64,000 nucleotides of DNA from assembly GCA_965205975.1 (NCBI GenBank), contig OZ242195.1:3168001-3232000 (forward strand). Reading direction: 5' to 3'. Made by a program: the position numbers and the translations under genes. Numbering within the stretch: position 1 is the stretch's first letter; every line of letters begins with the position of its first letter. The notes below the pieces were generated by a model. It saw only the letters and a program-made list of their open reading frames with translations. It was not told the DNA's origin and did not search any database. Source of the DNA: Candidatus Latescibacterota bacterium. Lineage in GTDB: Bacteria > Latescibacterota > UBA2968. Shown piece after piece: positions 1 to 64,000 of the stretch.

Positions 1-312
1 TTCCTGAGCGACCATTTCCACGTACAGCATGGAAAGCTTCGCGCTTGAGACCCCGACTTCCCGATGCGCTGTCCCATAGCCGATACGGTAAAAAGACAGG
101 CGATGAACGCCCTCCGACAGACGCAAGACAAAACGGCCCCGTTCATCGGTTATTGTACCCACTGCGCCATCATCGAGTTTGATATCGACATTGCCCATTG
201 CGCGTTGGGTCTTGTGATCAAAAACATATCCCTCGAGCAAACGCGTCTCTTGCGATGCGCTGATCGCGAAAAAAAAGAACACAACAATAAAAAAAGAAGC
301 CGTGAATCTCAA
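1..312 (-). CDS. TonB-dependent receptor, N-terminal part only (runs off window start); paralog of 2187..4388
   Basis: Manual translation from TTG at 312: MRFTASFFIVVF...LLEGYVFDHKTQR...TDERGRFVLRLSEG, closely matching the N-terminus of 2187..4388; GGAG RBS upstream. Confidence 0.85.
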   Translation of the reverse strand, partial: MRFTASFFIVVFFFFAISASQETRLLEGYVFDHKTQRAMGNVDIKLDDGAVGTITDERGRFVLRLSEGVHRLSFYRIGYGTAHREVGVSSAKLSMLYVEMVAQE

Positions 313-330
313 AACGAATCTCCAACAGAG

Positions 331-370
331 AAAAAGCCCTCACTCTATCCTGAGAAAACCGAGTGAGGGC
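331..370 (-). terminator. Hairpin plus U-tract between lipoprotein and TonB receptor (copy 1)
   Basis: GCCCTCACTC (336-345) pairs with GAGTGAGGGC (361-370), followed by TTTTT on the minus strand. Confidence 0.6.
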
Positions 371-377
371 AAGGGAA

Positions 378-869
378 CTACTGATCTACGACACGCACGG
401 GAATGGGAATCGTGCGAAAATCTACATGATCGTCATGGGTGACCTGGAGCTCAATCGTAGTTTCGCCTACCTTGAGGCCGCGCAGTTGGAATTCAAACTT
501 TCCTACATCTGCAGGCTCCTGATGAACTTCCACAACTGTGTTATCGGCAATCGCCCATGTAAAGCTGTCATCTGGATCATCTGGCGGGTCAATTTCGTCG
601 CCATCGTGGTCCAGGAACATAATACTCCATTTAGCAGTAAGTCCACCATTGGGAACTTCGAGATGACCTGCCCGACCACCGCTGGCATCGATCGCCCCTT
701 CAAAATAGCGGAAGAATCGATTGCCCGAATCTATGATAACCAGACCCTCAGGTTCGAAATGCTCTTCGTGTTCAGACATGGGATCATCACTACCACAACC
801 AATCACAAACAGAGTCAGAACTGCCACAGCGGCAAAAGTGCGTTGAAGCGATTTTCTTCTAAAAAACAT
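378..869 (-). CDS. His/acidic lipoprotein, putative metal-binding partner of the TonB receptor (copy 1)
   Basis: Start MFFRRKS after AGGAG RBS; lipobox-like VIGC; HEEHFEPEG and HDDHVDF motifs; paralog of 4452..4940. Confidence 0.8.
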   Translation of the reverse strand: MFFRRKSLQRTFAAVAVLTLFVIGCGSDDPMSEHEEHFEPEGLVIIDSGNRFFRYFEGAIDASGGRAGHLEVPNGGLTAKWSIMFLDHDGDEIDPPDDPDDSFTWAIADNTVVEVHQEPADVGKFEFQLRGLKVGETTIELQVTHDDHVDFRTIPIPVRVVDQ

Positions 870-871
870 GA

Positions 872-1004
872 TAGTCTCCTGAATGGTAAAACCTGTACAG
901 GGCACACGGGCTCACAGAGAGAGACCCTCTTATTCAGGCCCGCACAAAAAGGCACAAAAATAAAGCAACCTTCAGTATTAAGATATTCAGTATTCAGGAG
1001 ACTA
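872..1004 (-). promoter_or_regulatory. Anti-SD/SD attenuator stem (copy 1)
   Basis: 872-884 tagtctcctgaat is the exact reverse complement of 992-1004 attcaggagacta; pairs the leader's last codons with the downstream AGGAG. Confidence 0.75.
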
Positions 1005-1272
1005 CTGGAGGGGATCGGCCCTGCGGCAAAAGAAAAAACTGGTGGGATAAAAATGTGGCGTTCGACAGAAGATAAAACCAACAGACATATAACGCGCGAA
1101 AAATAACTATGGCACTGATAAGACCACAAAAGCTGTAAACCCAATGGCAAACAAGACAATGGATATCATGCTCTACATGGTCAAATGCATGCCCAAAGGC
1201 AAGGGCAAATGCGCCGATGAACAACACGACGACCAGTGTTTTAACGAATGGATATTTGGTGTGTAGATTCAT
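994..1272 (-). CDS. DUF2946-like leader peptide (TM segment, HxxHCxxCH, C-terminal RSPP)
   Basis: Hydrophobic N-terminus, HDIHCLVCHW, ends QGRSPPVVS; paralog of 5067..5363. Confidence 0.75.
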   Translation of the reverse strand: MNLHTKYPFVKTLVVVLFIGAFALAFGHAFDHVEHDIHCLVCHWVYSFCGLISAIVIFRALYVCWFYLLSNATFLSHQFFLLPQGRSPPVVS

Positions 1273-1323
1273 CTCAATAGTGTGTCTTTAACAATCAAAC
1301 CCGGCCCTGGTTCCCAATAAATA

Positions 1324-1347
1324 TGCAATACATCATATCTTATTGCA
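1324..1347. promoter_or_regulatory. Inverted-repeat operator candidate upstream of cassette copy 1
   Basis: TGCAATA-N10-TATTGCA perfect dyad overlapping a TTGCAA-17-CATATT promoter-like arrangement on the minus strand. Confidence 0.5.
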
Positions 1348-1397
1348 AGTCTTGAGTGATTTGCGGTTTCCAAAGACTCCTGATATTCAATAGATAC

Positions 1398-1799
1398 TTA
1401 CCAGATTGTTGCCACTTGTGATTGCTGAATTTTTTCATCTTTACTGATCAGCGGCAATTCCATATACAGCGCAGTACCCGCAATGATGCGGTCAGGCATA
1501 TCAGGCACTATTGTTCGGGGTATCTCAGCTATTTTGTGAACAATATCCTGGGTTAGATCTACCAAAACCAAATTGCTGTCACCTGTTTTTAGATTATCGT
1601 GAAGCAGTTGCTGATTTTCAAGTGGAATACGACCTTTCTCTTGTAAATAAAGAATTTCAACCAAACAGATCGTGGGTATGTAAATGAAAGCGTCGTCTTG
1701 TTCACAGGCATCAAAAATTTGGCTGGCCTTAGCTCCTAGAAGAACGCTACCCTCCAAATACCAGATCAAACCATGTGTATCAGTGACTGCACGAGTCAT
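1398..1799 (-). CDS. vapC: PIN-domain toxin (VapC family)
   Basis: VTDTHGLIWYL start and PDMPDRIIAGTA PIN motifs; ATGA overlap with the upstream small gene. Confidence 0.85.
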   Translation of the reverse strand: MTRAVTDTHGLIWYLEGSVLLGAKASQIFDACEQDDAFIYIPTICLVEILYLQEKGRIPLENQQLLHDNLKTGDSNLVLVDLTQDIVHKIAEIPRTIVPDMPDRIIAGTALYMELPLISKDEKIQQSQVATIW

Positions 1800-2035
1800 T
1801 GGGAAACCTCTCGAGGGAAATTGTCCCACATTTCCTTACGGTTTTCACGTATTTCTTTATCCGTGATGTTTAGTCCTTTCCAGATACCTCGTAGAGATCT
1901 GTTTGGGGCCTTCTTTATCCCTTTAAGATCATGTTCTACTTGATCGGTCATACCGCGAATCAATTGAATCTTCTCCTCAACTGACAGCGAACGCGTTGTA
2001 TTCAAAATTTCTGCCACCATGGGATCAGTTGCCAT
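1796..2035 (-). CDS. Putative antitoxin of the PIN toxin
   Basis: 79-aa ORF with GGAG RBS, RSLRGIWKGL...REMWDNFPRE; translationally coupled to the PIN gene. Confidence 0.75.
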   Translation of the reverse strand: MATDPMVAEILNTTRSLSVEEKIQLIRGMTDQVEHDLKGIKKAPNRSLRGIWKGLNITDKEIRENRKEMWDNFPREVSQ

Positions 2036-2115
2036 TTCAGACCTCCATTTATGTGCTCTGCCACAAAATTTGCTTTCTTTCATTATTTCCAAAATGAAAG
2101 ATATGACTTGACCTC

Positions 2116-2154
2116 AAAAAGAGCAAGCCCCAGATCAGCAGACTGAACTGGGGC
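2116..2154 (-). terminator. Intrinsic terminator after TonB receptor
   Basis: GCCCCAG...CTGGGGC stem (2127-2154) followed by a T-rich run on the minus strand. Confidence 0.6.
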
Positions 2155-2186
2155 GTAGTGAAGTGTCAGCATATCTGACCGCTAAA

Positions 2187-4388
2187 TTAAAAGAAAAACA
2201 TCTTGTAATGCACTTTAATGCTCCGCCCTGTCTCGGGCATCACGGATCGAATGCGCGAAAGATGGTTGCGGTATTCCGTATCCAAAAGGTTGTCCAAAGA
2301 GAGAATAATACTATGGCGAGTATGATCGGTATTAATATCGCGCTGGGCATAGACACCGAAAACAGCATAGCCATCCGTAGGATCTTCAAATATATCCACG
2401 CGCTCCTGTCCCGCGACAAATTCCGCAGTCCCGCCAACAGTAAAATAGGGATGATGATAGGTCGTACTGCCGACAAACTTGAGCGGCGGAATCTCGGGCA
2501 GGGGCAACTGCTCATCCCGGTTCTCGCCACGCACATAACTGCCGTTTAATTCCAGATTCAAACGCGTATTTAAACGCCACCCCAGATGCATCTCCAGACC
2601 CAAAAATCGCGCGGCAACACCATCGGCAGCGTAAATCGGCAAAAGTTGGGCAAAATTGATCTCTCCGGTATTGCGCGGGGCAATATAGGTATCAAACTCG
2701 TTCCAATATCCGCTCAAAACAAAATCGACGCCCGGTTGCAAATAATGAAAAAAGACCTCGAAGCCCAGGCTCGTTTCGGCCTCGAGATCGACATTGCCCA
2801 CCTCAAAAGTGTAAGCAGCCAGATGCGGCCCATCGTTATAAAGCTCTTCAATAGTAGGCTCCCGCTGGGATCGGCTTAAGTTTAAACCGCCGGTTAGCCG
2901 GTCAGTAATAGTCACAAGCGGACTAATCGCTGCAGACCATGCGTGAAAGGTGCGACCTACACGGAGAGCCGCCAGACTCCTTGTCGTCGGACGCGGATCA
3001 AAGTCGGCATACGTATAACGCGCAGAAGCCTGAAATTCGATATCGCGATAAATAAATTCGTGGTAGAGACCTAATGAAGCGCATTGCTCTCGCGTGGGCG
3101 GTGTAAAAACAAATCCCCCCAATTTGAGGTTATGATGGCCAAAGCCCAGGGACAGAACGGTATTTCGCGTCTGGCCCTGTGTGTTCATAAGCAATTTGAG
3201 ATCACCGCGGTAGTCGTGGAACAAAAACTCGGACCCAATACTGCCACTGGACTCGTACTCGAAGTGGTGATAGAAGGTCCTGGTAAAATCCACCTCTACG
3301 CTACTGAACACCTGGTGATCAAAATGGAAGGCCGCCCTGCCATCAAATATCCGGCGATCAATATCCAGATCTACGCCATTGGGATGTCCGCCAATAAACC
3401 CTCCGGGAATGCCGTATTGGGTATCGAACTGATCAAAAGAAGCACCGATATATCCCCGGTCAGTGGGATACGACAGACCGAGCGTATGTGTGCGCGTATC
3501 AATAGGTGTGTTGACAAGCCTGCCAATGGGGGTTTGCACATCCCGGGTATTGCGGTACGTGGTCTCGGCATACAGCGCAAGCGGACCCACGGGCACTGTA
3601 ATCCCAGCGGCTGAGAGATACCCTCGATTGACCGTCTCGCCATAAGCACCAACACTGCCAGAAACGCGCTGCGGATGGTATTCGGGAATTTTTTCTTTCA
3701 CGACATTGATAACCCCACCAATGGCCGATGCCGTGTGAAGCAGTATGCGCGGTCCCCGAATAATTTCGAGGCGTTCTGAATTAAAAGGCTCAAGCGTAAC
3801 AGCGTGATCGGCAGAAGTAGCGGATAAATCTCGAGTCTCCATACCATCTATATTGATCTGTATGCGGTCGCCACTGAGGCCGCGTATAACTGGTCGAGCA
3901 GGTGCAGGACCCATGCTGCGGATGGCGACACCGATTTCGTTTTTCATCGTCTCGGCAAGCGTGAGACTGTACTTCTTCTGAAGTTCATCTCCCGAAAGCA
4001 CGCCAGTCGCTTCGTACAATTCTTCAAAGCGCGTCTCAGCACTTTGGGCGACCACCTCAATGGTATCCGCAACAATTTCCCGGGCAACCATTTCGATGTA
4101 CAGAATGGGCAATTTCTCATCCGAAACCCTTATTTCCCGACTCACCAATCCATACCCAACACGAAAAAAAGACAGGCGATAAACACCCTCCGACAGACGC
4201 AAGATAAAACGGCCTCGTTCATCGGTTGTCGTGCCCTCTGCGCCATCATCGAGTATGATATCGACATTGTCAATTGTGCGTTGGGTCTTGCGATCAAAAA
4301 CATATCCCTCGAGCAAACGCATTTCACCCGCTGCGTTGATCGCGGAAAAGCAGACCACAAAAACGAGAATGAAGGCTGTAAATCTCAA
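2187..4388 (-). CDS. TonB-dependent receptor, ZnuD-like
   Basis: 733 aa, signal peptide, plug motifs ARPVIRGLSGDRI and EIIRGP, EELYNDGPHLAAYTFEVG, C-terminal F. Confidence 0.9.
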   Translation of the reverse strand: MRFTAFILVFVVCFSAINAAGEMRLLEGYVFDRKTQRTIDNVDIILDDGAEGTTTDERGRFILRLSEGVYRLSFFRVGYGLVSREIRVSDEKLPILYIEMVAREIVADTIEVVAQSAETRFEELYEATGVLSGDELQKKYSLTLAETMKNEIGVAIRSMGPAPARPVIRGLSGDRIQINIDGMETRDLSATSADHAVTLEPFNSERLEIIRGPRILLHTASAIGGVINVVKEKIPEYHPQRVSGSVGAYGETVNRGYLSAAGITVPVGPLALYAETTYRNTRDVQTPIGRLVNTPIDTRTHTLGLSYPTDRGYIGASFDQFDTQYGIPGGFIGGHPNGVDLDIDRRIFDGRAAFHFDHQVFSSVEVDFTRTFYHHFEYESSGSIGSEFLFHDYRGDLKLLMNTQGQTRNTVLSLGFGHHNLKLGGFVFTPPTREQCASLGLYHEFIYRDIEFQASARYTYADFDPRPTTRSLAALRVGRTFHAWSAAISPLVTITDRLTGGLNLSRSQREPTIEELYNDGPHLAAYTFEVGNVDLEAETSLGFEVFFHYLQPGVDFVLSGYWNEFDTYIAPRNTGEINFAQLLPIYAADGVAARFLGLEMHLGWRLNTRLNLELNGSYVRGENRDEQLPLPEIPPLKFVGSTTYHHPYFTVGGTAEFVAGQERVDIFEDPTDGYAVFGVYAQRDINTDHTRHSIILSLDNLLDTEYRNHLSRIRSVMPETGRSIKVHYKMFFF

Positions 4389-4402
4389 AACATACCTCCT
4401 AT

Positions 4403-4440
4403 AAAAACCCTCACCCGGTCTTTCAAAAACCGGATGAGGG
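4403..4440 (-). terminator. Hairpin plus U-tract between lipoprotein and TonB receptor (copy 2)
   Basis: CCCTCA-CCCGGT...ACCGG-A-TGAGGG stem then TTTTT on the minus strand, same position as in copy 1. Confidence 0.55.
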
Positions 4441-4451
4441 CAAAGCAGTTA

Positions 4452-4940
4452 CTACTCTCCGACATGCACCGGAATGGGCAGCGTGCGAAAATCCACATGA
4501 TCGTCGTGTGTGACCTGGAGTTCAATCGTAGTCTCGCCTACCTTGAGACCCCGCAGGTGAAAATCAAACTTGCCGACATCGTCGGCATCCTGAACAACTT
4601 CCAAAACCGTGGGATCGGCAATCGCCCATGTAAATTTGAAATCCGGATCATCTGGCGGGGCAATCTCGTCGCCATGGTCATCCAGAAAACGGATGCTCCA
4701 GTGCGGCGTTTCCTCATTGAGGGGGGCGTCAAGATGATCTGCCCGACCACCGCTGGCATCAATCTGCCCTTGAAAATAGCGGAAAAAACGATTGCCCGAA
4801 TCTATAATAACCAGACCCTCGGGTTCGAAATGCTCTTCCTGGTGAGACATGGGATCGTCACTACCACAACCGATCACAAAGAAAGCCAGAACTGCCACAG
4901 CGACAAAGGTGCGTTGAAAAGATTTTCTTCTAAAAAACAT
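4452..4940 (-). CDS. His/acidic lipoprotein (copy 2)
   Basis: MFFRRKS start after AGGAG; VIGC lipobox-like; highly similar to 378..869. Confidence 0.8.
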   Translation of the reverse strand: MFFRRKSFQRTFVAVAVLAFFVIGCGSDDPMSHQEEHFEPEGLVIIDSGNRFFRYFQGQIDASGGRADHLDAPLNEETPHWSIRFLDDHGDEIAPPDDPDFKFTWAIADPTVLEVVQDADDVGKFDFHLRGLKVGETTIELQVTHDDHVDFRTLPIPVHVGE

Positions 4941-4944
4941 GATA

Positions 4945-5077
4945 TAGTCTCCTGAATAAGCCCGCACGGGCAGAGAACACGCAGAGGGGTCCCCTCTTAT
5001 GCCCGCACAAAAAGGCACAAAAATACAGAAAAATAATGCAAACTTTAGTATGGAGATATTCAGTATTCAGAAGACTA
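4945..5077 (-). promoter_or_regulatory. Anti-SD/SD attenuator stem (copy 2)
   Basis: mRNA UAGUCUUCUGAAUA (5077-5064) pairs with UAUUCAGGAGACUA (4958-4945): 14 bp including one G-U wobble. Confidence 0.75.
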
Positions 5078-5363
5078 CTGGAGGGGCTCGGCTCTGAGGT
5101 GAAAGGAAAAACTGGTGGGATAAAAATGTGGGGTGCGGCAGAGTGAAAAAACAACAGGCGTATAATGCACCAAAAACGACTATGGCACTGATAAGACCAC
5201 TAAAGCTATAAACCCAATGGCAAACGAAGCAATGGGTGTCATGTTGACCATGGTCACCATGGTCACCATGGTCAACCGCATGCCCAAAGGCAAGGGCAAA
5301 CGCGCCGACGAGCAATATGACGATCAGCGTTTTAACGAGCGGGTGTCTGGTGTAGAAATTCAT
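5067..5363 (-). CDS. DUF2946-like leader peptide (TM segment, His-rich, CxxC, C-terminal RAPP)
   Basis: DHGDHGDHGQHDTHCFVCHW, ends QSRAPPVVF. Confidence 0.8.
   Translation of the reverse strand: MNFYTRHPLVKTLIVILLVGAFALAFGHAVDHGDHGDHGQHDTHCFVCHWVYSFSGLISAIVVFGALYACCFFTLPHPTFLSHQFFLSPQSRAPPVVF
5247..5273. repeat. 9-bp tandem repeat (ACCATGGTC x3) encoding DHG repeats
   Basis: Directly visible; not expanded in paralog 994..1272. Confidence 0.85.
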
Positions 5364-5416
5364 TCTTAATACTATATGGGGCTACCTCGAGCAAAAATAG
5401 TTGTCTATCAATGCGC

Positions 5417-5869
5417 CTATTTGTCCCCCGCGGAATGCGCTCGCAATTGTCTAATCGATTGCAATCGCAAAAGCAATTTTTCGAGATTTGATTTTAGCTC
5501 TTTCTGGATCTCGACCATTTGCTCGGGAGTCACCTGTAGATTTTCTTTTTCGCCATGGTGTCCATGACCGTGATCATGGGCTTCTTCCGAGTCATCTCCC
5601 GGCACTTCAACCACATTTTTTTCCCACAATTCAAAGTCTTTTTCGATAACCTGAAGACTATCGCGTATTTCCACAGCATGATGTGAAAATGACTTTAGAC
5701 TATCCAGTTGGTTCTCAAATTGCTCTTCAATTTCCATCATCGCCTTGTGAATATCCGCCGCCTGTTGCAAGTGGTGTGCATCTTCTTTATTTTCTCCATG
5801 GCAAGAAACAAAGAACGCAAACACTACAACACTTATCACTTTGAGTCGCATTGGATTTTGTCTCTCCAT
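5417..5869 (-). CDS. His-rich helical lipoprotein
   Basis: FVSC lipobox-like, WEKNVVEVPG followed by HDHGHGHH. Confidence 0.75.
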   Translation of the reverse strand: MERQNPMRLKVISVVVFAFFVSCHGENKEDAHHLQQAADIHKAMMEIEEQFENQLDSLKSFSHHAVEIRDSLQVIEKDFELWEKNVVEVPGDDSEEAHDHGHGHHGEKENLQVTPEQMVEIQKELKSNLEKLLLRLQSIRQLRAHSAGDK

Positions 5870-5897
5870 ATTTTACGTCTCCTTTCGCGTGTTTATC

Positions 5898-6296
5898 CTA
5901 TTTTTCACAATCATCTTTGCGACATAAATGATGATTCCGAATATGGCCTGAGATCAAAAATCCCGACCCTAAAACGGTCCCCATCCGCTCCCCTATTTCC
6001 CCAAAAAGATCATGGCCAACCATAACCATTACGACGAGAAGGGACAGCCCAAGGATACCGAGACCAATGACAAATTGATCTTTATGACGGCGACACCCCA
6101 ACCCAAGGGCAAGAATGCTGGTGGGCAGAATCAGCCACATCAAAAGCCCATGAAAATGTTCATCGCCAACAAATGTAGTTGCCAATAACGGAAACGCAAT
6201 AAGTGCAACAGGCAATGTCAAACAATGGACCGCACACATTGTTGAAAGAACAATGGCGATTTTGTCACCTGCGGTTTGATAGCTCAAACGCGCCAT
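5898..6296 (-). CDS. MerC-domain membrane protein
   Basis: DKIAIVLSTMCAVHCLTLP motif, four hydrophobic segments, HIRNHHLC tail. Confidence 0.85.
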   Translation of the reverse strand: MARLSYQTAGDKIAIVLSTMCAVHCLTLPVALIAFPLLATTFVGDEHFHGLLMWLILPTSILALGLGCRRHKDQFVIGLGILGLSLLVVMVMVGHDLFGEIGERMGTVLGSGFLISGHIRNHHLCRKDDCEK

Positions 6297-6331
6297 TTAT
6301 TATCTCCTTTTTATTGATAATAACGACACAC

Positions 6332-6865
6332 TTAATATGTATCACCAGGATTGTTTTTCATATCACGCGTCTCCACCACCTCGGCTTTACTGATGCGAAA
6401 AAAGAGTTCGGAAGGATCTTTTTGCAACAGTTCCAGGCGACCTGTAATGGTAATAGGATCATAAGTAAAATCAATCGGTTTGCTCGGACGAATATCTACC
6501 AGAGACTCAGGCCCACCCCCGCCTACACAAAACGAACATCCCCCAAGTGAATACGGCGTCAAGACAAAACGCGTTTGTTTTTTTTGAGCCGATAGCGGAA
6601 TCATAAATCCGACAAGCTCAACGTACTTGCCATTCATTTTTTTTAATGTATCGGAAAAAATGGGCACAAAGTTCGGCGCATAAGGATCATAACTCACAGT
6701 CGCAAGGGTTTCCCAAAGCGAACCCTTCATCATCTGGGGCAGTGGAGACGCCTGAAGCTCTGGGCGATGGTCTGTTGACGAGGGCGGTGCTTCACTGCCA
6801 GTATCTATTCTCAAAACCACAGCAAATAACAAAATAAACATTACCGTGCGTTGTATATTCATCAC
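6332..6865 (-). CDS. DUF3299 family protein (ZrgD-like)
   Basis: LVGFMIPL...FVLTPY...CSFC...ITITGRL motifs. Confidence 0.75.
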   Translation of the reverse strand: MMNIQRTVMFILLFAVVLRIDTGSEAPPSSTDHRPELQASPLPQMMKGSLWETLATVSYDPYAPNFVPIFSDTLKKMNGKYVELVGFMIPLSAQKKQTRFVLTPYSLGGCSFCVGGGGPESLVDIRPSKPIDFTYDPITITGRLELLQKDPSELFFRISKAEVVETRDMKNNPGDTY

Positions 6866-8136
6866 GACACCTCCACCAGTGTTTGTGCAACATCTGTTCG
6901 ATAGACCTGAAGCGCGGGTATAAGAGCCGATACACTACCCAACACAAGCGCCAGACCAATGAGCCAGAATTCATCGGACAAAATAATCCATCCCGTCAAA
7001 TTTATATGCTGTGCCTCGCGCACCCACGCGCCAATCACCTCAGTGCTTGCATGCCCAATCACAAAACCCAACCCCGTACCCATCAATGTAAGCAAGACCC
7101 CCTCCAAAAGCACCTGAACAAAAAGTTTACCGCGACTTGCCCCCAGAGCACGCATCATAGCCAGATCGTATCGCCGATCTTTCATCGCATTATAAAGTGC
7201 CACAAAAATGCTCAACGCCGCTGCAAACACCAGAACCCCACCAAAAACCCGCACCACCTCCAACCCAACACCGAGCAATGCAAAAAGGCGCGTTGTCTCA
7301 AATGCGGGGGACGCAGCCTGAAATTTGGTCTCTTTGTTCACATACCTTGGAAATGACACGGCTGCAATGGGTGAACGATAGCGAATCAACAAACTCGTGA
7401 CTTCGCGCTCGGCATCGGCTTCACTGTCCATCGGCAAACCGAGAACATCGCGTGCGCGATCCTCATCGGCCTGGCTCTCCATGTGGTGATCCTGTTCATC
7501 GCCCTCTTCTTCATGCGGTTCGTGAACCAGCCAGACCGTCTCCACAGAAGTCAATAACAGACGATCGATAATCGAACCCGTTGGTTGCAAAACACCCACC
7601 ACGCGAAACGGTTGCGATTCGTGTTGATCAGAAGCAGTTTCTGCGGTCAAACCGTGCGAGCTAATAATCTCGTCACCCAGCGCAAGACCTGTCACGCCGG
7701 CAACCTGCGCGCCTATGACCACCTGATATGGTACATCCCAAAAGGTACCGTCAACCAATTCCGCCCGGTAGTGTTTGGCGTATGCGGATGTCGTTCCCAC
7801 AATGCGATATCCCCGATAATTATCCCCCAACGCCAGAGGTATCACCTGTGCAACCGCCCTGTTTTTTGCCAGTTCACGCGCCTCTAAAAGCGGTATGTTA
7901 CCCGTTGGCACGTCAACGTGAAAAACACTGGACAAAATCAATTGCAGGGGACTGCCCTTAGCACCCACAACAACATCAATATTTTCAACATTACGGTGCA
8001 AATTCTCTTCAAATTGTTCGCCAAAAAGCAACAAAACAACGACAATACCCGTTCCAAGTCCCAACAATATCATATTGAGCAATGTATTCAACTTGCGCCG
8101 ATAAATATAGGCCAGACTAATTTTGAAGAGATTCAT
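6862..8136 (-). CDS. MacB/FtsX-type ABC permease
   Basis: VVGAKGSPLQLILSSVFH, RRYDLAMMRALGA; His/acidic periplasmic loop. Confidence 0.9.
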   Translation of the reverse strand: MNLFKISLAYIYRRKLNTLLNMILLGLGTGIVVVLLLFGEQFEENLHRNVENIDVVVGAKGSPLQLILSSVFHVDVPTGNIPLLEARELAKNRAVAQVIPLALGDNYRGYRIVGTTSAYAKHYRAELVDGTFWDVPYQVVIGAQVAGVTGLALGDEIISSHGLTAETASDQHESQPFRVVGVLQPTGSIIDRLLLTSVETVWLVHEPHEEEGDEQDHHMESQADEDRARDVLGLPMDSEADAEREVTSLLIRYRSPIAAVSFPRYVNKETKFQAASPAFETTRLFALLGVGLEVVRVFGGVLVFAAALSIFVALYNAMKDRRYDLAMMRALGASRGKLFVQVLLEGVLLTLMGTGLGFVIGHASTEVIGAWVREAQHINLTGWIILSDEFWLIGLALVLGSVSALIPALQVYRTDVAQTLVEVS

Positions 8137-8786
8137 GCGGGCAATTCCACCTGTTCATCAAGCGCAATACAATGGTCAAAACTATCGGTAATACGATGAT
8201 CATGTGAGGCTACCACCAGAGTTGCCTCAACCTCTCGCGCCGATGACGTGAGCAAATCCAACACCTGCTTGCTGCGCGCGTCATCCAATCCAGATGTCGG
8301 TTCATCGGCCAATAATAATTGGGGGCGATTAACAACAGATCGGGCAATTGCCACGCGCTGTTGTTGACCAAAACTCAGTTCCGATGGATAAGCGTGTTCG
8401 CGACCTGCCAGACCGAGAGCCGCAAGCACCTGTTCGGCACGCGCTTTATCCTGCGGAACACCGGCCATATAATGCGCCATAAGCAAATTTTCCAGCACCG
8501 TAAAAACCGGGAACAGGTGAAATTGTTGAAAAACAATGCCAATGCGTTGCCCGCGAAATCGATCGCGAGCGGTCTCTGTCAGTGCATAAATATCCTGTTT
8601 GGCAATATGCACACTGCCCTGTGAGGGCTTTAACAAACCAGCTATAATATGCAAAAGCGTCGTCTTCCCGCTTCCCGATGGCCCGTGCAACAGCCATTTT
8701 TCATCGGGCTGGGCCTCAATATAATCTGGCAAGTCCAATACAAGACGACCACCATAAACATGCCCAACGTGTTTAAGTGCAAACAT
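8133..8786 (-). CDS. ABC transporter ATP-binding protein (LolD-like)
   Basis: Walker A GPSGSGKTT, signature LSFGQQQR, LLLADEPT. Confidence 0.9.
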   Translation of the reverse strand: MFALKHVGHVYGGRLVLDLPDYIEAQPDEKWLLHGPSGSGKTTLLHIIAGLLKPSQGSVHIAKQDIYALTETARDRFRGQRIGIVFQQFHLFPVFTVLENLLMAHYMAGVPQDKARAEQVLAALGLAGREHAYPSELSFGQQQRVAIARSVVNRPQLLLADEPTSGLDDARSKQVLDLLTSSAREVEATLVVASHDHRITDSFDHCIALDEQVELPA

Positions 8787-8860
8787 GAAATAGTATCCAA
8801 AAAATGCGATGTGTGACTTCAAAATGTGCCGTCAAAATCGAACGGATGAGGCAATTTCGG

Positions 8861-10099
8861 TCATGCTGACTCTTCGACCATGCGAAGCTCCGGAAACGGG
8901 TTCCGGAACCCTGCCCAGGTCTTGCTGTTAGCGGAGGCGAGGCGCTCGTCGAGCAGACACGCGTCGAGGCGAGCGCGCATCGACGCCTCGTGCATCTGCT
9001 GACCGATGAAGACGAGTTGCTGCGCGCGATCGCCGAAGCGAGGATGCCAGTCCGGATGCTGGTCAGGGCGCTGACCCTCGGGGTGACCCCAGTGTTCGCG
9101 AGGCACGGCCGCCCACCACATCCCAACGGGGTTCACATTGATGACGCCGCCGGCTTGAGACCACTCGTAGAGGACCCGATGGTCAGCGGCGACCCAGAAG
9201 AAGCCCTTCGAGCGGAGCACGCCGCTCCAGTTCTCGGCGTCGTGCAGGAGATCCCACAGTTTCTCGGCGTCGAAAGGCTGCGACGTCCGATAGGTGAAGC
9301 TCGAGATCCCGTACTCCTCGGTCTCAGGCGTGTGCTCACCCTGAAGCTCTCGAATCCAGCCGGCGGAGTGCGCCGCCTTCTCGTAGTCGAACAGGCCCGT
9401 GTCGAGCACGCATTCGAGCGGAACCTGTCCGCGCGTCGCCATGAGGACCTCCGCGCCGGGGTTGAACGCTTTCACGATGGCCTCGACCTCGAGAGCCTGA
9501 TCGTCGCTCACGAGATCGAGCTTGTTCAGCACGATGACGTCGGCGAACTCGATCTGGTCGATGAGCAAGTCGGTCACTGTCCGGTGATCTTCTTCGCCCA
9601 GCGACTCACCGCGGTCCTGGAGCGCCTCGGAGGCGGCGTAGTCCCGCAGGAAACTCGCAGCGTCCACGACTGTGACCATCGTGTCGAGGCGCGAAACCTG
9701 ACCCAGGCTCACACCGTTCTCGTCCTCGAAGGTGAAGGTCTGCGCGACGGGAATGGGCTCCGAGATCCCCGTGGACTCGATGAGCAGGTAGTCGAAGCGT
9801 CCCTCCTGCGCGAGCCGTGAGACCTCGGCGAGCAGGTCGTCTCGCAGCGTGCAGCAGATGCAGCCGTTCGACATCTCGACCAGCTTCTCCTCGGTCCGCG
9901 AGAGTTCCGCACCGCCGCGCTCAACGAGCGTCGCGTCGATGTTGACCTCGCTCATATCGTTGACGATGACCGCGACGCGCATGCCCTCGCGGTTGTTGAG
10001 CACGTTGTTGAGTAGAGTGGTCTTGCCTGCGCCGAGAAAGCCGGACAGGACAGTAACGGGAAGTCTCTCTGATAGGGGCACTTTAGTTTCCTTACTCAT
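8861..10099 (-). CDS. COG0523/CobW-family metallochaperone GTPase (ZigA/YciC-like)
   Basis: [28 protein letters not shown], CobW_C region LRSKGFFW. Confidence 0.95.
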
Positions 10100-10488
10100 A
10101 CCGCATTGCCACACGCATCACAGGTTCCGAGCAATACCACCTCATGTCCCGTCATCTGAAACCCGTCTGGAACCAGGGAATCGAGGCCCTCGACGCAACC
10201 GAAGAGGTCAAACGCATGGTCGCAGGTCGAACAAAGAAAGTGATGGTGATGCTCGCGGTCCTTGGGCTCGTACCGAACGCCGCGGCCCAACACCTCAACT
10301 GCCTCCAGCGTGCCTTCCTCAACACCCCGTTGGAGCGCGCGATATACCGTGGCGAGACCGATACGCTCTCCCCTTCCGCTCAGGCGACTCCACAATTCCC
10401 TGGCGGATAGGGGGCCGTCCGCTTCGCCAAGGGCTCGCAAGACGGTCAGCTGCTGTTTCGCTCTCTGCTGTTGATTAGCTCTTTGCAT
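10096..10488 (-). CDS. Fur-family transcriptional regulator (Zur/Fur-like)
   Basis: [26 protein letters not shown]. Confidence 0.92.
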
Positions 10489-10494
10489 GAAGAA

Positions 10495-10523
10495 ATGATA
10501 ATCAATTCTCACATTATTGTCAA
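10495..10523 (-). promoter_or_regulatory. Sigma70 promoter with overlapping Fur-box-like dyad; probable leaderless transcript
   Basis: TTGACA (10523-10518)-17 nt-TATCAT (10500-10495)-6 nt-ATG; dyad TGATAAT-CA-ATTCTCA at 10496-10511. Confidence 0.7.
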
Positions 10524-10557
10524 GACTTAACAGATCGGTAAGGGTAGCGTATCTATG

Positions 10558-10622
10558 CTGTGCGTGTTCGCACGCAGACAGGTCGGAGGTTCCTTTACAA
10601 ATATTTACAGGGAACCCGACCG
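10558..10622. repeat. REP-like intergenic palindromes
   Basis: TGCGTG-TTCG-CACGCA hairpin followed by an imperfect GGTCGG..GGTTCC / GGAACCCGACC stem. Confidence 0.4.
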
Positions 10623-10704
10623 CCCTTCACGATGTTTAATTTAGACAAAAGCCGTAAACGGTTATATTTTGACGTATCTCGGATAGCAAAAAAGGAGCGA
10701 TCCA

Positions 10705-11484
10705 ATGCACACCAGATGGTTTTTCCTCTTCGCACTGTTCCTTACTGCCTGTATAGGTCCGTTGGATCCGAACAACTCCGAATACATTGAAATACGGGAA
10801 GTAACCGTCGGTCCTGCCCTGGCCAGATGCTATGGCGTGGGTGAACAGACCTGCATGATCGTTGACGGCTCATTATTCTACGACGGCATTGAAGGCTTCA
10901 ACTTCGAAGCGGGCTACAACTATCGCCTGCGGATCGGCATATACGACCCCTATAATGGGGGAGAACCCCCGCAGGATGCCGGCCAGTACAATTATCGCCT
11001 GCTGGAACAAATAGAAAAAGCCCCTGCGCCATCCACCCCTGCAACCATATCTGTGGGACCAACGCGAATAAAATGCGTGCAAAACGACGACTTTTGCCTG
11101 CTGATTAACGGTACGCCATACGACGACATCATCACCAGCTTTGAGTACGAAGCCGGGTATCACTATACCCTCAATGCAAACCAGTACAGCGATGGCCGAT
11201 ACGTATTGACTGAAATAGCCTCAAAAACCGAAGTGACGGGCACAGAAGAAGAAATAACCGTAGGACCCCACAGAACCCCATGCGGCGCCGTGTACTGCAA
11301 CGTCGTCAATGGCGAAGCCTTCCTTAGTGAAATCGTGAACTTCCAGCCCCGGCACAACTACAGCTACCGCCTGCGAGTCGAACGATTCGACCTGTTTACC
11401 AATAACACAACCCCGCCGTCATCCAACATCCCAACCTACGGCTATCGCTGGCTGGAAACCCTCGATCAGAGCGCCAACAATTGA
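10705..11484 (+). CDS. Lipoprotein with three DUF4377-like repeats
   Basis: LTAC lipobox; three units of the form VGP...C...C...I.GF..EAGY.Y.L. Confidence 0.75.
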   Translation: MHTRWFFLFALFLTACIGPLDPNNSEYIEIREVTVGPALARCYGVGEQTCMIVDGSLFYDGIEGFNFEAGYNYRLRIGIYDPYNGGEPPQDAGQYNYRLLEQIEKAPAPSTPATISVGPTRIKCVQNDDFCLLINGTPYDDIITSFEYEAGYHYTLNANQYSDGRYVLTEIASKTEVTGTEEEITVGPHRTPCGAVYCNVVNGEAFLSEIVNFQPRHNYSYRLRVERFDLFTNNTTPPSSNIPTYGYRWLETLDQSANN

Positions 11485-11489
11485 AGCCC

Positions 11490-12569
11490 CTACGAAAACG
11501 CCTGACTCATATTTTTCCGATGCAAAATAAACCAGACCACAATCGGCGCGCCAATCAGGGACGTCACCGCATTCAGCGGCAAAACAAATTGACTACCCGG
11601 CAAATGGGCGATCAGATCGGATAGCAGCGCCAGCGTCGCCCCCAGGCAAGTAACCGCAGGCATAAGCACGCGATGATCCGACGTATGCAACAGACTGCGG
11701 CAAAGATGCGGCACAGCCAAACCCAAAAACGCAATCGGACCGCAAAAAGCAGTGGTTGCGCCCGCCAGAATCGACGCACTGACCAAAATCCACAAGCGAA
11801 TGCGTTTGACATTCAAGCCCATACTACGCGCATAATTTTCCCCCAGCAACAGCGCATTGAGCGGCTTAATACACAAAAACGCCAGCAACAGACCCACCAA
11901 AATAGCAGAAATGAGCACAGGCATTTGTCGCCATGTCACACTCCCAAAACTGCCAAAAGTCCACAAAATGTACGACTGTATCTGTTCGGGAACGCTAAAA
12001 TAAATCAGAATACTGACAAAAGCCCCCGTCGCGTACCCAAACATCAACCCCAAAATCAGCAACGTCATCACACTCTGCACACTGCGAGACACCAGCAACA
12101 CGCACCCCAACACAGCGGCTGCACCCATAATAGCCGCAACCGCCAAACCCAAATCGCCCAGAAAGCCCAACCCCGCGATAAGCACACTACCGACCGAACC
12201 CACCGTCAGCACCACAATAGCAACGCCGAGACTCGCGCCGGCACTGATACCCAGCACAAAAGGATCAGCCAGCGGATTGCGAAAAAGCGTTTGCATCTGC
12301 AACCCACTCACGGAAAGCGCCGCACCTGCCAGCACAGCGGTAATCGCCTTCGGCAGTCGAATCGTATGAACAATAATCGCCCACGCCGGAGAAAACACTT
12401 CTCCGCCCGTAAGAATGCCGAACAAGCCCGCCAATGGAATATGAACTGACCCCAGCGACAAACTCAAGCCGAACGCGACCAGGAGCATTAAAAATAACCC
12501 CAGCATAATAACCGCGTGCCGCGACCTCCCCTGCGGTTCATCTTTACTTTGATTCTCTATCCCGACCAT
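11490..12569 (-). CDS. FecCD/BtuC-family ABC permease
   Basis: IRLPKAITA, FRNPLADPFVLGIS, GPIAFLGLAVPH. Confidence 0.92.
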   Translation of the reverse strand: MVGIENQSKDEPQGRSRHAVIMLGLFLMLLVAFGLSLSLGSVHIPLAGLFGILTGGEVFSPAWAIIVHTIRLPKAITAVLAGAALSVSGLQMQTLFRNPLADPFVLGISAGASLGVAIVVLTVGSVGSVLIAGLGFLGDLGLAVAAIMGAAAVLGCVLLVSRSVQSVMTLLILGLMFGYATGAFVSILIYFSVPEQIQSYILWTFGSFGSVTWRQMPVLISAILVGLLLAFLCIKPLNALLLGENYARSMGLNVKRIRLWILVSASILAGATTAFCGPIAFLGLAVPHLCRSLLHTSDHRVLMPAVTCLGATLALLSDLIAHLPGSQFVLPLNAVTSLIGAPIVVWFILHRKNMSQAFS

Positions 12570-12613
12570 CCTCTCATCCTATTTTAGACAGGAATTTTCA
12601 TCCGCATCCATCT

Positions 12614-12654
12614 GTTCATCGGTGTTCATCTGCGTTCATCTGCGTTCATCTGCG
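12614..12654. repeat. Decamer tandem repeat (GTTCATCTGC family)
   Basis: gttcatcggt gttcatctgc gttcatctgc gttcatctgc. Confidence 0.75.
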
Positions 12655-13645
12655 GATACCTTTCAGTGCCGCAATCAAATCGGCAATCGAATCGCATTCC
12701 CGAACCACGCCAGCGCGCTCAACACACCAGGCCCCCTTCCCGAATATTGACGCACCACTCAGCCCCCGCATCTCCCACTTGAAACCCCGCCCTCTCCAGC
12801 GCGCGCCTGGTCCAATACGCACGGCGTCCTTCCCCAGACACAGCAACTGAGGCGTGACCGCGTTGGGCATTGAGCTTAAACGCACCCGTATCCGCGTCAA
12901 AACGCACACCATCACTCTGAAACGCGCCTTCAAAAGCACCATTGAGAATTAAATCCTCAGGCGCGCCAGTCTGCAACCCGCCCTCAAAAGGCAAAAGATA
13001 GATGCGATCTGCACAGCGCAGTGCCAGATCCAAATCGTGCGTCGAAAGCAGAATCGCCTTACCGGTAGAATGTGCCAGATCCTGCAACAAAGCCATAATC
13101 TCAGCGCGGCGGGGCAGATCGAGAAAAGCCGTAGGTTCATCCAGAATCATAAGACCGGGCTGCTGCGCCAGCGCGCGTGCAATCATAACCTTTTGACGCT
13201 CGCCATCGCTGAGTTCGGTCACATTGCGATATGTTAAATCCTCAGCGCGAGCTGCCCGAATAGCCCAGGAAACAACCCGTTCATCTTCATCTGTAAAGCG
13301 TCCGATCCAATCCGTATGGGGATATCGTCCCAGACCGACCAGATCGCGCACAGCCATAATACCAACACCAATGCGGTCCGTAAGCACCACGCTAATCACC
13401 TGGGCAACTTCTGTAGCAGACATATCCGCGATATCCCGCCCCATAAGACAAACATGCCCATCGAGCGGCGGCTGCATTCCCACAAGCGTGCGAATAAGCG
13501 TGGACTTCCCCGCACCATTGGGACCGAGCAAACACACAAACTCACCGCGATGGAGCGACACATCTATATCGCGTGCCACAACGCGAGGCGGACGACGACC
13601 GTATTTGTAACCCACAGCGAGATTTTGTGTTTTGAGAATCGCCAT
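12646..13645 (-). CDS. FecE/BtuD-family ABC ATPase; called ORF stops at 12719, probable frameshift at the C5 run 12732-12736 extends it to 12646
   Basis: GPNGAGKST, LSDGERQK, ILDEPT; removing one G gives ...EGAWCVERAGVVRECDSIADLIAALKGIRR*. Confidence 0.85.
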
Positions 13646-13743
13646 TTTCCATCCGAGTGAACAAAAAAACGGGTCGCGCCTTTTCTTCTGTATTCACGAA
13701 ACCCGTCTCTTGTAATTGCTCGTATCAATCTGCGTGCTGTCAG
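13646..13743 (-). pseudogene. HicA-like toxin remnant
   Basis: Manual translation LTARRLIRAITRDGFREYRRKGATRFFVHSDGK resembles the HicA N-half; no start codon; lies downstream of hicB across the IS. Confidence 0.6.
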
Positions 13744-13900
13744 TCAACCACCCACGGTTAAAGCCTGTGGGCTTGTCCCTGCCGCGTCACATCCCCGGGC
13801 AGTTGCCCACCATTGGGGCACGGCGAGACTTTAGGCTTGTTGACACAAAGCCCTTGCTCGGATGTTCCGAGCAGCGTTGCGGTCGGCGTGGTCTTGATGG
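13743..13900 (-). ncRNA. Putative TnpB omegaRNA/reRNA scaffold (5' boundary uncertain)
   Basis: Expected position over the tnpB 3' end and right end; terminal hairpin visible. Confidence 0.5.
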
Positions 13901-14922
13901 CCACACGCTTTGCAAAGGAAGGATGTTTGGTCTTGTCTATTGGCTTTCTCACAGTGTCCACACTCGGCACACGTTTGGCTGGTGTATTTCGGATCCACAG
14001 GGATCACGGAAATGCCAGCACGTCTTGCTTTGTATTCAACGAATGTGCGAAGCTGGAAGAAAGACCACCCAGACATTTTAGCACGCTGAGGCTTGCGAAA
14101 CCGTTTCTGGCTCTTGCGGATGCCTTCGAGGTCTTCAAGAGCAATCGCTTTGCCAGTGTCTTTAGCCTTCTCAACCATGCGTTTGGAGATGATGTGGTTG
14201 GTATTTCTACGAAACCTGCTCTCTCTGCCGGAGAGTAGGGAGAGTTTTCTGCGAACATTCTTGGGTCTCTTGCCTTGCTTGACAAGGGCAGACGCTTTCT
14301 GCTGGAGCGACTTTTTCAGATCGTGCATCTTCTGTCGGACATTTTCAACCGTGTCGCCAGAAAATGTTTCACCATCGTCTGTAACAGCAAGGTTGGTGGT
14401 GCCGAGATCAACGCCAATGAAGTCTGTCGTCAGTATCGGCGTGCCGTCGGGTACATCGACAGAGACAAGCAGAAACCACTTGCCGTCTTTGCGGAGCACA
14501 AGGTCTGCCTGTCCTTTGGCATAGCCAAACTGCTCACGCTGATAGTTGCCCATCAACATTGGCACAAGAACACGCCCTTCAAGCGTCAGCAAAGAAACAC
14601 GGTCTATGCCCTTGAAACTATACAGGCGTTGATCATACGGTATGCTTGCATGCTTACGGAACGATGGTTGCACTGACTTATCGCGCTTATACGCCTCTAC
14701 AACTTGAGCAATACAGCGAATAGCCATTTGTGCAGAGAGACCAAACAAGCGGCGTAAGTCTGAGTAGCATAGCTTTTGTAGTGCAAACTTATTCGCCAGC
14801 TTGCGCTCATAAGCCTTCAGAGCAAGCCAATTGGCGGCTTCGTTGAACCGCTCAATAGTGGCTTTTAGCTTCTGTGCTGTAGCAACATCTGGCAACAGTT
14901 GTATTTGAAGTGTCAGTTTCAT
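13831..14922 (-). CDS. tnpB: RNA-guided endonuclease TnpB
   Basis: RuvC motifs IGVDLG, IALEDL, HADRNAARNI; zinc ribbon CAECG/CKACG. Confidence 0.95.
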   Translation of the reverse strand: MKLTLQIQLLPDVATAQKLKATIERFNEAANWLALKAYERKLANKFALQKLCYSDLRRLFGLSAQMAIRCIAQVVEAYKRDKSVQPSFRKHASIPYDQRLYSFKGIDRVSLLTLEGRVLVPMLMGNYQREQFGYAKGQADLVLRKDGKWFLLVSVDVPDGTPILTTDFIGVDLGTTNLAVTDDGETFSGDTVENVRQKMHDLKKSLQQKASALVKQGKRPKNVRRKLSLLSGRESRFRRNTNHIISKRMVEKAKDTGKAIALEDLEGIRKSQKRFRKPQRAKMSGWSFFQLRTFVEYKARRAGISVIPVDPKYTSQTCAECGHCEKANRQDQTSFLCKACGHQDHADRNAARNIRARALCQQA

Positions 14923-15037
14923 ATTGAGAAATATAGTCAATAAGGATGAGGCCTTCAAGGGGCAAATTGCTAAAGCACACCAAAACCGTAAGCCCTCCGC
15001 CATGCGACCCAACGCTAAAGCTCTCTGCGAGTGGGCT

Positions 15038-15277
15038 TCACGGGCTATTGGGTGAAGAAGGCTCAGAAGGAATCTCTTCGCCATTCTCCAGCAGATACGC
15101 AACAAGAAGATCAACAGCGTTTTCTAAATTCTCTAACGCCTCTTTCTCGGTATATCCCCAACTCGCAGCCCCTCTATGTTCCAACGCGGGAATATAAGCT
15201 CTCCAGACCGCTTTCCCATCCGGCTCATCGGGCCACTTGTCTTTCTCCAAGACAGCCTTAAATAAATATGTTTTCAT
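15038..15277 (-). CDS. hicB: HicB-family antitoxin, C-terminus probably truncated by the IS
   Basis: AYIPALEHRGAASWGYTEKEALENL...GEEIP; stop codon lies in the IS left-end region. Confidence 0.8.
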   Translation of the reverse strand: MKTYLFKAVLEKDKWPDEPDGKAVWRAYIPALEHRGAASWGYTEKEALENLENAVDLLVAYLLENGEEIPSEPSSPNSP

Positions 15278-15306
15278 ATATTTTCCTCAGAATGACTACT
15301 CCACTA

Positions 15307-16896
15307 CTATTTTGTCAGCAACATCTTGCGCGTGACCACATCTGTCCCGGCTTGTAAGCGATACACATACAAGCCCGTACTCACCTGACGCCCAGCAGCA
15401 TCACGCCCATCCCACACGACCGTATAATTTCCCGTGGACTGGAACTGCTGAACCAGCAACCGAATTTCCTGCCCCAGTACATTGTAGATCGTCAATCGTA
15501 CATTCACTGCATCGCCCAAAGAATAGCGAATAGTCGTCGCTGGATTAAACGGATTCGGATGATTCTGATCCAATGAAGCTACAAAAGGATTGATAAAACG
15601 CACATCACCGTTCAAATTGACCTCATAAGTCACGCGGCTTCCGGGCACTATTGGAATACTGGACCACCTCGCAATGGTCGCACCATCTGCCGAACGCACG
15701 CGCGCCTGATACATGCCATTCACACGCCTCTGGTCATCCGCCATCACCCTCACCACAGCACGCCCCATCTCATCTGTCGTATTATGCCACGCATAATTGG
15801 GCACGCGACCGGCAATCGAGCGAGAAACCTCCACCGCCAAACCGCTCACATTGCCATCGCCTACAACCTGCACATCCACCAGACCAGCACCTTCGAACGC
15901 CGTATCGGACTCCAGGTAAATACCAGCACCCACAATAAAAACCCGACCGAAGATGTTAAGCGGGATCACATAGCTCTGCTTGGGCGATTGGGTGTCTTCA
16001 TCTCCTTCTATCGCCGGATTGTCCCAATAATACTTAACAAAACCGCCGCCCGCTGTCGCCGTCGCGATAATCTCCTGCACAATTTTGACCCCATTAACAT
16101 CTTCGACATCAATCATATTTTGCCCATAAGAACTCGGATCAGCGGTCCCGTGAAAGATCAATACACCGCTGGTATCTATCACAAAAATGTAGATCGAACC
16201 ATACTTGAAATCCTCTCCCTCGGTCCTGATTGCAGCCTGGACGGTTGCCAGATAGGGATAACCCTTTTCCTCAATAATGGGAACGAGAACTCTCAACCCC
16301 TCTACAAAAGCTTTCAGCGTTTCCTTATCCTTCACATCACGGGCTGTTACCTCCAGGATATCAAAGATATTTGGCTCCGCGTCAACGCCGGACAGATCCA
16401 TATAAAAGCCAGCAGCTACGATCAACTCGAGACCGCGTATAGTAACCGGAGCAGCGTAAGTCAGCTTGGGCGAATCGGCATCTCCTTCCACCGCTGGATC
16501 ATCCCAATAATACTCGACAAAACCGCCGCCGCCAGCGGCTGCGGCGAGCATATCCTGGACAACCTTAACGCCTCTGGCATCTTCGAGATCAAGTACATTT
16601 TTATCCTCAAACGTCACGTCGTCCCCGTGAAATTGCACGAGACCTTCGGAAGTCAATACCACGAGATACATCGAACCGGCCTTCCAATCTCCCTCGCTCC
16701 TGAACACCTCCACTAATCTCGAGACCTCAGCAAAGTTAGCGGCGCTCTCTAAGGAATCCTTTGCCCCTTCTACAAAAGCTTTCAGAGTCTCTCGGTCCAC
16801 CACCTCACTCGCCGTTACCTCCTGACCCTGTACAACGGCAGGATGCACGACAAAAAAGAGACTGGCCAGCCCCAAAATAATTATCAAATATTTCAC
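15307..16896 (-). CDS. Secreted protein with two Cache-like domains, an unnamed module and a FlgD/T9SS-like C-terminal domain
   Basis: Duplicated ETLKAFVEG...GSxYxxV...GGGFVxYYWDxPA; NHPNPFNPATTIRYSL...IYNVLGQEIR tail. Confidence 0.85.
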   Translation of the reverse strand: MKYLIIILGLASLFFVVHPAVVQGQEVTASEVVDRETLKAFVEGAKDSLESAANFAEVSRLVEVFRSEGDWKAGSMYLVVLTSEGLVQFHGDDVTFEDKNVLDLEDARGVKVVQDMLAAAAGGGGFVEYYWDDPAVEGDADSPKLTYAAPVTIRGLELIVAAGFYMDLSGVDAEPNIFDILEVTARDVKDKETLKAFVEGLRVLVPIIEEKGYPYLATVQAAIRTEGEDFKYGSIYIFVIDTSGVLIFHGTADPSSYGQNMIDVEDVNGVKIVQEIIATATAGGGFVKYYWDNPAIEGDEDTQSPKQSYVIPLNIFGRVFIVGAGIYLESDTAFEGAGLVDVQVVGDGNVSGLAVEVSRSIAGRVPNYAWHNTTDEMGRAVVRVMADDQRRVNGMYQARVRSADGATIARWSSIPIVPGSRVTYEVNLNGDVRFINPFVASLDQNHPNPFNPATTIRYSLGDAVNVRLTIYNVLGQEIRLLVQQFQSTGNYTVVWDGRDAAGRQVSTGLYVYRLQAGTDVVTRKMLLTK

Positions 16897-17911
16897 GATA
16901 GCCCCTCTCTGTAATCAGTTCGCTGGATTGCTGCAAAAGAAAAATAGGGGTGTGACCATAGAAAGTCAATAAAACCGCCAGCCCTGTCGCGAGCAAACAG
17001 GTAACAATCACAAAAACACACATACGGCGCATATCCCCGGTTTGGCCGCCCTCTGGATCATCCGCATCGCCCAACCACACATCTGTAACCCGCATTCCCC
17101 CCTGCCAAACAGGACCGACCAATCGCCTCTGCAAAGCGCCTGCAGCCGCAGCTTCGCTCCACCCGGAATTTGGCCCCGGAACAAGCGCGTGTTGCCGCCA
17201 CCCGATAAGCAGTGCCTTGCGGGCGGAACACCCGGGCATAAAAAACGCCACCAGCACCATCCCCAAATACGTCAAACGCGCCGGAATAAAATTGAGCACA
17301 TCGTCCAGCCGCGCCCCACACCAGCCAAAATAGCGATATTGCGGCGTCTTAAACCCCACCATAGAATCCATCGTACTGACCACCTTAAAAAGCACAACAC
17401 CCGGCAACCCCAGTATCGCGTACCAAAAAATGGGCGACACAAAACCATCCACAGCATTCTCGCTCAAACTCTCCATACCCGCACGTCGGCAAGCCGCAAA
17501 ATCCATCACATCGGTATCGCGTCCCACAAGCATAGACGCCGCCTCTCTCGCACGCTCCAGATCAGTAGCGCGATCAATCGCCAACCCGTGCTTGCACAAA
17601 TCTTTGAGCGCAAGCATAGAGTACAAAACAAAAACCTGGAAAATCCAACCCACCCCAGATTGGACATCATGCAACACAAAAACCAATGCACAGACAACCC
17701 CCACCCAAAACGCAGACAGCAAAAAAAACAGCAAACACCCACCTGCATAACCATCCAAACGCAAACCGCGAAGCAACCGCTCAAAAAAAGACAGCGTTGC
17801 CCCCATCAAACGAATGGGATGCAACGCATAAACCGGATCGCCAAAAAGACCATCCAAAACAACCGCACAAAGGAGCAAAACCGGATCCGGCCTAAGAATT
17901 GTTATGTCCAT
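16805..17911 (-). CDS. cbiB: Adenosylcobinamide-phosphate synthase CbiB
   Basis: GDPVYALHP, VGRDT, ESLSENAVDG, TMDSMVG, LDDVLNFIPARL, PNSGWSEA. Confidence 0.92.
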   Translation of the reverse strand: MDITILRPDPVLLLCAVVLDGLFGDPVYALHPIRLMGATLSFFERLLRGLRLDGYAGGCLLFFLLSAFWVGVVCALVFVLHDVQSGVGWIFQVFVLYSMLALKDLCKHGLAIDRATDLERAREAASMLVGRDTDVMDFAACRRAGMESLSENAVDGFVSPIFWYAILGLPGVVLFKVVSTMDSMVGFKTPQYRYFGWCGARLDDVLNFIPARLTYLGMVLVAFFMPGCSARKALLIGWRQHALVPGPNSGWSEAAAAGALQRRLVGPVWQGGMRVTDVWLGDADDPEGGQTGDMRRMCVFVIVTCLLATGLAVLLTFYGHTPIFLLQQSSELITERGYREIFDNYFGAGQSLFCRASCRCTGSGGNGE

Positions 17912-19020
17912 TTCAAATGCCATCCAAGCGCGAATGCATCGTAAACGACCTCCAAAAATGCGTTCTCATCCACACGCAACTGCTCGTAACACAACAACCA
18001 GACATCTGGTCTCGCCGCCAGCGAAGTCGCCAATATCGCTGCCTGTTGCCGCAACACCGGATCTGCCAGTTCCAGTGAAAGCGTCCCATACCGCACCCGG
18101 TCCCAAACCGCTGCAAACCCATACGCCGCCGCCGAAACGCGCGGTTCGTAAACAACAGACTTGAGATTCTTCTTCAACAACGCAAAATCACCCGCTTTTA
18201 GCCGTCTCTCCATCGCCGACAAAAAACGGTCCTCTCTAAACCCAAACCGCTGCAACGCATGAAAAACACTACGCGTATAAGACCCTTCCAAACCGTTTTG
18301 CCATCGCAGTGCCTCCAGCGTGGCCCTGCGCACAGACTTGCCGATCAACTCGCCCAATTTTGCGTGATGCCCCGCATTGGTCTTGGGCACCCGTGTCTTG
18401 TCCAAAGGCGCGGCAATACAGTACTGATCAGTACCCGTACCCGTTGCGAGATCCTGAGAATACCGACTCGAAATAGCGAGATCTCGAAGCGCGGCAGACT
18501 TCCCCTCGGTCATCGTCACCACTGCCCGCGCCATCGCCCCTGGCGTAAGCGGCCAATTGATCAACACCATCGCATTGATCGTACCCTCATAGAGATGGCG
18601 CCACCCCGCATCCTCCTCGTGCCAACTCGCCCCATCGCCCGCACACCCCGCATTGCCCTCAACACCTGCGGTAACAACCGCACACACGCGCAACTCGGCA
18701 TGCGTATCCACAACGCATGCCGCATAATTCATATTCGCAGCCGTACCCATCAGCGCAACCACGTCCGACGACAAACCACGTTCTGCACACACATGGCGAT
18801 GATACCCCACCTCGCCGAGTTGCTTAATCAACGCAAAACGCGCATCGTGCCCATTGCCCTCACAACTCTGGTGATTCACCAGATATCGGACACCCTCACA
18901 CAAACCACCGCGATATGCCGACGTACTCAGCACCTGATGCGGCACCAGCAATTCCGCGATCAAAAAACGGCCATCGCGCTTCAAATCGTAATATTCATGC
19001 CGATCGATAAACTCACCCAT
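17902..19020 (-). CDS. cbiZ: Adenosylcobinamide amidohydrolase CbiZ (long form)
   Basis: LMGTAANM, VTAGVEGN, GTIN, TEGKSAAL, ATGTGTD. Confidence 0.88.
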   Translation of the reverse strand: MGEFIDRHEYYDLKRDGRFLIAELLVPHQVLSTSAYRGGLCEGVRYLVNHQSCEGNGHDARFALIKQLGEVGYHRHVCAERGLSSDVVALMGTAANMNYAACVVDTHAELRVCAVVTAGVEGNAGCAGDGASWHEEDAGWRHLYEGTINAMVLINWPLTPGAMARAVVTMTEGKSAALRDLAISSRYSQDLATGTGTDQYCIAAPLDKTRVPKTNAGHHAKLGELIGKSVRRATLEALRWQNGLEGSYTRSVFHALQRFGFREDRFLSAMERRLKAGDFALLKKNLKSVVYEPRVSAAAYGFAAVWDRVRYGTLSLELADPVLRQQAAILATSLAARPDVWLLCYEQLRVDENAFLEVVYDAFALGWHLKWT

Positions 19021-19021
19021 C

Positions 19022-19582
19022 TCAAAAATCAATCCCGGGTTGCGCAACAATACCCTGATCACTAAACGGATGCTTAATCTCCCGCATCTCGGTCACCATA
19101 TCGGCAAAATCAACCAGCTCATCGGGCGCATCCCGCCCCGTAATAATCACATGCAACATCTCGGGCTTGTGCTCCCGCAGCCAATCCACCACCTCTGTTG
19201 CATCCAACCATCCAAAAGCCATCAAATACGTAAACTCGTCCAGAATAAACAGATCGTAATTCCCGCTAACAATCCGCTCCTGCGCCACTTCCCAACCGCG
19301 CAATGCCCGAGCCTGTGTCTCATCGATATCCTTACTCGTCCACGTCCACCCATCACCCGTACCAATCCAATCAATCTCCATGCGCCTGGCCGCGCGAATC
19401 TCGCCAAAATTGGCATTCTCGTGCTTCAAAAACTGAATTACGCCCACGTGCATCTTGCGCCCCCATGCGCGGGTCATCACCCCCAGCGCCGCAGTGGTCT
19501 TGCCCTTGCCATCTCCGGTATTGACCATCACCAGACCCTTTTTCACATGCCGCTTGCGCTCTGTCTCTTTTTTGGCACTCAT
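19022..19582 (-). CDS. cobO: Cob(I)yrinic acid a,c-diamide adenosyltransferase
   Basis: [37 protein letters not shown]. Confidence 0.95.
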
Positions 19583-19601
19583 AAAAACCTCTCTTTTGGA
19601 T

Positions 19602-19638
19602 CGCGGATTACGCGGATGAACGGATGAACGCGGATGAA
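19602..19638. repeat. Decamer repeat (CGCGGATGAA family)
   Basis: cgcggatta cgcggatgaa cggatgaa cgcggatgaa. Confidence 0.6.
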
Positions 19639-19644
19639 GGCTTT

Positions 19645-20877
19645 TTATTCACCTTCAAATTCCGAAACAAAAATCAGAAAATCGAGAAAATCGACCGAAC
19701 CATTGCCATTCAAATCGAACATGGCATCACTCGCTGATTTCCCAAACGCGGAAGCAAAAGCCAAAAAATCGCTAAAATCAACCACACAATCGCCATTAAA
19801 ATCAGCCACACTGCCCACAAATGCAATACTCACGGGCAACAGCCCTGTACTGATCGGACCGGCCACAAGCTCATCCGTCTTCACATCATAAACCCTCACG
19901 CCAACGGCTGCCGGATCCACAAAACTCCCTTGATCCAAAACGTACAACCGTCCCCCAAATATCCCCAGACTCGGAACAAAACCCCCGGTCAAACCATCCA
20001 GAGGTGACGACACAGACTGCATCGCCAAATCAAATCGTTTGACCGCATTGACAAAACTCGCATTCAGAACAACGACATACCCTTCACCATCCGAAACCAT
20101 CGCCAGAGAACTCAGATTACCACCAAAAGTCCCCTCGCCAATAACAACGCCTTCGCTCCTCAAATTTGCCAGATCAATCACCTCAATCCCGCCATCCGTC
20201 AAATCATCAAATGTATTGACCGCGCTCAAAAACCACTTATTTCCTCGCTGCATAGCGCCCGCGGGATTCTTACCCGCCATCACAATCCCCTGCACACCCG
20301 CTGTATTTGCATCCACATCCACCACCTGATCCGTCATCACATCGACAACCGCAATCACCGAAACATCCGTCGGCACCCACCCATTATCTCGATCCAGCCG
20401 CTGACACGCCGCAAACAAATAATTGCCGTACAACGCGAACTGAGATACTTCGGGCAAACCATCTGCATCCGCAAAACCCGATAAATCCACCGCACCCAAT
20501 GAATCGCCCGTAACGGGATTTACAATCAGCAAATGCGTGCGCTCATACCGCGAAATATACGCTTTCTCCTCGCTGACAAAAGCCATATCGTGCGGATTTG
20601 AACCATTGCCCGTCGAATACTGCGTCAATGGCGTCTTCAGATCACTGCGATTCAAAACAATCACATTATCCTGTCCCAGCCGATTGATAATATACACCTT
20701 ATCCCGATACGTCCTCACCGTCGCATCCGAGTGAATAGTCAAATGATCATTTGTTGCCGTATTTGTACTCAGATCCAGACTCGAAAAACTGCCACTGCTA
20801 TAATCCGTCGTCGTAATAACTGCTTGATTTGCCAGCGCATCTGTTGCAAAAAACAGAACAACTAAAAACCACCTCAT
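19645..20877 (-). CDS. Secreted beta-propeller-like protein (BtuG/YncE-like) with C-terminal EF-hand/dockerin-like repeat
   Basis: Signal peptide, [31 protein letters not shown] and [13 protein letters not shown]; adjacent to B12-regulated receptor. Confidence 0.7.
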
Positions 20878-20913
20878 TACATCCTCCTGTAATAAAAAGA
20901 ACCTTTCATCCAC

Positions 20914-23109
20914 CTAATCTGCATTCACACTCACAAAAAACGCACGCCCTGGCAGCGGATAACCCCAGGTATCGGCTATTTGTGCCCCCGTTAAATTTTT
21001 AACCTCCAATCCAATGTGAAATCGCAGCCCCGTATCCACTTTCACACCCGCATTGTGAACATGCCGCGATAATAGCGGGCGTCGATTCGCCTGATCGAGA
21101 AAATTGCCATCTTCAAATGCATAATCGTAAAACGCAGTACAGCGTCCCAGACGCATTGTCGCGCGAACAAACAGCGCGTGTGGCGGGCGATTGGGCAAAA
21201 TATTGCCAGCCAAATGGGGAATATTGGATTTATCGGTAGCTTTCTGATACGTGTAATTACCCGACAAATCGCCCCGAGAACCAAAGCGTCTCTGCGCGGT
21301 CAATTCAAACCCATACACACGCGCTTTGCCAATATTCACCGGACGCGACGTAGCCTGTGACGTATGCACAAATTGAATCAAATCCTCATAGCGATGGTCA
21401 AAAAACGCGCCCTCCAAAGTGGTCATCCCATCTGCATAACGCAAACCCGCATCCCACGTAAGCCCATACTCCGGTCGGAGATTGACATTGCCGACCACAC
21501 CGCCGCGATCCCCAAAAAGCTCGTAAAAAGAAGGCACTCGAAATATTCGCCCCGCATTGGCCTTAAACATCAGATGAGATGCCAGATCCAACCGCACCCC
21601 CGAACGCAAACTGGTCAGATCGCGCGTATTGGCCGAATCGGGCGCGAGCGGCGAAAAATTAAAAGGATTGGCACCCGTAAACGAACTGTATATCCGCCGC
21701 TGCTCCGCGCCAAAAGACCAGATCCCAATCTCGCCCGGCAGCGAAATATCGAGACCCGTGCGCGCGACAAAAACCCACCGCTGACTATCGAACAAATTGG
21801 AAATAGACCGAAGACGCGCCGTCGGCAAATAAGTCTCCCGGTGCAACCCAATCGCAGCCGCAATATCACAGCGCGAAAACAAAACCGTTTGCAAACGCCC
21901 CTGCCATCCATAAGTGCGCGTACGATAATCGTTATCCTGGCGACCAATCCCAACTTCGCCATCCAGATCGCGGAACCCCTCTTTGACATGCGTGACATAA
22001 AGCGATTGTCGCATATTCACGCCCCGCAACAGAACGCGATCTTCATAAGCGACTTCCGTCATCGTTTGGAAAGCATCCAGATGTGCATTCTGCGACTGAT
22101 TATTGCTAATACCGGGCATACCCTGATATTTCCAGTACGCGGACTCGTGGATGGATAAAATTCTATCCTCCCCAAAATCGCGACGCCATTTGCCCAACAG
22201 ATTGAAAGACCGGTGATCGTTATTCTGACGCCTGCTCCAAACATCGTCATCGGCATTGTATTCCGTGCCATTATCATCGAGAAAACCAAAATCGTTATCG
22301 CTATGTGCATAATCAGCCACCACGAGAAACTCCGACTGACCAAACCCGCCCGCGAACACGCCACTCAACAACCGCGTATCAAAAGCACCCCACGACCCGC
22401 GAATCCCGTGAAACCATCGCCTCTGCATCCGCCGCGTCCGCACATGCACCGTGCCCCCCAGACCATTGCCGCCAGCACCTGCACCGCGATACACCTCAAT
22501 CTGCCCGACATGAGCCAAAGGCAAATTGCTGAGATCTACCCCCCCGCCAAAAGCTGTATTGAGCAAAATGCCATCGAGATAGACCTCAACCTGATCGGCT
22601 GATGAACCCCGCAACGAAAGCGTGCTAAAAGTACCCAATCCACCCAAGCGTTTGACATGCACACCCGTAGCTTCGGCCAACACATCGGGCAAAGACGTCT
22701 CCCGACCCTCAAAACTCTCGCGCGTAATAACCGTCGCATACGCCGGATTCCTGTGAATATCACTGGCCCCGATCGGATCGGCAATCACCGAAAACTCATC
22801 GAGCGGAAGCGTCCTATGAGACAGCGCAATAAACACCTCCGTCGTCTCCACCACGCGAACCGTGCGTCGCCCTACCTCATAAGCCACATGTGTCATGACG
22901 ACCGTATAAGAACCGGGCATCAGATCGGCAAAAGCAAAGTGCCCATCCCCATCCGTCTGCGTCACAAAATCCGTATTGAGAATACTAACACGCACACTTG
23001 CGATGGGCATTCGGCTCTCCACATCAATAACGCGACCCGTAATCTCCGCGCCCCAAAGCGGCGCATTCGCGCAGAAAATCAAAAAAACTAAAAAACGCAT
23101 CGTTTTCAT
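20914..23109 (-). CDS. btuB: TonB-dependent receptor, probable cobalamin receptor
   Basis: LSLRGSSADQVEVYLDG, IEVYRG, FRVPSFYELF, GYPLPGR; downstream of cobalamin riboswitch. Confidence 0.8.
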   Translation of the reverse strand: MKTMRFLVFLIFCANAPLWGAEITGRVIDVESRMPIASVRVSILNTDFVTQTDGDGHFAFADLMPGSYTVVMTHVAYEVGRRTVRVVETTEVFIALSHRTLPLDEFSVIADPIGASDIHRNPAYATVITRESFEGRETSLPDVLAEATGVHVKRLGGLGTFSTLSLRGSSADQVEVYLDGILLNTAFGGGVDLSNLPLAHVGQIEVYRGAGAGGNGLGGTVHVRTRRMQRRWFHGIRGSWGAFDTRLLSGVFAGGFGQSEFLVVADYAHSDNDFGFLDDNGTEYNADDDVWSRRQNNDHRSFNLLGKWRRDFGEDRILSIHESAYWKYQGMPGISNNQSQNAHLDAFQTMTEVAYEDRVLLRGVNMRQSLYVTHVKEGFRDLDGEVGIGRQDNDYRTRTYGWQGRLQTVLFSRCDIAAAIGLHRETYLPTARLRSISNLFDSQRWVFVARTGLDISLPGEIGIWSFGAEQRRIYSSFTGANPFNFSPLAPDSANTRDLTSLRSGVRLDLASHLMFKANAGRIFRVPSFYELFGDRGGVVGNVNLRPEYGLTWDAGLRYADGMTTLEGAFFDHRYEDLIQFVHTSQATSRPVNIGKARVYGFELTAQRRFGSRGDLSGNYTYQKATDKSNIPHLAGNILPNRPPHALFVRATMRLGRCTAFYDYAFEDGNFLDQANRRPLLSRHVHNAGVKVDTGLRFHIGLEVKNLTGAQIADTWGYPLPGRAFFVSVNAD

Positions 23110-23112
23110 AAG

Positions 23113-24222
23113 CTATGGATCCAGCTTTCGATAGTACTTGAGTTGATGATCTGGCAACAAGTGAGGATGTAAAATTTTAATAATATCCGCCAACACAACA
23201 TCCGGCTCAATCAGCCCTGTCTCCCAATAATCATTGCCCCCATGTGCATTCAGACGCGCATTGGCATTGAAAACATTCCCGTTCTCGAACGCCGTGAATT
23301 TTTTGTACCGCTCGTCCTCGGCGACAACATCGCCCCGAGAGTACCACTCATTTCTCATCGTAATCCAGCAATTCGCATCGTGTGCCTTTTCGTAAACCGT
23401 TTCAAAATCGAGCGCCAAACCCTGTTGTGAATCATCATCTCCCCACAGATAATTTGCCCCCGCGTCCCTCAGCAACTGCGCGGCATAAGTCTTGCCCCCC
23501 GACATAAACCAGGTCCCCCGCCAGAGAGACCCTACAAAAACAGCGGGACGCTTATCCACCGGCAAACTCTGCGTCAGTGCTCTATGCACCTCATACCTCA
23601 CAACAATGCTATCAAATTGAGCCGATGCCTGTTCTTCTTTATGAAAAAAAGCACCCACAAATTTGATCCACTCCACGCGCCCCAGCAAAGAGGGTTCTGC
23701 ATAAGCAGCATTCACCACAACAGGTACACCCGCTTCTTGAAGCGCGAGAAGGGAATTATCTTGCGCTTGCGAATCTGTCATAACGAGATCGGGTTGGAGC
23801 ACCAGAACTTTTTCCAAATCAATAGACCTATCTCTTCCAACCTCGACCAGCTCACCCGCTGCAAAGCGCCGGTTGACAGCTTCTGAACTGACGTATTTGA
23901 TATTATCAATTCCAACCAGACTATGCACCTCACCGAGCTTTTCGAGATGCGGCAAATGCGTCGTGGATGTCGCAATCACAGTTCGCACGGGAATTTCTAT
24001 TCTCGGAACGCCTTCATAGCCATCGGGCGACTCGTGCCCGCGCTGCACCAGGACATACTGAACCTTTTCCCGCTCTCCACCCCCGGGCGCGAGCACTGTT
24101 ACAACCCTGTAATCATCGAAATAATCAACGCGAAAACCCTGCGCATATTGCAGAGACAATTGCGCCTGAGCAGGTATAGCCCAAACCCCGATACAACATA
24201 TCATCCATATTTTCAGATTCAC
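23113..24222 (-). CDS. Periplasmic binding protein, BtuF/FecB family
   Basis: LQYAQGF, EPSLLGRVEWIKF, DYWETGLIEPDVVLADII; GTG start after GAGG. Confidence 0.88.
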   Translation of the reverse strand: MNLKIWMICCIGVWAIPAQAQLSLQYAQGFRVDYFDDYRVVTVLAPGGGEREKVQYVLVQRGHESPDGYEGVPRIEIPVRTVIATSTTHLPHLEKLGEVHSLVGIDNIKYVSSEAVNRRFAAGELVEVGRDRSIDLEKVLVLQPDLVMTDSQAQDNSLLALQEAGVPVVVNAAYAEPSLLGRVEWIKFVGAFFHKEEQASAQFDSIVVRYEVHRALTQSLPVDKRPAVFVGSLWRGTWFMSGGKTYAAQLLRDAGANYLWGDDDSQQGLALDFETVYEKAHDANCWITMRNEWYSRGDVVAEDERYKKFTAFENGNVFNANARLNAHGGNDYWETGLIEPDVVLADIIKILHPHLLPDHQLKYYRKLDP

Positions 24223-24235
24223 ACACACCTCGCAC

Positions 24236-24270
24236 AAAAAAATCCCCGATTTCCTTGTAGAAATCAGGGA
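24236..24270 (-). terminator. Riboswitch-controlled intrinsic terminator
   Basis: TCCCTGATTTC-TACAAG-GAAATCGGGGA then T7; alternative pairing partner at 24331-24344. Confidence 0.75.
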
Positions 24271-24356
24271 CATAGCTAAACGCGACAAAACCATATACAA
24301 AGCGCACGCATTATCTCACCTTTTTCCCAATCCACGAGGAAATCAATAAGGTCTTA

Positions 24357-24503
24357 GATTCAGGCAGGTCTTCTGGCTTCTGGGTCTCGTGCTTCTCGCG
24401 CCTTCCCGGTTTTTACCAGTGACGTAATGTGAGAAACATCCCCAGTTACAGCGGCGGGACCGCAACGGAATTTCACCGTTTTCCCTATACTGCAACCTGA
24501 ATT
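24357..24503 (-). ncRNA. Cobalamin riboswitch
   Basis: AGGGAA.ACGGTGAAATTCCGT, GCGGTCCCGCCGCTGTAA, CACTGG...CCGGGAAGG, B12 box AGCCAGAAGACCTGCC, P1 ATTCAGG/CCTGAAT. Confidence 0.95.
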
Positions 24504-24527
24504 CGAGAGTACAAATTTAATTTTTTA

Positions 24528-24770
24528 CTATAATACAACTTCCTCCACTGAAAGACCGCGATCTTTGAGATACGGTAAAAGACCTTTTTTATTCACCGTT
24601 CGCAGTGCGCGGGCAGAAAGTTTAATACGCACAAAGCGACCCAGTTCGGGAACGTAAATGCGCTTGCTCTTCAAATTGGGTTTCTGCACCCGCTTGACTC
24701 TTCGTTTGGAGTGGGACACATGATTGCCACTCAGCGGTCCCCTACCCGTAATACTACAACGTCTGGCCAT
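24528..24770 (-). CDS. rpmB: 50S ribosomal protein L28 (no zinc ribbon)
   Basis: MARRCSITG...GNHVSHS...KPNL; single Cys. Confidence 0.95.
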   Translation of the reverse strand: MARRCSITGRGPLSGNHVSHSKRRVKRVQKPNLKSKRIYVPELGRFVRIKLSARALRTVNKKGLLPYLKDRGLSVEEVVL

Positions 24771-24794
24771 GGGAAAATCCTCTTATATTTTTCG

Positions 24795-24959
24795 CTATCT
24801 ATCTTCCCGATAAAGCACATGCTTCCGCAGTATGGGATCGAACTTCTTCAATTCCAGACGATCGGGATGATTCTGTCGATTTTTTTCAGTATGATAATGG
24901 TGCGAACTCTCTGTACTTTTCATTTTAATGAGTACGCGGCTGCCCTGTCGCTTAGCCAT
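24795..24959 (-). CDS. rpmG: 50S ribosomal protein L33 (Cys-free); not in ORF track
   Basis: Manual translation [62 protein letters not shown]. Confidence 0.95.
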
Positions 24960-25027
24960 ATCTACCTCCAGTATCTTTATTCGTTAAACCGCCAACACGC
25001 GGCGGGGCAAGAAATTGGAATATACAG

Positions 25028-25043
25028 TGTTACCACTATAACA
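25028..25043. promoter_or_regulatory. Zur-box-like dyad upstream of rpmG
   Basis: TGTTACC-AC-TATAACA resembles TGTTATAnTATAACA with one extra spacer base. Confidence 0.45.
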
Positions 25044-25153
25044 TCAAGGAATTTGTATTATTTTTAGTCACAGTCAAAATCCAGTTGGCAAAAACAGATC
25101 CTATTCGCTATCATACAGTTTGCGTTTCCAAACACTTAATATAGGAGAGAACA

Positions 25154-25504
25154 ATGGCCGAAGAAACGATCTTTAGCAAAATTATTCGACGCGAAATCAA
25201 CGCAGACATCGTCTATCAAGACGACCTGGTAACCGCATTTCGAGACATCAATCCCCAGGCACCCACCCACGTATTAATTGTTCCGAATAAATTGATCCCA
25301 ACAATCAATGACGTAACAAAAGAAGACGAACCCGCACTCGGGCGCATGATAACTGTAGCGGCAAAAATCGCAGCAGATGAGAGCATCTCAGAAGACGGGT
25401 ATCGCCTCATTATCAACTGCAATCGCGACGGAGGCCAGGAAGTGTATCACATCCACATGCATCTGCTCGGCGGACGACCTCTGGGCAGGATGTTGGCGAG
25501 GTAA
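25154..25504 (+). CDS. hinT: HIT-family purine nucleoside phosphoramidase
   Basis: [29 protein letters not shown]. Confidence 0.92.
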
Positions 25505-25508
25505 AAAA

Positions 25509-25784
25509 TCATTGATCAGAAGGCGGAGGAACCGGATCGTACCCACCTTTGGCAAACGGACGACAGCGCAAAATACGTCGTATCGCAAGAGAAAGAGCAT
25601 ACGGGAAGGGATGCTGGCGAAAAGCCTCAAGGGCATAATGCGAACATGTGGGTTGATATCGGCATGGACTGGGCGCAATAGCAAAAAAGCGCATCAGAGG
25701 CGACAGCACGTATTGATAGCCCTTGATAAGCACACACGCGGTGGTGGAAAACACTCTATCGACAATTTTTATAGGATTGACCAT
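25509..25784 (-). CDS. yidD: Membrane protein insertion efficiency factor YidD
   Basis: [34 protein letters not shown]. Confidence 0.92.
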
Positions 25785-25836
25785 TTTGCATTTTGAGGTA
25801 TATTAGGCGGAACTTTTTCATACGACGGAGAACAGA

Positions 25837-26682
25837 ATGGAACTACCCGACATACAGAACTCACCTGACAAACGCGGCATTGAAATCGACCAGGTCGGTG
25901 TATCCAATGTGCGCTATCCCCTGACCTTGCCGCTGCGCGATAATGGCGAATTTCACACAGTGGCCAATCTATCCATGACCGTGAGCTTACCCCACCATCA
26001 AAAGGGAACCCACATGTCGCGGTTTATGATTGCACTGAATGAACAACACAAACACTTTACACCTGACAGCGTACACATAGTACTCGAAGAAATGCTCGAA
26101 TTATTGGAAGCCGAAGAAGCGTTTCTCAGTATGGCATTTCCCATTTTTTTAACCCGCAAAGCACCTATCACGGGCATTGAAGGCATGCTGGACTACAACT
26201 GTGAATTTAAGGCAATGTTGACAAATGAAGGCCTGCAAGACAAGCTAATCGGCGTGCGTGCCAACGTGGCAAGCCTCTGCCCCTGCAGCAAAGAAATCAG
26301 CGACTACGGCGCGCACAATCAACGTTCCGAAATCACAATGGACGTGCGGCCTTATGAGGATGAATTTATCTGGTTTGAAGATTTGATCGACATTGGCGAA
26401 TACCATGCGTCGTGTCAACTCTATCCCATTTTGAAACGAACAGATGAAAAATACGTAACCGAGCGCGCATATAACAACCCCAAATTTGTCGAAGACATCG
26501 TGCGCGATGTGGCGACAGATTTGCTATCCATGATGGACGAAGAGCGCATCGCGTGGTTTTACGTATCGAGCAACAACTACGAAAGCATCCACAACCACGA
26601 TGCTTATGCCAAAATTGAGCGCGGCGTACGCGGTCCGTTATTGACGCACCGCAAAGAAGCGGAAAACGCGTTGATGGTCTAA
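25837..26682 (+). CDS. folE2: GTP cyclohydrolase IB
   Basis: LPDIQ, KGTHMSRF, SLCPCSK, GAHNQRS, NPKFVED, ESIHNHDAYA. Confidence 0.95.
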   Translation: MELPDIQNSPDKRGIEIDQVGVSNVRYPLTLPLRDNGEFHTVANLSMTVSLPHHQKGTHMSRFMIALNEQHKHFTPDSVHIVLEEMLELLEAEEAFLSMAFPIFLTRKAPITGIEGMLDYNCEFKAMLTNEGLQDKLIGVRANVASLCPCSKEISDYGAHNQRSEITMDVRPYEDEFIWFEDLIDIGEYHASCQLYPILKRTDEKYVTERAYNNPKFVEDIVRDVATDLLSMMDEERIAWFYVSSNNYESIHNHDAYAKIERGVRGPLLTHRKEAENALMV

Positions 26683-26698
26683 CAACATAAATTTTCTC

Positions 26699-26738
26699 AA
26701 AAAAAAGGGCCTATGAGGAAGACTCACAGGCCCTTTTT
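26699..26738. terminator. Bidirectional terminator between convergent folE2 and sufE
   Basis: AAAAAGGGCCT...AGGCCCTTTTT. Confidence 0.8.
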
Positions 26739-26751
26739 ATTATTCATCACC

Positions 26752-27171
26752 CTATGCCGCTGTGGCAAGCGCGAGTTCGTGAATGCGCTTGACCATAGAG
26801 GCAAAGCCATTGGCGCGATTGATACTGAGGTGTTTGGCGAGATCGAGCTTTTGAAAAATGCTGCGAATATCAGCCGTGAGAATTTCCCGCGCGGTCTTGC
26901 CCGAATACAGCGACAACAAAATAGCGACCAGCCCCTTGACAATCTGCGCATCGCTATCTGCGCGAAATTCGATCACAGGGGGATCGCCATCTCGAACATC
27001 GGTCACGAGCCAAACCTGGCTCACACATCCCCGCACGAGATTGGTATCAATTTTGTATTCCTCATCAAAAGGCGGCAACTTGCGACCGAGTTCAATAATA
27101 TACCGGTAGCGATCTTCCCAATCTGTGAGAACATCAAAATTTTGCATAATGCGATCAATCGTAATATCCAT
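26752..27171 (-). CDS. sufE: SufE-family Fe-S sulfur acceptor
   Basis: WEDRYRYIIELGRKLP, VRGCVSQVW, DSDAQIVKGL. Confidence 0.92.
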   Translation of the reverse strand: MDITIDRIMQNFDVLTDWEDRYRYIIELGRKLPPFDEEYKIDTNLVRGCVSQVWLVTDVRDGDPPVIEFRADSDAQIVKGLVAILLSLYSGKTAREILTADIRSIFQKLDLAKHLSINRANGFASMVKRIHELALATAA

Positions 27172-27179
27172 AAAACCTC

Positions 27180-28151
27180 TCACCTCAACACCCGCGCAAT
27201 ATCGCGCGCAAAATAGGTCAGAATAAGATCTGCACCCGCGCGTTTAATACTCACCAGAACCTCGTCTCGCACCCGGTCTTCATCCAACCAACCATTTGCG
27301 AAAGCAGCTTTGAGCATCGCAAACTCGCCGCTGACATTGTAAGCGGCAACCGGCACGCCAAACTCTGTTTTCACCCGGTAAATAATATCCAGATAGGGCA
27401 ATGCGGGCTTGATCATAACGATATCCGCGCCCTCCTCAATATCCAGAGCCACCTCGCGCATGGCCTCGTCGCCATTTGCCGGATCCATCTGATAGGATCG
27501 GCGATCGCCAAATTGCGGCGCAGACTCTGCCGCTTCTCGAAATGGACCGTAAAAACCCGAGCAGTATTTAGCCGAATATGCCATGATGGGGATATGGTCA
27601 AACCCCTGGGCATCCAGAGCAGAGCGAATAGCCCCAACCCGACCATCCATCATATCCGAAGGCGCAACCATATCTACGCCCGCGCGAACATGGGAAAGGG
27701 ACTCCTCGACAAGGAGATCAACCGTTTCATCATTATCCACATCGTTATCCACAATCACACCGCAATGCCCGTGGTCCGTATATTCGCACAAACACACATC
27801 CGTAATCACATAGAGATCAGGCGTATGTTCTTTAATCTCAGCTATCGCACGCTGAATAATGCCATCATCGCAATAAGCCCCACTGCCCCGCGCATCCTTG
27901 TGATCGGGAATCCCAAAAAGAATCACCGCTGGAATACCCAGATCGGCAATTTCTCTACACGCCTCAACCGCGACATCTATCGACATCTGATGATTGCCCG
28001 GCATAGACCCGATTTCTTTCTTCACACTTCTGCCTGGACACACAAACAGGGGCATAATCAAATCGTCAACACGCACATGATTTTCGCGCACCATTCGGCG
28101 CGTGGTCTCGCTCCCGCGCAAACGGCGCATGCGGGTAATGGGAAAAGTCAT
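27180..28151 (-). CDS. hemB: Porphobilinogen synthase
   Basis: [36 protein letters not shown]. Confidence 0.97.
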
Positions 28152-28164
28152 AAAAGCCTTTCTC

Positions 28165-29673
28165 TCACGCCAACTGCTTCACAGCTATCGTCCCTTCCGG
28201 CGCAGTGCGAACCTCATAGCCCGCGTCAATGAGTTCCTGCCGCAGGCGATCGGCAGTATCGTAATCTCTGGATGAACGGGCCTCGTCAATCTGTTTGCAA
28301 ATCGCCTCGCTGGTATCTGTCTCATCCGATGATTCAGCCTTGACATCGGCAATCCCCAGCACGCTATTGATCTTATCAAACACATCCAGTGCTTCTGACG
28401 GGTCATCCACCTCTTGCCCCATCCAATTATGCACCACAGCAAGCGCTGCACTGATATTGAGATCGCTGGACAGCGCACTCAGAAAATCGGCAACAACGGG
28501 ATGATCATTGCCGACCTCCGTCGCACCGCCATTCGCCGCCTGGGCAAGCCCCTGACCAAACTCGTGAAATCTTCGCACGGCATTGGCCGAATCACGAACA
28601 CCCTTTTGCGTAAAATTCGTCTGCGTGCGATAATGCGTCTTGATGAGTTCGTAACGCAAAACCGAAGGATGAACGGGACGCCCCGTTACTTTGCCCTCGA
28701 GCACATCGCGCACCGTAAAAAAATTGCCCTTGCTCTTGGACATCTTCTCGCCTTCAACCATTAAATAGCGCGGGTGAATCCAGTACCTGGCAAAATGCGA
28801 ATGCCCCGTCGCACAACACGACTGGGCAATCTCGCATTCGTGGTGTGGAAAAATATTATCCTCGCCCCCCGTGTGAATATCGATAACCTCGCGCCGCAGC
28901 ATCTTCATCGCCATAGCCGAACACTCGATATGCCAGCCCGGATACCCTTCACCCCAGGGAGAGGGCCATTTCATAATATGAGATGGATCGGGTTTCCACA
29001 AAAAGAAATCGGCGGGATTGCGCTTAATCGCCTGGTGTTCTTCAAGCACGCGCCCACCCGAACCCGCGATAAGTTGATCGAGATCATTGCCCGACAGACG
29101 ACCGTATTCGGGAAAAGATTCAACACTAAAATAAACCACACCATCATCGGCAACATAAGCGTGGCCCTTGTCCAACAGCTTCTGGATCATCACCTGTATG
29201 GCATCGATATGTTCCGTGGGACGCGGCATATTGCGCGGATAGTCGTGCGCCACTTTAATCCCCAGCAAACGCGCATCCTCGACAAATGCATCCGTAAAAT
29301 ACTGCGCCACCGCAAACGGATCATCGGGATTGGAAATCGCATCATCGGGCAACTTACCCGATTTCTTTTCCTCCTTGAGCTTGCGCGCAGCTACCGCAAT
29401 TTTGTCCTCGCCCGTCGCATCGGCCACATCGTCGTCCGTCATATGCCCCACATCGGTAATATTCATCACATGGGTAACATTATAACCGGCCAAATCGAGA
29501 AAACGTCGGAGTACATCGGAAAACAAAAAAGACTTAAAATTGCCGATATGGGCAAAATCGTACACCGTTGGACCACAGGAATACATCGCCACATTTGGAG
29601 GATCGAGCGGCTCAAAAATCTCTTCGCGATTCGTCAGCGTATTGTAAAATCGAATATCCATAATCGAGTTCAA
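28165..29673 (-). CDS. cysS: Cysteine-tRNA ligase
   Basis: [25 protein letters not shown]. Confidence 0.96.
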
Positions 29674-29697
29674 AAATAAACCGAGGTCATAATTTTG

Positions 29698-30444
29698 TCA
29701 ATTCTGAAGTCTTTTTCGACGGAAATTAATGAGATAAATCCCCGTAACCGCGAGACCAATACTGACCCACTGATGCACTGTAAGCCCCATAAAAACCTCG
29801 GGCGTGAGACGCACAAACTCGACAAAAAAGCGGGCAACAGCCATCAAAACGAGATAAAGACCAAAAACCATACCGGGCCTGAGACGATCGCGCAGAGCCA
29901 ACAGAATCCCGAAAATACAAACCATCTGAATCATCTCGTAAATCGGCGTCGGATGCACAAAATCGAGCGTAGGCACAAGACCATTGGGATAAGCCATACC
30001 CCAGGGCAAATCCGTGGGAATACCATAGCATCCATCGCCCGAAAGCTCACATCCTCCCCGCCCAAAAAAGTACCCCACCACAAGGGCAGGCGCAATCGCA
30101 TCCAGAGCGGGCCAATTGAGCGCGTTATACCGACGAAGCCAAAGGAGCACAGTCGCAGCCCCGCCCAAAAACCCGCCATACCAGGCCCAACCCACAGAGG
30201 AAAAAATCGTACCAAAAGGATCGGCCACAAAAGCGTGGGGATACTCAAAAACGTGAAAAATTTTACTCCCCACAATACCGCCAATCACAGCGGCAAACGC
30301 AATGCGGTCTGACAACGTGGGGTCAAGCCCCCGACGCCGAAACTCGCGCTTGAGCACCCACGACGCACAAATCAAACCAACCGCGAGCATCACGCCATAA
30401 ACACCGATGCGAAACGGACCATATTCAAAGAGAATTGGAGACAT
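29698..30444 (-). CDS. lgt: Prolipoprotein diacylglyceryl transferase
   Basis: WYGGFLGG, HPTPIYE, RFFVEFVR; multiple TM segments. Confidence 0.9.
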   Translation of the reverse strand: MSPILFEYGPFRIGVYGVMLAVGLICASWVLKREFRRRGLDPTLSDRIAFAAVIGGIVGSKIFHVFEYPHAFVADPFGTIFSSVGWAWYGGFLGGAATVLLWLRRYNALNWPALDAIAPALVVGYFFGRGGCELSGDGCYGIPTDLPWGMAYPNGLVPTLDFVHPTPIYEMIQMVCIFGILLALRDRLRPGMVFGLYLVLMAVARFFVEFVRLTPEVFMGLTVHQWVSIGLAVTGIYLINFRRKRLQN

Positions 30445-30452
30445 CGTATGTA

Positions 30453-31568
30453 TCAGACCTTCTCGAGCAAAAACAAAAACTCCCGGTTTGGTTCCTCTGC
30501 ATCCCTCAACCATTCATTCGTCCACTTCATCCCCGCCATCACATTCTTCTTGTAATTGAGCGCAACCACATCTACTATCTCGCCATTGCGCCGCATCACA
30601 TCGTTCAACCCCTTGGCAGTCGCCCGCCCCCCAGAACTGTACGACAGAATAATCCACCGCGCGCGCGTCGCCGCAATCAAATTCTCAATCGCCTCAACAG
30701 CAATAAAGCGCCCCTCATCGTTCCGCCGAAACGCCTCAAAAACAGAAGCCGCCACAGTATCCGACGTATCCTTGCGGCGATTGGCCTTCCCGAAAAGGGC
30801 TGGTTTATCGGCGCAAATCACACTCGTCCACACATGGTAATACGAAGCGTATCGCACCCGCGATGGCGGCATCTTCTCGTTATTCGATCCATAAGGCGGA
30901 TCGAAATACGCCAGATCAACAGATATATCGGGAACGAGATCAAAAATATCCCTCTGAAATACCCGATGTTCCCCCGATGATCGAAAAATACTCGGCACCT
31001 TCAGCACAAGCTCCTTATAAGAGCGAGGCGACCAGTCCTTCAGATAAGAAACAAAATGCCCCAAACTGCTATCCACGCGATCCAGCGCCAAAATCAGACT
31101 CGTCAGCGCCACAGCCTCATCAACCGGATCCAGCTTCAGCGCGTCGATCTCTCCTCGAATCGCGTCTAATTTACGGGTATTGTGGATCTGCCACGGCTTC
31201 TTGTGCCCATCCCGCTGTATCGCACATCCGTCATTGGCATAGCCCCCATAGTGCTCTGTGAACCACCCATCCACGGCCGAAAGCGCATTGAGATGATCGA
31301 TAAGCGGTTGATAATCCTCCCGCTTCTTCTTATTCAGCAAATAGCACGTCCCAAAAATCTTCGACCACACCGCAACATCATTGCAAACAACCGTATAACC
31401 CAGCCTCGCAAGCGCCTGCGACACCCTCGTCGTCCCCGAAAACCCATCCAAAATCGTCTTTGCATCAACCTTCTCAACCAATTGCAAAATATGCGGAAGA
31501 AGTTTCAACTTTGACCCCGCATATTTGATCCCCTCTGTGAAGGGCACATCGCAAGCGACTCGCATCAT
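30453..31568 (-). CDS. N6-adenine DNA methyltransferase (D12/Dam class), orphan
   Basis: KYAGSK, LDGFSGT (motif I), YFDPPY (motif IV). Confidence 0.9.
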   Translation of the reverse strand: MMRVACDVPFTEGIKYAGSKLKLLPHILQLVEKVDAKTILDGFSGTTRVSQALARLGYTVVCNDVAVWSKIFGTCYLLNKKKREDYQPLIDHLNALSAVDGWFTEHYGGYANDGCAIQRDGHKKPWQIHNTRKLDAIRGEIDALKLDPVDEAVALTSLILALDRVDSSLGHFVSYLKDWSPRSYKELVLKVPSIFRSSGEHRVFQRDIFDLVPDISVDLAYFDPPYGSNNEKMPPSRVRYASYYHVWTSVICADKPALFGKANRRKDTSDTVAASVFEAFRRNDEGRFIAVEAIENLIAATRARWIILSYSSGGRATAKGLNDVMRRNGEIVDVVALNYKKNVMAGMKWTNEWLRDAEEPNREFLFLLEKV

Positions 31569-31586
31569 GCTTTATCCCCATAAAAT

Positions 31587-32243
31587 TCACCTGGACAATT
31601 GACGAACCACAGTCGCGATTTCTTCGGCGGTATGAGACGGGCGAAAAAAGAAGCGCAAATCGCCGTTCTGGTCAATGAGATAGGTATAGAGGGAATGGTC
31701 AATGAGATACCCCGCCGCAGAACCCTGCTCGCCGATCTCATAGTGAGCCGCATAGCGTTTAACCACCGCATCAATACTATCCTGCACCCCTGTAAGACCA
31801 ATAGCTGGCACATCAAAATGCGACAAATAGGTTTTGAGCATTTGCGGGGAATCGCGCCCGGGATCAACACTCACAAAAAGCGTCCCCAGATCGCGTGCAT
31901 CCTCGCCTAAAATCGTATAAGCACTCGCAAGCCGCGCCATCGTTTGGGGACACGCATCGGGACAACTCGCATAGCCAAAAAAGAGAAGAAATGGACGCTG
32001 TTGATCTGCCAAATGGAAAGAACTACCATCGTGGTCAACAAGCGTCAAATCGCCGCCAAAAAGATAGGGATCGGCAGAAAGGGTGAGATCGGGATCGGAC
32101 TGCGGCGCGCGCTCAAGCGGTTTACAGGCCATAAATAGCAACAGCAAAATGCAAAGTAGAAAGTGCAAAAAGCCTCTCCAGCCCCCCCTTATCCCTCGCC
32201 ATTTATCTGCGCCCATCTGCGCCCATCTGCGGATCGTATTCAT
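31587..32243 (-). CDS. SCO1/SenC family protein
   Basis: FFGYASCPDACP, VSVDPGRD, IDHS. Confidence 0.92.
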   Translation of the reverse strand: MNTIRRWAQMGADKWRGIRGGWRGFLHFLLCILLLLFMACKPLERAPQSDPDLTLSADPYLFGGDLTLVDHDGSSFHLADQQRPFLLFFGYASCPDACPQTMARLASAYTILGEDARDLGTLFVSVDPGRDSPQMLKTYLSHFDVPAIGLTGVQDSIDAVVKRYAAHYEIGEQGSAAGYLIDHSLYTYLIDQNGDLRFFFRPSHTAEEIATVVRQLSR

Positions 32244-32250
32244 CTGCGCC
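32202..32250. repeat. Decamer repeat (GCCCATCTGC family) within the SCO 5' end
   Basis: ttatctgc gcccatctgc gcccatctgc...ttcatctgcgcc. Confidence 0.65.
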
Positions 32251-32782
32251 CTTCACTCCGAAAAGAAACAACAGGTGCCCGAAGCGTCTGCACCTGACCA
32301 TTTGCAAAAGTGAGCGTAAGCGCGAGCGAATCGCCCGGAGCCAAATCGCGTCTGAGACCAATGAGCATAAGATGGTTGCCACCGGGTTGCAAAGTCGCTG
32401 AACCATCTTCTGGAATCGGCAAACGGTCAATTTTTTTCATCCGCATAATATTGCCATCCGTCGTCATAACGTGGATCTCGGCAACCTCAGCCGCAGGCGT
32501 AGAAGCAGAAACGAGTGCAGTCGCCATTCCCTCATTGTGAATAGCCAGATAAGCCGCAGTCATCGTCTGTGGTGGAATATTCTGCCGCACCCATGCGTTT
32601 TTAATGGACACAGAAGAAATATCCCGATCACTGCATCCCATCCCAAAAAGCAACCACAGATGAACACAGATGAACACAGATAGGTACACTACAGGAGTGA
32701 ACCAGAGTTGTTGTATTTGCGCGTGCGCTGAAGAAGCACCAACTCGCACGAACCCTCCTGCCCATTCTTTTATCCTGAACAT
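32240..32782 (-). CDS. Copper chaperone PCu(A)C (start uncertain)
   Basis: AWVR, AAYLAI, EIHVM...MRM, LQPGGNHLMLIGL. Confidence 0.9.
   Translation of the reverse strand: MFRIKEWAGGFVRVGASSAHAQIQQLWFTPVVYLSVFICVHLWLLFGMGCSDRDISSVSIKNAWVRQNIPPQTMTAAYLAIHNEGMATALVSASTPAAEVAEIHVMTTDGNIMRMKKIDRLPIPEDGSATLQPGGNHLMLIGLRRDLAPGDSLALTLTFANGQVQTLRAPVVSFRSEGRR
32655..32682. repeat. Decamer repeat (ACACAGATGA family) within the PCu(A)C signal region
   Basis: cacagatgaa cacagatgaa cacagata. Confidence 0.7.
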
Positions 32783-32785
32783 CCT

Positions 32786-33187
32786 TTAATCCCGAACATC
32801 CTGATCCTGCAACGAAACAATATAAATGGAAATAATCCTGCGCTCTTCTTCCGGAATTTGGGGATAGCCGGGCATACCCATGCCCCGTTCATTGAGCGCG
32901 CCTTTGAGGATCGTACGCGAAACAGCCTCAATCGAACGCCCGTATTTATAAACCTTGGGATCGTGAAAATCGCGGGGCCTTGGATTCAGAGTACGCGCGA
33001 TCTGACCATTGCCATGACCGTTGCGACCATGGCAAACCGCGCACCCGTATTTTGTATAAAGAACCTTACCTCTCTCAATATCTGCCGCGGCAAACTGCGG
33101 TCGCTGAGGAGGTTCGGCTTTCTGTTCTGGTGAATTCTGGCAAGCCATCAAAATGACGCAGACAGTTGCGAGAAAGAGGCGAAACAT
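32786..33187 (-). CDS. Monoheme cytochrome c lipoprotein
   Basis: LMAC lipobox, CAVCH, distal GMP. Confidence 0.88.
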   Translation of the reverse strand: MFRLFLATVCVILMACQNSPEQKAEPPQRPQFAAADIERGKVLYTKYGCAVCHGRNGHGNGQIARTLNPRPRDFHDPKVYKYGRSIEAVSRTILKGALNERGMGMPGYPQIPEEERRIISIYIVSLQDQDVRD

Positions 33188-33245
33188 AACATCTCCCGAT
33201 ATAGTTGATTTAAATATACCCAAAACGCGGAACACAAAAAAGCAA

Positions 33246-34283
33246 TCAGTCGCCTCTGCGATTCGCCTGCGATTGTGGCGTAAGATCAAACCACGTCTCG
33301 TGGCCCTGAAAAAAGCGATCGAGTTCATCGACCATGAGTTTGAAAAAGTGCGGATAATCATCGCCCGTATGGCCTGAAAAATGCGGACTTAAAAACACAT
33401 TGGGAAGGTGAATAATCTCACTATCGGGGGGAATAGGTTCCGGATCAAAAACCTCGAGACCCGCGGTAATATCCCCTCGCTTGAGACGTTCGATCAGAGC
33501 ATTGGAATCGACAATCGCGCCGCGCGAAACATTGACAAAGGCCGACCCGGGCTGGATGAGATCGAGTTCGCGTTTCCCAATCATACCTCTGGTGCGCGGT
33601 GTAAGCGGGGCAACGCAGACAATAACATCGCATTCCGCAAAAATCTTATCCATTGAAGTCTGCGTAAAACCCACAATCTCGGCAATATCGCGGGACAAAT
33701 ACGGATCGTAAACCCAAATATCCGTATTAAAAGGACGCAAAAAAGAAATGAGACGGCGGCCCATATGCCCACACCCAATAAGACCGACGCGCTTGCCGAA
33801 TAGCATACCGCGCATATCGCGGTTCTTGGCACCGATTGTATCGCCAACAATAATGCGGCGAAACGCAGCCCCCGCATTGCGCAACGCGATCAGGATAAGC
33901 GCGAGCGCCCATTCGGCAACTGGATAAGACGACCCCTGAGTCGTATCAACCGTGCGGATACCGCGTTCCCAGGCCGCATCGAGATCAATGCGCGCGGCAA
34001 AGCGGTCGCCTTCCAATTCGCCAACCAACTTCAAATGCGGCGCATTATCCATCACCTCAGCATCAATCGTGGGGCACCCGGAGCACACGACAACAGCATC
34101 CGCATCCCCCATACAATCAATTAAACCCGCAATAGTTCCGGGATCGCGAGGGGCTTCATAAATATTGCCACCCTCGCACTCAAACCAATCCCATGTGGCG
34201 AAGGTCTCAAGGCGGGCGAGTTCCTCCGGCGGAAAATAGCTATCTCGGACGCGCTTATTAGACGCGAGAAGGACTTTTGGCAT
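33246..34283 (-). CDS. D-2-hydroxyacid dehydrogenase family protein
   Basis: GLIGCGHMG, VNVSRG, EVFDPEP, SPHFSG. Confidence 0.9.
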   Translation of the reverse strand: MPKVLLASNKRVRDSYFPPEELARLETFATWDWFECEGGNIYEAPRDPGTIAGLIDCMGDADAVVVCSGCPTIDAEVMDNAPHLKLVGELEGDRFAARIDLDAAWERGIRTVDTTQGSSYPVAEWALALILIALRNAGAAFRRIIVGDTIGAKNRDMRGMLFGKRVGLIGCGHMGRRLISFLRPFNTDIWVYDPYLSRDIAEIVGFTQTSMDKIFAECDVIVCVAPLTPRTRGMIGKRELDLIQPGSAFVNVSRGAIVDSNALIERLKRGDITAGLEVFDPEPIPPDSEIIHLPNVFLSPHFSGHTGDDYPHFFKLMVDELDRFFQGHETWFDLTPQSQANRRGD

Positions 34284-34285
34284 GT

Positions 34286-35746
34286 TTAACCTCTTTTCGA
34301 ATTGGGCAAAGGAACCCTATCATTCGTCTGCATCTGCCATTGACGAATACGCTCAGTCAGGTCTCGAATACGATCTCTGCATTTGGGATCATCGAAATAA
34401 TTGACAATTTCATACGGATCGGCATTCAGATCGTAGAGTTCACACTGATCGTGCGCGCTGAGATTGAGTTTCCAGCGGTCGGCAGAGATGATAGACCGCC
34501 AGGGCGTACTCATAGCGGGATTGACCTCGGCCTCGCCGGGACGCGGGTGTCCATCGTTGCGGTTCCACTGAATAAAAACATCATTCTCCAACAATGTCTC
34601 ATCGCCGTCCAGCACAGGCACGCGGCTCTCGCCTTGCAGATGATCGGGAATAGATTCACCCATCAAATCCAGAAGCGTAGGCACGAGATCAATATGTGAA
34701 ATATTCCCCCCGATCACACGCTGCTGATTGGATAACCAGGGCACATGCATGAGAAGCGGAACCTTGACGGACTCCTCGTACAAAACAGTCTTGCCCAAAA
34801 TACCGTGATCGCCCACCATCTCGCCGTGATCACTGGTAAACACAATAATCGTATTATCCGCCTGACCGCTCTCCTCAAGCGCAGCGAGAATTTTGCCAAC
34901 AGAGTGATCGATCAACGTAACATTGCCATAATAGCGCGCGCGAACAGCACGCCAGCCCTCATCTGTGCGAAGATCGTAACCGTATTCTTCGGACTCCATA
35001 TAATAAGCGGACAAAACGCGATTGAGAAGAGACGCATTGGCCGGTGGCTTCTGGCGAAATGTGGGACCAACGGGAAGTCCTGAAGGATCGTAATAATCGT
35101 TTAATGGACCGGTATGCGGTGGATGCGGCTCCAGATAGGAAACGGCGAGCACAAAAGGATCATCGCCACAGTCGCGTATAAATTGGGCAGCGCGGTCGCC
35201 CTGGAAAGACGCCTTGGTAAAAGGTTCATCCATACTCGCTTCAACATGGCGGGAAAAAACGCGCTGACCTTCGGATTCGGAATTGGGTTCGAAGCCATTT
35301 TCCACCAAAAAATGATGATAGTCACTGCGGTATGCATGGCGTTCAGAACTCGAAAAAAAGCGACGGTACGAATCCTCGGTACCAACCCATTCGGAAAAAC
35401 CGTGCTGCGGAAAAATTTCATCGCCGAGATGCCACTTGCCATTATAACAACAGCGATAATCCGAAGACACCATCTCCGCAATGGTTTGCACATCTCGAGG
35501 CAACGGAACATTGCACGCTGGCACCCGCGCGGTATGCGGGTAAAGACCGCACAACATCGTGGCACGCGAGGGACTGCACACGGGCTGGCTCACATAGGCA
35601 TTCTCAAAAACAAAACTCCTATCCGCAAGCGCATTGAGATGCGGCGTATCAATATGATCATTGCCATAACACCGCATCGTATCCGCGCGCTGTTGATCCG
35701 TAAAAATAAATAACAAATTCGGTTTTCTAAGAAATGCGCTCATCAT
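34286..35746 (-). CDS. Sulfatase (Cys-type)
   Basis: PNLLFIFTDQQR, CSPSRA, GKWHLG, TSDHG. Confidence 0.93.
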   Translation of the reverse strand: MMSAFLRKPNLLFIFTDQQRADTMRCYGNDHIDTPHLNALADRSFVFENAYVSQPVCSPSRATMLCGLYPHTARVPACNVPLPRDVQTIAEMVSSDYRCCYNGKWHLGDEIFPQHGFSEWVGTEDSYRRFFSSSERHAYRSDYHHFLVENGFEPNSESEGQRVFSRHVEASMDEPFTKASFQGDRAAQFIRDCGDDPFVLAVSYLEPHPPHTGPLNDYYDPSGLPVGPTFRQKPPANASLLNRVLSAYYMESEEYGYDLRTDEGWRAVRARYYGNVTLIDHSVGKILAALEESGQADNTIIVFTSDHGEMVGDHGILGKTVLYEESVKVPLLMHVPWLSNQQRVIGGNISHIDLVPTLLDLMGESIPDHLQGESRVPVLDGDETLLENDVFIQWNRNDGHPRPGEAEVNPAMSTPWRSIISADRWKLNLSAHDQCELYDLNADPYEIVNYFDDPKCRDRIRDLTERIRQWQMQTNDRVPLPNSKRG

Positions 35747-35805
35747 CAAAACCTCCAGCAATCAGCAGTCAGCCCGCCCTACTACCTATTCCTAATTTTT
35801 AATTT

Positions 35806-37023
35806 TTAATTCGTCAACCGCCACTGCGACCTGGGAATCACAACAGCGATCACAGCGAGAACGACACACCCCGCAATGGCAAACACCGCGCAGTGCAAAA
35901 GCGTATGAGACAGCCCAATATCCGAACCTTCTGAAATACCAGCGAGAAGGGTCAAACAAAGAGAAAATGACAAACGTCCAATCAGACTCTGAATTGAAAG
36001 ATACGTCGCGCGATGGTGTTGTTGCAAACGCGGTACAACTGCAGCATTGAGAGGCGCAATCATAAGCGCGCGCGGAACAGAGCGCAAAGCCAACAGAAGC
36101 GCAACAACGGGATGAAAAAAGAACCCCATCAATGCAATGAGAACAACCTGCACCCCTGCGCTGAGCATAAGCGCCGACCGGGTACCAAGATGATCGCGCA
36201 GGCGAATACTCTGTCTTGCAAACCATGCAGCAATGCCCATCGTCAGCGCCGTGTGCAAACCCGTAAGCAACGGCGTGGGAGCCTGTCCGCCGAGCAACTG
36301 GATATAGGGCTGATAAAATTCATAAGGGATATGGTTGACAACCGTCATAAAAACGGAAAACAGCATCAACCACCCGAGCACGGGTTGGCTGAGATACGCA
36401 AGACAGGCGCGAATCTGCAAAAAAAATCCCGAAGCCTGTCGCGCAGTGCTGGCCTCTCGGTCGGGTTCGGCAAATAACAAAACCAGCGCAAAAGCCACGC
36501 ACGCCGCCAACAAAGACAGGCCATAAGCGACGCGCAAAGCAAAGATAGACACCGCCCCCCCAAGGAGCGCAGCACCTGCCGAAGCAATAAAAACATTCCG
36601 CGTAATGCGCGCTTCGCGCTGGGGATAGGCATCTTCTCGCCCCAAACATTTGAGCAAATCGTAGTGAAACGACGTATCCGTGCCAGACCGAAAGGCCATG
36701 CTTGCAGCCAGCCCAATTTGCGCCAGCACAAAAATACCAAAAGACCCACCCAAAAAAAACAGAGCGTACGCAAAGATCGCTGAAACAGCAGAAATCAGAA
36801 GGGTCAGACGACGCCCCAGAGTATCGGACAAATACCCGGAGGGCACTTCCAGAACAACAACCGCAACATAGTAAATGGCTTCAAGACGCAGCACCTGCTC
36901 AATGGGCATGTGCTCGTTAAAATACAAAAAAAACACAGGCAACCAGAAATACGCCTGCGCGAGGGGAGCATAAATCGGATACAATCGAACGCTGCGGGTG
37001 AGTTCAGAATGTAACATCGTCAA
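35806..37023 (-). CDS. MFS transporter
   Basis: EVPSGYLSDTLGRR motif A; many TM segments. Confidence 0.88.
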   Translation of the reverse strand: MTMLHSELTRSVRLYPIYAPLAQAYFWLPVFFLYFNEHMPIEQVLRLEAIYYVAVVVLEVPSGYLSDTLGRRLTLLISAVSAIFAYALFFLGGSFGIFVLAQIGLAASMAFRSGTDTSFHYDLLKCLGREDAYPQREARITRNVFIASAGAALLGGAVSIFALRVAYGLSLLAACVAFALVLLFAEPDREASTARQASGFFLQIRACLAYLSQPVLGWLMLFSVFMTVVNHIPYEFYQPYIQLLGGQAPTPLLTGLHTALTMGIAAWFARQSIRLRDHLGTRSALMLSAGVQVVLIALMGFFFHPVVALLLALRSVPRALMIAPLNAAVVPRLQQHHRATYLSIQSLIGRLSFSLCLTLLAGISEGSDIGLSHTLLHCAVFAIAGCVVLAVIAVVIPRSQWRLTN

Positions 37024-37035
37024 TTGCGGATGGTT

Positions 37036-37380
37036 TTACTCATGCCTGAAACTGACCATAGCGCGGTTCACCGTTCTGAACGTTTGAAAAGCCGAAGCCA
37101 GAGACGTGACCATGAGAATACTCTCAATTCTTCTGGTAATACCCACCAGACGCAAATCACCACCTGCTGCTTTGACAGTCGCCAGAGATGCCGTGAGAAC
37201 TCCGAGCATCGCACTGCCAAACCATCTGACGGCAGAAAAATCGACAATCACGCGATTGGTGCCACTTGCAACGAGTTGCTTGATGTGGTCGTGAAACGGC
37301 ATAACATCAGGACCGTCCATCAGTTCACCTGTAAGGGTAATAATCGCGATATCGTCCTTGATTTCTTCTTTCAGATTCAT
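37036..37380 (-). CDS. STAS-domain anti-sigma factor antagonist
   Basis: VIVDFSAVRWFGSAMLGVL, GGDLRL. Confidence 0.85.
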   Translation of the reverse strand: MNLKEEIKDDIAIITLTGELMDGPDVMPFHDHIKQLVASGTNRVIVDFSAVRWFGSAMLGVLTASLATVKAAGGDLRLVGITRRIESILMVTSLASAFQTFRTVNRAMVSFRHE

Positions 37381-37621
37381 AGCTACTTCCTTTGTTAAAT
37401 GAGATTGGATATTCCTCGACAGCGATAACATAAGCCCCTTATACCGATTTTACAACTATTTCTTAATCTACAAAAGGGACTGGCCTGGAATTTGCAGGAG
37501 TGAAATACAACCTGGAAATTGCAGGTATAATGAACGATATGTTCAAGTTAAACCGCGTGAAATGAACGCAACATGCTTGACTTTTCAGCTATTTTTCTTC
37601 ATTGTGTGAATAGGAAATTGC

Positions 37622-37954
37622 ATGGCTATCGGCAGACGATGGGCGGTTAAAGATCAATACGGCAACATCATCTATCTTACCGATGAAAGATGGGGGCACA
37701 TTATTGATCCCTGGAACCATCCTGAAATGCGGGATTTTGAAGCACATCTTCGGGATACAATTCGATTGGGACAACGCAAACAAGAACCTTTGAATTTTCA
37801 TAAATACCGATACAGCAAACCCTTTGACGACCTGGTCGGAGACAATACGCATATCGTCGCCATTGTCCTTTTCAAATTTCGGGAAGTAAACGGCCATGAG
37901 ATTGCGAACAATTATATTCTCACAGCATACCAAAAAGAGATTCTGACAATATGA
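37622..37954 (+). CDS. Putative toxin (RelE/DUF4258-like small nuclease)
   Basis: IYLTDERWGHI...HPEM...ILTAY; ATGA-coupled to a DUF2283-like gene. Confidence 0.6.
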   Translation: MAIGRRWAVKDQYGNIIYLTDERWGHIIDPWNHPEMRDFEAHLRDTIRLGQRKQEPLNFHKYRYSKPFDDLVGDNTHIVAIVLFKFREVNGHEIANNYILTAYQKEILTI

Positions 37955-38313
37955 ATGAACCCAATTTCAACTACGACAGAGAAAGTGATACACTCTATAT
38001 TTCATTTGAACCCAATGTTAAAGCAACAGGCATTGCGCTGAATGATCATATCCTACTTCGGATTGATAAGGCCAAACGCAAAGCTGTTGGACTGACATTT
38101 TTCGACTATTCGATTTTGACGCAACAAACGAACATAGGGCCTCGGAGTTTCCCCTTGACGGGCCTGAACGATCTATCCGATGCCCTGAGAGATATGGTTG
38201 TAGATATTCTTCAACGCTCACCCATCAAAGAAATCCTTCCGCTATCGGCCTATACGCCATCTGCCATTGAAATGATTCCCATTACATCACTGATGTTACA
38301 CAGGAAGCATTGA
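37951..38313 (+). CDS. DUF2283-domain protein, putative antitoxin
   Basis: YDRESDTLYISF...ILLRID...VGLT. Confidence 0.75.
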   Translation: MNEPNFNYDRESDTLYISFEPNVKATGIALNDHILLRIDKAKRKAVGLTFFDYSILTQQTNIGPRSFPLTGLNDLSDALRDMVVDILQRSPIKEILPLSAYTPSAIEMIPITSLMLHRKH

Positions 38314-38373
38314 CCTACTACCGCAGTAATACACCATTCACTCGCCTTCATACCCCACTGACAAAGACTATCG

Positions 38374-38407
38374 AAAAAACGGGACACCTGAATCAGGTCC
38401 CGTTTTT
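38374..38407. terminator. Bidirectional terminator
   Basis: AAAAAACGGGAC-ACCTGA..TCAGGT-CCCGTTTTT. Confidence 0.75.
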
Positions 38408-38412
38408 GCTTT

Positions 38413-39525
38413 TTAAGTCATCGGATCTCGTTTGAGCAAAGGCAGTGGATTGGGCGTGACGAGCACACCGCCATTTTCATAGGACTCAATCGCCGCCCAC
38501 GTGTATTCGAGAGCCGCGAGCGAATCGTGACCCGAAGCGCGGAGTTCTTCTCTGGGCACACCATTGGTGACATCCTCGAGAAAGGCGTGGATGCGATTGG
38601 GAAATGTGGTGCCAAAATCGGCAATCCCCGTATCATCAACAATGGGATCGGGCGCAGCACCGTGCGACATATTCTCCGGCATAGGTGCTGTGCCGGGCGC
38701 GGGCCAGAAAGTGATTTTTTCAACGCAATTTTCAATACAAAAAGTCCCGCGCGTACCCGCCACTTCAACGCTCCACCAGCCGCCCAGACCAAAAGTGACA
38801 TCGCCGCGCTGGCTCAGCAAATAACCCATCGCACCGCTTTCAAAACGCACGTGAATACTATTGAGGGAAATCATGAGATCGCCCGCTTGCTTGCGAAAAC
38901 TGGGGCGGTCAAAAAATGCCTGCACATGGGTGATATTCCCGCAAAAATCGCGCATCACGCTAAAAGGATGCGTGAGAAAAGCCTTGACGTGAAAATAGGG
39001 ATGTCCCCACGATTTAGGCCCTTTGCCTGGTCTATAAGTCTCTTCACCACCTGCAAAACCCATCTTGTGAATACAATAAATTTGTTCGCCCACTTTGCCT
39101 TCTGCGATATATTCCCGCGCCTTGTCCGCCGGTTGAGAAAAATAATGGTTGAGATTGCAGCCGAGGTACAGATTTTGTTCTGCGGCATAAGCGACCATAT
39201 CGCGAGCTTCATCAATATCGTTGGACAGGGGTTTTTCACACAAAACGTGTTTGCCAGCGGCGAGAGCCTCCATCGTGGGTTCATAGTGCCAACTGCCATT
39301 CTCATTTCCCCCGGTCGTGACATCGACAATATCCAGATCCTCGTTCCCCAACATATCTTTGAGACTATAATAAGCTTTAACACCGTGTCTTTCCGCAGCC
39401 TTATCCGCGGACTCTTTGACAACATCGCACACCGCAACGAGATCTGCAAGATCGTCTTCTGCATGACAGCCCGCATGCCGGTTGCCAATACCCCCCATAC
39501 CAACAACACCAACTTTAAGTGCCAT
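38413..39525 (-). CDS. Gfo/Idh/MocA oxidoreductase
   Basis: GVVGMGGIG, GKHVLCEKP. Confidence 0.92.
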   Translation of the reverse strand: MALKVGVVGMGGIGNRHAGCHAEDDLADLVAVCDVVKESADKAAERHGVKAYYSLKDMLGNEDLDIVDVTTGGNENGSWHYEPTMEALAAGKHVLCEKPLSNDIDEARDMVAYAAEQNLYLGCNLNHYFSQPADKAREYIAEGKVGEQIYCIHKMGFAGGEETYRPGKGPKSWGHPYFHVKAFLTHPFSVMRDFCGNITHVQAFFDRPSFRKQAGDLMISLNSIHVRFESGAMGYLLSQRGDVTFGLGGWWSVEVAGTRGTFCIENCVEKITFWPAPGTAPMPENMSHGAAPDPIVDDTGIADFGTTFPNRIHAFLEDVTNGVPREELRASGHDSLAALEYTWAAIESYENGGVLVTPNPLPLLKRDPMT

Positions 39526-39684
39526 AAGAATATCTCCTGAAAAAAGTGATTAGTGAATCGCGTAATCTAAAGTATCCCGCGCTCAAACCGCTTGAGCACC
39601 TCGCCCAGTCCGGACAACGGCACCATAAATAACCGAAGATGTGACAATATGCAACTTAAACTTTCAAATTTACCCCATTATCCA

Positions 39685-41424
39685 TTACGCCGCACTCGCC
39701 TTACTCCGAATCTCCGTCATAAGAAAAGGCGTTGCCGCCCGTCCGCCCCCGGGCAGTCCAAGAGGCAATTTCACATCCAGCAAAAAGGGGCGCTCCTCGC
39801 CCTCTACCACATCCAATCCCCGCTCAATAGCATCCTCCAAATCCGATTCCTCATTGACCTGCACCCCCTCCACGCCAAACCCCTCTGCAATTTTCACCGG
39901 ATCAATCCCATCCAGAACCACGCCCGGATATTCTCCCGTCTCCTTCATCACACCGCCCGCCCGCTCAAAATTGGTCGCCACAATCCCATAAGACCGATTA
40001 TTTGGAATCACAAAAAGCACCGGAATCTGGTGGTGGGCAGCCGTCCAAAGCCCGGAATCGGCATAATACATCGACCCATCGCCCACCAGCCCAACCACGG
40101 GCTTGTGCGGCACCGCCAGCTTCAACCCAATCGTACCACCAATCCCATACCCCTCCGATCCTCCGGCCGCCCGGATATAGGCATTGCGCCCCGCGCCATA
40201 AGCATCTCCCCGACTATCTATTGGCAGGGCGTATTGCTCGACCATCATCAAACCACCACCCAACTTCTCCAGCCCCCGATCGATTGCATCCACCAGCACA
40301 TAGGGTCTCACTTGCCCGGCCTCCTGCGCCACGCGCTTTGCCGCTGCTTTTCGCTTTGCGTGAAGAGAAGCAGCGTGCATCTCGGCGCGGGCGAGACGCT
40401 CGGCAAAAGACACCTGAGACGAAGCGCGCTCAAGACATTCAAGCGTCCTGAACTCATCTGCTAAAATCGCGAGATCCAATCCCGGAAGATTCGTAAAATT
40501 CTCGACATCTGGCCCAATCCCAATCAGGCGTTGCGCACCCGACAACGCATTAAAATCCTGGGGTTTCCCGCGACCATTGTGACGCACGCCAATGCACACA
40601 ATCAGATCGGGTGACACCTCGGCAACAGCCTCTGCAATCCGCCCGCAGTGCAGGCTGTGGCTTCGCGGAGTCCTGCGCATCTCCGTCCACGTACCCGCAA
40701 TCGGGCAGCCATACTGCTCTGCCAGCGCCATAACCCGCGCCTCTGCTCCGCTCTTCCAAATACCGTCTCCAACATAAAACAGCGGCCGCTGGGCATCGGA
40801 CAGCGCGCGAATAACGGCTTCGACATCCTCATCTGCCGGATAACCCGCCCGTACGGACTGAATCTCCCCCTCAATAATCTCTGTACTCACCCTATCATTT
40901 CCGAGCAACCGATCGTAAACAGCGAGGTGAACCGGACCGACCGGCGGTGTTTTGGCAACCCGCAACGCGCGCTCAATCGCCTGCGGCAAGCCATCGGATT
41001 CAATCACCGTCCAACTCGCCTTGGTAAAAGGCTCCGCAATCGAAGTTGGCCCCACATTATGCGTCAAATCCAGACCCACCCGGTCTCCATAACTCCCCGT
41101 ATCTCCCGCAAACGTAAGCACCACCACGGGCAGGCTGCCACTCCAAACATTGATCAACTGCCCCAAACACTGCGCCAACCCGGCACCCAGATGCACGACC
41201 ATCACGGCCGGATCGAGATTTCCCTGTGTATATCCCCCCGCCATCGCGGCCACACTCCCCTCGTGAAGCCCCAAAATACCGTGAACATTGGGATTTATGT
41301 GGAGCGCGTCAAAAAAGAGCGCCTCCCGAGAGCCAGAGTTGTTAAACACATACTGCACGCCCAGCGCGGCGAGTTGTTCTACGATAATTTCGGATGGGGT
41401 CGCTGTAATAGATCTCTTTTTCAT
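39685..41424 (-). CDS. Thiamine pyrophosphate-dependent enzyme (benzoylformate decarboxylase-like)
   Basis: LHEGSVAAMAGGY, GDGS...NN TPP motif. Confidence 0.88.
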   Translation of the reverse strand: MKKRSITATPSEIIVEQLAALGVQYVFNNSGSREALFFDALHINPNVHGILGLHEGSVAAMAGGYTQGNLDPAVMVVHLGAGLAQCLGQLINVWSGSLPVVVLTFAGDTGSYGDRVGLDLTHNVGPTSIAEPFTKASWTVIESDGLPQAIERALRVAKTPPVGPVHLAVYDRLLGNDRVSTEIIEGEIQSVRAGYPADEDVEAVIRALSDAQRPLFYVGDGIWKSGAEARVMALAEQYGCPIAGTWTEMRRTPRSHSLHCGRIAEAVAEVSPDLIVCIGVRHNGRGKPQDFNALSGAQRLIGIGPDVENFTNLPGLDLAILADEFRTLECLERASSQVSFAERLARAEMHAASLHAKRKAAAKRVAQEAGQVRPYVLVDAIDRGLEKLGGGLMMVEQYALPIDSRGDAYGAGRNAYIRAAGGSEGYGIGGTIGLKLAVPHKPVVGLVGDGSMYYADSGLWTAAHHQIPVLFVIPNNRSYGIVATNFERAGGVMKETGEYPGVVLDGIDPVKIAEGFGVEGVQVNEESDLEDAIERGLDVVEGEERPFLLDVKLPLGLPGGGRAATPFLMTEIRSKASAA

Positions 41425-41572
41425 AACCCCTCACCTCCTTGGCAATTTGTCCTGAAAAAACCCATTGTGAAGTATGATAACCCCGCGCCCAGAACAGCAC
41501 AAGCAATACCAGAACAGGTGAGATTTCCTTTGTCGCGCTCGGGATGTATTTTATATTGACGGCAAAACCAGC

Positions 41573-41620
41573 GAATAGACGAATAGACGAATAGACGAAT
41601 AGACGAATAGACGAATAGAC
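41573..41620. repeat. Perfect octamer tandem repeat GAATAGAC x6
   Basis: Directly visible in the divergent intergenic region. Confidence 0.95.
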
Positions 41621-41699
41621 GAACCCCGCTCCACCACCCAAAGTTGTTACAATCCCCGTCGTAGATTCGTAGATTCGCGCTTTTCTACAGGAGACCACA

Positions 41700-42782
41700 A
41701 TGAAAATCACAGATATAAAAATGACAGTTGTAAAACAACGCCTGGAGAAACCATTCTGGAACTCGATTGTCACCACGCGTTCCAAGTCCCGCGCCAGATT
41801 GGAGATCTATACAAATGAGGGCCTCACAGGCCTGACCATGTGTTCGGGATCTGTGCGGACAAAGTTGAACACCTTAAAAGAAAAATTGATCGGCGAAGAC
41901 CCCATGCGGATCGCGTATTTGTGGGAAAAACTATTCATGGGCGGCACGCGCAAACCCATTGCCAAAGGCGAATACATCAACGCAATCAGCGCAGCCGACA
42001 ACGCGCTCTGGGACTTAAAGGGCAAAGCACTCAATCAACCCGTATGGAAGCTACTCGGCGGCGTACAAAACAAACTGTGGGCCTATGCCGCGGGGGGATA
42101 TTACGAAGAAGGCAAGGGAATACCAGAACTCTGCGAAGAAATGACAACATATCTAAGCCAGGGATTTCAAGCGGTAAAAATGAAAGTGGGATGGCCGGGC
42201 ATCACATTGAAAGAAGACGCAGAGCGGGTCCGCGCCGTACGCAAAGCCATAGGCGACGACATCGCCCTGATGATCGACGCGAACAATGCCTGGGACGCGC
42301 ATACCGCAATTCGATTCGGACGCATGATCGAACCCTATGATCCCTACTGGTATGAAGAACCTGTGCGCCCGGATGATCTCGAAGGCTCAGCACTGGTTGC
42401 CGAGGCACTGGATTACCCAGTCGCCAGTGGAGAAAACGAAGCCACGCGCTGGGGATTTCGCGACCTGATCGAACGCGGCGGTGTACGCATCGTCCAGGCC
42501 GATCCAAACAACTGCGGCGGAATCAGCGAATGGATGAAAATTGCGGCCATGGCCAGCGCGCATCACCTGCAAATGGCCCCGCATGGGCAGGGAGCCCTGG
42601 GCTGCGTCTTAGTCGCCGCAGTAGATAATGGACTGGTAGTGGAAAATTACCTGCGAAACTTCAGCACAGATATGGTAGGCGATTTAGAATTTAAAGACGG
42701 GCATGTCATTATGAACGACGCACCCGGCCTGGGCATTGAATGGAATGAAGACCTGATCGAAAAGCATGGCGAAAAGTATTAA
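41700..42782 (+). CDS. Mandelate racemase/muconate lactonizing enzyme family protein
   Basis: KMKVG, MIDAN, WYEEP, SGEN. Confidence 0.92.
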   Translation: MKITDIKMTVVKQRLEKPFWNSIVTTRSKSRARLEIYTNEGLTGLTMCSGSVRTKLNTLKEKLIGEDPMRIAYLWEKLFMGGTRKPIAKGEYINAISAADNALWDLKGKALNQPVWKLLGGVQNKLWAYAAGGYYEEGKGIPELCEEMTTYLSQGFQAVKMKVGWPGITLKEDAERVRAVRKAIGDDIALMIDANNAWDAHTAIRFGRMIEPYDPYWYEEPVRPDDLEGSALVAEALDYPVASGENEATRWGFRDLIERGGVRIVQADPNNCGGISEWMKIAAMASAHHLQMAPHGQGALGCVLVAAVDNGLVVENYLRNFSTDMVGDLEFKDGHVIMNDAPGLGIEWNEDLIEKHGEKY

Positions 42783-42798
42783 ATGCCCTGCTCCTCCA

Positions 42799-43899
42799 TC
42801 AATAATCCGACACCGCCCCATCCCGGAGCCTCGCATTCGGCCACTCGAATGGACGCGCTGGATTCTTACCCACCTCGATTGCACGCGCTTCATTGACCTC
42901 GACCCCCAGCCCGGGTCCCTCGGGCAACGACACATAACCTTCGTCATCCATTTCCCAGGTCTTAATCGCCACATCTTCGGGAAGCACACCCGCATACCCC
43001 TCGTGGATCAAAAACATCGGCACCGACGCCGCCACATGCAGGCTCGCCGTCAAACCCAGGTGGGACATCGTGCAATGCGGTGCAATGGGAACAAAATGCG
43101 CTTCGGCGAGTGCAGCCACCTTCTTCATCTGGGTAATCCCCCCACCGTGACCGCAATCCGGCTGAAGCACATCGATCACCTGCGCCTCCAAAATCTCCCG
43201 CACCTCCCAGATCGTGCGATCCCGCTCACCCGTCGCAAGGGGCACCGGCACCATCTCGCGAACCTTCTTCATATTCTCTATATTCCCCGGCACCCAAGCC
43301 TCTTCCAAAAACAGCAAATCATCGGACTTCAAATAGCCCGCAAACTGCCTGACCAAAGGTGGCGGCAAACAGCTATGTGCATCGAACATCACGGCACCAT
43401 CGTGCCCTACCTTCTCCCTCGCATCTTTAATCTTCTGAACAATTGCCTCAATCTCGGCAGGCGTACCCGCAAAATACTGGGCACCGCCCGGTCCCGTCTT
43501 TATCGCCTTTGGACTTGGATACATCCATATCTTATCCCGACACGGACCGCCCAACAGGCGATACACCGGAACCCCGTGCAGCTTGCCACAGATGTCCCAC
43601 AGTGCCATATCAATCGCGGAAATCGTGTGAACCATCAAACCGCCGTTGCGGATATTGCGATGTGCGCGGAACATCCGCTGCCAGAGATGCTCCGTACGCG
43701 TGGGATTCTCTCCAATAATCAACTCGGAAAGCGACTCTGCAAGCGCGCAAGTCACCTTTGTATCCATATTATTGATCTCACCCCAGCCCGTAATCCCGGC
43801 ATTCGTCTCGACCTTGACATATCCCTTCACGCCAATTGGTATCGCAGTCAACCCCGTAACGCGAATACTCGAAGCTCTGTCTTCGTGATCATTGCTCAT
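42799..43899 (-). CDS. Mandelate racemase family protein (galactonate dehydratase-like)
   Basis: DMALWDICGK, FDAH, FLEE, ATGER, QPD, APH. Confidence 0.9.
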   Translation of the reverse strand: MSNDHEDRASSIRVTGLTAIPIGVKGYVKVETNAGITGWGEINNMDTKVTCALAESLSELIIGENPTRTEHLWQRMFRAHRNIRNGGLMVHTISAIDMALWDICGKLHGVPVYRLLGGPCRDKIWMYPSPKAIKTGPGGAQYFAGTPAEIEAIVQKIKDAREKVGHDGAVMFDAHSCLPPPLVRQFAGYLKSDDLLFLEEAWVPGNIENMKKVREMVPVPLATGERDRTIWEVREILEAQVIDVLQPDCGHGGGITQMKKVAALAEAHFVPIAPHCTMSHLGLTASLHVAASVPMFLIHEGYAGVLPEDVAIKTWEMDDEGYVSLPEGPGLGVEVNEARAIEVGKNPARPFEWPNARLRDGAVSDY

Positions 43900-44056
43900 A
43901 AAGTCCTCCTGTGGATAGAATTTAACGCACATACATACTGCTCGAACAGCTTGACCAGACATAATTTAGCGTTTGATAAAAAATATGGTATCTTTATTTT
44001 ACCATGCCAATGATACGCGAGCAGAAAACACCAAACTTTATCCGAGAAACAATAAA

Positions 44057-45889
44057 ATGACCTGTGCAACACTGTCAGTAAAAACGCGCCAACGACCACC
44101 CGACTGGGCCATGCGCCAGCGCCAACTAATAGCGGTAATGGACCGCGCTGCCCAACCTTTTGTCGAACACAGCACCCGCCCGGACGGCACTCTCATCCAG
44201 CGCACGGTGTGGACGAGCATGGACGGCACGGACAACGGCTATGAGGCCTTCCTCTCCTTCCCCCTCTTCTACCTGCTGGGCGGCGGCGAGCACATCCATC
44301 GGATCGCCCGCAAAGAGTGGGACGCCATCACCTATCAGTACGCCAACTACGGCACAGTGGATCGGGAATTCGTCACAGGCTTCGACTGGTTCCACCACTC
44401 CGAGAGCTATACCTACATCTACTATCTGGCCCTGGCCGACCCCGAGAACCACATCGACCGCACCCGCGCCTTGCGCTACGCCGCCATGTACACTGGCGAG
44501 GATCCACTGGCATCCAACTGGGATGCCCAGCACTGCATGATCCGCTCGCCCCTCAACGGCAGCAAAGGACCGCGCTTTGTAACCACCCAGACCGATTGGG
44601 ACTACCACCGCCCCATTCTCTCCGGGTACCTCGCTCCGTATGAAGACATAGAGGGCGCTGACAGTTCTGACCCACTCTTCAAAGTCGATTGGACCGACGA
44701 CCGGGTCTTCGCCCGGGTACTCGACCAGATCAATCAGCGCATGACCCGCGGCGACGTACCCCTCAACCTGTGTGCCACCAGCCTGATCACCAACGCGTAC
44801 CTCTACACAGGCGAAGACAAGTACCGTCAGTGGGTACTGGATTATTTGCGAGCCTGGGCGGCTCGCTGCGCCGCCAATGATGGCATCATGCCCGACAATA
44901 TCGGTCCCAACGGCATCATCGGCGAGTTGATGGGCGGCAAGTGGTGGGGTGGGTACTACGGCTGGCGCTGGCCGCACGGAGCGCGCAATATCGTCGAGCC
45001 AGCCCTGGTGGCCGGCAGTTGCGCCCTGCTCATGACCGGCGACATGTCGCATCTGGACCTGGCCCGCTCACAACTCGATATGCTCTGGGAAAACCGACGC
45101 GAGGAGAACGGCCAGATCCAGGTGCCAGCACGGCACGGCGACCGCGGCTGGTTCGACTTCCGCCCGCCCGATCCCCATTTGTACATCCACCTGTATTACC
45201 TGAGCCAGAGCGCCGAGGACCTAGCCCGTCTCGATGAAGTCTTCCCGGGACGCGAGGGCTTTGCAGGCTTGCCACCCGACTGGGGCGCGGCCAAGGCTGG
45301 TATCTGCCCCCCAAAAGCCTGGTTCGCCTTTACCGAAGGCAAAAATCCCGACTACCTCAACCAGGTATTCGACTCGACCTACTCCAGCATCTGCCGCAGC
45401 CTGGAGCGTTTGGAAAGCGATGACAGCGACCCGGAAACGCGCGAATGCTACCACTTCCAGAAACTCAATCCAGTGCTGCCCGAAGCCCTCATTCAAATGG
45501 CCATGGGCACGCCAGCAGCCATGTACAACGGCGGCATGCTACAGGCCCACTTGCGCTATTTTGACCCACAACACCACCGCCCGGGACTGCCCGAACACGT
45601 CGCGGCTCTGGTTGATCGGGTCAGCGCCGATCAGGTCAGTGTATCGCTGGTAAATACCGATCCGGTGGAGAGCCGAGCCGTACTGCTCCAGGCCGGTTCC
45701 TTTGGCGAGCACTGCTTTACCCGTGCCCGCCTCGAAACCCGTGAAGACGATGACCAATCCGTCGAGGTGAACGGCAAATATCTTCGCGTACATCTGGGTC
45801 CAGGTGCTCAGGCACGCCTGCACCTAAGACTGAAGCGCTTTGCCTTCCAGCCCTCCTATGCCCTCCCACCTTTCGCAGACCTTTTCTGA
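44057..45889 (+). CDS. Hypothetical 610-aa protein, aromatic-rich, GC-richer than flanks
   Basis: Long ORF with strong C/G third-position bias; motifs DNGYE, DWFHHSE, PDNIG, KWWGGYYGWRWPHG. Confidence 0.8.
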   Translation: MTCATLSVKTRQRPPDWAMRQRQLIAVMDRAAQPFVEHSTRPDGTLIQRTVWTSMDGTDNGYEAFLSFPLFYLLGGGEHIHRIARKEWDAITYQYANYGTVDREFVTGFDWFHHSESYTYIYYLALADPENHIDRTRALRYAAMYTGEDPLASNWDAQHCMIRSPLNGSKGPRFVTTQTDWDYHRPILSGYLAPYEDIEGADSSDPLFKVDWTDDRVFARVLDQINQRMTRGDVPLNLCATSLITNAYLYTGEDKYRQWVLDYLRAWAARCAANDGIMPDNIGPNGIIGELMGGKWWGGYYGWRWPHGARNIVEPALVAGSCALLMTGDMSHLDLARSQLDMLWENRREENGQIQVPARHGDRGWFDFRPPDPHLYIHLYYLSQSAEDLARLDEVFPGREGFAGLPPDWGAAKAGICPPKAWFAFTEGKNPDYLNQVFDSTYSSICRSLERLESDDSDPETRECYHFQKLNPVLPEALIQMAMGTPAAMYNGGMLQAHLRYFDPQHHRPGLPEHVAALVDRVSADQVSVSLVNTDPVESRAVLLQAGSFGEHCFTRARLETREDDDQSVEVNGKYLRVHLGPGAQARLHLRLKRFAFQPSYALPPFADLF

Positions 45890-45972
45890 GGAAAACAGCG
45901 AGACTGCGTCAGCACGCCGCGGAGCACCAGATAGCCCTGTAAATCGAACAAATATCTCTCTTCGTCAGTCAT
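45856..45972 (-). pseudogene. Truncated phytanoyl-CoA dioxygenase N-terminus
   Basis: MTDEERYLFDLQGYLVLRGVLT with GAGGGG RBS; similarity lost after about 22 codons. Confidence 0.6.
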
Positions 45973-45982
45973 ACAATTCCCC

Positions 45983-46816
45983 TCATTTATACTTCGCCCA
46001 ATTTTCTTCAATACGCGAAATATCCGTTCTACCACAAAAAACAAACAACCGATACTCACTCGCGGTCGTCTCTCCCTGTGTTAGCGTCCAGGGACCAGCA
46101 ATACAGCGGCTGGGCACAATGCCGAGTTGCCCGTCAACGCGCCAGGGATTGGGGTATTCGGGGTTGGTGGGATGATCCATCATCGCAATGCCTGCCCAGT
46201 CGGCGCGACCTTCGATAGGGATGGAAACAGAAACCCATTGTGCGCGTTGTCCTTCAGCGTCGCGATTGATCTGGCCCTCACTGTTGATGGCCTCGCCTCC
46301 AAGGTCTCTTTTAAAGGGCATACGAAGAAAGAGACCGCCATAGGCGTATTCGCCAAAAGTGAGATCAACTGAAGCGGTGAGAGACCATGTAATATCAATA
46401 TCGTACGTATCGCCCTGATCGGTGAAAGTCCATGCCTGTACTTCGGTGAGCATGGGCGCACCATTGGGATCTCGCCATTCGCTGGTAACAGTCCAGGTAG
46501 CAGTGTTATTATGCACACCTGCATTGCTAATCGGTTCGGGGTGAAAAGTCCCATCCTGATCTTTGCGCCGCTCCTGTAGTCCCTCTGTCCAGAACCCCAC
46601 CCCGTTGACCTCGTTGAGACCTACATAAAGACCGTGCTGCCAGGGATGGTGCGAGGGGGTGTCCTCGGTGAGAATACCATTGCCATCGGGCGCCACAATA
46701 GGATGAATATAGGCGCGAGTATCAGCTTTGGCGCGCTGAACGAGAATGGGATCTTTTTGTCCGCTGCGGAATATTTCAACGCGATCTGGTATTGCTCTTT
46801 GTTTGAGCTCAGTCAT
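45983..46816 (-). CDS. DUF6807/PmoA-like family protein
   Basis: YIHPI..PDG..LT, HHPWQHGL, YGGLFLRM, DHPTNP. Confidence 0.75.
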   Translation of the reverse strand: MTELKQRAIPDRVEIFRSGQKDPILVQRAKADTRAYIHPIVAPDGNGILTEDTPSHHPWQHGLYVGLNEVNGVGFWTEGLQERRKDQDGTFHPEPISNAGVHNNTATWTVTSEWRDPNGAPMLTEVQAWTFTDQGDTYDIDITWSLTASVDLTFGEYAYGGLFLRMPFKRDLGGEAINSEGQINRDAEGQRAQWVSVSIPIEGRADWAGIAMMDHPTNPEYPNPWRVDGQLGIVPSRCIAGPWTLTQGETTASEYRLFVFCGRTDISRIEENWAKYK

Positions 46817-46859
46817 TATTCTCCTCGGATTCAATTCAGATTTTGGAAAACGCGAACTT

Positions 46860-47462
46860 CTATGGCCTTTCGGGCAAATCAACACCCGCAAACCCCGCCA
46901 TTTGCGCAACCATGCGATAGGTCAGCCCCCACAGCACGGGGCGATTGGCACCGAGCAACTCAATAGCCGGCATATTGCGCCAACCTTCGAGATTGAGCGT
47001 TTGCCACCGCGCGGAATCGACGAAATGTGCAAAAGGCGTCCAGAAAACATCGCGCACCTCGTCGTTGGGCGCAACCTCAACGCCTTCAGAAATCGCATAA
47101 ACAAAACAGGCCACCTGGATGGGCAGCGTCGCGCCCGCGACATCGTCCAGACGACCGAGATACTGCACGTTGCTCAGATCGAGACCGAGTTCCTCGCGGG
47201 TCTCGCGCTCAGCCGTGTATTTGAGATCGGGATCATCGGGTTCGGCCGTGCCACCGGGAAAGGCAATATGTCCCGACCATGGATCTTTGGGGTGTGCAGC
47301 ACGCTCGATAAAAAGAAGATAGAGATCATCCCGTCTCGGATGAAAAACCGCAGCAACAGCCGCCTGCGTCTTATTAGTCTCCGAACAAATACTGGGCTGA
47401 TACGCCGACAGAGATGTCACAATCCTTTGAAAGATATTCATAAGTTCCGCACCCGCCGTCAC
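46860..47462 (-). CDS. Nudix CoA pyrophosphatase
   Basis: WSGHIAFPGG, TAERETREELG, LWGLT. Confidence 0.9.
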   Translation of the reverse strand: MTAGAELMNIFQRIVTSLSAYQPSICSETNKTQAAVAAVFHPRRDDLYLLFIERAAHPKDPWSGHIAFPGGTAEPDDPDLKYTAERETREELGLDLSNVQYLGRLDDVAGATLPIQVACFVYAISEGVEVAPNDEVRDVFWTPFAHFVDSARWQTLNLEGWRNMPAIELLGANRPVLWGLTYRMVAQMAGFAGVDLPERP

Positions 47463-47974
47463 GTCAACTCACTCATCCGAAACAACGCGCGAAGTTCAAT
47501 ACCCTCTTTGGCGAGATTCTCTGTGCCACCGGACTCGCGGTCAATCACACATATCGCCTGTGAAACGCGCGCCCCCAGATTGCGAAGGTCCCGGGTGGAA
47601 AGAACAACTTGCCCGCCAGAAGTGACCACATCTTCAACAACCAGCAGATTCTTGCCAGATATATCAACACCCTCGGCGAGTTTACAAGTACCATAAGTCT
47701 TGGCCTCTTTTCGCACAAAACACGTGGGCAGCCCGGACAACTGAGAAAGCATAGTCGCAATCGGCACACCACCGAGTTCGAGACCCGCGAGAACATCTGT
47801 ATTGTCGGGAATCAAAGGCTGGAGATGCGCGGCGAGTTCGCATAGAAATTCGGGACGGGTTTCAAACTGATACTTATCGAAATACTCTGTCGCAATCGCA
47901 CCAGAGCGCAACGTAAACTGTCCGGTCAAATGAGAAGTCTGATAAATGCGATGCGCGAGTTCAGATCGGGTCAT
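47459..47974 (-). CDS. pyrE: Orotate phosphoribosyltransferase
   Basis: FTLRSG, YFDKY, VRKEAKTYG, VVEDVVTSGG. Confidence 0.93.
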   Translation of the reverse strand: MTRSELAHRIYQTSHLTGQFTLRSGAIATEYFDKYQFETRPEFLCELAAHLQPLIPDNTDVLAGLELGGVPIATMLSQLSGLPTCFVRKEAKTYGTCKLAEGVDISGKNLLVVEDVVTSGGQVVLSTRDLRNLGARVSQAICVIDRESGGTENLAKEGIELRALFRMSELT

Positions 47975-48009
47975 CGTGGTCCCTCCAGTGTTCATTAAAA
48001 ATTAAAACA

Positions 48010-49506
48010 TTACGGCTCGATCAGCTTATAGAACTCTATCGCCCCATTGACAATGCGGTTGATAACCGCACTCTTGGTCGTATGTCGATTTTCGTCATAA
48101 TGCGAAATAACCGTTGCCCCACTGTAATCCCTCGTCGCTACAATCTCATCGCGAATCGCCATCGGTGTCAACTCCTTCGCCCGAAGCATCGCCAGAGCCA
48201 CCAATCTCAGGGCATCGTATCCCAGCGCACCACCCCCGTCTGGCGCAACGCCAAACATCGCCGTGTACGCATCAATAAAACGATGGGCGTCTTCGCTCAA
48301 ATCGCCCGGTGCAACTTTGGATGAGAAAAACGTACTGAAAAAACTCCCTTCAAGAATCTCACCACTCGTGGCAACCAAATCAGCGTTATCCCAACTATCG
48401 CCGCCGAGAAGAATCCCCGTAATGCCGAGTGCTTTTGCCTGTTGAACCACCAGTGGAATTTCGGATGAGAAACCCGGCAGAAAAAACACATCCGGTGCCG
48501 ATTCCGCAACCGGGGTCAATTGCGCGGTAAAATCGGTATCCCCCTGCATGTAAAACTGCGCGTGTACAACCTCGCCTCCATAAGCAGTAAAATTGTCAAC
48601 AAAAGTTTGCGCCAATCCCTCCGAATACAGAGACCCTTTGCGCGCGAGAACAGCCGCGGTCTTTGCCCCCAAATCCTCAATGGCAAACTGAGCCATCACC
48701 TTACCCTGAAAATCGTCGGTAAAAGCCGCCATAAACACAAAATCACCCGCAGCAGTAACCGTTGGATTGGTCGCCGTAGTAGTCACCATCGGTATCCCAT
48801 GGCTTTGTGCGACCGCTCCGGCAGCCACTGCAAAAATCGAGCGATTGGGACCCGCAATTGCCGACACCCCCTCTCTGGTAATCAATTCCTCGGCTATCTC
48901 TGCGGCGTGTTCGGGATCGCTTATATCTCCCCGCGACACAATTTCGATGGGCATACCACGCACACCACCCATCTCGTTCAATTGCATCGCCGCCAATTCA
49001 GCACCTCTCAGCGTATTGCTACGCGTTGGTGCAGTGTACATAAAACCGATCTTGACCGTAAGCAACGCCGAATGCGCGACACGCACCCGCCCACCAATGG
49101 GCAAATCGAGCATCACTTCATACCCGCCATTAATCGGAATACTCGACCATGAACCGATCTCTCGCCCATCTATCGACGCACGCGCTTGATAATAACCCGT
49201 CACATCGCCCGATGTAATCTCAACACGCGCCCGACCATTCTCATCTGTCACCCCCGACCACTGATAATCTGCCGCCTGCCCTGCAATAGAACGCGAAAAT
49301 TCCACCTTCGCCCAAATCACAGGTGCGCCATCTCGAAGCACAGTCGCCACCACCACAGCATGCGACGCACTCGTCTGCACAGCCAACTTACTCAGCGGAC
49401 GTCCAACCTGCTCCTCTCCCTCTACCATCTGCGACTGCATCACCTGCTCGCCGCCACAGCCCCACACCATCCCTATCGCCAACACACAAAAAAAACCTCG
49501 CAACAC
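48010..49506 (-). CDS. Branched-chain amino acid-type ABC substrate-binding lipoprotein with extra N-terminal module
   Basis: VWGC lipobox, ATNPTVT, FTDDFQG, DFTAQL, GGDSW, ALGYDA. Confidence 0.88.
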   Translation of the reverse strand: MLRGFFCVLAIGMVWGCGGEQVMQSQMVEGEEQVGRPLSKLAVQTSASHAVVVATVLRDGAPVIWAKVEFSRSIAGQAADYQWSGVTDENGRARVEITSGDVTGYYQARASIDGREIGSWSSIPINGGYEVMLDLPIGGRVRVAHSALLTVKIGFMYTAPTRSNTLRGAELAAMQLNEMGGVRGMPIEIVSRGDISDPEHAAEIAEELITREGVSAIAGPNRSIFAVAAGAVAQSHGIPMVTTTATNPTVTAAGDFVFMAAFTDDFQGKVMAQFAIEDLGAKTAAVLARKGSLYSEGLAQTFVDNFTAYGGEVVHAQFYMQGDTDFTAQLTPVAESAPDVFFLPGFSSEIPLVVQQAKALGITGILLGGDSWDNADLVATSGEILEGSFFSTFFSSKVAPGDLSEDAHRFIDAYTAMFGVAPDGGGALGYDALRLVALAMLRAKELTPMAIRDEIVATRDYSGATVISHYDENRHTTKSAVINRIVNGAIEFYKLIEP

Positions 49507-49523
49507 AAAAACCTCCTGACACC

Positions 49524-50360
49524 CTATGTCTCAAGCCGCGCCCACGCAGTCACATGCGGCGGCAAGAGAAGCGGGCGTTTCGATACCCTGATCTCTTCCC
49601 AAATCCGATCTGATAGTGTATCCACATCGACCTCTTCAGCAGTCGCAATTCCAAACTCCTCCATAAGCGGGACCAGACTGCGAAAGGCATTGGCAATAAA
49701 ATCGTACCCAGCCCACGATTCTGCGCCCCCCAATGGCGCTACAAAATGCAAAACAGGCGCAGATAAACCGGCATCCAAAAACGTGCGATGGAGATCCATG
49801 CCCATTTCAGTATGCGCCCCTGAATGTTGAAACACTGCAATTCCCCATTCAACCAGCTTGTTCATAAGCGGCGTATCTGAACGAGAAATCGATACATAAG
49901 GCGTAAAATCCACCTCCTGAAAGGCGACAATCCCCCCCGGGCGCAAGTGCCTTGTGAGTTGTTTCAACGCCTCTGCGGGATCAGACATATACATAAGAAC
50001 GAGACGCCCGACCACCGCATCGAAATCTCCCCCCACATCCAGGGTTCGGGCATCTCCCGCTATGAACTGGATATTTTCAAAGCCCAGTTTTCTCACCCTT
50101 GCCTGGGCCGTCTCGAGAATCGCCGCATTGACATCCACACCCACGACTTCCCCCTCTGCACCGACCAACTCGGCTGCCGCCATCGCAACATCTCCGGCAC
50201 CGCTCCCCACATCGAGAACCCGCATCCCGCTAACCAGACCCGCCTCCTGAAAAAAACGTCGCGTCACAGCCTCGTAGAGTTGTGACTGCTGAATCAAACG
50301 CTCCGTCTCCCCTTCACTGCGCCCCATCGTATATCTCGGATCGCTCTTCGAATCGCTCAT
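49524..50360 (-). CDS. Class I SAM-dependent methyltransferase
   Basis: RVLDVGSGAG, FDAVVGRLVL, LRPGG. Confidence 0.92.
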   Translation of the reverse strand: MSDSKSDPRYTMGRSEGETERLIQQSQLYEAVTRRFFQEAGLVSGMRVLDVGSGAGDVAMAAAELVGAEGEVVGVDVNAAILETAQARVRKLGFENIQFIAGDARTLDVGGDFDAVVGRLVLMYMSDPAEALKQLTRHLRPGGIVAFQEVDFTPYVSISRSDTPLMNKLVEWGIAVFQHSGAHTEMGMDLHRTFLDAGLSAPVLHFVAPLGGAESWAGYDFIANAFRSLVPLMEEFGIATAEEVDVDTLSDRIWEEIRVSKRPLLLPPHVTAWARLET

Positions 50361-50451
50361 CTTACTTCACCCTCCTCAAAAAATTAAAAAAACACCATGA
50401 CAGCCACTCAATAATCAACTACATTTGCATTAAATATAAGGAGAAATATAC

Positions 50452-53364
50452 ATGTTACCCCGAATATTTTTTATCCTTTGTCTTATTCTCAGCATCCCCA
50501 TTTCGGCCTTTGCCCAACTCACGATTAGAGGCACAGTCACCGACGAGCGAGGCGAGGGCCTACTCGGTGCCAATATCATTGTCATCGGCACCACATCTGG
50601 CACCAGCACTGATGCCCAGGGCAATTTCGCGCTATATGTGCCAGAGCCAGAAGCGGAAACCACCATCGAAGCGCGTTTTGTAGGCTATAAATCCGCCAGA
50701 CAAACCATTCGCCAGAACAACGGACTTGCGGAAGTCTCTTTTCAACTCAGCGTAGATGCCTTGCAATTTGACGAAATCGTCGTCACCGGCCTTTCCGTTG
50801 CAACCAGCAAAAAACAACTGGGAAATGCCCTATCCACCCTGAACATTCGCCAATTGGAATCGACTGGCGCCACATCCCTCGACAAAGCCTTGACCGGTAA
50901 ATTAGCCGGTGCCCTCATTCAGCAAAATTCGGGTAACCCAGCTGGCGGCGTAACCATCCGTCTGCGCGGAACCGGTACCGTCCTGGGCGATGCCGACCCC
51001 CTCTATGTGGTAGATGGCGTCATTGTGAACAACGATTCCCCCGAACTCATCCGCCTGGGCGGTGGGGCGCAAAACCGCCTCATCGATCTCAACCCAAACG
51101 ACGTAGAACGCATTGAAATCGTAAAAGGCGCCGCTGCCGCAGCCCTCTACGGATCGCGTGCAAACAACGGCGTCGTACAAATATTTACAAAACGCGGCGC
51201 ACAGGGCAAGCCTCGCATAACCTATACCTCTCGTATTTCAACATCTAAAATACGCAAAACACTGCCTGTAAATCGGGCAACCGTTGACAATAGGGGAAAT
51301 AAAAATCCCGATGGCTCCGATGTGCAACGCTTTGACCATCAGGACTTCATCTTTAGACGCGCCGTGGGAATAGAGCACTATGCGTCGGTTTCGGGAGGGT
51401 CTGGCAATACCCGTTATTTTGCCTCTGGATCCTATCTCGCCGATCAAGGCGTGATTGAAAACACATTGTTTCGGCGGATTAGTGCCCGAACGCGCATTGA
51501 CCAGAATTTGTCGAACTGGTTGACCTTATCTGTAGGAGGAAATTTCGTATTTAGCAAAAGCAATGACATCCCCAACGGCGGGCTAAATTCAAACTACGGC
51601 GCAATGACAGGTTTTATTTTTGGTCCCAATACCTATAATCTCACACCCGACCCCGCGACCGGTGCTTATCCGGACGACGGCGTTCTCGCCAACCCCCTCG
51701 AAGTCATTGATCAATATGATTTCTCACAAGAAATCACGCGCTATATAGGAAACGCACGGATAGATGCAACCCCACTATCTGGATTGAGCATCGACTATAC
51801 TCTGGGCATCGATTCTTACGACCAGACAGCCATCGCATTTATCCCTACCGGCACCTCTGCGCCGGGCCTGGCAAATGGTCTTTCTCGAAGAGCCGTATTC
51901 GATTTTTTGCAACTCAACAACGACCTCAACATCAGATACCAGCGACATATATTTCCCAATGTACAATCAACCACGCGAATCGGCGGAACCCTGCAATACG
52001 AAAAAGGAGAAAACTTCAGCGCGGAAGCCAAAGATCTGAGTCCCGTTTCAGAAGTCGTATCGAGCGGTGCAAACGTCGTCGCGGGCGAATTTAGAAGCAA
52101 AAAGGCCATTTATGGCGGATTTATCCAGCAAACCTTTGGGATCGCCAACCGTCTTTTTGTCACGGCTGCTGCCCGCATCGACGCCTCCTCGGTCTATGAC
52201 GCGGATAATCGCTGGCAATTTTATCCAAAAGCGAGTGCCTCCTACCTCATTTCAGATACGGGCTTTTGGCAAAATAGCGCACTTCAAAACATCTTTCCAG
52301 ACTTCAAATTGCGGGCCTCCATAGGCACTTCAGGAGGTCAAACAGCCATTGGGCCGTATGACCGCCTGACCAATTACAATACATCCTCTTATAACGGCAA
52401 CCCCGGCCTGGTGCCCAGCACGCAACTCGGCGGAACGATCAAACCCGAAAGACAGCGGGAAATTGAAATAGGGACGGATTTTAGTCTCCTGTCCAATCGC
52501 CTGGGCATAGAACTGACCTATTACGATCAGCATATCGACGACTTGTTGCTATTCCGCACATTATCTCCCTCCACAGGTCACTCGCGTGCCCTGCAAAATG
52601 TCGGCACTATGGACAATACCGGGCTGGAATTCCTCGTGCGTGCCATTCCGCTTGCACGCCCCAATCTCCGCTGGGAATCGACCTTCACGTATTCGACCAA
52701 CAAAAACAAAGTCGATGGCATTGAGGGCGGGCGATTGATCATCCCAAATTCGTTTTCCCAGGTCTCGGCCATCAACGGCGAACCCCTCGGGGTTTTCTTC
52801 AGCACGGCTTTTGAACGCGATGCCCAGGGCAATATCGCAAACGACGAAAACAATCTCCCGATACAAGCGGCTGATCGCAAAATTATTGGAGACCCCAACC
52901 CGGACTTTACCACTTCATGGATCAATCAAATCGCCGTGGGGCAAAACTGGTCATTTCGCATGCAATGGGACGCCATCATAGGTGGCGATGTATTCAATTT
53001 TACCAGACGCCTGGCCGCATTGAGCGCATTCGGCGTTTTAACAGACTATGAACGCGAATTAAACGGCGAACTCCCCTCTGGCTATAATTCGCGGGTCTTC
53101 CGAATTTTTGAACAATGGATTGAAGATGGATCCTTTGTGAAATTGCGCGAACTATCCGCGTCTTATCGCTGGCAGCCCCAATTTTTGGGATTGAGCAGCA
53201 TTCAATTGAGCCTGATTGGACGCAATTTGCTTTCCATAGACGACTACAGCGGTTACGATCCGGAAACCAACATCGCTGGACAGCGCACCGCAGTGCGCGG
53301 ATTTGACTTCGTAGAAGTGCCCATCCCGCGCAGTATTGCATTCCGTATAAGTTTGAACCACTAA
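50452..53364 (+). CDS. SusC/RagA-family TonB-linked outer membrane protein
   Basis: PLYVVDGV, IEIVKGAAAAALYGSRANNGVVQIFTKRG, EDGSFVKLRE. Confidence 0.95.
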   Translation: MLPRIFFILCLILSIPISAFAQLTIRGTVTDERGEGLLGANIIVIGTTSGTSTDAQGNFALYVPEPEAETTIEARFVGYKSARQTIRQNNGLAEVSFQLSVDALQFDEIVVTGLSVATSKKQLGNALSTLNIRQLESTGATSLDKALTGKLAGALIQQNSGNPAGGVTIRLRGTGTVLGDADPLYVVDGVIVNNDSPELIRLGGGAQNRLIDLNPNDVERIEIVKGAAAAALYGSRANNGVVQIFTKRGAQGKPRITYTSRISTSKIRKTLPVNRATVDNRGNKNPDGSDVQRFDHQDFIFRRAVGIEHYASVSGGSGNTRYFASGSYLADQGVIENTLFRRISARTRIDQNLSNWLTLSVGGNFVFSKSNDIPNGGLNSNYGAMTGFIFGPNTYNLTPDPATGAYPDDGVLANPLEVIDQYDFSQEITRYIGNARIDATPLSGLSIDYTLGIDSYDQTAIAFIPTGTSAPGLANGLSRRAVFDFLQLNNDLNIRYQRHIFPNVQSTTRIGGTLQYEKGENFSAEAKDLSPVSEVVSSGANVVAGEFRSKKAIYGGFIQQTFGIANRLFVTAAARIDASSVYDADNRWQFYPKASASYLISDTGFWQNSALQNIFPDFKLRASIGTSGGQTAIGPYDRLTNYNTSSYNGNPGLVPSTQLGGTIKPERQREIEIGTDFSLLSNRLGIELTYYDQHIDDLLLFRTLSPSTGHSRALQNVGTMDNTGLEFLVRAIPLARPNLRWESTFTYSTNKNKVDGIEGGRLIIPNSFSQVSAINGEPLGVFFSTAFERDAQGNIANDENNLPIQAADRKIIGDPNPDFTTSWINQIAVGQNWSFRMQWDAIIGGDVFNFTRRLAALSAFGVLTDYERELNGELPSGYNSRVFRIFEQWIEDGSFVKLRELSASYRWQPQFLGLSSIQLSLIGRNLLSIDDYSGYDPETNIAGQRTAVRGFDFVEVPIPRSIAFRISLNH

Positions 53365-53378
53365 GCGGAGAAAAGAAT

Positions 53379-54683
53379 ATGAAACCGAGTCGCCTGTATA
53401 TTCTCCCGGCATTGCTGCTCTTTTTTACACAAGGTTGTGATTTAAACATAACAAATCCAAACCAGGCAGTGGAAGAGCGCGTTTTAACCACCAGTGACGG
53501 CATTATCGCACTCGCCATTGGCATGCAACGAGATTACGCGAGTCAGAATGTCGATTCATACATTCGTCATCCAGCAATTACAAGCCGCGAACTTGCGGCA
53601 AATACCACCTTTGCCAACCTCATACAATTAGAGGATGGCCTCAATGCATTGTCTGGCGCGAACAGCGGTGTCAGCGCGATCTGGTTCGAATCATATCGCA
53701 TCATCGGAATAGCCAACGACTTGATCGAAAACGCGCCCAATGTGCAACTTTCGAAAGGTACGCGCAGCGGCATTATTGCACTATCTCAACTTTACAAAGC
53801 GATGTGCCTGGGATTCGTCGCACAGGCTTTTGAGCTTGCACCAACAGATGTACAGGCCGATGGACAAGCCCCTTTTGTGTCCCGGTCTGAAGTATTTGCC
53901 GAAGCGATTCAATTGCTGGACAACGCCCTTCAAACCATCGAGACCACACCGCCATCTGCGCAATTCAACGGAGATATCCTGGGGCAGGGATTCGACCTCT
54001 TAAATACGATTCACGCATATCGGGCGCGCTATAACCTATTCGCGGGAAATTATCCAGCCGCAATTGCAGCCGCCAATGCCGTCAATCCCTCGGCAACTTC
54101 TGTCTATACTTATGAATCCGAAAGCCAGAACCCCATCTACAACCAGGTCTTTGTTGCGGATGATTATGCGCCAAGAGACAATTTCGGAACGCGGGTCACA
54201 GACAGCAACGATGCGAGACTTGCATTTTATCTCATGCCAGACGACCGCCTGAGCAATCCCAACGCCTTGCCGATTGAAACACTATCCGGATTTTGGAACA
54301 CATCCACATCGCCTATCCCGGCATATTTGCCCGGTGAAATGGCCCTGATACGGGCAGAGGCAAGCGCAATGCTGGGAGATATCACAGGTGCAATCGCCGA
54401 AATAGACGCTATTCGAACAAAAACACCCGATCGTGATCCCCTTGGCATTGGGGCATCGCTACCACCCTACAGCGGTCCACAAACCGTCGAGGCCGTGACA
54501 GAAGAAATCTTTCGGCAGCGCAGAGCGGAATTATTCCTGAACGGTACTGGATGGGAAGACAGCAGGCGCCTCGGCCAGCCCGGTCCCTCATCCGACCCCT
54601 TTGAGCGAAATCGAAATTTCTATCCCTATGCTGACCAGGAGCGGTTAAACAACCCCAATACGCCTTCCGATCCCGCAAATTAG
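53379..54683 (+). CDS. SusD/RagB-family lipoprotein
   Basis: TQGC lipobox, EMALIRAEA, RRAELFLNG..W.D.RR; follows SusC. Confidence 0.9.
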   Translation: MKPSRLYILPALLLFFTQGCDLNITNPNQAVEERVLTTSDGIIALAIGMQRDYASQNVDSYIRHPAITSRELAANTTFANLIQLEDGLNALSGANSGVSAIWFESYRIIGIANDLIENAPNVQLSKGTRSGIIALSQLYKAMCLGFVAQAFELAPTDVQADGQAPFVSRSEVFAEAIQLLDNALQTIETTPPSAQFNGDILGQGFDLLNTIHAYRARYNLFAGNYPAAIAAANAVNPSATSVYTYESESQNPIYNQVFVADDYAPRDNFGTRVTDSNDARLAFYLMPDDRLSNPNALPIETLSGFWNTSTSPIPAYLPGEMALIRAEASAMLGDITGAIAEIDAIRTKTPDRDPLGIGASLPPYSGPQTVEAVTEEIFRQRRAELFLNGTGWEDSRRLGQPGPSSDPFERNRNFYPYADQERLNNPNTPSDPAN

Positions 54684-54699
54684 ACTTCTTCATAAAAAA

Positions 54700-54742
54700 A
54701 CAAAAACAGAGGGCTACGCAAAATAGCGTAGCCCTCTGTTTG
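54700..54742. terminator. Bidirectional terminator
   Basis: AAACAGAGGGCTACGC-loop-GCGTAGCCCTCTGTTT. Confidence 0.85.
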
Positions 54743-54770
54743 GGAGAGAGTCTATATTCTTCGCAATATT

Positions 54771-57700
54771 TTAATCCGCCGCCTGCACCGGGTCATCCAT
54801 CCATGCCTCTGACCTCCGAAAACTCACCGCGGCAATCCGCTTCAATAACCCGCGCAAATCATCCAACAAAACGTAAAACAGCGGAATCACAAACAGCGTC
54901 AAAGCCGTTGACACAATCAGCCCGCCCATCATCGTAATCCCCAGCGGCGCGTAGGGCATCCCCATCATCGTACTGCTGCCAATCGCCATGGGCAACAACC
55001 CGAACACCGTCGTGCAGGTCGTCATCAAAATGGGGCGAAAGCGATTGTGACCCGCCGCCATAATTGCCGCCGCGCGATCCATACCCGCCTGGCGCAACCG
55101 ATTGATCATATCGACCAGCACAATCGCATTGTTGACCACCACCCCAATCAGCACAATTGCCCCCACATTCGACATAAAATCCATCGTCGTACCCGTCAAC
55201 CACAACCCCCAGTACACCCCCAAAAAAGAAAACGGAATCGAAAAAATCACAGCAAAAGGCAAAATAACCGACTCAAACAACACGCCCATCAACAAAAACA
55301 CAAAAACGACCGCCATAATCACAGCAAATGTCATCGCCTGGCTTTCCCTGCTGTATTGCGAATACCGCTCGCCCTTGTTCCACTCATACCCCCTCGGCAG
55401 CGTGAACCCCTCCATCACCCGATCAATCTCCTGATACAACCCTTCCACATCATCCTTGGTCGTATAAACGCGCACGCGCAACCGGTTGCGACCATTATGC
55501 CTGAAAATATGGCCTGGACCTTTGGTTATTTCAAAAGTTGCAAAACTCGACAACGGCAACTTTTCCCCCGTATCGGTCACAAACATAAAATTCTTCAACT
55601 GCGCCAGCGATTGCCGGTCGGATTCATCCAAAATCAGTTGCACATTCACCTCGTGATCATCCGTCTGAAACCGCGGCAACGTTGCACCGCGCAGTTGATA
55701 TGCCAGTGTGCGGCTGATCCGCTCTGCCGGAATACCGTGCTTTTTTGCCTGTGCGCGGTTCACGCGAATGCGAATCTCGTCTTTGCCAAACTCCAGGTCG
55801 CTTTGCAAACTCGTCACCGATGGAATCTGCTGCAACCGCCGCTCCACTTCCCCCAGCATATCTTCTAATTTTTCAAAATCAGGACCGTACAAATACACGC
55901 GCACATAGGGATCGCGCCCGCCCGAATTTCTGGATTCCACCGACACCCGAAACCCCACATAGCGCGGCACCTCCTTATTCAACTCGTCAATGATCTCTTG
56001 TCGCGTCATCCACCGCTCAATGGGAAAGCCAGTCAAATTGCATACCCAACGATACACAGCATACCACCACTCTTGATGGGGATCTTCCTCGAGATTCATT
56101 CGCAAATTGATATATCCGCGCCGAAAATACGTCATAACATTTTTGATCTTATACCTATCCCGCCGCTCATTCACATACACTTCCAGATCGGTCGCAATTT
56201 CATCCATCTCTTCCAGCGAAAAATTATTGGGACCATACATGCGAATGGTCACGCGATTAGAAGAAAAACGCATCTGATCGGTCTTCTTCACATTTTGATA
56301 TGGAAAATAAATGGTGGCAAACAAAACCAGCACCATGAGAAACGCATCTCGCCGATGGTGAATAACCCAGTTCAAACCGCGCCGATAAATGCGGCGGACA
56401 AAAGCGATGGACTTTGGATCTGACCGCACAACAGCATCGCCAAAGCGCTGGGCAGCCAGGGGAATAAACAACAGTGCCACAAACAGAGACGCCACCAGCG
56501 CAAACACCACGGGCATCCCAATTTTCGACAGCAAAAACTTCATATCAAAGCTGTCATTCATTAGCATCATCGGCAAAAACACCACCACAGTGGTCAGCGT
56601 CGCCATCGTAATCGCCAGCCCCACCTCGCTCGCCCCGTGGATAGATGCACCGCGCGGATCTTTACCCTCTGCCCGCAAGCGATAAATATTCTCCACAATC
56701 ACAATCGCATTATCCACCACCATACCCACCCCCACCATCAACCCCATCATCGTCAACAAATTGAGCGACCACCCCATAAAATAAAGCACGGTAATCGTCA
56801 TCATCACACACAGCGGAATGGACAGCGTAATCAGCGCCGTCATACGCAAAGCGCGCAGAAAAAACAACAACACCAGCGCCGCAAACAACCCGCCCCAAAG
56901 TCCCGTGACTTTCAAATTGTCCATCGAATCTTCTATCAACTTGCCCTCGCTGTAAAACAGGCGAAACACCGCAGGCGTATTGGCCTCAATCTCTTCCATT
57001 TTCATCACAATCCGCTTGCACAAATCGACAATATTCTCACCCGACTCCTTATATATATCCAGGCCCAGATTGCGCTGCCCATCCACGCGCCACACCCGCT
57101 CTCGCGGCGGCGCAGCATACACCACATCTGCCACATCCCTCAGGCGCACCTGCGTGCTGCTGTAACGGCTCTGAACAACAATATCCTCAATCTCCTTCAG
57201 ACTTTGATAATGCGCCAGGGATCGCACGTAAAATCGCTTACCTCCCTCCTGCACATGACCGCCAGACAGGGAAAAATTGTCCTGCTGCAACGACGCCACA
57301 AGCTCGTGGGTCTCAATACCGTGCGTTCGCAACCGCTCTTGATCCACCAGAATCAAAACCTCCTTATTCTCAAACCCCCACACACTGGTCTTCGCCACCC
57401 CATCAATCCGCTCAATTGGATCGAGAACATGGGTTTGAACCCATTGCTCCTTATCGACAATATCCTCCGGAATAGACAACCCCGTCCAGATCACCTCGGA
57501 ATCGGTTTCCTGATTCCACGAATACACCTTTATCTGATCGCGCACTTCTTCGGGCAAATCGAGCCTGGCGTGCTCGAGCCGATCTGCCACGCGAACATAC
57601 GCCTCGCGCATATCTGTGCCCCGGTGAAATTTCAACTCAACGCCTGCCCACGGATCGCCGGCAAAAGCGTAAATATCGCTGAGTTCTCTCACCGTACGCA

Positions 57701-57941
57701 TATGTCGTTCCATCGGCAGCGCAATGGTATTAAATCGCTCTTGAACCGACGCATTTTCTGTGGCCACATCCACCCAAAACCGATTCCAGTCATTGCCCGA
57801 CGCCCATGCCTGAATGGGAATGCGCCAATACGCCACCAGCCCAATCACCATCAACCCCACCAAACACATCGTCACCGTCACCGGCCGCGTCACCGAAATC
57901 CTGGGCAAAAGCGATGTTCTCTTCTCATTCTTCTCAGCCAT
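54771..57941 (-). CDS. RND efflux permease (AcrB/MdtC family)
   Basis: 1056 aa, GMVVDNAIVIVENI, GVVVNNAIVLVD, RFRPILMT. Confidence 0.93.
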   Translation of the reverse strand: MAEKNEKRTSLLPRISVTRPVTVTMCLVGLMVIGLVAYWRIPIQAWASGNDWNRFWVDVATENASVQERFNTIALPMERHMRTVRELSDIYAFAGDPWAGVELKFHRGTDMREAYVRVADRLEHARLDLPEEVRDQIKVYSWNQETDSEVIWTGLSIPEDIVDKEQWVQTHVLDPIERIDGVAKTSVWGFENKEVLILVDQERLRTHGIETHELVASLQQDNFSLSGGHVQEGGKRFYVRSLAHYQSLKEIEDIVVQSRYSSTQVRLRDVADVVYAAPPRERVWRVDGQRNLGLDIYKESGENIVDLCKRIVMKMEEIEANTPAVFRLFYSEGKLIEDSMDNLKVTGLWGGLFAALVLLFFLRALRMTALITLSIPLCVMMTITVLYFMGWSLNLLTMMGLMVGVGMVVDNAIVIVENIYRLRAEGKDPRGASIHGASEVGLAITMATLTTVVVFLPMMLMNDSFDMKFLLSKIGMPVVFALVASLFVALLFIPLAAQRFGDAVVRSDPKSIAFVRRIYRRGLNWVIHHRRDAFLMVLVLFATIYFPYQNVKKTDQMRFSSNRVTIRMYGPNNFSLEEMDEIATDLEVYVNERRDRYKIKNVMTYFRRGYINLRMNLEEDPHQEWWYAVYRWVCNLTGFPIERWMTRQEIIDELNKEVPRYVGFRVSVESRNSGGRDPYVRVYLYGPDFEKLEDMLGEVERRLQQIPSVTSLQSDLEFGKDEIRIRVNRAQAKKHGIPAERISRTLAYQLRGATLPRFQTDDHEVNVQLILDESDRQSLAQLKNFMFVTDTGEKLPLSSFATFEITKGPGHIFRHNGRNRLRVRVYTTKDDVEGLYQEIDRVMEGFTLPRGYEWNKGERYSQYSRESQAMTFAVIMAVVFVFLLMGVLFESVILPFAVIFSIPFSFLGVYWGLWLTGTTMDFMSNVGAIVLIGVVVNNAIVLVDMINRLRQAGMDRAAAIMAAGHNRFRPILMTTCTTVFGLLPMAIGSSTMMGMPYAPLGITMMGGLIVSTALTLFVIPLFYVLLDDLRGLLKRIAAVSFRRSEAWMDDPVQAAD

Positions 57942-58122
57942 TTATATCCTCCGAATGGTATCCCATCTCTCACCTCTCACCTATATAGACACACCCCAGA
58001 ACCATCCGGTTTTCTTTTGGGCAAAAAAAAATCCGCATATGCGGATTTATAAAAGTTACAGCGGGATTGGCGATATCAATGTCCAGAAATACGAGTCTCC
58101 TGCTTTCAAGAAATGTCTGGTG

Positions 58123-58473
58123 TTATTTGATCAGCAACCCAGCGACGGCACAGACCGCAATAACAGCAGCAATGACACAAGAAATTTGCCAATTGCGCGT
58201 GTTGCCAAACTCCTGCTTTGCCGATTGTATTTCTTGTTTTAGTTCATTCCGTAAGTCCCGAAACCCTGCATCCATTCTACTGTTGACGTCGTCGATCTTG
58301 TCAAACAAGCGATTTATAGCTTGTGTCAATTCGCTTTTGGTATTGTCAGAATCGGTTTGCATACGTTCAACGCGCTTGTCGAATTGGTCAAATTGCCCTT
58401 TGAGTTCTGCTTGTTCCTTTTCAACTGCTTCAATCGCCATTTTGCCCTCTTCATCGAGTTTAAATTTAAGCAC
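58123..58473 (-). CDS. Small coiled-coil protein with C-terminal membrane anchor (DUF1640/CCDC90-like)
   Basis: Heptad-rich charged helix ending VIAAVIAVCAVAGLL. Confidence 0.6.
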   Translation of the reverse strand: MLKFKLDEEGKMAIEAVEKEQAELKGQFDQFDKRVERMQTDSDNTKSELTQAINRLFDKIDDVNSRMDAGFRDLRNELKQEIQSAKQEFGNTRNWQISCVIAAVIAVCAVAGLLIK

Positions 58474-58582
58474 TTATAAGGCGTGACCTCTTCGACTATC
58501 TGATCGCCTCTTCGCAAAAATTACCCGATAAAGGTTACATTGTCCAGCGATATTTTGTTTATTGCACTCGCTTGCTATCCGC

Positions 58583-58623
58583 CACTTCACCCTTCACCCT
58601 TCATCCTTCACCCTTCACACTTC
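58583..58623. repeat. Heptamer tandem repeat (CCTTCAC family)
   Basis: cacttcacccttcacccttcatccttcacccttcacacttc. Confidence 0.75.
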
Positions 58624-58625
58624 CT

Positions 58626-59414
58626 CTACGGCGTCCCTCTTCTCCCACCTCCATCCATATAAATCGAACTACCAAACACATAAGAACACGCCTCAGACGC
58701 CAAAAAAGTAACGACATTGGCGATCTCTTCAGGCTCGGCCATGCGTCCGGCGGGCAACTCCGCGCCCAGATCTTTGAGCACCGCCTCGACATCTCGCCCC
58801 TCGCGGTCTGCCCGCGCCCTTTGTTGCGAACGTGCCCGAGGCGTATTCGTCAGTCCCGGGCAAACCGCATTCACCAGAACACCATCGCCAGACACCGCAT
58901 CGGACAATGCGCGCGTCATATTCAAAATAATCGCATTTGCCGCCCCCGTCGGAATATTGCCCCGCGTAGGACTCGTACCCGCACCACCTGCAATATTGAC
59001 AATGCGCCCCCATCCATTTTCCCGCATCATCGGAATCACCAGTTGCGCCATCCGCAAATAACTATAGCTCTTCAACGCCAACGCCTCGCTAATCTGCGCC
59101 ACATCCAAATCCAAAATATCGGCATTGCGCGCAGCCCCCACATTATTGACCAGCACATCCACCCCTCCAAACGCGCCTATGGCCTCATTCACCACCACCT
59201 CGCAATTTTCTTCCCGCGTCAAATCGACCGCAATCGCATGCCCTTCCCCGCCCGCTGCATCGATCTCGGCAACCACCGCATCCAACGTCTCCCGTGTACG
59301 CGCCGCAATACACACACGCGCCCCTTCCCGCGCCAATGCCAGCGCGCAGCAACGCCCAATCCCCTGACTGCCACCCGTAACAACCGCCCGTTTTCCTCTC
59401 AATCCCAAATCCAT
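58626..59414 (-). CDS. SDR oxidoreductase
   Basis: TGGSQGIG, LVNNVG, VNAVCPG, MDGG. Confidence 0.92.
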   Translation of the reverse strand: MDLGLRGKRAVVTGGSQGIGRCCALALAREGARVCIAARTRETLDAVVAEIDAAGGEGHAIAVDLTREENCEVVVNEAIGAFGGVDVLVNNVGAARNADILDLDVAQISEALALKSYSYLRMAQLVIPMMRENGWGRIVNIAGGAGTSPTRGNIPTGAANAIILNMTRALSDAVSGDGVLVNAVCPGLTNTPRARSQQRARADREGRDVEAVLKDLGAELPAGRMAEPEEIANVVTFLASEACSYVFGSSIYMDGGGRRGTP

Positions 59415-59433
59415 CTCACACCCCAATTACTCA

Positions 59434-59584
59434 CTGACGTTACGCAGATCTGGCGTTTTGTCATGCTGAGCGGAGTGAAACGGAGCCGAAGCATCTGTTC
59501 CACCTGCGTCAGTAATAGATTTTTCGACTCCGCTGTGCTCCGCTCAAAATGACAGGCCCATTTGTGCATAATGCGTAACATTAG
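59434..59584. mobile_element. 151-bp MITE-like element with 13-bp TIR and 7-bp TSD
   Basis: CTGACGTTACGCA / TGCGTAACATTAG termini (11 of 13 complementary); TTACTCA at 59427-59433 and 59585-59591; internal TGTCA...TGACA palindrome 59459-59554. Confidence 0.75.
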
Positions 59585-60364
59585 TTACTCAATCTCCGAT
59601 CTAATCCCATCCCACTCCCGCCAAATATCCATAAACACATCCTTGCCATTCTTTTTTATATCTACATGCCTCGCCCTGAAAATCACGGCATATCGAATAT
59701 CTGGACACGCATTAATCGCCGCCGTATGAATAATCTGATGATGCGCCAAAATGAGGTCGCCAGGCTCACCGGTCAGTTGCACCGGCCCCTGGGGCACCGT
59801 CACATCGGGCATGTAATTCAACAAAATCTCATGCCCTTTTTCCCGAAACACATCCTCCATCACATGGTGTGACTTTGGCCAAACCGTAAAATTGCCGCAA
59901 TACGACGCGGGCACATCGTCCAGATACACCACAGCAAAAGCCGTAAAATCCCGGCTGTACCCACTCTCTTCAACTGTCCCCCTCAAAAAATCGCGCGCCT
60001 TTGCAATCCCATCCAGATGTCCACCCGTTCGCAATGGCGGACCCGCAGTCGCGAGTTGGGGATCTCTTTGCGGCGTCCCAACCCCCGCGGGAAAATTCAG
60101 CTTCACAGCACCGTGGCCCTGGCGCTGCAAATTCCCCTTGCCCATTGCCGATTCGAGCAATGGAAACACCGGCGTCTCGTTAAACATATCCGTAATCACC
60201 GGCATCGCGCGAACATCCGCAAAAGAACGCCTATCGCCCTTCCCAATCTCCGCATTAATCGCCTGTCGCGCCGCCGCCACCATCACCCCCGGCACAGCAC
60301 CCTCAATTTTCAAAAACCCTTCTCTGTAAAATTCCAACTTCTGCAATTTTGTCAATTCCATCAC
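59585..60364 (-). CDS. Phytanoyl-CoA dioxygenase (PhyH) family protein
   Basis: FYREGFLKI, HLD, GNFTVWPKSH, PGDLILAH..IIH. Confidence 0.85.
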   Translation of the reverse strand: MMELTKLQKLEFYREGFLKIEGAVPGVMVAAARQAINAEIGKGDRRSFADVRAMPVITDMFNETPVFPLLESAMGKGNLQRQGHGAVKLNFPAGVGTPQRDPQLATAGPPLRTGGHLDGIAKARDFLRGTVEESGYSRDFTAFAVVYLDDVPASYCGNFTVWPKSHHVMEDVFREKGHEILLNYMPDVTVPQGPVQLTGEPGDLILAHHQIIHTAAINACPDIRYAVIFRARHVDIKKNGKDVFMDIWREWDGIRSEIE

Positions 60365-60418
60365 ACGCTCCTCACGGTGACCACAGACCCCAATCTATGG
60401 GAGTCCTCCATCAATCCT

Positions 60419-61279
60419 TCAATTCCACGACGTCACACCCAACAACTTCTCACCCAATTCCGTCAACTTCGCCGGCTTCTGCGTTTTGTGTTCCCAATCC
60501 CTCGGATCACCCGGCCAGCGGGGCGTGGGCCTGCAATCTCGCCATGCCTGAATGCGCTCTTCCCGCTCTGCCTCTCCTCGACCCTCTGCTGGCGACATCG
60601 TGATATACTGCGCCAGACGGGGCCTATTCGAACGGTTATGTCCATTGCCGTGTGCCAGCAACCGATGCCAGATCAAAAGATCGCCCGCCTTGCCCGGAAT
60701 TGACTTCACCTCCAGATCATCCAGATTGGGTCGCCTGGGATCGCGATCCTCTGGTTGCGTCTTGACCCACTCCTCAAAAATATTATTAAACCCAGGCACA
60801 CACTGAAACCCGCCCTGATCCTCTGAAGTATCCGTCAAATACAACACCCCCTGCACCCCAAAAGGCACTTTGGGCACAGACGTATCCGTATCCCAGTGAA
60901 TCATACCCTCATTTTGCCAATCGGGTTTATCCGCCCGCGAAGGCGGCTTCATATTCGCGCGATCCAGGGACACCCACAACTTCTCCGTACCCCAAATTTC
61001 GGAAAACGCCTGATGCAAGCGTGGATACTGTCTGTTATCCCACAATGCCTGATGCTGATAAATCTCCACCATCCCCGACGCCGCAATCATCGAACACGGA
61101 TTCCCGCGCGTATAGGGTTTGTACTTGTACCAATCCTCTTTATTATCGCGATCCATATCCAAAAATGTCCAGACCGCATCCACCATCGCATCCAAATTTT
61201 CCTGCGGCACCGCATTGTGTACCACCACATACCCATTCTCCCGCCAAAAATCCCAATCCTTCTCGCTCAAAACTGGCAT
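60419..61279 (-). CDS. Phytanoyl-CoA dioxygenase (PhyH) family protein
   Basis: WRENGYVVV, HWD, GGFQCVPG, AGDLLIWH..LAHGNG. Confidence 0.88.
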   Translation of the reverse strand: MPVLSEKDWDFWRENGYVVVHNAVPQENLDAMVDAVWTFLDMDRDNKEDWYKYKPYTRGNPCSMIAASGMVEIYQHQALWDNRQYPRLHQAFSEIWGTEKLWVSLDRANMKPPSRADKPDWQNEGMIHWDTDTSVPKVPFGVQGVLYLTDTSEDQGGFQCVPGFNNIFEEWVKTQPEDRDPRRPNLDDLEVKSIPGKAGDLLIWHRLLAHGNGHNRSNRPRLAQYITMSPAEGRGEAEREERIQAWRDCRPTPRWPGDPRDWEHKTQKPAKLTELGEKLLGVTSWN

Positions 61280-61325
61280 CTTTGTTCTCCTTTTCTTTGA
61301 AGTACTCCCCGCACCTTCACCCTTC

Positions 61326-62226
61326 TCACTTCACCCTTCTCACTTCAGTCCCCGCAGTCTTCTCCGCCACCTTAATCGACGCTGTCTGATCTTCATCGCC
61401 CAACCCCATCCCCATCGCTATGGTCTGAATTTGATACGCCGCCGCGCCCATCAAATTTGTCGCACCCAGTGAAGCGGCCATCTGCGCAGCCAAACCGAGA
61501 TCCTTGTGCGACAACTGCAACTTAAAATAGGGTTCAAAATTTCGCACCAGGGCGCGGCGCTTGAAACTCCCCTGCAAATGCGACGAATTTGCAGCCGTAT
61601 TCGACATCACATTCCACAGCACACCCACATCCAATCCCGCAGCCGCACCCATCGCAAACGCCTCACCCAACAGCGTAGCAACCGAACACGACACCAGATT
61701 ATTGACCAGCTTAGTCGTCACCCCCATGCCCAACTCGCCACAATAAAACTGCTCATCGCCCAGAGTATCCAGCACATCTTGCACAGACGCCACCACATCG
61801 GCGTCGCCGCCAATCATCAGCGTCAATCCCCCCCCGTGCCGCATCTGCCGGACCCTTGCCCACAGGCACATCCAGCATATACCCGCCCTTTTCCGCTGTA
61901 ACCCTGCCAACCTTGCGCGTCGTATCCGGATCAATCGAACTCATATCGATATAAACCTGACCCTCGGACAACCCGGAAACAATACCATCCGGTCCCAAAG
62001 CGACTTGCTCAACAGCCTGTGGCGTCGGCAGCGAAGAAATAACAACCTCCGACTGCTCGGCAACCGCCCGGGGCGTATTCACCCCCGTTGCCCCCTTCTC
62101 CTGCAAAACCTGCACCGCTTCATCGCGCAAATCGTGAACCGCGACATCATAGCCACTCGCAACCAGATGGCTCGCCATCCCACCGCCCATCATCCCCAGT
62201 CCCACATATCCCAATTTTCGTTTCAC
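61326..62226 (-). pseudogene. 3-hydroxyisobutyrate dehydrogenase-family oxidoreductase, frameshifted at C8 run 61828-61835
   Basis: N-half GYVGLGMMG...DVPVGKG in ORF 61753..62226; C-half LTLMIGGD...KLVNN...KDL in ORF 61326..61934; deleting one G joins them. Confidence 0.85.
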
Positions 62227-62252
62227 TATCTCACCTCTTCAAATGCTAAATG

Positions 62253-62726
62253 TTAATTATCTCTCGGATCCGGATGAATTGGATCAACCCAATACACCTT
62301 CTCCGGCTCTTCAACAACCGGAATATCCAGATTCACCACCACAGGCTCCTGATCGCTACGCACCAGCACGCACTCCAGAGGCTCATCCACACTGGCATTG
62401 ATCTCCTGATGCGGCACATAGGGCGGCACATAGATAAAATCACCCGGACCCGCCTCCGCCACATACTCCAGCTGATCACCCCAGCGCATACGCGCCTTCC
62501 CGCTCACCACATAAATCACACTCTCCAGCGCCCCGTGATGATGCGCGCCAGTCTTTGCATTCGGATGAATCTCAACCGTACCTGCCCACAGCTTCTCGGC
62601 ACCCGCACTCGCCCGATTAATCGCCGCCGCCCGCGTCATCCCCGGCGTCTGCGGCGTATTAAAATCCAACTGATCACCCGTCACCACCCGCACCCCGTGA
62701 TTGCGCCAATCCTTATTTTCTAACAT
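62253..62726 (-). CDS. Cupin-domain protein
   Basis: TGAHHHGALES, GDFIYVPPYVPHQEIN. Confidence 0.88.
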   Translation of the reverse strand: MLENKDWRNHGVRVVTGDQLDFNTPQTPGMTRAAAINRASAGAEKLWAGTVEIHPNAKTGAHHHGALESVIYVVSGKARMRWGDQLEYVAEAGPGDFIYVPPYVPHQEINASVDEPLECVLVRSDQEPVVVNLDIPVVEEPEKVYWVDPIHPDPRDN

Positions 62727-62749
62727 AACACCTCCATCGCATTATCCAC

Positions 62750-63133
62750 TCACGTATATGCCTCTTCAGCTTCTTTTATTAATTGATCAATCTCCGGTTT
62801 ATACGAGGATATCACAGTATCGGGCAGGTGTTTGTGATGTGGAAAACTCGACAAGTCTGGAAAATGAGGCGTACTATCATAGCGAAAAATCAAGCGATTA
62901 TTCTCGTCTTGACAATGATAGCGATAGTCGAGCGAAACGAGAGAATTGTCTTCTACAACAACAGCTTCGTTAATCTCCAGCAAATGCCCTTGATCGAAAC
63001 GAAGCCTGATACGCAGATTAACCCTTTCCGGCGTGAGTATTTCTTCAACATAACGCTCAACATAAGCATCGCTGCACTGAAGAATAGCCTGCGTCACCTT
63101 CTCTAAGTAATCGGATAGAATCTCATGCAACAT
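62750..63133 (-). CDS. DUF6516/TumE-like toxin
   Basis: YRYHCQ...IFRYDSTPHFPDLSSFPHHKH. Confidence 0.75.
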   Translation of the reverse strand: MLHEILSDYLEKVTQAILQCSDAYVERYVEEILTPERVNLRIRLRFDQGHLLEINEAVVVEDNSLVSLDYRYHCQDENNRLIFRYDSTPHFPDLSSFPHHKHLPDTVISSYKPEIDQLIKEAEEAYT

Positions 63134-63353
63134 CGGGCAGGAATTTCTCTAATTTTTGACGGAGTTCTAAATAGTGGCGATAATCGTTCGCCCACTCTAC
63201 AAATACAATATCATCTGACAGTTGTCCCCGGCTATACTGGTCAAAGAACTCCTCTGAGTCCATCTGCTGCCGACTCTCATACGTACTTAACCGCTTTGTC
63301 ACTGCAACCAGTGCATCAATGGGCGAAGTATATTGAATAATTTGTTTTCGCAT
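63123..63353 (-). CDS. TumA-like antitoxin
   Basis: LSTYE...MDSEEFF...G.L.D...FVEWANDY; overlaps the toxin start. Confidence 0.7.
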   Translation of the reverse strand: MRKQIIQYTSPIDALVAVTKRLSTYESRQQMDSEEFFDQYSRGQLSDDIVFVEWANDYRHYLELRQKLEKFLPDVA

Positions 63354-63416
63354 GGGAATCTCTCCTTTGTCCAAATACCACAATATACCCAGATAGTGGA
63401 TGAGAATCAAAAGCCC

Positions 63417-64000
63417 TTATCCAATCGCCTCGCGCTCGCGCCAGCGATACATCCGCAAAGCCGGATCACTGGTCTCCACCATCCACTGCTGCAACCGCGC
63501 TTTTAATCGCGCCACATCATCGGCATAATCGGGATCATCAATCACATTATTCATCTCATGTGGATCGTTCTTCAGATCGTACAACTCGTCCTGCCCCGTC
63601 AAATTACACCCGTATTTCAAATCCCCCATACGCAGCATCTTCATCGACGTAGCCACATTGCCCAACCCCAAAAACTCCGTCACCACAGCATCCCGCCAAC
63701 CCGTCGCCTCACCGCGAACAAGCGGCAACAGCGACGCACCGTGAATCGCATCCCCATCGTAATCTCCACCAGCCAGATCCAAAATCGTGGGATACATATC
63801 CGCCAGCGAAGCAAACTCCGCAACGCGCGCTCCCGCATGCGAACCATCCGGCAGCCGGATAATCATCGGAACATGATGCGTCTCTTCAAAATGATGCCAT
63901 CCCTTATCCAGCAACCCCCCGTGACTGCCCAACGTCTCGCCGTGATCCGCCGTAAAAATCAGCACCGTATTGTCCAACTCCCCACTCGCCTTCAAATAAT
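63417..64000 (-). CDS. Sulfatase family protein, C-terminal part (runs off window end)
   Basis: NTVLIFTADHGE, DMYPTILDL, ELYDLKNDPHE. Confidence 0.88.
   Translation of the reverse strand, partial: YLKASGELDNTVLIFTADHGETLGSHGGLLDKGWHHFEETHHVPMIIRLPDGSHAGARVAEFASLADMYPTILDLAGGDYDGDAIHGASLLPLVRGEATGWRDAVVTEFLGLGNVATSMKMLRMGDLKYGCNLTGQDELYDLKNDPHEMNNVIDDPDYADDVARLKARLQQWMVETSDPALRMYRWREREAIG

Follow-up and report, generated by a model that had tools for sequence, protein, structure and literature searches.

The window, a 64,000-nucleotide stretch from a sponge-associated bacterium of the Candidatus Latescibacterota lineage, contains two copies of a small leader gene that probably turn on a zinc-type importer under metal scarcity. 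Our main reading, to which we assign a probability of roughly one half, is that a metal-relieved ribosomal stall, with zinc as the likeliest ligand, unmasks the Shine–Dalgarno (SD) sequence belonging to the gene that follows each leader. The reading is grounded in the genes, their motifs and motif spacing, a stem formed between the leader's last codons and the next ribosome-binding site (RBS), the conservation of that stem and the zinc-type context of the locus.

Both leader open reading frames of about 95 residues described in the initial annotation are present and lie, like every other feature of the locus given below, on the minus strand: copy 1 at 994–1272 (92 residues) and copy 2 at 5067–5363 (98 residues), about 70% identical to each other and with no clear SD of their own. 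Each possesses the N-terminal hydrophobic helix, the HxxHCxxCH motif and the C-terminal end that had been ascribed to it (RSPPVVS in copy 1, RAPPVVF in copy 2), with the RSPP or RAPP motif three residues ahead of the stop. Copy 1 is composed of a first transmembrane helix, a His/Cys loop, a second hydrophobic helix, RSPP, three residues and the stop; its putative metal site (1144–1191) runs from His28 to His43 with CxxC at residues 39–42, and the corresponding site in copy 2 (5217–5282) carries a His-Gly-Asp repeat expansion. The arrest motif codons occupy 1006–1017 in copy 1, where the first Pro codon starts at 1011, and 5079–5090 in copy 2. A PIN-domain toxin–antitoxin pair (1398–2092) sits between the duplicated units and is no part of the switch.

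The leaders belong to a His-rich family that comprises 160 or more clusters at the 50% identity level, most with two hydrophobic segments, for which cluster look-ups provided no useful names. CxxC is present in 150/150 homologues and RxPP in 145 (RAPP in 82, RSPP in 58, another RxPP in five and none in the remaining five); the motif-to-motif spacing amounts to 43 in both copies and 42–46 in the 145 homologues, and RSPP is found in 42 of 61 distinct leaders. His, CxxC, RxPP and spacing are retained across the roughly 160 clusters despite a mean column identity of only 23%. The complete HxxHCxxCH motif, in comparison, is a genus-level feature: it holds for both copies, but among 110 family members only H28, C39, C42, P88 and P89 are invariant. 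A hydrophobic window of the kind expected for an N-terminal signal peptide or N-in/C-out transmembrane segment occurs in 145/147 homologues (helix 8–31 in a structure model of the leader), a second hydrophobic segment follows the CxxC in 113/147, and Met is absent near the putative metal site in 132/147. For the CxxC-to-stop stretch of 28 related leaders dN/dS is 0.45. A single-protein scan for a distant leader clade returned one locus. The structure model has low global confidence (pTM = 0.43) and was therefore kept out of any argument on metal geometry; a Foldseek search with it gave no match.

Judged by sequence comparison, the leaders are borderline kin of DUF2946 (Pfam PF11162), the family of CruR and CutF. 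Copy 2 matches the model with E = 1.1e-4 and a spacing of 43 against about 45, but its 23.3 bits fall below the gathering cut-off of 23.7, and copy 1 has no match to PF11162; the kinship drawn in the initial annotation is supported at this borderline level. Among 16 aligned leaders four match DUF2946 at E ≤ 0.1, one of 46 distant homologues exceeds the cut-off (29.4 bits), and one ESM Atlas neighbour cluster of the leaders is 54% DUF2946.

The pairing between the end of each leader and the following RBS was recovered as originally described. In copy 1 the anti-SD arm (992–1005, the Val-Val-Ser-stop codons) faces the SD arm of the first lipoprotein gene (871–884, including AGGAG), with 13 perfect base pairs between 992–1004 and 872–884; in copy 2 the arms are 5064–5078 (Val-Val-Phe-stop) and 4944–4958, with 14 base pairs between 5064–5077 and 4945–4958 and one U–G pair at the Ser-to-Phe change. 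The accompanying statement that the spacer has diverged is only partly right, as the spacers of the two copies are still alignable. Pair probabilities of both stems are 0.74–1.0, and copy 2 also has a slipped alternative pairing. None of 5000 shuffles of the RBS region matched the copy 1 run, whether or not G–U pairs were counted; for copy 2 the run was matched by 2/5000 shuffles with G–U, and without G–U it shortens to 7 bp, equalled by 340/5000. Across 416 other same-strand gene pairs of the genome with spacers of 80–350 nt, the longest Watson–Crick run was 8, and with G–U allowed five pairs reached 10 bp and one reached 13. An Rfam search of window positions 1–30000 returned, at gathering score, only a cobalamin riboswitch (24346–24515).

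The pairing is also conserved in homologues, with a run of at least 10 bp in 28/36 leader–lipoprotein loci, and distant clades show it again with different sequences; the loci sampled are kin, and these and the following counts therefore overstate the independent support. Paired cells make up 98.3% of 30 alignment rows, compared with 33–61% in slid registers. In 30/30 the leader closes with TCC or TTC as its final sense codon and TGA or TAA as its stop, and the Val ahead of that codon is encoded by GTC or GTT alone (27/27). In 14 hand-picked divergent loci the cognate tail–RBS duplexes exceeded 20000 of 20000 permutations, and cognate pairing surpassed synonymous redraws at p ≤ 0.05 in 13/22 loci and shuffles of the RBS flank in 15/21. 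At L142, a leader of an unrelated clade has a different anti-SD, directed at a receptor gene. The anti-SD codons are lacking in two leader copies whose next gene, of the ABC type, has no SD, which speaks for the masking role of the stem. The pairing signal is absent from four loci that have an SD (L081, L082, L086 and L092), and L008 breaks one stem pair. Covariation in the genus-level alignment amounts to one compensatory change, but 49–54 of 500 shuffles scored equally high, so this is not significant.

The modelled cost of opening the RBS decreases from a median of 10.7 to 6.7 kcal/mol on removal of the ribosome-covered part; the genome-wide median is 6.5 and the 95th percentile 10.7 kcal/mol. 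The drop is smaller than 2 kcal/mol in 9/36 loci, and in copy 2 the cost is unchanged (7.6 to 7.7 kcal/mol), giving no modelled switch. When the ribosome was represented by a mask on a longer RNA, the SD was not freed and was mostly paired elsewhere (unpaired probability 0.00–0.49).

Each leader is followed by a His-containing lipoprotein gene, encoding 163 residues in copy 1 (378–869; a weak Big_2 match and no family above cut-off) and 162 residues in copy 2 (4452–4940), and then by a gene for a TonB-dependent receptor. The receptors, 733 residues each and 90% identical, are represented by the 5′ part of copy 1 (1–312) and by the complete copy 2 (2187–4388). A hairpin with a U-run separates lipoprotein from receptor in both units, at 336–370 in the first and, 10 nt past the lipoprotein stop and terminator-like, at 4407–4441 in the second. 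The stalled ribosome, originally proposed to switch on the receptor as well, would not do so directly, because translation of the receptor begins at an unmasked site of its own behind the terminator-like hairpin. Of 21 families the receptor is best matched by NCBIfam ZnuD (NF038289; E = 4.5e-67, 227 bits, below the cut-off of 950), far better than by a copper receptor model (9.8e-18). Its best PDB match is 4RDR, in which the equivalents of D99, H100 and H499 of the ZnuD ligand set D99/H100/E340/H499 align (numbering offset of 14 derived by hand using PMC4557270) and the E340 region lies outside the alignment. The first gene behind 61 distinct leaders is the lipoprotein described here in 42 cases, a ZnuD-like receptor in five, porin-like in five, a second leader in three, an ABC gene in two, and a MerC remnant and another receptor in one each; the remaining two are unassigned, with MerC and FolE2 coming next (Pfam). 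ZnuA and/or ZnuB come next in all four porin loci scanned. The occurrence of ZnuA/B and FolE2 behind homologous leaders thus bears out the zinc-type context, and no copper chaperone or oxidase is the first gene behind any of the 61 leaders (first genes only).

Upstream, same-strand genes at 5417–8822 encode a His-rich lipoprotein-like ORF, a MerC-like protein, DUF3299, an ABC permease and an ABC ATPase, followed by a ZigA-type COG0523 zinc metallochaperone GTPase (8861–10114; NF038288, 625.5 bits against a cut-off of 600) and a Fur-family regulator gene with its promoter (10096–10523), whose 7-2-7 inverted repeat (10496–10511) covers the −10 element. The Zur/COG0523/ZnuD-like context originally proposed is upheld by ZigA above its cut-off, by ZnuD as best match and by three of four aligned site ligands, but not by any Zur box at the leaders: no Fur/Zur-type box was found before either leader, a genome-wide scan for the Fur-type 7-2-7 repeat at two or fewer mismatches gives a single site, on the fur promoter, and the regions upstream of 58 leaders share no palindrome outside coding DNA. 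A GCAAT/ATTGC repeat upstream of copy 2 was rejected as a Zur box, as it sits within coding sequence, and an RHH-Cys protein found near some distant leaders was rejected as the regulator here, having been found in neither the genome nor the genus. The Fur-family gene is the genome's only one and is missing from many relatives; in 9/20 congeners the leader is kept and a Fur-family match is absent. Leader 1 has a weak candidate promoter at 1320–1348 (TTGCAA, 17 nt, CATATT), read by eye and below scanner threshold, and a similar stretch occurs in L049, L055, L058 and L111. Copy 2 lies within a longer same-strand cluster, and the fur promoter may drive its co-transcription. In four sponge metatranscriptomes from one study, contigs of a related strain (mostly 90–99% alike) cover leader 2 and the genes around it in part; these contigs carry no information on level, strand or ends and may derive from DNA, and are therefore not counted as evidence. 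P0068 has no plasmid match.

From these features we infer that the ribosome stalls and that the leader binds a metal, with zinc as ligand, and likewise the direction of control and a relay to the receptor. Like CruR and CutF, the small ORFs would serve as nascent-chain sensors, here coupled to a translational attenuator. On the model of the CruR toeprint (PMC12992588), the ribosome is predicted to pause at RSPP/RAPP while the first Pro occupies the P site. In this position it would shield the greater part of the anti-SD arm (+7 to +20, counted from the first Pro codon), leaving the lipoprotein SD free and the importer unit to be made. Where available, zinc would be bound by the membrane-targeted nascent chain at its His/CxxC loop and lift the pause; after termination the 13–15 bp stem would close over the SD and expression would drop. 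The receptor would be reached indirectly, probably by polarity or through the hairpin right after the lipoprotein stop. RSPP arrests ribosomes less strongly than RAPP; in ApdA/ApdP it was just 'partially permissive' (PMC12992588). A bolder version, tentative and in our estimate doubtful, holds that the leaders form a widespread, mostly unannotated family of membrane-hairpin arrest peptides that senses zinc mechanically and replaces Zur where no Fur-family protein is detectable. With the ribosome stalled, about 45 residues would separate the second helix from the P site. By linking the invariant His that follows helix 1 to the CxxC where helix 2 starts, zinc would close the hairpin, pulling the chain and freeing the ribosome so that the importer SD is hidden again. 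If so, the ribosome and not a repressor would govern zinc uptake in Latescibacterota without a detectable Fur-family protein.

His/Cys sites bind nickel, cobalt and copper too, and the same stall-and-unmask mechanics could sense one of these or manganese. Cys motifs mediate copper sensing in the two family members tested (PMC9426467; 10.1101/2025.02.05.636593), His-only CutF-like proteins are linked to Ni/Co genes, ZnuA-family proteins behind homologous leaders fit AztC (Zn) and MntC (Mn) about equally well, and a cobalamin uptake cluster lies 6–14 kb from the locus. A metal other than zinc is nevertheless unlikely in view of the receptor's far better fit to ZnuD than to the copper model, ZigA above its cut-off, recurrent FolE2, the rarity of Met ligands and the lack of a copper chaperone or oxidase in first position behind the 61 leaders. 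It is rather less likely that the stall acts mainly through Rho or intrinsic termination, with the stem secondary or a lineage add-on. CruR operates through Rho, the receptor lies behind a terminator-like hairpin, the two leader copies ahead of an SD-less ABC gene have no anti-SD codons and a pyrimidine-rich spacer, and loci of family f2, with spacers of 300–630 nt, pair weakly or not at all; the restricted codons and the pairing specific to cognate partners, however, are hard to account for unless the stem matters, and the two routes are compatible and can coexist.

The remaining explanations dispense with the metal or with the switch. Leader and stem might constitutively damp or couple expression, or stabilize the mRNA, with RSPP no longer stalling: RSPP is only partly permissive, one leader copy in genome G009 (L003/L032) has lost the His/Cys loop in frame with motif and stem retained, copy 2 has its slipped pairing and dN/dS is modest. 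This is improbable given the retention of His, CxxC, RxPP and spacing at such low column identity, and RSPP is under-represented in proteomes and recovered in arrest screens (PMC12992588). Marginally more improbable is a leader that reads out membrane insertion, secretion or the disulfide state in the manner of SecM, MifM or ApdA, the second hydrophobic helix serving as force sensor. That segment is common among homologues and starts at a distance of about 45 residues to the P site, at which helices undergoing insertion exert a pull on arrest peptides (PMC7886326), and a disulfide has been proposed for the CutF cysteines (10.1101/2025.02.05.636593); yet the downstream genes are for metal uptake, not sec, yidC or dsb, and the invariant His and CxxC and the His-rich loop would be left unexplained.

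The metal-relieved switch would not be a new class of regulation, its kind being already known. CruR of Bordetella pertussis (Bp2923, DUF2946/PF11162; PMC9426467), for which arrest is demonstrated in PMC12992588, is likewise a small uORF with an N-terminal export signal and a CxxC about 45 residues ahead of a C-terminal RAPP (45 ± 1–2 by the published criterion, PMC9426467), has a long spacer and heads a TonB-receptor import unit, and the logic predicted here is the same (metal lifts the stall, uptake off). CruR, however, senses copper and acts via Rho-dependent termination, whereas the leaders here have a His-rich site, mostly RSPP and a second hydrophobic helix after the CxxC, with an anti-SD stem as output and genes of the zinc-scarcity type. 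In CutF of Rhodobacter capsulatus (10.1101/2022.11.11.516240; 10.1101/2025.02.05.636593) the stalled ribosome opens a stem-loop hiding the next gene's RBS; such a stem-loop within reach of a stalled ribosome is present here, with no modelled switch in copy 2. CutF has CxxxC and a PPP motif, and its copper-induced stall switches on a detoxifying oxidase, in contrast to CxxC, RxPP and importer genes; as an importer and not an oxidase is controlled, the sign is probably opposite. SecM, ApdA and ApdP share RAGP/RAPP-type arrest near the C terminus and a stall that unmasks the next SD, but they report on Sec/YidC activity, precede translocon genes and lack a metal site. CutF-like ORFs also head zinc-related operons in CzcI of Cupriavidus metallidurans pMOL30, which has a His-rich stretch and CxxCH, and in Caulobacter CC2720, a DUF2946 protein before czrCBA (PMC4176598); both precede efflux pumps, CzcI lacks a diproline motif and is polar after the CxxC, and the available parts of the sources demonstrate no stalling role for either.

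The RAPP/RGPP uORFs before TonB-dependent receptors in PMC12992588 (Fig. 4 and source table) are of the same class as our leaders, and that extraction left out RSPP leaders. The consulted part of its supplementary table lists RAPP leaders before 'zinc-regulated' receptors without discussion, the main text mentions neither zinc nor stem-loops and assays no such leader, and 'Latescibact' does not occur in the searched part of its files. A search of the open-access literature found no zinc version of a CruR/CutF-type leader among the papers listed. As regards the original suggestion of an undescribed Zn (or Ni/Co) variant, non-copper variants have already been proposed in print, namely His-only CutF-like proteins before HupE/UreJ, and CzcI. 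The neighbour table and motif figure of a CutF-like survey (PMC9973294, File S1 and Fig. S6), which lie outside that search, may include zinc-type neighbours. The locus is likely a zinc variant of a switch that, in the literature found, is demonstrated only for copper. According to the CruR paper no riboswitch is described for zinc, and a zinc-reading leader would fill a gap in post-transcriptional zinc sensing and would show a single nascent-chain scaffold adapted to different metals and different outputs (Rho or SD masking). The locus offers a clean test object in its 13-bp anti-SD, its natural RSPP/RAPP twins and a natural compensatory variant, and relatives add the copy minus its metal loop, the copies before an SD-less gene and genomes seemingly without Fur/Zur.

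The minus strand of the window carries a tandem duplication of leader, lipoprotein and TonB-dependent receptor genes, and both leader genes claimed in the initial annotation (994–1272 and 5067–5363) are real and well conserved; they encode 92 and 98 residues, the difference arising from an 18-nt repeat, in frame, within the His loop, and a search of the source genome returned no third leader. A PIN-domain toxin–antitoxin pair (1398–2092) separates the two units, and RNA runs with shared sequence words carry the label sponge metagenome. The pairing claimed between the end of each leader (992–1004; 5064–5077) and the ribosome-binding site (RBS) of the following lipoprotein gene (872–884; 4945–4958) is exact: copy 1 forms 13 Watson–Crick pairs, and copy 2 forms 14, one of them U–G. 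Shuffled RBS sequences equalled the observed run in 0 of 5000 cases for copy 1 and 2 of 5000 for copy 2, where counting without G–U gives 7 bp, equalled by 340 of 5000 shuffles. Elsewhere in the source genome, 416 same-strand gene pairs gave a longest Watson–Crick run of 8; with G–U allowed, runs of at least 10 bp occurred in five pairs and a run of 13 in one. Whole-segment fold z-scores were −2.7 and −1.8 for the two units.

The tail–RBS run reaches at least 10 bp in 28 of 36 leader–lipoprotein loci (two of them from the window), and in an alignment of 30 of these, with six distant loci omitted, 98.3% of stem cells are paired, against 33–61% in slid registers. Stem variation is almost entirely C-to-U facing G, with one compensatory change, in locus L021, where the stop TGA to TAA is matched by TCA to TTA; locus L008 disrupts that same pair. 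Pairing is kept across loci, but covariation is weak, the shuffle control being non-significant (49–54 of 500 as high). Divergent loci, represented by 22 of 61 leaders, hand-picked and with differing downstream genes, allowed a stronger test. Cognate duplexes at 14 divergent loci averaged −16.3 kcal/mol, a value matched by 0 of 20000 permutations and to which base composition may contribute; p ≤ 0.05 was reached in 13 of 22 divergent loci against synonymous redraws of the tail and in 15 of 21 against RBS-flank shuffles with the Shine–Dalgarno (SD) core fixed, and L081, L082, L086 and L092 gave no pairing signal in either test. A leader from an unrelated clade (L142), the sole homologue scoring above the DUF2946 cut-off, has a different anti-SD sequence predicted to hide the SD of a receptor gene. 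The ABC ATPase gene, directly preceded by a leader copy in 2 of the 15 congeners having it, provides a natural control: it lacks an SD, and its leader tails lack anti-SD codons (duplex −3.0). At L087 and L088 (genomes G015 and G004), the leader has moved directly before ABC/DUF3299 genes, with no anti-SD and a pyrimidine-rich spacer; these leaders may act through termination.

A stalled ribosome extends to about +15 to +17. With the first proline codon of the arrest motif (beginning at 1011 in copy 1 and 5084 in copy 2) placed in the P site, as in the reported CruR toeprint, where two prolines occupy the P and A sites (PMC12992588), the anti-SD arm lies at +7 to +20. Once the ribosome-covered part is removed, the lipoprotein RBS is cheaper to open in the model, with a median cost across the 36 loci of 6.7 in place of 10.7 kcal/mol and a drop of at least 2 kcal/mol in 27; for comparison, RBSs genome-wide have a median of 6.5 and a 95th percentile of 10.7. 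The modelled cost for copy 2 is unaltered (7.6 to 7.7), the reason being a slipped pairing partner supplied by a 7-nt repeat past the stop, and when the ribosome mask was applied to a longer RNA the SD was still mostly paired, with other partners. The proposal that the stall switches on lipoprotein and receptor together fails for the receptor as a direct effect: this gene has its own start, downstream of a hairpin and U-run (4407–4441; 336–370), so its control must be indirect. In most congeners the hairpin begins about 7–12 nt past the lipoprotein stop, just before the receptor start; a ribosome at that stop codon could hinder it, and the hairpin could set the lipoprotein:receptor ratio or relay the switch.

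Of 168 genomes in the phylum, 51 were matched by a profile built from 16 leaders, 20 of 20 congeners among them; the lipoprotein was matched in 47 of 61 related genomes. The leader precedes all examined lipoprotein matches except five (L026, L042 and L044–L046); in the last four loci a longer protein ends in the lipoprotein domain. This domain (4452–4940), which is without a Pfam family, forms the C-terminal domain of those 370–1070 aa proteins and is tandemly repeated in loci of family f2, a group with long spacers; it is a candidate unnamed metal-binding domain. Searched against 1.84 billion representatives, the leader profile returned 160 clusters at E ≤ 0.001, of which the best 150 all contain CxxC and 145 of those 150 have RxPP close to the C terminus (82 RAPP, 58 RSPP), at a CxxC–RxPP spacing of 42–46. 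Only H28, C39, C42, P88 and P89 are invariant in a 110-row alignment. Among 147 homologues (the best 150 minus one 401-aa match and two without the motif pattern), a hydrophobic segment lies N-terminal of the His loop in 145 and a second one beyond CxxC in 113, and Met is absent around the predicted metal site in 132. The predicted structure has helices at 8–31 and 40–80 (pTM 0.43), and dN/dS from CxxC to the stop is 0.45 across 28 close leaders. Language-model feature neighbours of the leader are Omnitrophota, Acidobacteriota and Verrucomicrobiota clusters, a lead only. One leader copy in genome G009 (L003/L032) lacks the His/CxxC loop through an in-frame loss but retains RSPP and stem, and is either decaying or a naturally occurring metal-blind form; at L080, L083 and L086 one transporter gene is preceded by two tandem leaders.

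The leader pair is CruR/CutF-like in its predicted working. Its suggested DUF2946 membership is borderline by score, with the expected motifs present but no copper context. CruR has the same CxxC-to-arrest-motif spacing (PMC9426467), and a stalling leader is reported for CutF (10.1101/2025.02.05.636593). In the one DUF2946-type comparison, CzcI is polar after CxxC, whereas the window leaders and most homologues have a hydrophobic segment there. RAPP uORFs are described upstream of TonB receptors across Gram-negative bacteria, with RSPP partly permissive for arrest; a source table of that paper includes nine His/Cys leaders before "zinc-regulated" receptors, and the word "zinc" is absent from its main text (PMC12992588). 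CutF-like clusters are reported with Cys, His or both, Ni/Co being proposed for His-only clusters (10.1101/2022.11.11.516240); DUF2946 has been linked to copper uptake (10.1101/072470), and a DUF2946 gene heads a Zur-activated efflux operon (PMC4176598). No description or test of a zinc-responsive arrest leader was found in the literature searched.

Zinc is the best guess for the metal from the cargo, not from a Zur box: of the zinc/Zur context originally described, the zinc-type cargo genes stand, and no Fur/Zur-type box was found before the leaders. The best NCBIfam match of the receptor (2187–4388 in copy 2) is ZnuD (E = 4.5e-67, below cut-off; copper receptor model, 9.8e-18), and its best PDB match is 4RDR, in an alignment that includes equivalents of D99, H100 and H499 and excludes E340 (zinc site, PMC4557270). 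The COG0523 gene scores above the ZigA cut-off. The first gene after 61 distinct leaders is a window-type lipoprotein in 42, a ZnuD-like receptor in five, porin-like in five, a second leader in three, an ABC ATPase in two, and a MerC remnant and another receptor in one each; two further first genes are without assignment, with Pfam matches to MerC and FolE2 coming after. All four porin loci scanned have ZnuA and/or ZnuB downstream, the ZnuA proteins scoring similarly on Zn and Mn models. FolE2, a GTP cyclohydrolase, is a zinc-scarcity marker; its gene occurs in the window at 25837–26682 and also adjoins homologous leaders in L079, L082 and L084. A MerC-like membrane protein is encoded at 5898–6296, and such proteins recur in zinc-type clusters without mer genes.

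The single Fur-family gene of the genome (10096–10523) has a 7-2-7 repeat across its own −10 element, retained in relatives; with two mismatches allowed, the genome contains the repeat at this one place, and it is absent from the upstream regions searched ahead of the leaders. The gene has a near-consensus promoter with the ATG about 7 nt past the repeat, and its transcript is probably leaderless. It is patchy in the genus, being present in 11 of 20 congeners; the nine without a match all keep the leader, and eight of these are single-contig and 97–99% complete (the control for this search was positive in 13 of 14 genomes). DtxR-family genes are present in 21 of 21 genomes, the source and 20 congeners. 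Small proteins that seem, by eye, to join a ribbon-helix-helix domain to a Cys-rich one lie upstream of several distant leaders (L078:2–400, L082:459–872, L084:593–1009 and L142:338–595); they have no Pfam match and are possible metal-responsive repressors. Within the order, the L082 type occurs in 4 of 53 genomes, none of them from the source genus.

We place at roughly 0.5 the probability that zinc relieves the stall and that the stalled ribosome unmasks the lipoprotein SD. Metal should relieve the stall because import genes are expected to be on in scarcity and the stem is open during the stall; the input would be as in CruR, where metal relieves the stall, and the output as in CutF, by SD unmasking. 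In the stalled complex, 46 residues would separate Cys42 from the P site, and the start of the second helix would lie about 44–48 residues away from that site, approximately the distance at which inserting helices start pulling on arrest peptides (PMC7886326). This suggests that a membrane hairpin is closed by metal bridging His28 and CxxC, with release of the ribosome as the result. As CruR shares the spacing, this geometry is by itself no proof of a special mechanism, and release by zinc through hairpin pulling, with the leader replacing Zur, is a tentative and rather unlikely reading. That the same mechanics sense another metal is unlikely, the comparable Zn and Mn scores of the ZnuA proteins having to be set beside the ZnuD and ZigA matches. 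A stall acting mainly on transcription, for which the hairpin and U-run might be cited and the retained anti-SD pairing weighs on the other side, is distinctly improbable. An unregulated leader and stem, a reading that the slipped pairing in copy 2 would allow and the conserved motifs speak against, is very improbable, and we give slightly less credence still to a leader serving as a translocation monitor, which the hydrophobic segments would accommodate and the invariant His and Cys residues would leave aside.

Farther along the window, a cobalamin uptake and salvage cluster (11490–24515) contains a cobalamin riboswitch (24346–24515) and is broken by a transposon-like ORF (13831–15114; TnpB-like by eye).
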